This document shows, one piece after another, positions 1-32,000 of a stretch of DNA of 32,000 nucleotides (positions are counted from its first letter, which is position 1; every line of letters begins with the position of its first letter). Made by a program: the position numbers and the translations under genes. The notes beneath the pieces were generated by a model, which worked only from the letters and a program-made list of their open reading frames with translations, was not told the origin of the DNA and made no database searches. Source of the DNA: Schaalia odontolytica (GTDB taxonomy: Bacteria; Actinomycetota; Actinomycetes; Actinomycetales; Actinomycetaceae); the NCBI RefSeq assembly GCF_005696695.1, contig NZ_CP040006.1:2310001-2342000 (forward strand), given 5' to 3'.

Positions 1-62
1 TCAACGACATCCTCGCTGAGGCCCGCGCAGCACTCACAACCCCACAAAGGAGCCACGCATGA
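1..62 (+). CDS. 3' end of an unidentified upstream gene (partial, starts outside window)
   Basis: The frame is open from the window edge (..NDILAEARAALTTPQRSHA*) and ends at TGA 60-62. The stop overlaps the next start (ATGA at 59-62). Confidence 0.3.
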   Translation, partial: NDILAEARAALTTPQRSHA

Positions 63-208
63 GCACCAAGAAACGCATCCTCGTCACCCTGATCGTCGCG
101 GTCCTGGCCGCGATCGTCATCTTCCCGATGCTGCCCCTCGAATACCGAGACCGCGTCGTCGCGATCCTCACCCACCCGCTGTACTACCTGGGCTTGGGTA
201 ACTGGTGA
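59..208 (+). CDS. small hydrophobic membrane protein, 49 aa (below the ORF-track cutoff)
   Basis: ATG at 59 is preceded by AAAGGAG (46-52). Product MSTKKRILVTLIVAVLAAIVIFPMLPLEYRDRVVAILTHPLYYLGLGNW has one clear TM helix. Stop is TGA 206-208. Confidence 0.45.
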   Translation: MSTKKRILVTLIVAVLAAIVIFPMLPLEYRDRVVAILTHPLYYLGLGNW

Positions 209-227
209 GCGCTCCGATAGAACGCGC

Positions 228-1466
228 TTAACTCAAGAACGCGGCGGGGTCGTCCACGAGTGAATCCAGCACTCGGAACGCCGCACCCCGAACCGTCAGC
301 GACGCAGAATCCGGCAGCACCTCAACGATCGGCGAGGACCACGGGGCCTGCAGCGTGCGCGTCTCAATCTCCTCGCGCGCCGGATCCAGCAGGGCACCAC
401 TCAGCTCAGCGACGGCACCGCCCAGCACGACGTGCGGGATATCCATCGCGTTGATGACCCCCGACAACACGCGCCCAAGGGCCGCTCCGGCCTCCGTCAA
501 CACGGTGCGCGCACGTTCCTGCTCCTCGCCCCCGGCAAGCGACTCTGAGGTCTTCGCCCCGGCCTCGTCGACGAGGCCCGCGCAACGCAGAATCCCGCGC
601 GGCCCGGACCCCGCAGGGGCACCCACATGCTCGGCGAGGGCACGCACACCCAGGTAGGCCTCGAGGCATCCGCGCGCCCCGCAGCGGCACAGCGGCCCAT
701 TGGGATCCGCGCACATGTGCCCAATTTCGCCGGACCAGGCACGCGCCCCGCTCATCGGTCGATGATCGACGATGACACCAGCGCCAACGCCCACCTCGCC
801 CGACACGTACACGAAAGTCGACGGCCCGCCCGCTACGCCCGGGCGTGTGTAGGCGACCGCGTAGGCCGCCAGGTCCGCTTCGTTCGCGACGACCACCGGG
901 TTCAGTTCTGCGAGTGCGGCAAGTAGCTGGTCGTGCGGGATGTCTCGCCACCCCAGGTTCGGGGCGAGCGCGAGGCGGGTCGGCGACACCAGGCCCGGCA
1001 GCCCAACGCCCGTCCCGAGGAACAGGGCGCCGTCGGGCAGGGTTTCTTCGAGCAGAGTGTGGGCCTCCTGGGCCGCGAGCGCCATCGTCTCCTCCGGCGC
1101 ACTGTCGGCGAAATCGCGCTCAATCCGTCGGTGCCCGAGCTCCCTTCCGGCGAGGTCAACGAGCATGACGTCAAGGCTCGCGACGTCCACTTCGATGCCG
1201 AGGGCGACGGCGCTGCCCTCCGCGGGGGTGAGGCGGTTGGCCGGGCGGCCACGGCCGCCGCCGTCGCCGGGTTCGAGTTCTCGCACGAGTCCGGCACCCA
1301 CCAGGTCGTCCACGAGGCGCGAGATCGTCGCGCGCGTCATTCCGGTGCGCTGCGAGAGGCCTGCGCGCGTGACCTCGCCCGGCGAGGCGAGGATGTTGCG
1401 CAGCACCGTCGACATGTTGGATGCGCGCACGTTTTCCGACTTCACACCGCGGTTCTGAGCGCCCAT
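228..1466 (-). CDS. xylR: ROK-family transcriptional repressor, XylR-like
   Basis: It has an N-terminal winged-HTH (VLRNILASPGEVTRAGLSQRTGMTRATISRLVDDLVGAGLV) and a ROK sugar-kinase-like body with a Zn motif (GHMCADPNGPLCRCGARGCLE). It lies divergent from xylA. I chose the start at 1466 (M29 of the 440-aa ORF) because GGAGCGGGGG lies just upstream. The ORF is open to 1550. Confidence 0.8.
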   Translation of the reverse strand: MGAQNRGVKSENVRASNMSTVLRNILASPGEVTRAGLSQRTGMTRATISRLVDDLVGAGLVRELEPGDGGGRGRPANRLTPAEGSAVALGIEVDVASLDVMLVDLAGRELGHRRIERDFADSAPEETMALAAQEAHTLLEETLPDGALFLGTGVGLPGLVSPTRLALAPNLGWRDIPHDQLLAALAELNPVVVANEADLAAYAVAYTRPGVAGGPSTFVYVSGEVGVGAGVIVDHRPMSGARAWSGEIGHMCADPNGPLCRCGARGCLEAYLGVRALAEHVGAPAGSGPRGILRCAGLVDEAGAKTSESLAGGEEQERARTVLTEAGAALGRVLSGVINAMDIPHVVLGGAVAELSGALLDPAREEIETRTLQAPWSSPIVEVLPDSASLTVRGAAFRVLDSLVDDPAAFLS

Positions 1467-1818
1467 CCCCCGCTCCGAGGGGCGCGGCGAGGCGACCGGG
1501 CCGCGACAGATGCGGCCGGCGTCGTTGGCGCTGTCGGAACGGGTCGGCATGGACCCAGGCTACCGTGTCGGAGCGGCGGTGCCCACCCGTCGTGCGGACT
1601 TGTCGGAGGGCCTTGACGAACGCGCACACAGGTATTAAGTTTTACCCCACAACAAATAAATTGTGACGACGCGAACACGACGCGCAACGACCGCGCGACC
1701 AAACACGCGAGTACGGCACACGGACCAACATCCACCACCACACAACGACGCGCAGCGCCATCGACGACGCGGTACCATCCGTCTCCAACTGAACACCGAC
1801 GTTCGAAAGGACACCACC

Positions 1819-2994
1819 ATGACAACCACCCCCGACAACAAGTTCTCCTTCGGCCTGTGGACGGTCGGCTGGAATGCGGTCGACCCCTTTGGTACGGGGA
1901 CCCGCCCGGTCCTGGATCCGTGGGAGTACACGGAAAAGCTCGCGGAGGTCGGCGCGTGGGGCATTACCTTCCACGACAATGACGTGTTCGACTTTGATGC
2001 GTCGGATCAGGAGCGTCACGACCGCGTCATGAAGGTGAAGGAGGCGGCCGACGCGGCTGGCCTCGTCATTGAGATGGTCACGACGAACACGTTCACGCAC
2101 CCGGTCTTCAAGGATGGCGGCCTGACGAACAACGATCGTTCGATCCGCCGTTTCGGCCTGCGCAAGATCCTGCGCAACGTGGATCTGGCTGCGGAGATGG
2201 GCGCGACGACCTTCGTCATGTGGGGCGGGCGCGAGGGCGCGGAGTACGACTCGTCGAAGGACCTGAATGCGGCGTTTGACCGCTACAAGGAGGGCCTGGA
2301 TACGGTCGCCGCCTACATCAAGTCGCGCGGCTACGACCTGAAGATTGGTCTGGAGCCGAAGCCGAATGAGCCTCGCGGCGATATTTTCCTGCCGACGGTC
2401 GGTCACGCGCTGGCCCTTATCGCGCAGCTTGAGCACGGCGACATCGTGGGCCTGAACCCGGAGACGGGCCACGAGCAGATGGCCGGCCTGAACTACACGC
2501 ATGCGCTGGCACAGGCGCTGAACGCGGGCAAGCTCTTCCACATCGACCTCAACGGCCAGTCGGGCATCAAGTACGACCAGGACAAGGCGTTCGGCCACGG
2601 CGACCTGGCCAGCGCGTTCTTCACGGTCGATCTGCTGGAGAACGGCTTCCCGGGCGGTGGCCCGCGCTACGAGGGTCCGCGCCACTTCGACTACAAGCCG
2701 AGCCGCACGGAGGGCATGGAGGGCGTGTGGGAGTCCGCGCGCGCGAACATCGAGATGTACCTGACTCTCGCCCAGAAGGCCCGCGCGTTCCGCGAGGATC
2801 CGGTCACCCAGGAGCTGCTCGAGGCTGCGTCGGTTCCCGAGCTCGGCGAATCCACGCTGGCCGCGGGCGAGTCCCTTGAGGACTTCCTGGCGGATCGCAG
2901 CTCCTACGAGGACTTCGACGCGCAGGCCGCGGGCGAGCGCGAGTACCACTTCGTGGAGCTGTACCAGCAGGCGATGCGTCACCTGATCGGCTGA
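1819..2994 (+). CDS. xylA: xylose isomerase (short actinobacterial class I type, 391 aa)
   Basis: [18 protein letters not shown]..., [16 protein letters not shown] and HIDLNGQ are hallmark XylA motifs. The 52 codons upstream in the ORF track are Arg/Thr-rich non-coding read-through. Confidence 0.93.
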
Positions 2995-3020
2995 TCGTCT
3001 CTTCGACGAGGGGTTGTGTG

Positions 3021-4424
3021 ATGGGCGAGAGGCCTTTCGTTGCGGGCGTCGATTCATCGACGCAGTCGTGCAAGGTGGTCGTGTGGGATCCGGTGTCGGG
3101 CGAGGTGGTGCGCGAGGGTCGCGCGCCGCATCCGGAGGGCACCGAGGTGGATCCGCGCGCCTGGTGGGACGCGTTGAACGAGGCCGTGGCTGCGGCCGGC
3201 GGACTGGATGACGTGCGGGCGCTCAGCGTGGGCGGCCAGCAGCACGGCATGGTCGTGCTGGATGAGCGGGGCGAGGTGATTCGGCCGGCCCTGCTGTGGA
3301 ATGACACGAGGAGCGCGGGCGCGGCTCGGGAGTTGATCGCGGAGCGCGCGGGCGAGTCGTCGGGTGAGGCCTGGTGGGCCGATGCCACGGGCTCGGTTCC
3401 GGTCGCGTCGTTAACGGTCACGAAGCTGCGGTGGTTGGCGGATCATGAGCCGGAGGCGGCCCAGCGCGTGGCTGCGGTGTGCTTGCCGCACGACTACTTG
3501 ACGTGGCGGATCGCGGGCGGTTTTGAGCGCCTGGGGTTGGAGGGGTTGGCGACGGATCGGTCAGATGCCTCGGGGACGGGATACGTGGATCGGTCGGGGT
3601 CGGCGTATCGGCGTGACATTCTCGCCCAGGCGCTGCGCTGTGACGAGGAGCGGGCCGAGCGCATCGTGCTGCCGCGGATCGCGGAACCGTACGAGGTCGT
3701 GGCGCACGGGGACGAGGCGCGAGGCTGGGGCGAGATCGCCTTGGGTCCGGGCGCGGGTGATAACGCGGCGGCGGCCCTCGGCGTGGATTTGGGTCCGGGC
3801 GCGGCGATGCTGAGCCTAGGGACGTCGGGCGTCGTCGCGGCGGTGTCGGAGTCTGCCGTGTCGGATCCGTCCGGCCTGGTCACGGGCTTTTCGGACGCGT
3901 CGGGGCGGTGGCTGCCGTTGGCGTGCACGCTGAACGCGTCGCGGATTATCGACGCGATGAGGCGGGTGACGGGCCTGGGGTACGAGGAGTTCGACGAGGC
4001 CGCCCTGTCGGTTCCGGACGCGGGAGGTCTGCGCCTGATCCCGTACTTCGAGGGCGAGCGCACCCCGAATCTGCCGGACGCGACGGCGACGTTGGAGGGC
4101 ATGACGCTGGCGAATTGCGACCCCGCGCACGTGGCTCGCGCGGCGGTCGAGGGGCTGCTGACGCTCATGCGCGGGGCCCTGGACGCGGTGCGTGCGCAGG
4201 GTGTGCCCATCGAGCGGGTGGTCATGGTCGGCGGCGGGGCGCGGTCGAGAGCGGTTCGAACCCTGGCCTCGAGCATCCTGGGGGCCGAGGTGGAGGTCCC
4301 CTCCCCCGCCGAGTACGTCGCCCTGGGGGCGGCGAAGCAGGCGGCCGCCCTGAATGTCGCGGGCCTGGGGGCGTGCGGGCAGACCCACCACTGCACGAGC
4401 CGGGCGGGCGGATCCGATGTTTGA
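3021..4424 (+). CDS. xylB: xylulokinase (FGGY carbohydrate kinase)
   Basis: FVAGVDSSTQSCKVVVWD, GGQQHGMV, LWNDTRS and GAGDNAAAALG match FGGY/XylB. GAGGGG sits 7 nt before ATG 3021 (GTG 3018 is an alternative). It lies 26 nt after xylA. Confidence 0.9.
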   Translation: MGERPFVAGVDSSTQSCKVVVWDPVSGEVVREGRAPHPEGTEVDPRAWWDALNEAVAAAGGLDDVRALSVGGQQHGMVVLDERGEVIRPALLWNDTRSAGAARELIAERAGESSGEAWWADATGSVPVASLTVTKLRWLADHEPEAAQRVAAVCLPHDYLTWRIAGGFERLGLEGLATDRSDASGTGYVDRSGSAYRRDILAQALRCDEERAERIVLPRIAEPYEVVAHGDEARGWGEIALGPGAGDNAAAALGVDLGPGAAMLSLGTSGVVAAVSESAVSDPSGLVTGFSDASGRWLPLACTLNASRIIDAMRRVTGLGYEEFDEAALSVPDAGGLRLIPYFEGERTPNLPDATATLEGMTLANCDPAHVARAAVEGLLTLMRGALDAVRAQGVPIERVVMVGGGARSRAVRTLASSILGAEVEVPSPAEYVALGAAKQAAALNVAGLGACGQTHHCTSRAGGSDV

Positions 4425-5598
4425 CGAGACGATCACCCGCTGGGGAACGCACAGCGCGAAGTGGGACTTGCTGGCCGCGCACCTGGGCGAGGATGCGCTG
4501 TCGCTGTCGGTCGCGGACATGGAGTTCGCGACGTGCCCGGAGGTGTCGCGCGCGATCGTGGACGCGTGCGCGGAGGGGATTTTCGGCTACACGGAGGTCT
4601 TCGATGACTTTCGCGAGGCCGCGGCCCGTTGGCAGGAGCGCCGCCACGGGTGGACGCTCGACCCGGGCGACGTGCACTTTTTCCCACGCATCGTCCAGTG
4701 CGTCTCGGCCCTGTGCTCGATCGTCCTGCCGGGGTCGCTGGGGCGCCCTCCGCGCGTGGTGACGCTGGATCCGGCGTACGGGCCGATCATCGAGGTCGTG
4801 GAGCGCGCCGGGTGCGAGCTGCGCCGGGTTCCCCTCGACCTGTCGGGCGAGACCCCTCGAATTCCCGAGGATTTGTTCGCCCGCACGATGGAGGGCGCGG
4901 ACCTGCTGCTCTGGTGCAGCCCGCACAACCCGACGGGGCGCGTGTGGACTGAGCGTGAGATGGATATGGTCGCTTCCCTCGCGCGTCAGGGGGACGTGCT
5001 GGTGCTCTCCGACGATATTCACGCGGATTTTCAGCGACCGTGCAGGAACCGGTACCGGCCGCTCGCGGCCGTCGCGCCGCGTCTGTGGGAGTCGGGGCGC
5101 CTCATTCAGTGTGCGTCCCCCGGGAAGACGTTTAACAGCGCGGGGTTGGAGGCCTCGGCGATCGCGGTGCGCGGCGAACTCGGGGAGCGCCTCGAGGAGG
5201 CCAAGCGCCTCATGGGCCTGCACAACCCGAATTTCTTCGCGATTCCTGCGACGATCGCCGCGTGGAACCAGGGCGAGGCCTGGGTGGATGAGCTGCGCGA
5301 TCACATCGACGCGAACCTGCGCGTGGCGGTCGAGTATCTGCGTCGCGCACTGCCTCGGGCGCGCGTCGTCGACCCCGACGGCACGTACTTGGTGTGGGTG
5401 GACGCCCGGGCATACCTGGCCTCGTCGTCTTCTCTCGACGAGGCCGTGGCCGCCTCCCGGGTCGCGGTGTCCCCGGGCGAGGACTTCGGTTCCGAGTACG
5501 AGGGATTTTTCCGCATCAACGTGGCGCTTCCCGAGCGCGACCTGGTGCGGGCACTGGAGCGCTTGTGCGAGGCGATCGCGGCGCTCGCATCGAACTAA
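4417..5598 (+). CDS. PLP-dependent class I/II aminotransferase-fold C-S lyase (PatB/MalY family)
   Basis: The N-terminus MFDETITRWGTHSAKWD is the characteristic PatB/MalY start. Also present are SPHNPTGRVW, SDDIHADF and a SPGKTFN-type lysine region. The ATG at 4417 overlaps the xylB stop (4422-4424). Confidence 0.8.
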   Translation: MFDETITRWGTHSAKWDLLAAHLGEDALSLSVADMEFATCPEVSRAIVDACAEGIFGYTEVFDDFREAAARWQERRHGWTLDPGDVHFFPRIVQCVSALCSIVLPGSLGRPPRVVTLDPAYGPIIEVVERAGCELRRVPLDLSGETPRIPEDLFARTMEGADLLLWCSPHNPTGRVWTEREMDMVASLARQGDVLVLSDDIHADFQRPCRNRYRPLAAVAPRLWESGRLIQCASPGKTFNSAGLEASAIAVRGELGERLEEAKRLMGLHNPNFFAIPATIAAWNQGEAWVDELRDHIDANLRVAVEYLRRALPRARVVDPDGTYLVWVDARAYLASSSSLDEAVAASRVAVSPGEDFGSEYEGFFRINVALPERDLVRALERLCEAIAALASN

Positions 5599-5646
5599 GT
5601 GGACGCGCACTGGCGCGCGGACGCAATGAAATAGAAAGGATTGACG

Positions 5647-7104
5647 ATGTCAGTCACCTCCTCGGAGAAGCGGGCTCACCGCACTCCGTCTCTCCTGGTC
5701 GCGGCGATTCCCGCGGTCACGCTGATCGTCCTTTTGGGCGGCGGCTATATCGCGGCGAGCCTCCCGGTGGAGCCGCTGCTCATCGCGTCGGCCGTGGTCG
5801 CTGGCATTGTTGCCATGACCTTGGGGTACACGTGGGACGAGATCATCGGCGCGATCGCCGAGAAGATCGCGAAGACAATGCCGGCTGTTCTCATCCTGAT
5901 CGTCGTCGGTGCCTTGATCGGCACGTGGATGGCGGGCGGTACGATCCCGATGCTCATCTACTACGGCTTGAAGATCATTAACCCGCAGTTCTTGGCGCTC
6001 ATCGCGCTGGTCGTAACGGCGATCGTGTCGCTGTGCACGGGTACCTCGTGGGGTTCCGCGGGCACGATCGGCGTCGCCTTCATGGGCGTGGCCGTCGGCA
6101 TGGACGCGAACCTGCCGATGGTGGCGGGCGCGATCGTGGCGGGTGCCTACTTCGGCGACAAGCTCTCTCCCCTGTCGGATACGACGAACATCGCGTCGCT
6201 GGCGACGGGCGTGAACCTGTTTACGCACATTCGTCACCTCATGTGGACGACCGTGCCAGCGTTCCTGACCTCGGCGGTCGTGTACCTGATTTTCGGCCTG
6301 CAGTCGTCGGGCGGGACCGTGCCCGAGAAGGTCGGCACGATCCTCGCGACCCTCGACTCGGCGTTCAACTGGAACCTGCTCCTGCTGGTGCCCGTCCTGG
6401 TTGTGCTGGTCGGTTCCGTCATGAAGCTGCCGACCGTGCCGGTCATGCTCGTGTCGTGCGCGACTGCCATGTTCAACGCGGTCGTGTTCCAGGGAGTGTC
6501 TTTCTCAAACTCGGTCGTGGCCTCCGTGAACGGTTTCAAGGTCGACATGGTCGGCAAGAGCGGCTTCCAGGCCGACTCCGTCATCGAGGACGTGACGCGC
6601 CTGCTGGAGCGCGGCGGCATGAACTCGATGATGAGCGTCCTCCTGATTTGTTTCTGCGCGATCGCCTTCGCGGGCACCGTGTCTGTGTCCGGGTCGCTGG
6701 ACGTGCTGATTTCGAGCCTGCTGGCACCCGTGAAGTCGACCTTCGCCCTGATCGCGGCGACGATCGTGACGGGTCTGGCGGTCATCGGCATCACGTCGAA
6801 CGGCCAGGTCTCCCTGCTGATCCCAGGCGAGATGCTGCGCGGCGAGTACATCAAACGAGGCCTGGACCCGAAGAACCTGTCGCGAACCATCGAGGACGCG
6901 GCCACCGTGTGGGAGCCCATCCTCCCGTGGACGTCGGCAGGCGCCTACATGGCCGGCACCCTGGGCGTCGCCACCCTGGCCTACATGCCCTGGGCAATCT
7001 CCAACTGGATCGCCATCTTCTTCGCCCTCCTGTGGGCGGCCACGGGCATCGGCATCGCCAAGCTCACGCCCGAGGAGCAGAAAGCCCTCGAAGCGGAGGG
7101 GTGA
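5647..7104 (+). CDS. nhaC: Na+/H+ antiporter, NhaC family
   Basis: The protein is polytopic, with GTSWGSAGTIG and LSPLSDTTN motifs typical of NhaC. AAAGGA (5635-5640) is correctly spaced for ATG 5647, not for TTG 5641. Confidence 0.85.
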   Translation: MSVTSSEKRAHRTPSLLVAAIPAVTLIVLLGGGYIAASLPVEPLLIASAVVAGIVAMTLGYTWDEIIGAIAEKIAKTMPAVLILIVVGALIGTWMAGGTIPMLIYYGLKIINPQFLALIALVVTAIVSLCTGTSWGSAGTIGVAFMGVAVGMDANLPMVAGAIVAGAYFGDKLSPLSDTTNIASLATGVNLFTHIRHLMWTTVPAFLTSAVVYLIFGLQSSGGTVPEKVGTILATLDSAFNWNLLLLVPVLVVLVGSVMKLPTVPVMLVSCATAMFNAVVFQGVSFSNSVVASVNGFKVDMVGKSGFQADSVIEDVTRLLERGGMNSMMSVLLICFCAIAFAGTVSVSGSLDVLISSLLAPVKSTFALIAATIVTGLAVIGITSNGQVSLLIPGEMLRGEYIKRGLDPKNLSRTIEDAATVWEPILPWTSAGAYMAGTLGVATLAYMPWAISNWIAIFFALLWAATGIGIAKLTPEEQKALEAEG

Positions 7105-7117
7105 GCGCAAGTTGTTG

Positions 7118-7151
7118 AGGTGGGGGACCCCCGGGTGGGGGTCCCCCACCT
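7118..7151 (+). terminator. intrinsic-terminator-like hairpin after nhaC
   Basis: A perfect 15-bp stem, AGGTGGGGGACCCCC (7118-7132) / GGGGGTCCCCCACCT (7137-7151), with loop GGGT. It is followed by TGTTGTGTGTG. Confidence 0.7.
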
Positions 7152-7371
7152 TGTTGTGTGTGAACACCATGAGGCGCGTAGACGAGCAGCATTCCACTTG
7201 TATGTATGATCCACTGAAGATCGACGCACACACTTACTAACAACCACGCTATCGTGAGGCGCATGACAAAGACGTACATGAACGGCGAGGCAAACACGGA
7301 CCAACTCGCTCGCTTAGGTGACGTCTCAGCAACAAGATTCTGCTGTCCAACTAGCCAACGAAGGAAAAACC

Positions 7372-8679
7372 GTGCCTGACAGTCACGCAGCCAACGACAC
7401 GACGCACGTTCTATACAGGGAGGTAGACCAGGACTTCCTCAGTGACTTACGCAAGACCCTGGAAAGCACGAACATCAACTTCCTCCTGGGCGCTGGATGC
7501 TCAATGCCGGCGTTCAAAACTCTGGGCAATTTGGAAGAGCTGCGCGTCGAACTCGAAGAAAAGAAAGACAGCCTCGGGGAAAACAGGGACGTCATCTACC
7601 GCCTGATCAAGGCAGAGATAGATCGCATTTTCTTCATGGGTTCCATCTACCGCAATGTCGATTATGTGCCCAAAAGGATAGATTGCCCCGAAGAAGACAT
7701 TCAACAAACCAGAGCAGCCTACAAGGGTTTCTGCACTGAGGCGATTCAGACGGTTGCGAACAGAGAATCTGTCGACAAGCCGAAACAGGTTACGTTCTTC
7801 ACCTCGAATTACGACCTGTGTATGGACCTAGCACTCGACGAAGCGGAAATCCCGACTAACTCGGCATACCTGGGCCGTTTTGCCCGACGAGTTACACTAC
7901 AGACGTTCGGCAATCGCGTTTTCTCGAACGGTATCGGCCTCGGATACCGAACCGAAATCCCATCAGCAAACCTCGTGAAGATTCACGGATGCGCATCGTG
8001 GCGCGACGACGGCGATCATCTGACCATCGATGATAGCTATCAAATACTCGAAGAGATCAAGACACTGTTTAACACGATCAGCCGATTTGGTGAAGGCCAG
8101 CCTGAGATCAGGCCTAACGCCTCAGAGCCGAGCGAATCACGCGCAACAGAGACCAGCACCGAAACACCTGCAGACTTAGAGACACTGAAACGTCAGGCGG
8201 AAGCGACATTTGAGCGCGCAAAACAGGACGAACGCGGAGAACAGAATCTAGTTGACAAGCTCGATAAGCTAGACGAAGCACGCGACAAGTTGGCCGTCGT
8301 GCTTCCCAATAAAGGAAAATTCGCCTCAACCGTCCTTAACGAGACGTATTACGATCAGCTACGACGCCTGTCGAACCAGTTGGAGCTTCCTAACACGAGC
8401 CTTCTTGTGATGGGCTTTTCATTCGCAGACGAGCACATCCGTTCACTCATCACTCGTGCCGCTAAGGCGAATCCAACGCTGAAGGTCATTATCTTCTGCT
8501 ACTCCAAAGACACAACGAGAACGATTGCGGACTACCTGCGCTACTCCCCAAAGGAGTACCCGAACATCGAGCTAGTGGTCGGCCCCCGTTTTGGGCAAGC
8601 GCTCGGAACCGAAGCGAACGACCATCAACGTCTTGATATCCACGCGATCACTGAGATCCTCCGAAAGGCAAGCGCATGA
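7372..8679 (+). CDS. SIR2-like (SIR2_2 family) NAD-utilising protein, partner of the downstream HerA-like ATPase
   Basis: Motifs appear in the canonical order: NFLLGAGCS (Rossmann Gly loop), FFTSNYDLCMD (catalytic Asn), LVKIHGCASW (catalytic His) and LLVMGFSFADEHI. I chose GTG 7372 because GAAGGA lies 7-12 nt upstream. The ORF is open from GTG 7318. GC is much lower than in the flanking DNA. Confidence 0.8.
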   Translation: MPDSHAANDTTHVLYREVDQDFLSDLRKTLESTNINFLLGAGCSMPAFKTLGNLEELRVELEEKKDSLGENRDVIYRLIKAEIDRIFFMGSIYRNVDYVPKRIDCPEEDIQQTRAAYKGFCTEAIQTVANRESVDKPKQVTFFTSNYDLCMDLALDEAEIPTNSAYLGRFARRVTLQTFGNRVFSNGIGLGYRTEIPSANLVKIHGCASWRDDGDHLTIDDSYQILEEIKTLFNTISRFGEGQPEIRPNASEPSESRATETSTETPADLETLKRQAEATFERAKQDERGEQNLVDKLDKLDEARDKLAVVLPNKGKFASTVLNETYYDQLRRLSNQLELPNTSLLVMGFSFADEHIRSLITRAAKANPTLKVIIFCYSKDTTRTIADYLRYSPKEYPNIELVVGPRFGQALGTEANDHQRLDIHAITEILRKASA

Positions 8680-10679
8680 CCGATAACACTGGGAACGAGA
8701 CCTCATCGCTGCGAATCGGCACAGTGACGGCGGTGCGTGGAAGGCGGATCGATATCACTGTGGACGTCGACAAGAATGACTCCAGCTTGATTTTTCAGGG
8801 TGAGATCATCAACAACGTTTCAATTGGCTCATTTTTAGTCGTACGACGAGGATACGCACACCTCGTCGTACAAGTCGAGGAAGAAGAGCTCGTCGAGAAC
8901 AATGCATGGGAGAACAGCACCTACCAGCGGGATGTCGACCGCAACACACGCATCCTCAAGACGATCCTGCTCGGCGAATTCGAAACAGACACGTCAGTAT
9001 CACCGTTCCAAACACACTTTGTTTCTGGATCTCAAACAAGTCCACTCATCGGTAATATCGCGTACCTTGCGTCTGCGAAGCAAGCTTCAAAGATTTACGT
9101 ATCAGAGTCTGCACCAGGAACACAGATTACAATTGGACATTTAGCGAATGACATCACGATTCCATTTCCAATCGATATATCGTCATTCTTTTCAACCCAC
9201 ATTGGCATTTTTGGCAATACAGGTTCCGGAAAGTCGCACACTATCTTCCGAATTTACACTCAACTCTTTGAGAGAGCATACCAATACACGACTAATGGAC
9301 ACCCACTCAACTCCTCCCAGTTTATCCTATTCGACACGAATGGGGAATACCGACACCTAAGTCACTCCAACATATCAGGCACCCCGACTTTCGGACACAT
9401 TTATGGTCTACCGAAGTCAAAATCCGACACAATCGAACAACAGACAAATCTCATCCCACTACCAGAAACAACCATACAGGATATCGAATTTTGGATCAGC
9501 ATACTCGAGGCTTCAGAACGCAAGGAGCGCTATTTAATTGAAAGCACCCTCAGGGTAAAATTAAATTCCGACTCAACTCGTAGTATCACACAGGAGCTTC
9601 TGCATATGTTTTTCACATGGCGCACACAGAGCACACTTAGCCCACCGATGATGTTCTTAATCTTGCGCAGGATTCACACCATTGCCGATCCGAACCATGA
9701 GACATTCTCACACGAGATTCACAAGTTTGAAAAGTCCATCAAGTGGGATTCCAGAAATCAAACATACTATATTGATACACCATCGGATCCCTTGTACACA
9801 AGCTCCCCTTTTTTCGAGAATCACTTAGATTCATTTTTTAATCGCGCTTTCTCTAAAGATTTCACTAAAGAGCTAACGTCCCTCGACAAATTTGAACTAG
9901 CATTTTATCTCACCTTTATCGCAGCCACAATTTCAGGGCACAGAGATGAAGCGCACATCAACTCACTACTCGATCGCGTCATTGACCGAGTTAGCATTCT
10001 TCGAAAATGGTTCATCTTTACCACAACCGACAGTCCATCATATCCAGTCCTTCAGATCATCAACTTCGAACAGGCCACTCAGACCGAACGCTATCTGATC
10101 CCACTTATCACCATCCGTGCGCGATATATAGAACAGCGGCGGAGATCCATTTCACCCAAAAATCCCACTTATTTGAATTTCATCATTGAGGAAGCTCATA
10201 CTCTGTTATCGCACGGAAGGCGCATCGAAGACAATTTCCATCAAAATGCACTTCTCGATTTACTGGAGGAAATCATTACAGAAGGTAGACACTTCGGCAT
10301 TTTTCTTACAGTTTCCTCACAACGACCTTCCGAAATTTCGACAAGAATCACATCGCAGTTGCATCATTATTTAATTCATCGTCTAGTGAATCCCGCAGAT
10401 CTAGCCTGCATCCAAAGCGCGATCAGTTTTCTCGACAGCAAGTCCTTTGAGTCGATCCCATCATTACCGTGTGGTACCTGCATCATCTCCGGCACGAGCG
10501 TTCAGATTCCTGCCGTCGTCAAGATTGATGAATTGCCCGAGGGGCGCAGGCCCAACAACGAGACAATTGATCTCGTCAAGCTGTGGGGCCTAGCGCCTGA
10601 CTCTTCCGTGGATGCTGGTAGCACCGCAGCCGATTTGGCCGACACTCAAGACACAGAATCAACAGATGAAGTGCCTTAA
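8676..10679 (+). CDS. HerA-like (DUF87/FtsK-HerA superfamily) ATPase
   Basis: There is an N-terminal barrel-like segment (LRIGTVTAVRGRRIDITVDV...FLVVRRG..LVVQVEE), Walker A GIFGNTGSGKSHT, Walker B NFIIEEAHTLL, and EGRHFGIFLTVSSQRPSEIS...LIHRLVNPADL. The ATG overlaps the SIR2 stop (ATGA at 8676-8679). Sampled lines are about 40% GC. Confidence 0.85.
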   Translation: MTDNTGNETSSLRIGTVTAVRGRRIDITVDVDKNDSSLIFQGEIINNVSIGSFLVVRRGYAHLVVQVEEEELVENNAWENSTYQRDVDRNTRILKTILLGEFETDTSVSPFQTHFVSGSQTSPLIGNIAYLASAKQASKIYVSESAPGTQITIGHLANDITIPFPIDISSFFSTHIGIFGNTGSGKSHTIFRIYTQLFERAYQYTTNGHPLNSSQFILFDTNGEYRHLSHSNISGTPTFGHIYGLPKSKSDTIEQQTNLIPLPETTIQDIEFWISILEASERKERYLIESTLRVKLNSDSTRSITQELLHMFFTWRTQSTLSPPMMFLILRRIHTIADPNHETFSHEIHKFEKSIKWDSRNQTYYIDTPSDPLYTSSPFFENHLDSFFNRAFSKDFTKELTSLDKFELAFYLTFIAATISGHRDEAHINSLLDRVIDRVSILRKWFIFTTTDSPSYPVLQIINFEQATQTERYLIPLITIRARYIEQRRRSISPKNPTYLNFIIEEAHTLLSHGRRIEDNFHQNALLDLLEEIITEGRHFGIFLTVSSQRPSEISTRITSQLHHYLIHRLVNPADLACIQSAISFLDSKSFESIPSLPCGTCIISGTSVQIPAVVKIDELPEGRRPNNETIDLVKLWGLAPDSSVDAGSTAADLADTQDTESTDEVP

Positions 10680-10734
10680 TGCTGTCCCTTGGCAGACATG
10701 AAGCATCTCCACCGCGCACGGCCAAACTGTGAGG

Positions 10735-10768
10735 GGGGGTGGGGTTCCCAACCGGGAACCCCACCCCC
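10735..10768. terminator. bidirectional terminator-like hairpin between the convergent HerA-like and dhaL genes
   Basis: A perfect 15-bp stem, GGGGGTGGGGTTCCC (10735-10749) / GGGAACCCCACCCCC (10754-10768), with loop AACC. Confidence 0.65.
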
Positions 10769-10792
10769 ACAGCGAACTGCTAAGCCGCAGCC

Positions 10793-11485
10793 TCAGAGAT
10801 TCTCAACGACCGCCGCGCGGGGGCCGCGCTCGCCGGTGGATGCGTCGCGCCAGGCCTCGAGGGCCCGCAGGAACGCGGTGGCGCCGGGGTCCTGGAGGCC
10901 GATCGAGCGGTCCTGCAGCCAGGAGGCGCGGCCGCGCTGCGACTGGAGGTCGCGGGTGGCAACGACAGCCTCGGCGGCGTCGGCGATGGCGCTATCCAGG
11001 GCCGCCGCCGCGAGCCCGCTGTCCGAAGCGACCGCAGGGTTGGCCTCGATGCTGCGGGCGAGAGAATCGACGGCGGGGACCATCGCGTCGAGGATGGTCT
11101 TGTCACCCACCTGGCTCTTGCCGCGGTGCGAGATGGAGCTGGCGGCCGCGCGGATGAATGCCTCGGCCTCGACAGCCGTGACGTCCTCGCAGCCGACCCA
11201 CACCTTGGACCCGGCGAGGAGGCCACCGGCGACCAGCGCCGCCATCGTCGACGGGTTGGCGTTGGCGAATGCCTTCGCGCAGGCGCGCGCCACGTCGGAG
11301 GGGGCAGGTTCGGGCTCGGTCGGCATGGCCTTGAGCGCCTCGATGACCGCGCGGGCTCCCGCGGAGATCGTGATGCCGAGGTCGCCGTCGCCAAGGACCT
11401 GGTCGAGGTCGCGCAGTTCGTCCGATGATTCGATGAGCAGTGTCATCGAGTCCTGAATGCGCTGGATGAGTTCGGGTGAACGCAT
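10793..11485 (-). CDS. dhaL: dihydroxyacetone kinase, ADP-binding subunit DhaL
   Basis: LRDLDQVLGDGDLGITISAG is the DhaL GDGD(H/L)G signature. The protein is all-helical and 230 aa long. It starts 3 nt after the dhaK stop. Confidence 0.85.
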   Translation of the reverse strand: MRSPELIQRIQDSMTLLIESSDELRDLDQVLGDGDLGITISAGARAVIEALKAMPTEPEPAPSDVARACAKAFANANPSTMAALVAGGLLAGSKVWVGCEDVTAVEAEAFIRAAASSISHRGKSQVGDKTILDAMVPAVDSLARSIEANPAVASDSGLAAAALDSAIADAAEAVVATRDLQSQRGRASWLQDRSIGLQDPGATAFLRALEAWRDASTGERGPRAAVVENL

Positions 11486-11488
11486 TTG

Positions 11489-12490
11489 TCATGCCTCCCT
11501 GAAGAACGGGGACTGGGCGGGGGCGTCGAGGAGCTCGAGGAGCTCGTCGTCGACCTTGAGCAGCGAGATCGAGGCGCCGGCCATTTCGAGGGACGTCGCG
11601 TATTCGCCGATGTAGCGGCGTTCGATGACGACGCCGAGTTCCTCGAGCCTCTGGTGGGTGCGGCGGTAGAGCAGGTAGAGCTCTTCGAGGGGCGTGGCGC
11701 CGAGGCCGTTCACGAGGACGGCCACACGGTCGCCTTCGGCCAGGCCGAGGTCGGGAATGACGGAGTCAAGGATCTGGTCCGCGATCTCGTCGGCGGTTCC
11801 GAGGGGGCCGCGGTGGATGCCGGGTTCGCCGTGGATGCCGATGCCGATTTCCATTTCGCCTTCGGGCAGGTCGAAGGATGCGGCGCCCGTGGTCGGGAGG
11901 ATCGTCGGGGACAGGCCGACACCCATGGTGGCCGTGTTGTCGACGACCTTCTGGGCGACGGCGGCGACCTCGTCGAGGCTGTCGCCGCGCTCGGCGGCAG
12001 CGCCCGCGGCCTTGTAGGCGAAGAAGATGCCGGCGACGCCGCGGCGGTCCTTGGCGCGTTCCTTGGGCTGGGAGGCTACGTCGTCGCAGCCGAGGACGGT
12101 GCGCGTCTCGATGCCGTCGAGTTCGAGGAGGTCGACGGCCAGGTCGAAGTTGAAGACGTCGCCGCCGTAGTTGCCGTAGAGGAAGAGCACGCCCGCTCCC
12201 CCGTCGACGGCCTTCGCGGCGTCGGCGCACTGCTGGACCGAAGGGGAGGAGAACACGTTACCGATGGCGACGCCGGAGCACAGCCCCTTGCCGACGTAGC
12301 CCTTGAAGAGGGGGAGGTGACCGGAGCCGCCGCCGGTGACGATGCCAACCCGGCCGGGTGCGGGGCTGTCGGCGCGGACGAGGACACGCCTGTCGTCTCC
12401 GGGGGTACGGACCTGATCGGGGTGCGCCAGGAGAATGCCCTCAACCATCTCATCGACGAACTGGTCGGGGTTGTTAATGATCTTCTTCAT
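11489..12490 (-). CDS. dhaK: dihydroxyacetone kinase, substrate-binding subunit DhaK
   Basis: MKKIINNPDQFVDEMVEGIL and GGGSGHLPLFKGYVGKGL match DhaK. GAAAGGA is correctly spaced for ATG 12490 (ATG 12496 is an alternative). Confidence 0.88.
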   Translation of the reverse strand: MKKIINNPDQFVDEMVEGILLAHPDQVRTPGDDRRVLVRADSPAPGRVGIVTGGGSGHLPLFKGYVGKGLCSGVAIGNVFSSPSVQQCADAAKAVDGGAGVLFLYGNYGGDVFNFDLAVDLLELDGIETRTVLGCDDVASQPKERAKDRRGVAGIFFAYKAAGAAAERGDSLDEVAAVAQKVVDNTATMGVGLSPTILPTTGAASFDLPEGEMEIGIGIHGEPGIHRGPLGTADEIADQILDSVIPDLGLAEGDRVAVLVNGLGATPLEELYLLYRRTHQRLEELGVVIERRYIGEYATSLEMAGASISLLKVDDELLELLDAPAQSPFFREA

Positions 12491-12492
12491 GA

Positions 12493-13590
12493 TCATTTCC
12501 TTTCTGTTGCGCCGCTATTGAGGGCGGCTGCTGGTTGTGGGCGCCTGAACGTCGATGTCAGGCGTGTTCGAACGTCTTTCCAGTTGACGCAGTCGAGAAC
12601 GAGGACGCCGATGAGGATGACGCCCTGGGCGATCGCGTACTGGAAGGCTGATAGGCGCATGGAGGTGAAGCCGCTTTGGACGACCTGGAGGGTGAGGGCT
12701 GCCAGGAATACGCCGCCGACGGTGGCGAAACCGCCGTTCGGGTTGGTCCCGCCGAGGACGGCGATGACGATGACGAGCAGCACGTAGGAGGCGCCGTAGT
12801 CCGCCGAGGCCGTGGGGTTTCGTGCGATGAACACGATGCCCGTGAGGGAGCCGAGGAATCCGGTGAGCAGGTAGGAGCTCAGGAGGATTCGGGAGGAACG
12901 AATTCCGGAGAATCGGGCGGCCGTCCCGTTGGATCCTTCGAGGGAGAGGGACAGTCCCAGCGGGGAGCGGTTGAGGATGAATCCAACGAGGAGGGCGACG
13001 AGTCCGAAGACGATGAAGAGGAGGGGAACTCCTGCGACCGCGGTCTTGCCGAACGCCGTCAGCGCTTCGGGGGATCCGTAGAGGGTTTTGCCGCCCGTCC
13101 ACACGACGGCGAGGCCGTTGAAGATCTGCATGGTGCCGAGCGTGGCGAGGATCGGGGTGACGCCAACGTAGGCGATGAGGACGCCGTTGACGAGGCCGCA
13201 CAGGAGTCCGACCCCCAGCCCGATGAGGATGATGACCGGGCCCCACTGTTCGGTTCCGCCCAGTGCACTCGAGGTGTACAGGGTCGACACGGTGATCGCG
13301 CAGAGGTTCGCGATGGCGACGAGCGACAGGTCGATGCCGCCGGTGACCATCGAGATCATCATGGCGATGGAGAGGATGCCGATTTCTGCGACGGCGAGCA
13401 GCATGTTCTGCAGGTTGAGGCCCGTGAGGAACACGCTCGGGGAGAGTACCGAGAAGATTCCGATGGCCACGAGGAGGATGAGGACCATGCGGGCGATCGA
13501 CCGGTCGCGGCGCAGCCGGGAGAGGATCGAGGCACTGAATTGGTCAATCCGGGAGTTTGTGTCGCGGAGTGTGTTGTTCATGGGACTCAT
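12493..13590 (-). CDS. carbohydrate ABC transporter permease (RbsC/LsrD-like branch)
   Basis: The protein is polytopic, with GGIDLS, GGTNPNGG and similar motifs of the monosaccharide (CUT2) permeases. Its start overlaps the upstream stop (ATGA). Confidence 0.85.
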   Translation of the reverse strand: MSPMNNTLRDTNSRIDQFSASILSRLRRDRSIARMVLILLVAIGIFSVLSPSVFLTGLNLQNMLLAVAEIGILSIAMMISMVTGGIDLSLVAIANLCAITVSTLYTSSALGGTEQWGPVIILIGLGVGLLCGLVNGVLIAYVGVTPILATLGTMQIFNGLAVVWTGGKTLYGSPEALTAFGKTAVAGVPLLFIVFGLVALLVGFILNRSPLGLSLSLEGSNGTAARFSGIRSSRILLSSYLLTGFLGSLTGIVFIARNPTASADYGASYVLLVIVIAVLGGTNPNGGFATVGGVFLAALTLQVVQSGFTSMRLSAFQYAIAQGVILIGVLVLDCVNWKDVRTRLTSTFRRPQPAAALNSGATERK

Positions 13591-14657
13591 CCTTCGACGG
13601 CTTGGGGGACGGCGTTGCTGTGGTCGACCTGGGCGCTCTTGGCGCGCATCGTTCGCGTGCTGCGCTTTGCGGCGAGCGCTTGGATGCCGACACCGGCGAC
13701 GAGGAGCAGGCCGACGGCGGCGCGCTGCCAGGCGCTGGGCACGCCGATGAGGATCAGCGAGTTGTTGATGAGCTGGACGAGCAGCACACCGAGGATCGTT
13801 CCGCGCACAGACCCGCGTCCGCCGAAGATCGATGCGCCTCCGAGGACGACGGCGGCGATGATGTCGAGTTCGTGGCCGACGAGTTCCTGCGGGTTGGCGG
13901 ACCTGCCGAGGATCATGTAGACCATGCCGGCGGTTGCGGCGAGGGTTCCGGCGATGACGTACACCCAGATTTGGGTGCGTTTGACGTTGATGCCGGCTCG
14001 GTGGGCGGATTCGGTGTCGCCGCCGATCGCGTAGATTGCGCGCCCGAACATGGTCCGGCTGAGCACCAGCGCGATGACGATCGCGAGGATAATGGCCGGG
14101 ATGATCATCGAGTGCAGCAACGCGACGCCCGTCGATGTTTCGACGGAGACGAGGTTCGCGGTCGAGGCCGACGCCATGCCCTCGGGCAGCTGGGCGATGT
14201 ACTTCGAGCCGATGTACGCCAGGAGGAAGCCTTGGAAGATTCCCTGGGTGCCGAGCGTGACGATGAGGGTCGGGAGCTTGAACCTGGAGATCAGGTATCC
14301 GTTGAGCAGGCCGAGGAGCGCTCCGATGGCCAGCGCCATCGCGAAGGATCCGACGAGGCCGATGTTGATTCCTCGGCTCAGCTGGAACACGATCGTGGCG
14401 TAGGAGGCGAACGAGGCGATGGCCGCGAAGGACACGTCGATGCCGCCGGAAATGATGACGAGGAGGACGCCCAGCGCGTAGATCATCGGGACGATGGAGG
14501 AACGCAGGAGGGAGAAGAGAGTCGAGACCGTGAAGAACGCGGGGCTGATCGCGGACATGATGATGGTCAGGAGGACCAGGACGGATAGGACGATTCCTTC
14601 ACGGTTGGGTCCCCAGATCCAGCGCAGGACGCGCCGTGCGACGGTATTCATGTTCAT
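13587..14657 (-). CDS. carbohydrate ABC transporter permease (RbsC/LsrC-like branch)
   Basis: The protein is polytopic, with GGIDVSF and GGASIFGGRGS motifs. Its start overlaps the ATPase stop (ATGA). Confidence 0.85.
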   Translation of the reverse strand: MNMNTVARRVLRWIWGPNREGIVLSVLVLLTIIMSAISPAFFTVSTLFSLLRSSIVPMIYALGVLLVIISGGIDVSFAAIASFASYATIVFQLSRGINIGLVGSFAMALAIGALLGLLNGYLISRFKLPTLIVTLGTQGIFQGFLLAYIGSKYIAQLPEGMASASTANLVSVETSTGVALLHSMIIPAIILAIVIALVLSRTMFGRAIYAIGGDTESAHRAGINVKRTQIWVYVIAGTLAATAGMVYMILGRSANPQELVGHELDIIAAVVLGGASIFGGRGSVRGTILGVLLVQLINNSLILIGVPSAWQRAAVGLLLVAGVGIQALAAKRSTRTMRAKSAQVDHSNAVPQAVEG

Positions 14658-16198
14658 GACACGACCATCTTTCTAATCGTTCGAGCATCGACGTCCTCGC
14701 CGGCCAGTTCGGCGGCGATGTGGCCGCCCTTGGTGATGAGCACTCGATGGCAGCAGGAGACGAGTTCCGGCGCGTCGTCGGAGATGATGACGATGGCCAT
14801 GCCGGCTTCCGCTTGTTCGCGCAGGATGTCGAGGATCTCGGCTTTGGAGCCGACGTCGACGCCGACCGTGGGGCCGTTGAGGATGAGGACCTTGGGGTTG
14901 CGCGCGAGCCACTTCGCGAGGACGACGCGCTGGGCGTTGCCTCCGGACAGGGATCGCACGGGGGCGAGGACGTCGGGTGCTTTGATGCGCAGCGACTCGA
15001 AGTAGTGGGCGATGGTTTGACGGATCTTGTCTTTGCGCAGCGTGTTGAGTTTCGAGGTGTGGTGGTCGATGGACGCGGCGATGACGTTATCGGCGATCGA
15101 CTTGTCGAGGAAGAGGCCCTCGGTGAGTCGGTCTTCGGGGACGTATCCGATGTGGGCCTTGATGGCCTGTCCGATGGATCCCACCTCGACGTGTTCGCCA
15201 TCGATGTAGACGCGACCGGAGTCGATGGGCAGGAGGCCAAAGAGGGCCTGGGCGATTTCGGTACGCCCGGATCCGAGGAGCCCGGTGATGCCGAGGATTT
15301 CGCCCTTCTTCACGGAGAAGCTGACGTCCTCGAAGCCTCCCTGGGAGGTGAGGGATTCGACGCGCAGGCGCTCCTCGGCGTCCTCAGCGAGGGGCGGGAC
15401 GCGTCGGCTCTGGTCGAGTTCCTTGCCGGTCATGTAGTGGGTGATCTTCTCACGGTCGAGGTCTTCGACCGGCGAATCGATGACGTTGCGTCCCGATCGC
15501 ATGATGGTGACGCGCTGCGAAATCGCCATGACCTCGTCGAGCTTGTGCGACACGAAGATGAGGGCGACGCCCTGTGCGCTCAGCTTTTCGACGACCATGA
15601 ACAGGCGGGCGACCTCACGCTGGGTGAGGGCGGTCGTCGGCTCGTCCATGATGAGGAGCTTCGCGTTGCCGGCCAGGGCGCGGCAGATGGCGGTGAGCTG
15701 CTTGTCCGCGACGGAGAGCTGTTCGACGTCGGCGTCGAGCGGGAGCGGGACGCCGAGGCGCTCGACGATCTGCGAGGCCTGCTGCTTCGCGTTCGTGGCA
15801 CTGAAGAACTTCTTCTTTTCTGTCACCGACGAGGTCATCATGATGTTCTCGGCGACCGTCAGGTTCGAGAATAGGCTGAAGTCCTGGTAGATGACCTGGA
15901 TGCCGGCGTCCATGGCGCTCAGCGGCGTGAGCGAGGAGACGGTGTGGCCGTCGATGAGTATGTGTCCCGCGTCGGGGGCGTGCACTCCGGAGATGACTTT
16001 GATGAGAGTGGACTTTCCGCAGCCATTCTCGCCGGCCAGGCACAGCACTTCTCCCGGCCAGACGGCCATGTTGACGCCATCGAGGGCGCGAACACCGCCG
16101 AAGTTCTTGACGATATCCCGAACCTCAAGAAAGGGGTTCTCCTGCACGCTGACGCCTTCTCCGTGGGGGCGCGGTGCTTCATCCACATTGCTGCGCAT
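14654..16198 (-). CDS. sugar ABC transporter ATP-binding protein with duplicated ATPase domains (RbsA/LsrA-like)
   Basis: The first cassette has Walker A GENGCGKST, LSVADKQ and LLIMDEPT. The second has LSGGNAQRV and LILNGPTVGVD. GAAGGAGAG lies before ATG 16198. Confidence 0.9.
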   Translation of the reverse strand: MRSNVDEAPRPHGEGVSVQENPFLEVRDIVKNFGGVRALDGVNMAVWPGEVLCLAGENGCGKSTLIKVISGVHAPDAGHILIDGHTVSSLTPLSAMDAGIQVIYQDFSLFSNLTVAENIMMTSSVTEKKKFFSATNAKQQASQIVERLGVPLPLDADVEQLSVADKQLTAICRALAGNAKLLIMDEPTTALTQREVARLFMVVEKLSAQGVALIFVSHKLDEVMAISQRVTIMRSGRNVIDSPVEDLDREKITHYMTGKELDQSRRVPPLAEDAEERLRVESLTSQGGFEDVSFSVKKGEILGITGLLGSGRTEIAQALFGLLPIDSGRVYIDGEHVEVGSIGQAIKAHIGYVPEDRLTEGLFLDKSIADNVIAASIDHHTSKLNTLRKDKIRQTIAHYFESLRIKAPDVLAPVRSLSGGNAQRVVLAKWLARNPKVLILNGPTVGVDVGSKAEILDILREQAEAGMAIVIISDDAPELVSCCHRVLITKGGHIAAELAGEDVDARTIRKMVVS

Positions 16199-16246
16199 GT
16201 GCTCTCCTTCGAGTGTCTTGTCGACTGCGCTGTCGTGGGACGCCCG

Positions 16247-16281
16247 CCCCGGCCTCGTGCCGATGTGTCACGAGGCCGGGG
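16247..16281 (-). other. intercistronic stem-loop between the SBP and ATPase genes
   Basis: A 13-bp stem, CCCCGGCCTCGTG / CACGAGGCCGGGG, with a 9-nt loop. It lies 9 nt downstream of the SBP stop on the transcribed strand. Confidence 0.55.
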
Positions 16282-16289
16282 CTGCGCGA

Positions 16290-17336
16290 TCAGAAGTCGT
16301 AGTTCTTCGCTTGCTCGGCGTCTGCGGCGATCTGGGCGTTGCCGACCCAGACGTTGTCGTAGCCGTCGAGCTTGTGGAGGTTGTTGTAACCCTCAATGCC
16401 GAGGTCCGTGCCTTCGGTGATGGTGCCGCCGTCAGCGAGGATCTTCGCGATCTGCAGCTGGGCCTTGCCAGCGAGGGCGGGATCCCAGAAGAAGATCTTG
16501 TCGATCGATCCGGTGGCCAGGTACTTCGCGGAGGCCGAGGGGATGGAGGTGCCCATGACGCAGACCTGATCGGACAGGCCGGCCTCTTCGATCGCGCGAG
16601 CGATGCCGGGCACGTCGTTACCGGCGGAACCCTGGAAGGCCTTGATATCGGGGTACTTGCCGAGGACTTCCTTGGCCTTTTCGTAGGCGGCCGTCTCGTT
16701 GTCGGTCGACTCGATGGGCGTCTCGACGCGCTCCATGTTGGGGAAGTTCTTCTGCTGGTAGTCGTAGGCTGCCTCGACCCATTCCATGTGGGTCTTGGCG
16801 GTCAGACCACCGACGAACTGCACGTACTTGCCGGTGCCACCCGTGCACTCCCCGAGGTTCTTCATGATGTCGACACCGTAGGAGGCGTTGTCAAATGCCT
16901 CGATATCCGCGTCAACGTTCTTGATGCCGGTCGCCTCGTGAGAGACCACCTTGATGCCCTGTGCGCGAGCCTGTTCAAGGACGGAGGAAAGGGACTCGGG
17001 CGAGTTGGGAACGACGGTGATGGCGACCGGCTTCTGCGCGATCAGATCCTGGATGATCTGGATCTGCTTTTCCGGCGAGACGTCCGTTCCGCCCTCGGTC
17101 CTCGTGTCGTATCCATTCTCGGCGCCCCATTCCTTGACGCCCACGTCCATGCGATCAAACCATGCGATGCCCTTGACCTTGACGACGGTGACCATCGTCT
17201 TGCCGGAATCGCCCGCGGCCGAGCCGGTGTTTGATGCGGAGTTGTCGCCTGCCGTCCCTCCGACGGTCGAGCAGGCAGTCAGAGCAAGCATCGATGCAAT
17301 GGACACCGATGCCGCCGTCAGTCTTCCGATCTTCAT
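16290..17336 (-). CDS. lipoprotein-type periplasmic sugar-binding protein (LsrB/RbsB/RhaS-like, type I PBP)
   Basis: MKIGRLTAASVSIASMLALTAC is a lipobox signal peptide, followed by a type I PBP body. GAGGAAG lies upstream of ATG 17336. The longer 395-aa ORF has an implausible N-terminus. Confidence 0.85.
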   Translation of the reverse strand: MKIGRLTAASVSIASMLALTACSTVGGTAGDNSASNTGSAAGDSGKTMVTVVKVKGIAWFDRMDVGVKEWGAENGYDTRTEGGTDVSPEKQIQIIQDLIAQKPVAITVVPNSPESLSSVLEQARAQGIKVVSHEATGIKNVDADIEAFDNASYGVDIMKNLGECTGGTGKYVQFVGGLTAKTHMEWVEAAYDYQQKNFPNMERVETPIESTDNETAAYEKAKEVLGKYPDIKAFQGSAGNDVPGIARAIEEAGLSDQVCVMGTSIPSASAKYLATGSIDKIFFWDPALAGKAQLQIAKILADGGTITEGTDLGIEGYNNLHKLDGYDNVWVGNAQIAADAEQAKNYDF

Positions 17337-17441
17337 GTCGTCACTTCCTCGTGATCTAGTTGTCGGACGTTCCGGGTTCGCCATCTCCTGCGATGACGCA
17401 CGCATCATGGCGTGACCCGCGTCGCAATCACTTACATTACA

Positions 17442-17455
17442 CGCGGTATCGCGCA
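17442..17455. promoter_or_regulatory. candidate operator, copy 1 (CGCGGTATCGCGCA)
   Basis: An identical 14-mer recurs at 17598-17611 in the same divergent intergenic region. The motif is an inverted repeat, CGCG-GTAT-CGCG. Confidence 0.35.
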
Positions 17456-17597
17456 GTAGCAACTCGTTTTCGCGCATTTATGACGGCTTGATTCGCCGCT
17501 AGCTGCTCACGGGCGCGCAGCTCAACGCACGGTTATACGCAAATGCTGAGCGAAAAACGCCCCTGTGGACTGGCGATTTAGGCAAATGCCCTCGTTG

Positions 17598-17611
17598 CGC
17601 GGTATCGCGCA
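17598..17611. promoter_or_regulatory. candidate operator, copy 2 (TGCGCG-GTAT-CGCGCA)
   Basis: A 6-4-6 inverted repeat sharing an identical 14-nt core with 17442-17455. It lies between the ABC operon and the DeoR gene. Confidence 0.35.
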
Positions 17612-17730
17612 CATTCGCGCCGAAAGTTCGGTACAGTGTCAAGCGGGCGGCGATCACGATGCACTATTGCGAGCATCATTTTTCCCCTAGCCGCACCCCG
17701 CGTAGACCATAGCCAGCAGAAGGAACCATC

Positions 17731-18480
17731 GTGACCCGGCAAGACACCATTGTCTCCATGATTGAGGCAACCGGCTTCGAGACCGTGTCCTCGTTGGCAG
17801 AGGCTCTCGACGTGAACGTGTCAACCATCCGCAGGGACCTGGAGCACCTGGCCGAGGCCGGCCTCGTGCGCCGTACCCACGGTGGCGCGATCCCGATCCC
17901 CCAGGACGAGGACACCGAGGAGTTCCTGCAGGATTCCCCGAACCGCGCGGAGAAGCGTGCGATCGGCCCCGCCATGGCGGAGCGCATCCTGGACGGCCAG
18001 TCCGTGTTCATCGATTCGGGGTCGACGTGCCTCGAGGTGGCTCGGGCCCTCGACGCGCGCCGCGTGACCGTCGTGACGCACGATCTGCTGGTAGGTCTCG
18101 AGATTTTGAAGAAGCCTTCCCTGAACCTGGTGTTCGTGGGCGGCGAGCTGCTGCCGAACCGGACCCACATGTGGGGGCCCACCGCCATCGATCAGCTGGA
18201 GCACATCCGCGTGAACACGGCTGTTTTCGGCGCGAATTCGGTGATGGAGGACGGCATTTACGCGTCCACCGGCTACTCGATCGAGCTGCAGCAGAAGGTC
18301 CGCTCGATCGCGTCGACGGCCTACTTCGTCGCGGATTCGACGAAGTTCGGCCGCAACGCCCTGTACAAGGTCCTCGGCATCGACGCGTTCACGGCGGGCA
18401 TCACGGACTCGTTCCTCTCCCCCATCTCGGCGGCGGCCTACCCGATCCCCCTCATCCGGGCTGAGGTCGCGCAGAGTTAG
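17731..18480 (+). CDS. DeoR-family transcriptional regulator
   Basis: It has an N-terminal HTH (VSSLAEALDVNVSTIRRDLEHLAEAGLVRRTHGGA) and a DeoR C-terminal sugar-phosphate sensor domain. AGGA lies 6 nt before GTG 17731. Confidence 0.88.
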   Translation: MTRQDTIVSMIEATGFETVSSLAEALDVNVSTIRRDLEHLAEAGLVRRTHGGAIPIPQDEDTEEFLQDSPNRAEKRAIGPAMAERILDGQSVFIDSGSTCLEVARALDARRVTVVTHDLLVGLEILKKPSLNLVFVGGELLPNRTHMWGPTAIDQLEHIRVNTAVFGANSVMEDGIYASTGYSIELQQKVRSIASTAYFVADSTKFGRNALYKVLGIDAFTAGITDSFLSPISAAAYPIPLIRAEVAQS

Positions 18481-18550
18481 TTGGGGGCGCCGCACCACGG
18501 TGCTATAACGCAGCAATCCCCTTGTAGCCACACCACGGCACCCAACTAGC

Positions 18551-18578
18551 TTGTGTGTCGTAGATTACCCGCTATTCT
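18551..18578 (+). promoter_or_regulatory. putative promoter giving a leaderless or near-leaderless Type ISP transcript
   Basis: TTGTGT (18551-18556), a 16-nt spacer, then TATTCT (18573-18578). ATG 18586 lies 7 nt after the -10 box, with no SD sequence. Confidence 0.3.
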
Positions 18579-18585
18579 TGGTCGC

Positions 18586-21500
18586 ATGACTGCTGCGCGC
18601 GACGACGACTTCATGGCTCTGCCCGGTATGGAAGCGGATTCCACCGAGACCCACCACGGCCGGGAACGTTTGTCAGATGAAGCCACCCCCACCTCCCCAA
18701 ACGCCTCCTCGAAGTCAGCGCTCGATGCCCTGCTGGATGAGTACCGTGCGCGCGCGAAGAGCGAGCGCGAGAAGGGCACGCTGTTTGAGGAGCTGACGCG
18801 TCAGTTCCTGCTCCACGATGCGCGTTTCGCGCACCAGTTCAAGGAAATCTACCTGTGGAGCGAGTGGCCCGAGCGCCGCACAGGCGACACGGGTATTGAC
18901 CTGGTGGCGATCCCGGTCGACGAAAACGCAGGCCCGGTCGCCATCCAGTGCAAGTTCTACGCGCTGGGTCATCGCATTCAGAAGGCGGACATTGACTCGT
19001 TCCTGTCGGCGTCGGGCAAGGAGCCGTTCGGTCGCCGCATCGTCGTGGACACGTCGGGCGCGCCGTGGGGCAAGAACGCGCAGGACGCGATCGAGGGCCA
19101 GCAGATCCCGGTTTCCCGCATCACACTGGCAGATCTGCGCGATTCGGACATTGATTGGCGCACGTATTCGCTGGGTTCGACGCAGGCGCCGAAGACCCGC
19201 GAGCGCAAGGTTCCGCGCGACCATCAGGTGCGTGCGCGCAGCGCGGTGATATCGGGCTTCGAGGAGCACGACCGCGGCACGATGGTCATGGCGTGCGGCA
19301 CGGGTAAGACGTTCACGGCGCTCACGATCGCGCGCGAGTTCGTGGAGAAGGAGGGCGGCACCGCCCGGATCCTGTTCGCTGTCCCCTCGCTCGCGCTTCT
19401 CAAGCAGACGCTGGACGATTGGGCGGCCGAGGCCGATGGCGCGTTCACGGCGTGGGCGGTGTGTTCGGATACGAAGGTGTCCTCGTCGGCGCGTAACGAC
19501 ACGGCCGAGGAGTCGGCGGTGGACCTGCCGATCCCGGCGACGACAGACGGCCAGCGCCTCGCGGACTCCCTGAATGCGAATAACACGACGGAGGGACTGC
19601 AGGTCGTCTTCGCGACGTACCAGTCGATCGAGGTCATTCACCGCGCGCAGGAGATCGCGGGCGATGAGTGGCGCGATTTCGACCTGATCATCTGCGACGA
19701 GGCCCACCGCACGACGGGTGCGACGCTGACGGGCGAGGACGAGAGCGCGTTCACGAAGATCCACAGCGACGAGTTCATCCGCCGTGCGAAGACCCTCTAC
19801 ATGACGGCAACGCCGCGTATTTTCGCGGAGAACGCGAAGAATAGGGCGTCGGAGAAGGACGCGATCCTGACTTCGATGGACGACCAGGAGACCTACGGTC
19901 CGGTGTTCTTCCGCCTGGGCTTCGGCCAGGCGGTGAAGGAGAACCTGCTGACGGACTACAAGGTCATCATCCTGACGGTCAGTGAGGAGGAGGTGTCGCA
20001 GCACTATCAGGCGATCGCCGAGATGGGCGGCGAGCTGAACCTGGACACGGCCGCGAAGCTGACGGGCTGCTGGAACGCGCTGGCTAAGCGCAAGAATCGC
20101 GGCTCGGACGTGGACTACGGCGAGGATCGTGCGCCGATGCGCCGCGCCGTGGCCTTCTGCAAGGACATCAAGGCCTCGAAGGCGGTGGCCACACAGTTCC
20201 CGGACCTGGTAAACGGCCCCTTTGGCCTGAGCGACCTCAGCAACGATGACGCGTCGGATAACCTGCAGGTCGAGTGCCGCCACGTGGACGGCACGATGAA
20301 CGCCGCGGTGCGTGCACGCGAAATGGATTGGCTGACCGAGGGCGCGGGCACGGACGAGGTCCCGGTGTGCCGCATCCTGACGAACGCGCGCTGCCTGAGC
20401 GAGGGCGTGGACGTGCCCACGCTGGACGCGGTGCTCTTCCTGTCGCCGCGCAAGTCGCAGGTGGATGTCATCCAGGCGGTGGGCCGCGTGATGCGCCGCG
20501 CGGAGGGCAAGGATTTCGGTTACATCATCTTGCCCGTGGCCGTGCCGGTGGGCATGGCGCCGGAGCGCGCGCTGGACGACAACAAGCGCTTCCAGGTCGT
20601 ATGGCAGGTCCTCAAGGCCCTGCGCGCCCACGACGAGCGCCTGGACGCGGCGATCAACTCGATGGAGCTCAACGGCCAGGGGCCGGAGAACATCATCGTC
20701 GAGCAGGTCTCCCTCGAGAAGGCGAAGAAGCAGGACGATCCGCTCGGGGGCAGTGCACCCGATGGGGACGAGGCCGGGGCCGGGTCCTCGGGTTCCGGAG
20801 CGGACGGCGTGGCCCAGGGCATCCAGGGTCAGCTGACGCTTCTTCCCTCGGATTGGAAGGAGTCGGTGTTCGGCCGGATCGTGAAGAAGGTGGGCTCGTC
20901 CCTGTACTGGGAGGACTGGTCCAAGGACATCGCGACCGTGGCGGACCGCTACATTCACCTCATCGATCGCCTGCTGGAGGATCCGGAGCGCCAGGACGCG
21001 TTCCAGGAGTTCGTGAACGCGCTGCGCGCAACCCTAAACCCAGCCGTGGACAACGAGTCGGCGGTGGAGATGCTGGCCCAGCACATTCTCACCGCGCCGC
21101 TGTTTGACGCGATGTTCCCGGATCATTCGTTCTCGAAGCAGAACCCGGTGAGCCGCGCGATGAACACGATCGTGGAGATGCTGGCGTCGCACTCGATGTT
21201 CGAAAACGAGCGCCGCGAGCTGGATTCCTTCTATCGGGCGATGGTCGAGCGCATCGAGGCCGTGCACACCCTGGCGGGCAAGCAGGAGATCATGCGCACG
21301 CTCTACGACCGCTTCTTCTCCCAGGCCTTCCCACGCATGAGCGAGCGCCTGGGCATCGTCTTCACGCCCGTCGAGGTCGTCGACTTCATTATCCGCAGCG
21401 CGGATGATGCAATGCGCACGGCGTTTGGCCAGAGTCTGGGGGATCCGGGCGTGGCTATCATCGAGCCTTTCGCCGGAACCGGCACCTTCGTGGCGCGCCT

Positions 21501-23712
21501 GTTGCAACTGGGCGTCATCCCGCCCGAGGCCCTGGAACGCAAGTATAAGAACGAGATCTTCGCGAACGAGTTCGTGCTGCTCTCCTACTACATCGCGTCA
21601 ATCAACATCGAGCAGGTCTACCACCAGGTGCGCGCCGAACAGGGCGTGGACGAGGGCTACGTCGAGTTCCCCGGCATGACCCTGACGGACACCTTCCAGC
21701 TCCACGAGGGCGACGGCACGATCACCGAGGACTTCGAGGGCCTGGCCGCCAACAACGAGCGCGCGAAGGCGGAGAAGGATTCCGCAATCACGGTGATCGT
21801 GATGAACCCGCCGTACTCAGCGGGCCAAAAGGAAGAGAACGACAAGAACAAGAATCTCAAGTACCCCCGTCTGGACGAGAGAATCGAAGAAACGTACGTC
21901 CGCCAATCTGGAGCTGGCCTGATGACCAAGCTCTACGATTCCTACTTCCGCGCCCTGCGCTGGGCGTCGGACCGAATCGGGGCGCGGGGCGTCATCGCCT
22001 TCGTCTCCAACAGCTCCTTCCTCGATGCGAACAGCACAGACGGTGTGCGTCTTACACTGCAGGATGAGTTCTCCCAAATCTTCGTCTACGACATGAAGGG
22101 GAACGCACGAACATCCGGTGAGCGCCGGCGACGCGAAGGCGGAAACGTTTTCGAGTCTGGTTCTCGCACGGGTGTAGCCATCACCATCCTAGTGAAGGAC
22201 CCCACCCACTCCAGCACCGCCGAGATCTTCTACGCGGAGGCGGAGGACTACGCGACGCGGCAGGAGAAGCTCGACCAGATCACCAACTACGGATCCATTG
22301 AGGGGATCAGCGGAACAGATGCATTCCGCACCATCACGCCGAACGAGCACGGCGACTGGATCAGTACACGCGACGAGCATTTTGCTACCTTCCAAGAAAT
22401 CGGCAATCAAGCCCTCAAGGGAAAGATGGCTTCTCCAGGCATTTTCCAACAATTCTCACTTGGATTGGGAACAAACCGTGATGCATGGTGCTACAACTTC
22501 TCAGGTACGGCTGTGTCCTCGAACATGCACCGCATGATCGACAATTACAATTCACATGTTAAAGCCAAACGTACGAGCGCAAACGCAACCACGGATGCCA
22601 CGCAAATTAATTGGAATGATCGACTGCTTCGAGACCTCAACAGCCAGAAGATTCACCATTACGAGCACGCAGCGCTACGCGTGAGCATGTATCGTCCCTT
22701 CTGTATACAACATGTATATTTCTCAAGGGAAATGAACAATAGAACATATCAGCTTCCGCAACTCTTCCCTACAATTGCACACAGAAATCTATCCTTCGTA
22801 GTCTCCAGAGGGGATATTACAAAAATTGGTCCGCTAATGACCGACTTTCTCCCCGACCTGCATCTTGTGGGAGATGCGCAGACATTCCCCCTCTACACCT
22901 GGGAGCCCCTCTCCCCCACCTCCGGTGGCGAGCCGGACCTGTTCGCGGACCTGGCAACCTCCTCGGAGAGCCAGGCGGATGGGGTGGCCACGGCCTCGTC
23001 ACTTGATTTCTCGCGGCCGATCGGCGACCAGATCCCGGTGATCCTGGACGGCTATCGCCGCGTCGATAACGTCACGGACGCGACGCTAGCCTCGTACCGG
23101 GAGCACTACGGGGATGCGGGGATCACGAAGGAGGACATTTTCTTCTACGTGTACGCGCTGCTGCATCACCCGGAGTATCGGGAGCGCTACGAGGATGATT
23201 TGAAGAAGATGCTGCCGCATATTCCTCGTGCGGCGGGTTTCCACACGTATGCGAGTGTGGGCCGCGAGCTGGCGGACCTGCACGTGAACTACGAGCGGGT
23301 GGAGCCGTATCCGTCGGTGCAGGAGGAGGCGAGCTTGCACGCGCCTGCCGACCCGTGGGAGCGCTACCGGATCGGTGAGCGCAAGATGCGTTTCCCGAAG
23401 CTGGGGCGCCGCGATAAGGACTTTACGCGCTTGGAGTACAACGACTACGTGACCCTGACGGGCATTCCCGCAGAGGCGCAGGGCTATTCAATTTCGGGCC
23501 GCAGCCCGCTCGAGTGGATCATCGACCGCTACCACGTCAAGACGGACAAGGCGTCGGGCATCGTCAACGACCCGAACGACTTCCTGCGCGAGCAGGGCCG
23601 CCCCGACGCGGTCGTAGACCTGATCAAGCGCCTGGTGACCGTCTCGATGCGAACCCAGGAGCTCCTGGCGACGCTGCCCGCGTTGGAGATTCCGGAAGGG
23701 GCAGACCAATGA
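18586..23712 (+). CDS. Type ISP restriction-modification enzyme (Mrr-like nuclease + SF2 translocase + N6-adenine methyltransferase + specificity/C-terminal domain in one polypeptide)
   Basis: Nuclease: GIDLVAIP...VAIQCKFY. Helicase: MACGTGKTFTA, ICDEAHRTTG, YMTATPR, QAVGRVMRR. Methyltransferase: IEPFAGTGTF and VMNPPYSAGQ...YPRLDERIEETY. The C-terminal FPLYTW...MLPHIP block is as in LlaGI/LlaBIII-type enzymes. The start is uncertain (GTG 18553, ATG 18586 or downstream Met codons). Confidence 0.85.
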   Translation: MTAARDDDFMALPGMEADSTETHHGRERLSDEATPTSPNASSKSALDALLDEYRARAKSEREKGTLFEELTRQFLLHDARFAHQFKEIYLWSEWPERRTGDTGIDLVAIPVDENAGPVAIQCKFYALGHRIQKADIDSFLSASGKEPFGRRIVVDTSGAPWGKNAQDAIEGQQIPVSRITLADLRDSDIDWRTYSLGSTQAPKTRERKVPRDHQVRARSAVISGFEEHDRGTMVMACGTGKTFTALTIAREFVEKEGGTARILFAVPSLALLKQTLDDWAAEADGAFTAWAVCSDTKVSSSARNDTAEESAVDLPIPATTDGQRLADSLNANNTTEGLQVVFATYQSIEVIHRAQEIAGDEWRDFDLIICDEAHRTTGATLTGEDESAFTKIHSDEFIRRAKTLYMTATPRIFAENAKNRASEKDAILTSMDDQETYGPVFFRLGFGQAVKENLLTDYKVIILTVSEEEVSQHYQAIAEMGGELNLDTAAKLTGCWNALAKRKNRGSDVDYGEDRAPMRRAVAFCKDIKASKAVATQFPDLVNGPFGLSDLSNDDASDNLQVECRHVDGTMNAAVRAREMDWLTEGAGTDEVPVCRILTNARCLSEGVDVPTLDAVLFLSPRKSQVDVIQAVGRVMRRAEGKDFGYIILPVAVPVGMAPERALDDNKRFQVVWQVLKALRAHDERLDAAINSMELNGQGPENIIVEQVSLEKAKKQDDPLGGSAPDGDEAGAGSSGSGADGVAQGIQGQLTLLPSDWKESVFGRIVKKVGSSLYWEDWSKDIATVADRYIHLIDRLLEDPERQDAFQEFVNALRATLNPAVDNESAVEMLAQHILTAPLFDAMFPDHSFSKQNPVSRAMNTIVEMLASHSMFENERRELDSFYRAMVERIEAVHTLAGKQEIMRTLYDRFFSQAFPRMSERLGIVFTPVEVVDFIIRSADDAMRTAFGQSLGDPGVAIIEPFAGTGTFVARLLQLGVIPPEALERKYKNEIFANEFVLLSYYIASINIEQVYHQVRAEQGVDEGYVEFPGMTLTDTFQLHEGDGTITEDFEGLAANNERAKAEKDSAITVIVMNPPYSAGQKEENDKNKNLKYPRLDERIEETYVRQSGAGLMTKLYDSYFRALRWASDRIGARGVIAFVSNSSFLDANSTDGVRLTLQDEFSQIFVYDMKGNARTSGERRRREGGNVFESGSRTGVAITILVKDPTHSSTAEIFYAEAEDYATRQEKLDQITNYGSIEGISGTDAFRTITPNEHGDWISTRDEHFATFQEIGNQALKGKMASPGIFQQFSLGLGTNRDAWCYNFSGTAVSSNMHRMIDNYNSHVKAKRTSANATTDATQINWNDRLLRDLNSQKIHHYEHAALRVSMYRPFCIQHVYFSREMNNRTYQLPQLFPTIAHRNLSFVVSRGDITKIGPLMTDFLPDLHLVGDAQTFPLYTWEPLSPTSGGEPDLFADLATSSESQADGVATASSLDFSRPIGDQIPVILDGYRRVDNVTDATLASYREHYGDAGITKEDIFFYVYALLHHPEYRERYEDDLKKMLPHIPRAAGFHTYASVGRELADLHVNYERVEPYPSVQEEASLHAPADPWERYRIGERKMRFPKLGRRDKDFTRLEYNDYVTLTGIPAEAQGYSISGRSPLEWIIDRYHVKTDKASGIVNDPNDFLREQGRPDAVVDLIKRLVTVSMRTQELLATLPALEIPEGADQ

Positions 23713-24339
23713 AAGCACAAGGTAACCAGCCTATTGCACTATTCAAACGGCACCCGCGCACCGATCCAAAATCCCTCGTGATGCATAACCAAGTATACCG
23801 CCTGGGCGAGTTATCAGAAGCGCATTATGAATCCACAGTAGTCATTTCCAGCAAGTTCGACGGACAAGCTACATCCGACACTTTCCTTCTACCTTATCTA
23901 TTCCTAATGCGCCACGCCTTCGAATTATCACTCAAAGATGGAATAATAGTTCTCAAAAAAACTTAGAATAGAGCACTTTGTTGCAGATCCGGAAGTAGCA
24001 TTCAACTACATGTCACCAATTGACTACGTTACTGATATCGGACACAATTTAATGAAGCTCTTTAACGAATTCAAACGAGAATATAATTCATTTGACTTCA
24101 TGGATAGGTTCCCCAAAGGAGTTGAAACTGCATTAATTCTTCTCCACCAAGCAGATAAATAGAGCACCGAATTTAGATACGGCACGGAGCCGCAGGATGA
24201 ACCGTCACATATCGACTCAGCATCACTCTGCGCAGAACTGAGTACACAATTCCAAAAACTATCGACTGTTATCGACTACGCTTGTGGCACCTGCTCATAC
24301 CTTCCCATTGCTCGATATCAGGGCAGTGTCAATGTGTGA
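23709..24339 (+). pseudogene. HEPN-like domain gene, disrupted (A-tract frameshift, in-frame amber codon, 3' end replaced by IS30 end)
   Basis: The ATG overlaps the Type ISP stop (ATGA at 23709-23712). The frame shifts by +1 at the A7 run (23955-23961). There is an in-frame TAG at 24160-24162. HEPN-like helices LMRHAFELSLKD, DIGHNLMKLFNEF and (TAG)STEFRYG are present. The last 7 codons lie inside the IS30 inverted repeat. GC is about 40%. Confidence 0.6.
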
Positions 24340-25384
24340 TAGCAATGAGCTGGTTGAACCCTTTGAGGGTGCGTCTGGGGCAGTTGTTCAGTTCATTGAC
24401 GATGGCTTCGAGGTAGGGTTGGTGGGTGGTGATGGGGTTCGTTTGGGCAGGTAGTGACGGAAGAGTCGGTTGGTGTTTTCGTTAGTCCCGTTTCTCAAAG
24501 ACTGTGGGGGTCAGCGAAGAACACGTCTACGCCAATGCCTAGGATGAGGCGCTGGTGGTGGGTCATTTCTCGTCCCCTTGGCCCCCGTGTCAGTTGCCTC
24601 GCACCGTTGGGGAGTGGGGTGAATACGGCGGGTGAACGCGTCACAGACTTGGTCGACCCTCCGCCCGAGAGGCAGAACCACCATAAATCAGGTAGCGGAT
24701 GGCTGCCTCGACCAGGATTGTCTGCGCAATAGCCCCATCTCGGCTGATACGTGAGGTCACCTTCGAGGTGCCCATGATTCTTCGGTAGGCAATGTTGGCG
24801 CACCTCAATCGATTAATCACGTTTCAATCATCGGTGGCGAAAAATCACCCGCTCGGTCTATCTTGCAGATCCACCACGCGGAGGGCAAGCAAATGCTGTG
24901 ATCGATCAACGTCTACTTGGGTTGGGCGTAGATCCAGGTTCGATCGCCTCACGGCTAATCGCAACCGTGGGCGTCGGGAGAATTGTCCGTAGGAACCACT
25001 GTGCCACACACCTCAGCACTCAGACGTCGATCTGCCCTGGCGGGGCGTGCGCCCCTGCGACAAATCAGAGATAACACATCGGCGAAGAGCCATATCACGG
25101 TCCCGAAGCCACATCTTGGGCGATCCTCGCGGCTAGTGCCACGCTCAGGGCTTTCTCGGCCTGATACACGCCGTCAGGACCTGCATGGCGGGCGACCTAG
25201 CGGCATTCCACCGAGGGGATAGGCCCAACCCAACGAGCGATACGAACCCTAGGAGAGGCCCACCTCCAAGCCCGCCATGATCACCACACGATTCCAAACA
25301 CTGCACATCAGACGACAGTTCACAACCACCCACCCAACAGCATTAGTACCACACAAATTGCTCACAGCCTATGACACTGCCCTG
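24319..25384 (-). mobile_element. IS30-family insertion sequence (about 1.07 kb) with a decayed transposase
   Basis: The terminal inverted repeats are CAGGGCAGTGTCA... at 24319 and ...TGACACTGCCCTG ending at 25384. A further imperfect match (TGTGA..GCAAT) extends the repeat to about 28 bp. The internal minus-strand frames carry IS30 transposase motifs. Confidence 0.75.
24329..25278 (-). pseudogene. IS30-family transposase, multiply frameshifted
   Basis: Minus-strand fragments: VFFADPHS, then a frameshift, then LRNGTNENTNRLFRHYLPK, then another frameshift, then LEAIVNELNNCPRRTLKGFNQ. These correspond to the DDE C-terminal region of IS30 transposases. The N-terminal HTH-like pieces contain stops. 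Confidence 0.7.
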
Positions 25385-25405
25385 TGTTGAGGCTATCCTT
25401 GCAGT

Positions 25406-26266
25406 ATGGCTTTTTCTGCAACAGTACTCCGGGTAGCGATAGCGTCTCCGTCTGACGTCCCCGAATCGCGTGATGCAGTTGAAAGAGCACTTCACTCGTG
25501 GAATGAGGCCAACTCAGCCACGAAGAATGTCATGCTACTGCCGTGGAGATGGGAAACATCGTCAGTTCCCAAGCTCGGCAAGCATCCCCAAGTATTTGTC
25601 AATGAGCAGGGGGTTGATAAGGCAGACATAGTCATTGCCCTATTCGGTAGCAGGCTCGGAACTCCGACGCCTGAAGCAATCTCAGGAACCGTAGAAGAGA
25701 TCGAACGATCCGTAGAACACGGGAAACACGTACATCTCTATTTTTCTGAAGCCCCTCATCCAAATGACGTGGACGTTGAGCAGCTGAGCGCTCTTCGTTC
25801 TTTTCGTGAAGAGATCAGCGAAAGAGGACTCCTTGCGACATTCGCAAACCCGAGTCAGCTAGAACATAAGGTCTGGCAAGCAATCGAGCTAGACGTCTCA
25901 GAACTTGTTGACGGCGGGCAAGTTTTGACTCCAGCAAAAAAACGCGGAGCACAGTTTCGCGTCCAGTCGAAGCAAAGCCAGCAGCTCAAAGAAACAGACT
26001 CGCGAGGCAGAGCGAAATACACAACGAAGCACTGGCTAGAGGTCACGAACATCGGAGATTCCGCTGCCGAAAACGTAACATTTAGAGCAGAAGCCACTTC
26101 AGGTCCAATTTTTCTTGTCACGCCAGAACAGCCAATTCGACTCGATCCTAATGTGACCTGGAAGCTCAATTTCGACCTAACACTGGGGACTGGTGGCAGG
26201 CTCCAGCTGATCATTAGCTGGGATGAAAACGAAGATCACAAGACAGAACGCTTCGACTTTCAGTAG
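25406..26266 (+). CDS. uncharacterised two-domain protein: N-terminal TIR/DUF4062-like Rossmannoid domain plus C-terminal beta-rich (Ig/CARDB-like) domain
   Basis: N-terminal layout: LRVAIASPSDVPESRDAVERAL, LLPWRWE, ADIVIALFGSRLGTPTPEAISGTVEEIE, HVHLYF. C-terminal strands: WLEVTNIGDSAAENVTFRAE, VTWKLNFDLTLG, LQLIISW. GAGG lies 13 nt before the ATG. GC is about 47%. Confidence 0.55.
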   Translation: MAFSATVLRVAIASPSDVPESRDAVERALHSWNEANSATKNVMLLPWRWETSSVPKLGKHPQVFVNEQGVDKADIVIALFGSRLGTPTPEAISGTVEEIERSVEHGKHVHLYFSEAPHPNDVDVEQLSALRSFREEISERGLLATFANPSQLEHKVWQAIELDVSELVDGGQVLTPAKKRGAQFRVQSKQSQQLKETDSRGRAKYTTKHWLEVTNIGDSAAENVTFRAEATSGPIFLVTPEQPIRLDPNVTWKLNFDLTLGTGGRLQLIISWDENEDHKTERFDFQ

Positions 26267-26291
26267 GGCTACGCAAGCTTCGTCCCTGCAA

Positions 26292-26618
26292 TCAGCACTC
26301 AACCAGCGGCTTCCGATTTGAACCACCCAGGCAGCCAGCGAACACGAGCCACCAACTTTGTAGCAAGCCTGGCAGGATAGCTTCGAGAAGGTAGTCGGTG
26401 GCATGGACATCGACCATCTCAGCCATGAGTCTTGTAGCGTGCTCAGGAGCGAGTACGACAACGAGACCAGAGCCGTCTCCTCCGCCATAAGAAATGAACT
26501 CTTGGTAGCAGTTACCGAGAATGTCAGAGTTGATCGTTGAGCGGCCGGTGACGACGTGGTACACGTCGTCGGTGAGGATGTTGGTCATCCACTTCAGGGG
26601 CAACTGAGGCGTCTTCAT
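26292..26618 (-). pseudogene. 3' fragment of an unknown gene truncated by the ISL3 insertion
   Basis: Third codon positions are biased toward C/G, so the frame looks coding. However, its first 11 nt (ATGAAGACGCC) lie inside the ISL3 left inverted repeat (26608-26633), so the start codon is IS-derived and the true 5' part is missing. Confidence 0.45.
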
Positions 26619-27820
26619 AGTTGGGTGTGGGTGACAGGTGTTGGTCGGGGGTTACAGATAGAGGTTGAGTTTCTTGATGATGAGCGGGCTTCAATCCCCG
26701 CCTTCTCCAAGGACCCAAGTGGTGTCTTACCCTGCCTGATGTTGTTCTGCTTCGCTTGACCGGTGCAAGCGGTTTGATCTGCTCGTTGGGATGGAGGGTT
26801 TCCACCTCACAGGTGCAGCGCACTGCCAAGGGATCATGGTGCAGGATACTGAGTCGTGCAACCAGGTGGTGGGATGTCCTGAGTGTGGGGTAATTGCACA
26901 GGGCCATAAACGAGTGTAGGTGGAGATGATTGACGCGCCGTGGGCCGGGACGCGGACGCGGGTTAGGCGGGACAATACGGCGCTGGTGCTGCCGCGAAAA
27001 CGCCTGTCAGACGGTGACGTTCGTGGAGCACAATATGCGCGTGTGTGCCCTCAAGACGCGTGTAGATGTGCGGGCAATTCGGTGAGCGATCCGTCAGTTG
27101 CGCTTTTTGGGAGCCACCATCGCATATCTGGCCCGCCAGCTAAGCACGGGCGTAACACCGTGTGGTCCTAAATCAAATCCCTCTTCCAAGCTGCGGCCGA
27201 TCATCCCGACCGTTTCGCAGGCGTGCGGGCTCTAGGGGTGGATGAACACGTGTAGCACCACCAGAACAGACGCCAACGCGGCCCCATAGGCTCACCGGTA
27301 TCAAAACTCACCCGAGGAGAGACCACACCGCAGCCCACTTGCTGGACCTGGTCCCAGGCAGGTCTGGAACCATGTACAAGAACTGGCTGGCCAAGCGCGG
27401 CGAGCAGTTTCGCTCCGGCATCCAGCTCATGACACTGGACCCCTTCCACGGGCAGCACACACGCCATCGATTACCAACTCTAAGACGCCACCAGCGCCTC
27501 CAATGCCTTCCATGCCGATGAGGCGCACATCAGTGTCCAAGTCGCCTACTGTTACGATCAGCAAGGCCGAGGTTTACCAGACTGCCCCGTCCCCGAGCTT
27601 GCTCGCCAAAGGGTAAACCTTGGGGCGACGAAAAAAGGCGTTCTCGGCCTACTTCGACACCGACCGAGCAAACAACGGACCCACGGAAGCCACCAATAGA
27701 ATCCTAGAACTAGGCATACGAAACGCCAGAGGCTACCGCAACCCGACCAACTACCAACTCCGAATGCCCCTCATCGCAAGAGGCTTAGACGCCTCCACCC
27801 ACACCCAACTATGAAGAGCC
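26608..27820 (+). mobile_element. ISL3-family insertion sequence (1.2 kb), degraded
   Basis: IRL is GGCGTCTTCATAGTTGGGTGTGGGTG (26608-26633). The reverse complement of 27796-27820 is GGCTCTTCATAGTTGGGTGTGGGTG, giving 1 mismatch over 25 nt. Flanking 8-mers differ, so no target-site duplication remains. Confidence 0.8.
26710..27814 (+). pseudogene. ISL3-family transposase with stops, frameshifts and an internal deletion
   Basis: Fragments: DLLVGMEGFHLTG...GCPECGVIAQGHKRV*VEMIDAPWAGTRTRV; ..WNTVW-like; RLLDLVPGRSGTMYKNWLAKRGEQFRSGIQLMTLDPFHG; and the C-terminus YFDTDRANNGPTEATNRILELGIRNARGYRNPTNYQLRM. The 5' limit is approximate. Confidence 0.75.
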
Positions 27821-27859
27821 ACATCACCCGAGCACTCCTCGAAACAGGAGGATTCAGAA

Positions 27860-27887
27860 CCCAACTACACCCCAATTATCAAGAGCC
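27860..27887. repeat. solo ISL3-like terminal repeat remnant
   Basis: CCCAACTACACCCCAATTATCAAGAGCC resembles the IRR 40 bp upstream (CACCCAACTATGAAGAGCC) and has the same orientation. Confidence 0.45.
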
Positions 27888-27981
27888 CCGAATAGCACAC
27901 AACAGTCCTGGGCAGAATAACCAGACCATAACGATCCAGTGTTCCAAGATCTTTGGTCTCCTACCCCTACGAGACAATATT

Positions 27982-28009
27982 GCCTCCGCGCGGACATCCG
28001 CGCGGAGGC
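27982..28009 (-). terminator. terminator hairpin downstream of the membrane-protein gene
   Basis: A perfect 12-bp stem, GCCTCCGCGCGG / CCGCGCGGAGGC, with loop ACAT. It lies 22 nt after the stop at 28032 on the minus strand and is followed by AATATTGTCTC. Confidence 0.65.
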
Positions 28010-28031
28010 GGCACCATGATTGGGATTGGCA

Positions 28032-28961
28032 CTAGCTGAGCCAGGTTGGCTGCACGTAGCGGAAGAGCACGACGATCAGCGCTGGCACGCAGGCAAGCAG
28101 CAGGGCACCCAGGATGTAGTGCCAGCCCGGAACGGGAAGATGATCAACAAACCAGGTAGTGACTCCGCCCGCACGGCGCGTGGCAAGTCGGCGCTCTAGG
28201 AACTCTCGAATCATCATCGCAAGAGCAAAGAAGCAGAGCACAGCCGTCACGAGCATCGCCATGAAGGCCACTGAAACATAGGGGAAGGCTTGTTCAGCAC
28301 TGAGGAGATGGAAGGCATCGGCGAACGGTACCAGCTTCTCATCCCCGGCAGCTTCAGACAGCATTCGGCTTAGATCCGGCATCGACAGTCCGGACTTTCC
28401 TGTGGACAAGGTGAAGGACGACCAGTAGGTCGCGTAGGCAGAGGTAACCGCGAAGATACTTGCAACGATGGAGGAGCGAAGAGGCTTCGACACGTGCCTA
28501 CTCCGCAACGATAGGCCTGTAGTCAGCAATGACATCGTCATCAAGAACACGGAAGTGATGACGAGGATACCCACCAGAATCTCGTAGTACCTCATGAGGA
28601 AGATAGCAATGACGACGAAGGCAGCAAAGCCAAGGCCAATCATCAGCCACATGTCCCCATCGCTATCGGCCCTCGCCGACCTGCTCTCACCGGCGACAGT
28701 CACATGTGTCGAGTTGTCGTCACCAATATGCGTATAGTTTCGATCGCCGGCAACCATGGCGACATCACCATTCGCTGCCATCACCTGTTGGGTTACGGCG
28801 CCTCGTCCTGATGCTGTAGGTTCCGGAGCCATTGAGCCATCCGGGACCAGTTTCGCAAGAATGATCCCGGAGACAACGCCTGACACAACGCCAATCACAA
28901 GTTCAACAATCCAAGACACGGTCTTTCCTTTCTTATCGATCGCGGTCTTCATCGACAGCAT
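28032..28961 (-). CDS. uncharacterised polytopic membrane protein
   Basis: An N-terminal TM helix (WIVELVIGVVSGVVSGIILAKL) is followed by a roughly 70-aa Gly/Asp/Val-rich soluble stretch, then about 5-6 further TM helices. An alternative GTG start at 28919 is preceded by AAAGGAAAG. I recognise no family. Confidence 0.6.
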   Translation of the reverse strand: MLSMKTAIDKKGKTVSWIVELVIGVVSGVVSGIILAKLVPDGSMAPEPTASGRGAVTQQVMAANGDVAMVAGDRNYTHIGDDNSTHVTVAGESRSARADSDGDMWLMIGLGFAAFVVIAIFLMRYYEILVGILVITSVFLMTMSLLTTGLSLRSRHVSKPLRSSIVASIFAVTSAYATYWSSFTLSTGKSGLSMPDLSRMLSEAAGDEKLVPFADAFHLLSAEQAFPYVSVAFMAMLVTAVLCFFALAMMIREFLERRLATRRAGGVTTWFVDHLPVPGWHYILGALLLACVPALIVVLFRYVQPTWLS

Positions 28962-29081
28962 CTGACTGTCAAGCAGAGAGTAAGGTCAGCCATATACATC
29001 TGCGTACGGGCGTCAAACACCAGGCTTGTACTCACTGCTCTGCAAGGACATTTCCAGGGCCAAAACAAGAAGCCCAACCCC

Positions 29082-29099
29082 AACGCACAATTGTGCGTT
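29082..29099. promoter_or_regulatory. perfect 18-bp palindrome, candidate operator
   Basis: AACGCACAATTGTGCGTT lies in the divergent intergenic region between the membrane-protein gene and the DUF6318-like operon. Confidence 0.35.
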
Positions 29100-29248
29100 T
29101 CTGAGAGTTTGGATGGGAGGATTTGCGTGATGGTTGCGCAGCATTCTTGGTGTTTCGTGTCGGTTCTGCGCGTACCCTGATGAGAAAGGACGCACCCCCA
29201 AGGGTGGGGGCGCGCCGGAGGACACCTCACCGTGGAGGCACACACACC

Positions 29249-30049
29249 ATGAAGGTCCCACCCCTATCCGAGCAACCCGTCACCGAGGAAGAAGAGCACG
29301 CCTTCCTCGACCCGACGTCACGCCGCAAGAAGAGCTCCCTAGCAGACAGGAGAGCAGCACTACGCCCGTGGGCAATGGGTATCGGACTCACCGTACTGGT
29401 GGCTATGGCAGCTGTTGGTGCCTACACACTGGGTGCGAGCATCGGCTCGTGGAACGATCATCCCAGTGCCGCCGCAACACCCACCGTGCACCCCGCGCCC
29501 GCACCATCAGCATCCAGTGAACCTCCGATGTCAGGCGGCTACGAGATCGGCCCCGACGGCGTCCTCGTGCGACCCGCCGAGTACGCGGCAGACACCTACA
29601 CCAAGCCGGAGCTGCCCGAAGAAGCCAAGGAAAACACCGAACGCGGCGCCGAAGCCGCGGCGGAACACTACCTCGCGCTGCTTGTTTACGCGTGGAACAC
29701 CGGAGACACTCAACCATTCGCGGATATGTCCTCCCCATCATCACAGTTTGCATCGGCTATTGTCCGAGACATTAACGAACGATATGGCAGTGGATGGACA
29801 TACGGAATGGAATCGAACATCACACATATCCTTCGCGTTGAGCCGATTGAAGCAAACGGCAAAGATATTCCCGAAGGTTCTATCGTTGTGAAATATCGTG
29901 TCGATTCATACGACGGAACGTACTGCACCAAGACGAAAGTGCACACCGCCACCTCGAGGTATAAATCCACGTTGACCCTGATCATGACATGGCGCGACGG
30001 ACAGTGGGTTGAAACGCAGGGAAGATTTGCCGGTGATGAGAAAGAATAA
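29249..30049 (+). CDS. membrane-anchored extracytoplasmic protein with a DUF6318-like domain
   Basis: GGAGG lies 10 nt before ATG 29249. There is one TM helix (WAMGIGLTVLVAMAAVGAYTL), a Pro/Ala-rich linker, then PELPEEAKENTERGAEAAAEHYLALLVYAWNTGDTQPFADMSS. I recall this pattern from the actinobacterial DUF6318 family. Confidence 0.65.
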   Translation: MKVPPLSEQPVTEEEEHAFLDPTSRRKKSSLADRRAALRPWAMGIGLTVLVAMAAVGAYTLGASIGSWNDHPSAAATPTVHPAPAPSASSEPPMSGGYEIGPDGVLVRPAEYAADTYTKPELPEEAKENTERGAEAAAEHYLALLVYAWNTGDTQPFADMSSPSSQFASAIVRDINERYGSGWTYGMESNITHILRVEPIEANGKDIPEGSIVVKYRVDSYDGTYCTKTKVHTATSRYKSTLTLIMTWRDGQWVETQGRFAGDEKE

Positions 30050-30974
30050 ACCCTATACGTCTAGGGCCATCTATACTCTAGCCGTATGTCTTTGTCTTAC
30101 TTTCATTCCCAGTGCGGGATGGGCGTTTGGCGAAGCTGACGTGCAACTAAACAATTACACCGAAGGCGAAAACGCAGTAATTCAGGGGCTACTCGGTGAC
30201 AACGAACCTGATCCCGGCACCCCTTTCGGAAATCATAAACCGGCTGACGATATCCCTAGACTCACAAACTTGTTCGACACGAGCCCTGCTGCGCAGACAT
30301 ACGAAGACGCGGCACGCTGTAAGAACGTGTACGTCAATAGAGCTCCCAACAGCCCCACGGTCTCCGACGACGATACTGTCGATAACTGCCCACTCCCGTC
30401 AGACCCTGAGGGAGACTCCAATCAAGACCCAGGCCGCGTGCCCTCGACACGAGACCTCCTCTACCTAGCCACTGCCGTCATCCACGCCGACGGCGCCGGT
30501 CTCTACAAGCGGCCCGAGGGTGTGTCCTACACGAATAAGTACATCCCGACGATCGTCTCGGCTACGCGCCCCACGCAAACACACGTAGTGACGATGTTCG
30601 GCCGCGAGGTCACCGTGACATTCACAGCCACGTCCTACACGTGGAGCTGGGGTGACGGGACCCCGGATCTGACCACGACCTCGCCGGGGATGCCCTGGCA
30701 AGAAGGCATGGACCCCAACACTGACCCCGCCCTGATCCGTCACTACTACAAGGCGCCGAACGGGTGGAAGTCCTTCCTGGATGGGCCTTACCCCTCCGCA
30801 ACGCGCACCATCACACTGACCACGACCTGGGCGGGCACGGCCACCAACCCCTTCACCGGTGACACTCAGACCATCAACGGCTTGGTCACCACCACGGAAA
30901 CGACCGGCCCATTCAAGCTCGACCAACTCATCGTCAACAACACCGACACTTCAGAAGAAAAACAAGGCCACTAA
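30036..30974 (+). CDS. secreted protein with a PKD-like beta-sandwich motif
   Basis: The signal peptide is MRKNKPYTSRAIYTLAVCLCLTFIPSAGWAFG. It contains a TFTATSYTWSWGDGTP (WxxGDG) motif. The start overlaps the 3' end of the upstream gene. Confidence 0.6.
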   Translation: MRKNKPYTSRAIYTLAVCLCLTFIPSAGWAFGEADVQLNNYTEGENAVIQGLLGDNEPDPGTPFGNHKPADDIPRLTNLFDTSPAAQTYEDAARCKNVYVNRAPNSPTVSDDDTVDNCPLPSDPEGDSNQDPGRVPSTRDLLYLATAVIHADGAGLYKRPEGVSYTNKYIPTIVSATRPTQTHVVTMFGREVTVTFTATSYTWSWGDGTPDLTTTSPGMPWQEGMDPNTDPALIRHYYKAPNGWKSFLDGPYPSATRTITLTTTWAGTATNPFTGDTQTINGLVTTTETTGPFKLDQLIVNNTDTSEEKQGH

Positions 30975-30980
30975 AGCACT

Positions 30981-31014
30981 GAGGCCCCAGCCCACCATCG
31001 TGGGCTGGGGCCTC
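30981..31014. terminator. bidirectional terminator hairpin
   Basis: A perfect 15-bp stem, GAGGCCCCAGCCCAC / GTGGGCTGGGGCCTC, with loop CATC. It lies between convergent genes. Confidence 0.7.
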
Positions 31015-31022
31015 AACGTCAG

Positions 31023-31038
31023 TGTTTCACGTGAAACA
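31023..31038. other. parS centromere-like site (ParB/Spo0J binding), perfect consensus palindrome
   Basis: TGTTTCACGTGAAACA is identical to the bacterial parS consensus tGTTtCAcGTGAAAcA. It is intergenic. Confidence 0.8.
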
Positions 31039-31141
31039 GTCGCCGACGATCGGCGCGATTAGAAGCGAAACAGGGTTCGGAGAGACGGGACGGCAGTCAG
31101 CCCCACCAGCTCAGGTATGCGAACACCCCAGGCCCAGACAG

Positions 31142-32000
31142 TCACCCCTGCCTCTCGCGCAATGTCCGCGCGAGGAGGCCGTGCCTCGGCGCGAAGAGCC
31201 AGGCGAGCACGAAGCAGGCGGTCAGCACGAGGACGATCGTGGCGCCCGTGGGCACGTCCAGCGCCCACGACAGGTACAGGCCCACCAGGCCCCCGGAAGC
31301 CCCGAGCACGGGTGACAGGATCATCATGGTCCCCAGACGGTCGCACAGGAGCCGCGCGGTGGCCGCGGGGGTCACGAGGAGGGCCAGCACCAGGACGTTG
31401 CCGATCGTCTGCACGGAGATAACGACGGCCAGGGCCACGGCAACATACAGAGACAGGTCGGCCAGCAGCACGTGCACGCCCGCCGCCCGGGCGCTCTCGC
31501 GGTCCAGGGTCACGGCGACGATGGGCCGGTGCGCCAGGAACAGCATGAGCAACACGAACAACGCGCCAGCCAGCACCACGGGCACATCCGACGCCGGGAT
31601 GCCCGTGATCGACCCGAACAGGAAGTCCTGCAGGCTGCCCGCATACCCGGGCGCCCGCGCAATGATCGCGACGCCGAGCGCAAAAGCGCCGACGAAGAGC
31701 ACGCCAATGACGGAGTCCTCCTTGAGCCGCCGATTCTGCGCCAACAAGGCCACGAGCACGGCGGTCACGACGCCCGCGAGCGCCCCGCCGAACACCAGGG
31801 ACCCGCCGCACACGAAGGCGATCGCCAGGCCGGGGAACACGGAGTGCGCGACGGCGTCGCCGATGAACGCCATGCCGCGCAGGACGACGTGCACGCCGAC
31901 GCTGCCGCACACGAGCGCGGCGACGACCGCGATGAGCAGCGCGCGCGGCAGGAACGCCAGCGCGGGATTCGTCAGGTCGCGGAAGAAGTCGTAGGGGCTC
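31142..32000 (-). CDS. metal ABC transporter permease (ABC-3 family, ZnuB/MntB/TroD-like), 5' end outside window
   Basis: LRGMAFIGDAVAHSVFPGLAIAF is the ABC-3 signature, and the protein is polytopic. The frame stays open upstream of the annotated Met to the window edge (..LIAVVAALVCGSVG). Confidence 0.8.
   Translation of the reverse strand, partial: SPYDFFRDLTNPALAFLPRALLIAVVAALVCGSVGVHVVLRGMAFIGDAVAHSVFPGLAIAFVCGGSLVFGGALAGVVTAVLVALLAQNRRLKEDSVIGVLFVGAFALGVAIIARAPGYAGSLQDFLFGSITGIPASDVPVVLAGALFVLLMLFLAHRPIVAVTLDRESARAAGVHVLLADLSLYVAVALAVVISVQTIGNVLVLALLVTPAATARLLCDRLGTMMILSPVLGASGGLVGLYLSWALDVPTGATIVLVLTACFVLAWLFAPRHGLLARTLRERQG

What the first reader, a model, noticed from the sequence alone, without database searches (positions are those of the whole stretch)
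7318..10679. Intact, horizontally acquired SIR2 + HerA-like ATPase two-gene module
**Seen in sequence**
- Two genes are fused by an ATGA start/stop overlap.
- The first carries the SIR2_2 motif series (GAGCS, SNYD, KIHGC, GFSFADEH).
- The second carries a HerA-type architecture: barrel-like N-terminus, Walker A GNTGSGKS, Walker B IIEEAH, SSQRPSEIS and RLVNPADL.
- Sampled lines are about 38-50% GC, against about 67% in the flanking nhaC.

**Established knowledge**
- SIR2-HerA pairs (also called Nezha) are anti-phage systems. A HerA hexamer scaffolds SIR2 NADase subunits, and infection triggers NAD+ depletion.

**Inference**
- This is a functional defence cassette dropped between two core operons of a high-GC actinobacterium. 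Its composition suggests a much lower-GC donor.
- It is the only fully intact accessory system in the window, and both proteins look divergent from textbook examples. That makes it the best candidate for a new subtype.
Basis: partly seen in the sequence, partly recalled or inferred. Interest (0 to 1): 0.8.

Follow-up and report, generated by a model that had tools for sequence, protein, structure and literature searches.

The report
SIR2–HerA phage defence cassette, mosaic HerA
This is an intact two-gene SIR2–HerA anti-phage cassette of a known kind, inserted between two sugar/ion-transport operons of the oral bacterium Schaalia odontolytica; its one unusual feature is that the HerA ATPase core comes in at least eleven very different versions across strains, while SIR2 and the part of HerA that binds SIR2 in solved complexes stay nearly constant.

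Summary
Two overlapping ORFs, SIR2 (7372/7318–8679) and HerA (8676–10679), carry all the quoted motifs and have GC3 of 0.51–0.57 against 0.87–0.90 in the flanks.

Both proteins match PADLOC SIR2–HerA models (1e-50 and 1e-113). The catalytic Asn/His and Walker A/B residues are invariant. AlphaFold models hit solved SIR2–HerA complexes first. SIR2 sits directly upstream of HerA in every homologous locus inspected.

The cassette (about 7152–10714) lies exactly between the convergent terminators of nhaC and dak2. Related genomes show this slot empty or holding native-GC sugar operons. The "horizontally acquired defence cassette" reading is therefore supported.

Two claims fail. It is not the only intact defence system, because a full Type ISP restriction enzyme lies at 18553–23712. 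It is also not a new type, because existing PADLOC models cover it; it is an uncharacterised member, 14–20% identical to solved systems.

The unexpected result concerns HerA across S. odontolytica-complex strains. SIR2, the HerA β-barrel and the C-terminus are about 85–90% conserved. The ATPase and helical-bundle core (residues ~196–595) falls into 11 classes sharing only 32–50% identity, with saturated synonymous sites. A sister clade does not show this mosaic.

The parts
7118..7151 (+). nhaC terminator hairpin (perfect 15-bp stem, 4-nt loop, followed by TTGTTGTGTGT). It marks the left edge of the variable slot.
   Evidence: Inverted repeat I8. Terminator scan. MFE of window 7105-7165, which contains the hairpin: -42 kcal/mol, z -5.7. 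Homology of genomes with other cargo ends at 7151/7152.
7152..7371 (+). Cassette-specific 5' non-coding leader, the presumed promoter region, with the SIR2 ribosome-binding site GAAGGA at 7360-7365.
   Evidence: Sequence read. It is 87-96% conserved among cassette-bearing loci and absent from genomes with other cargo. No sigma-70 consensus site was found in it, so the promoter is inferred, not shown.
7372..8679 (+). SIR2_2-family NADase gene (435 aa; an alternative upstream GTG at 7318 would give 453 aa). In 435-aa numbering: NAD-binding loop GAGCS 40-44, catalytic N146, D148 and H205, and GFSFADEH 348-355. A clade-specific insertion spans roughly residues 225-305, partly disordered and then two helices.
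   Evidence: Pfam SIR2_2 3.5e-12. PADLOC SIR2 PDLC04080 9.7e-51. PDB sequence hits 8yhx and 8j4u. Invariant residues in A2. AF2 pLDDT 76. Foldseek top 39 hits are all SIR2 subunits of SIR2-HerA complexes. dN/dS 0.22-0.35.
8676..10679 (+). HerA-type ATPase gene (667 aa), translationally coupled to SIR2 by the ATGA overlap. Walker A is GNTGSGKS 180-187 (K186), Walker B FIIEE 502-506, and SQRP 548-551.
   Evidence: Pfam DUF87 1.4e-15. PADLOC HerA PDLC04097 1.2e-113 over the full length. PDB HerA hits. AF2 pLDDT 77.5. Foldseek top hits 8wld, 8yhx, 8wiv, 8sub and 8j4u.
8676..9104 (+). HerA N-terminal beta-barrel (HAS) domain, residues 1-143. By analogy this is the SIR2-docking module. It belongs to the conserved 'frame' shared by all alleles.
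   Evidence: Beta-strands E13-E131 in the model. Pairwise identity 70-100% (median 90%) among 72 Schaalia-clade sequences. dN/dS 0.07. The docking role comes from PMC11472057.
9261..10460 (+). HerA variable core, residues ~196-595: the RecA-like ATPase halves plus the inserted alpha-helical bundle (~266-445). The window carries one of at least 11 deeply divergent classes found at this locus.
   Evidence: Inter-class identity 32-50%, with the bundle at 21-31% to the window. Synonymous sites are saturated between classes and dN/dS is 0.20-0.30 within the class. GC is 40-44% in all classes examined. The best non-self representative is 36% identical.
10461..10679 (+). HerA C-terminal segment. Residues ~596-640 are conserved among alleles; the acidic tail 641-667 is predicted to be disordered.
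   Evidence: Median pairwise identity 85%. pLDDT below 50 for residues 643-667.
10680..10714 (+). Short cassette-specific 3' tail. The right edge of the cargo is at about 10714.
   Evidence: Junction comparison with L099, L103 and L106: the shared dak2-side flank extends 78 nt beyond the dak2 stop.
10735..10768 (-). dak2 terminator hairpin (perfect 15-bp stem, 4-nt loop). It is native to the dak2 3' end and marks the right edge of the slot.
   Evidence: Inverted repeat I9. MFE of window 10725-10792 (minus strand), which contains the hairpin: -47.5 kcal/mol, z -5.5. It is present next to dak2 in genomes that lack SIR2-HerA.

Best explanation
The 3.56-kb segment at about 7152-10714 is a functional two-gene SIR2-HerA (Nezha-type) abortive-infection defence operon of Schaalia odontolytica.

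Proposed mechanism, by analogy with solved systems (inferred):
- HerA forms a ring ATPase whose N-terminal beta-barrels dock an oligomer of SIR2.
- SIR2 NADase, with catalytic residues N146 and H205, is held inactive until infection.
- Phage-derived cues and DNA ends act through HerA, including an ATP checkpoint, and release NAD+ hydrolysis. This arrests the infected cell.

Origin: the cassette is foreign DNA lying exactly between the convergent terminators of nhaC and dak2. It carries no mobility gene. It is most likely gained, lost and re-assorted by homologous recombination in or near the conserved flanks.

Within the species complex the HerA ATPase/helical-bundle core has been exchanged repeatedly. 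SIR2 and the SIR2-docking barrel have been kept.
For: Shown here:
- Family assignment by Pfam, PADLOC, and PDB sequence and fold searches.
- The catalytic Asn/Asp/His align to SaSir2 N226/H287 and PsSIR2 N163/D165/H212 and are invariant in 52 homologues.
- Walker A Lys, Walker B acidic residues and SQRP are conserved.
- The genes are translationally coupled.
- SIR2 lies immediately upstream of HerA in loci whose HerA is 100%, 86%, 53%, 40% and 32% identical.
- Purifying selection acts on both genes.
- The identical protein is found on at least 24 contigs from independent samples.
- GC3 is 0.51-0.57 against 0.87-0.90 in the flanks.
- L110 and L112 are empty sites, and native-GC sugar operons occupy the slot in other genomes.
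- The boundaries fall at the two terminators.
- HerA is a mosaic, and the sister-clade control lacks the pattern.

From the literature: the mechanism and the barrel docking (PMC11472057, PMC11514289, PMC13434337).
Against: - No experiment has been done: anti-phage activity, NADase activity and complex formation are all inferred.
- NCBIfam equivalog models for anti-phage SIR2 and HerA hit far below their cut-offs (80 of 500 bits and 122 of 850 bits), so this is not an equivalog of the characterised proteins.
- Identity to solved systems is only 14-20%.
- HerA-DUF4297 and archaeal HerA-NurA HerAs match the HerA model almost as well as SIR2-HerA HerAs, so the HerA fold alone is not diagnostic.
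- The HerA appears to lack the long C-terminal arm domain of the Paenibacillus protein, and the SIR2 has a clade-specific insertion, so stoichiometry and gating may differ.
- The empty site comes from a somewhat diverged lineage (Dak2 88-89% aa). Insertion rather than deletion is inferred from composition, not shown.
Confidence: 0.82

Rival explanations
1. It is a SIR2-HerA system, but it works by the recently described E. coli 'type III' logic rather than the Nezha helicase/nuclease logic. In type III, a phage SSB-type trigger activates a HerA nickase, DNA ends drive ATP consumption, and the ATP checkpoint on SIR2 is then released. Another as yet undescribed gating scheme is also possible.
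For: E. coli alone holds subtypes that differ by 13-22% identity and in their enzymology (PMC13434337). This cassette is equally distant (14-20%) from all solved systems. It also differs in architecture, with a SIR2 insertion and a short HerA C-terminus.
Against: Nothing in the sequence assigns it to type III. No nuclease or nickase motif was identified here.
Confidence: 0.3
2. The pair is an inactive or domesticated remnant. It still resembles SIR2-HerA but no longer defends, or SIR2 now acts as a protein deacylase or regulator with a HerA DNA-repair translocase.
For: The host's own annotation is generic: 'SIR2 family protein' and 'ATP-binding protein'. NCBIfam equivalog thresholds are not met. 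SIR2 dN/dS of 0.22-0.35 is relaxed compared with the flanking genes.
Against: - Both ORFs are intact in all alleles seen and all catalytic motifs are invariant.
- dN/dS is well below 1.
- The SIR2 belongs to the SIR2_2 clade, and all 39 of its top structural hits are defence SIR2s, not sirtuin deacetylases.
- No NurA partner is present.
- The locus has a defence-like context, with a Type ISP enzyme nearby, and directly adjacent in the sister clade.
Confidence: 0.07
3. The mosaic HerA pattern reflects differential constraint only: a slowly evolving barrel and a fast-evolving core diverging in place from one ancestral cassette, with no recombination.
For: The barrel has non-trivial synonymous divergence (dS 0.64-0.82) with very low dN/dS of 0.07. 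Strong protein-level constraint therefore does contribute to its conservation.
Against: - In the sister clade, barrel and core co-diverge (r = 0.92). None of 136 pairs combines a barrel at or above 80% with a core at or below 50%.
- Between classes, core synonymous sites are saturated (pS 0.78-0.82), while SIR2 dS is 0.27-0.37 and flank dS is 0.15-0.26 in the same genome pairs.
- Nucleotide identity changes stepwise at about 9104 and 10454.
- The core GC (40-44%) differs from the frame GC (48-53%).
- Micro-mosaics occur among near-identical cassettes.
Confidence: 0.1

Closest known systems
SIR2-HerA / Nezha anti-phage system: E. coli (PDB 8J4U, 8SU9, 8SUB, 8UAE), Paenibacillus sp. 453MF (8WLD, 8WIV, 8W9L) and Staphylococcus aureus (8YHO, 8YHX)
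   Same: - Two co-directional overlapping genes, SIR2 first.
- A SIR2_2 NADase with the GAGxS loop and catalytic Asn/His.
- A HerA with beta-barrel, RecA-like core, helical bundle and Walker A/B.
- These are the best structural matches for both proteins.
   Different: - Only 14-20% identity, and below the NCBIfam equivalog cut-offs.
- The SIR2 carries an insertion of about 80 residues between the catalytic His region and the C-terminal Rossmann half.
- The HerA ends in a short conserved segment plus a disordered acidic tail, not the roughly 120-residue arm domain described for the Paenibacillus HerA.
- Stoichiometry and triggers are unknown.
PADLOC-DB v2 SIR2-HerA subfamily models PDLC04080 (SIR2) and PDLC04097 (HerA)
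   Same: The HerA model matches over its full length (1.2e-113, profile 4-612 of 618). The SIR2 model matches at 9.7e-51 in two stretches. The subfamily is therefore already catalogued bioinformatically.
   Different: The SIR2 match is split by the clade-specific insertion. No member of this subfamily is experimentally characterised, as far as the literature searched here shows.
E. coli Sir2-HerA types I-III (Zhang et al., NAR 2026, PMC13434337)
   Same: It shows the same phenomenon of deep diversification of Sir2-HerA within one species or species complex, and of HerA being subtype-specific: swapping HerA between types abolishes defence.
   Different: In E. coli, Sir2 and HerA cluster congruently and the subtypes are separate systems. 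Here one chromosomal slot holds a near-constant SIR2 and HerA barrel combined with at least 11 divergent HerA cores. Type I-III sequences were not compared here.
HerA-NurA (archaeal DNA-end resection) and HerA-DUF4297 defence complexes
   Same: The HerA fold and ATPase motifs. Foldseek E-values are only 2-5 orders of magnitude weaker than for SIR2-HerA HerAs.
   Different: The partner gene here is a SIR2_2 NADase. No NurA or DUF4297 gene is present in the cassette.

Membership tests
SIR2-HerA (Nezha-type) anti-phage system | SIR2_2-family protein with an NAD-binding GAGxS loop and catalytic Asn and His | tested here: met
   Pfam PF13289 at 47 bits, above the 24.5-bit cut-off. PADLOC SIR2 models reach 1e-50. 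N146, D148 and H205 (435-aa numbering) align to SaSir2 N226/H287 and PsSIR2 N163/D165/H212 and are invariant in 52 sequences.
SIR2-HerA (Nezha-type) anti-phage system | HerA-type ATPase: N-terminal beta-barrel, RecA-like domain with Walker A/B, and an inserted helical bundle | tested here: met
   Pfam PF01935 at 58.5 bits, above the 23.2-bit cut-off. PADLOC HerA PDLC04097 1e-113. The AF2 model shows barrel strands 13-131, a helical bundle at about 270-445 and the RecA halves. Foldseek to SIR2/HerA complexes gives E = 1e-31. K186, E505/E506 and SQRP are conserved.
SIR2-HerA (Nezha-type) anti-phage system | The two genes are adjacent, co-directional and conserved as a pair across homologues | tested here: met
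   ATGA overlap. SIR2_2 lies immediately upstream of HerA in every homologous locus inspected, with HerA identity of 100, 86, 53, 40 and 32%, and in the metagenome loci L100-L105 and L140-L142.
SIR2-HerA (Nezha-type) anti-phage system | The SIR2 subunit belongs structurally to the SIR2-HerA clade rather than to ThsA, DSR, SPARSA or sirtuin deacetylases | tested here: met
   The top 39 Foldseek PDB hits are all SIR2 chains of SIR2-HerA entries (5e-12 to 1e-7). The next hits, ThsA and KomC, are at 5e-5.
SIR2-HerA (Nezha-type) anti-phage system | SIR2 oligomer docked on a HerA hexamer (supramolecular complex) | not testable with these tools
   No multimer prediction is available. The only indirect evidence is the co-conservation of SIR2 with the HerA barrel, which is the docking domain in PMC11472057.
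SIR2-HerA (Nezha-type) anti-phage system | Phage protection with infection-triggered NAD+ depletion, dependent on the SIR2 and HerA catalytic residues | not testable with these tools
   This requires experiments.
NCBIfam equivalogs SIR2_antiphage (NF042942) and HerA_antiphage / HerA_antiphage_2 (NF042943, NF042944) | Whole-protein score at or above the curated cut-off | tested here: not met
   80 bits against a 500-bit cut-off, and 118-122 bits against 800-850. It is a homologue, not an equivalog of the characterised proteins.
E. coli Sir2-HerA types I-III (PMC13434337) | Sequence clustering with a type I, II or III representative | not tested
   The representative sequences are not in the PDB and are not available to the tools used. 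Only the Nezha cluster (8J4U) was compared, at 15% identity.
HerA-NurA DNA repair module / HerA-DUF4297 defence system | NurA nuclease or DUF4297 partner encoded next to HerA | tested here: not met
   The only neighbouring gene in the cassette is the SIR2_2 gene. There are no NurA or DUF4297 hits.
Thoeris (ThsA/ThsB) | SIR2 fused to a SLOG domain, plus a TIR-domain ThsB | tested here: not met
   There is no SLOG or TIR hit. ThsA matches only weakly (5e-5, TM about 0.2).

The most novel reading that the evidence does not exclude
The nhaC-dak2 SIR2-HerA locus of the Schaalia odontolytica complex is a polymorphic immunity locus. A constant effector frame (SIR2, the HerA docking barrel and the C-terminus) is combined by recombination with interchangeable HerA ATPase/helical-bundle cores. 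At least 11 ancient core classes exist. The window's class has no relative above about 36-39% identity among 15 billion proteins. The classes would be maintained by phage-driven balancing selection. If so, the HerA core, and the helical bundle in particular, would be the determinant of phage-trigger specificity or the target of phage inhibitors. That determinant is the open question for SIR2-HerA systems.
Probability: 0.35. Interest if true: 0.7.

Novelty: new member of a known kind. Interest (0 to 1): 0.45.

Why it matters
As a defence system it adds little. SIR2-HerA is well described, and existing HMMs already recognise this subfamily.

Its value lies in the natural experiment the locus offers. 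Many strains of one oral species complex carry the same SIR2 and the same SIR2-docking barrel, joined to very different HerA cores in the same chromosomal slot. How SIR2-HerA senses phages, and which part confers specificity, is unresolved; triggers were only recently found for one E. coli subtype (PMC13434337). Chimeras already made by nature point to the HerA RecA/helical-bundle module as the candidate specificity or counter-defence interface. They also supply ready-made swap constructs to test this.

The locus also documents an integrase-free variable slot, bounded by two convergent terminators, in a human oral commensal.

Tried and rejected
- **Flanking hairpins as insertion scars.** I asked whether the two similar hairpins (7118-7151 and 10735-10768) are a target-site duplication, an att site or a dispersed REP-like element. 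The motif occurs only at these two sites in the window. Junction comparison shows that each hairpin is the native terminator of its flanking gene and is present whatever the cargo, including at the empty site. Rejected.
- **Empty site from the nhaC side.** The genome-contig search with NhaC gave no clean empty site, because the nhaC 3' end is a synteny breakpoint across species; rhamnose-type, RpiB/ABC-type or metY/metX-like genes follow it. The empty site was found from the Dak2 side in metagenome contigs.
- **The slot as a dedicated defence hotspot.** The alternative cargos are native-GC sugar-utilisation operons. Rejected.
- **Mobile-element vehicle.** No tRNA was found. No integrase or transposase ORF lies in or next to the cassette. 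There is no phage match, and the only plasmid matches are 126-nt motif hits in lactobacillus plasmids.
- **Donor of the window's HerA core.** The full-length search and the exhaustive core-only search found nothing above about 36-41% identity outside its own class.
- **Literature on hypervariable or mosaic HerA in defence systems.** The search returned nothing relevant.
- **My own error.** I first set the SIR2 start at 7373, one base off, which gave nonsense amino-acid identities. This was corrected to 7372; the nucleotide identities in that call are unaffected.


Full report
**1. The observation.**
The region holds exactly two long ORFs on the + strand: 7318..8679 and 8676..10679. They overlap by ATGA (ATG 8676-8678, TGA 8677-8679) and a GAAAGG site lies 7 nt upstream, which indicates translational coupling.

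The SIR2 start is more likely GTG 7372, giving 435 aa. It is preceded by GAAGGA, public gene calls use it, and distant homologues begin at or after that point.

The compositional anomaly is real:
- GC is 52.6% for SIR2 and 46.1% for HerA, against 64.5% for nhaC and 71.1% for dak2.
- GC3 is 0.57 and 0.51, against 0.87-0.90 in the flanks.

**2. What the genes are.**

*Sequence profiles.*
- Pfam gives SIR2_2 (3.5e-12) and DUF87/HerA (1.4e-15), both above their gathering scores.
- PADLOC gives SIR2 PDLC04080 (9.7e-51) and HerA PDLC04097 (1.2e-113, profile positions 4-612 of 618).
- The NCBIfam anti-phage SIR2 and HerA equivalogs hit, but far below their cut-offs. This agrees with the generic public names 'SIR2 family protein' and 'ATP-binding protein' in Schaalia odontolytica.

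*Solved structures.* By sequence, the closest SIR2s are those of the S. aureus (8YHX) and E. coli (8J4U) SIR2-HerA complexes. For HerA, sequence comparison ranks the HerA-DUF4297 entries 8XAU and 9C1M first, closely followed by the SIR2-HerA HerAs 8WIV and 8YHO; the E. coli Nezha HerA (8J4U) is far weaker at 2.8e-12.

*Catalytic residues.* The published catalytic residues are SaSir2 N226/H287 (PMC11514289) and PsSIR2 N163/D165/H212 (PMC11472057). They align to N146, D148 and H205 in 435-aa numbering, which are invariant in a 52-sequence alignment. HerA K186 (Walker A), E505/E506 (Walker B) and SQRP 548-551 are invariant or nearly so.

*Predicted folds.* The AlphaFold2 models have pLDDT 77.5 for HerA and 76.1 for SIR2.
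- HerA matches the SIR2/HerA complexes best (8WLD, 8YHX, 8WIV, 8SUB, 8J4U; E 1e-31 to 1e-28), with HerA-DUF4297 and HerA-NurA close behind.
- For SIR2, the top 39 hits are all SIR2 chains of SIR2-HerA entries. There is then a gap of about seven orders of magnitude to ThsA and KomC.

*Co-occurrence.* A SIR2_2 gene sits immediately upstream of HerA in loci whose HerA is 100, 86, 53, 40 and 32% identical to the window's.

*Selection.* Both genes are under purifying selection. dN/dS is 0.22-0.35 for SIR2, 0.07 for the HerA barrel and 0.20-0.30 for the HerA core within its class.

None of the refutation criteria named in the finding is met.

**3. Where it sits and how it got there.**
The window is from S. 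odontolytica (GCA_001462375.1).

*Boundaries.* Homology of related genomes carrying other cargo stops at window 7151/7152, the 3' end of a perfect 15-bp hairpin after nhaC. On the other side, the flank shared with genomes lacking the cassette runs from dak2 through a second perfect hairpin (10735-10768) to about 10715. The cargo is therefore about 7152-10714.

*The hairpins.* Both are strong hairpins (−42 and −47.5 kcal/mol for the folded 61- and 68-nt regions that contain them, z about −5.6). Each is the native terminator of its flanking gene in every state of the slot, so they are not insertion scars.

*States of the slot.*
- Empty: nhaC and dak2 are convergent and about 275 bp apart in L110 and L112.
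- SIR2-HerA: the window, L002-L009, L016-L018, L100, L102, L104, L105, L140 and L142.
- A rhamnose-type catabolic/ABC cluster of about 10.9 kb (L019 and L045, joined to L099, L103 and L106).
- An RpiB/ABC cluster of about 5.7 kb (L036, joined to L109 and L113).

The sugar clusters have native GC3, and only SIR2-HerA is compositionally foreign. I found no tRNA, integrase, transposase or direct repeats, and no phage or plasmid copy.

*Inference.* The cassette was acquired from an unidentified lower-GC source. It now moves among strains by homologous recombination through the conserved flanks. The polarity (insertion rather than deletion) rests on composition, because the empty site comes from a somewhat diverged lineage (Dak2 88-89% identical).

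**4. The unexpected feature: a mosaic HerA.**

*Window versus strain CP046315.* Nucleotide identity is about 95% in the flanks. It is 77-97% across SIR2 and 81-88% across HerA codons 1-143. It then drops to 35-62% from about 9104 to about 10453 and returns to 80-84% at the HerA 3' end.

*Across 72 Schaalia-clade HerA sequences.*
- The barrel (residues 1-135) has pairwise identity of 70-100%, median 90%.
- The C-terminus (600-640) has a median of 85%.
- The core (160-580) has a median of 39%. It falls into 11 classes at 65% clustering, which share only 32-50% identity with one another.
- The helical bundle (266-445) is 21-31% identical to the window's in all classes other than its own.

SIR2 in the same clade is unimodal, at 78-98% identity. 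The conserved-to-variable transitions lie at about residues 144-195 and 566-596.

*Same slot.* Four core classes were verified in the same nhaC-dak2 slot.

*Age of the cores.* Between classes, synonymous sites in the core are saturated (pS 0.78-0.82). In the same genome pairs, dS is 0.27-0.37 for SIR2 and 0.15-0.26 for the flanks. The cores are therefore old lineages brought together by recombination, not rapid divergence in place.

*Composition.* Core GC (40-44%) is lower than frame GC (48-53%) in every class examined.

*Control.* In the sister clade (P0072-P0089), barrel and core co-diverge (r = 0.92). None of 136 pairs combines a conserved barrel with a divergent core. The pattern is therefore not a generic difference in constraint between domains.

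*Motifs.* ATPase motifs are retained in all classes except the P0066 class, whose Walker B reads FEGARD.

*Donor.* An exhaustive search with the window's core against 1.84 billion representative proteins found nothing better than 36% identity, and only 16 hits at E ≤ 1e-30.

**5. Interpretation of the mosaic (inference).**
In the Paenibacillus complex, SIR2 docks through its N-terminal helix between two HerA beta-barrels (PMC11472057). In E. coli, exchanging whole HerA proteins between subtypes abolishes defence, and the triggers are phage proteins such as the SSB Gp2.5 (PMC13434337).

Keeping SIR2 and the barrel together while exchanging the ATPase/bundle core would preserve the effector interface and vary whatever the core does: sensing, DNA handling, or being a target of phage inhibitors. 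This is a hypothesis. The sequence data show the mosaic itself but not its selective cause.

**6. Claims that fail or need tempering.**
- The cassette is not the only intact accessory system in the window. ORF 18553-23712 is a full-length Type ISP restriction-modification enzyme. Pfam finds Mrr_cat_2, ResIII, Helicase_C, ISP_coupler and Type_ISP_C. PADLOC PDLC03597 scores 2896 bits over profile positions 2-1646 of 1646.
- 'New subtype' is only true in the sense that no characterised system is closer than 14-20% identity. Bioinformatically the subfamily is already covered by PADLOC models.

**7. Verdict.**
This is a real, intact, horizontally acquired SIR2-HerA defence operon, and a new member of a known kind. 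The base finding is of modest interest. The population-level HerA core polymorphism raises it, because it makes the question 'which part of SIR2-HerA determines specificity?' directly testable.

Noticed in passing
window 18553-23712 (+): A full-length 1719-aa Type ISP restriction-modification enzyme. Pfam finds Mrr_cat_2, ResIII/DEAD, Helicase_C, ISP_coupler and Type_ISP_C. PADLOC REase_MTase_IIG PDLC03597 scores 2896 bits over the whole profile. Its GC3 of 0.82 is host-like. It is a second intact defence gene in the window.
   Followed up: partly
L010 1-7932 (also L011, L012): In the sister clade (HerA 40% identical, P0080), a Type ISP enzyme gene lies immediately upstream of SIR2-HerA. The two systems are directly adjacent there and about 8 kb apart in the window, which suggests a recurrent association.
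   Followed up: no
window 23500-30500, especially 25406-26266 (+): A lower-GC stretch (46-58%) with few long ORFs. The 286-aa ORF at 25406-26266 matches only the N-terminal ~180 positions of the 906-position PADLOC candidate PDC-S60 (1e-24), and DUF4062 below threshold. ORF 29123-30049 carries DUF6318. This may be a degraded island or defence remnant.
   Followed up: partly
window 7152 and ~10714; L019, L045, L099, L103, L106, L036, L109, L113, L110, L112: The nhaC-dak2 intergenic slot is a multi-state variable region in the S. odontolytica complex. It can be empty (~275 bp), hold SIR2-HerA, hold a rhamnose-type cluster of about 10.9 kb, or hold an RpiB/ABC cluster of about 5.7 kb. It is always bounded by the two convergent terminator hairpins and has no mobility genes.
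   Followed up: yes
proteins P0066-P0071 (HerA core class 1): One HerA core class has a degenerate Walker B (YLNFIFEGARD instead of hhhhD/E-E-A-H). The catalytic glutamate position is Gly, so this class may bind ATP but not hydrolyse it.
   Followed up: no
proteins P0076 and P0081: These HerA proteins are about 40% identical to the window's overall (barrel 44%), yet their C-terminal segment (residues ~594-640) is 85-87% identical to it. The C-terminal module also appears to be exchanged between otherwise distant HerAs.
   Followed up: no
L002 (region aligned to window 8504-8603) and L016 (aligned to window 9204-9486 and 9683-9761): Short divergent patches (70-81% nucleotide identity) occur inside cassettes that are otherwise 93-100% identical to the window. 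These micro-mosaics indicate frequent recombination within the cassette.
   Followed up: partly
window 7372-8679, SIR2 residues ~225-305 (435-aa numbering): A clade-specific SIR2 insertion splits the PADLOC and PDB matches. It has an acidic, low-complexity segment predicted to be disordered (243-266), followed by two confident helices (269-283 and 289-305). It is shorter or different in sister clades, and its role is unknown.
   Followed up: partly
L020-L025 downstream of nhaC: In several related Actinomyces/Schaalia genomes, nhaC is followed by two conserved ORFs of 448 and 386 aa that I read as metY/metX-like without running a profile search, not by dak2. The nhaC 3' end is therefore a synteny breakpoint at genus level.
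   Followed up: no
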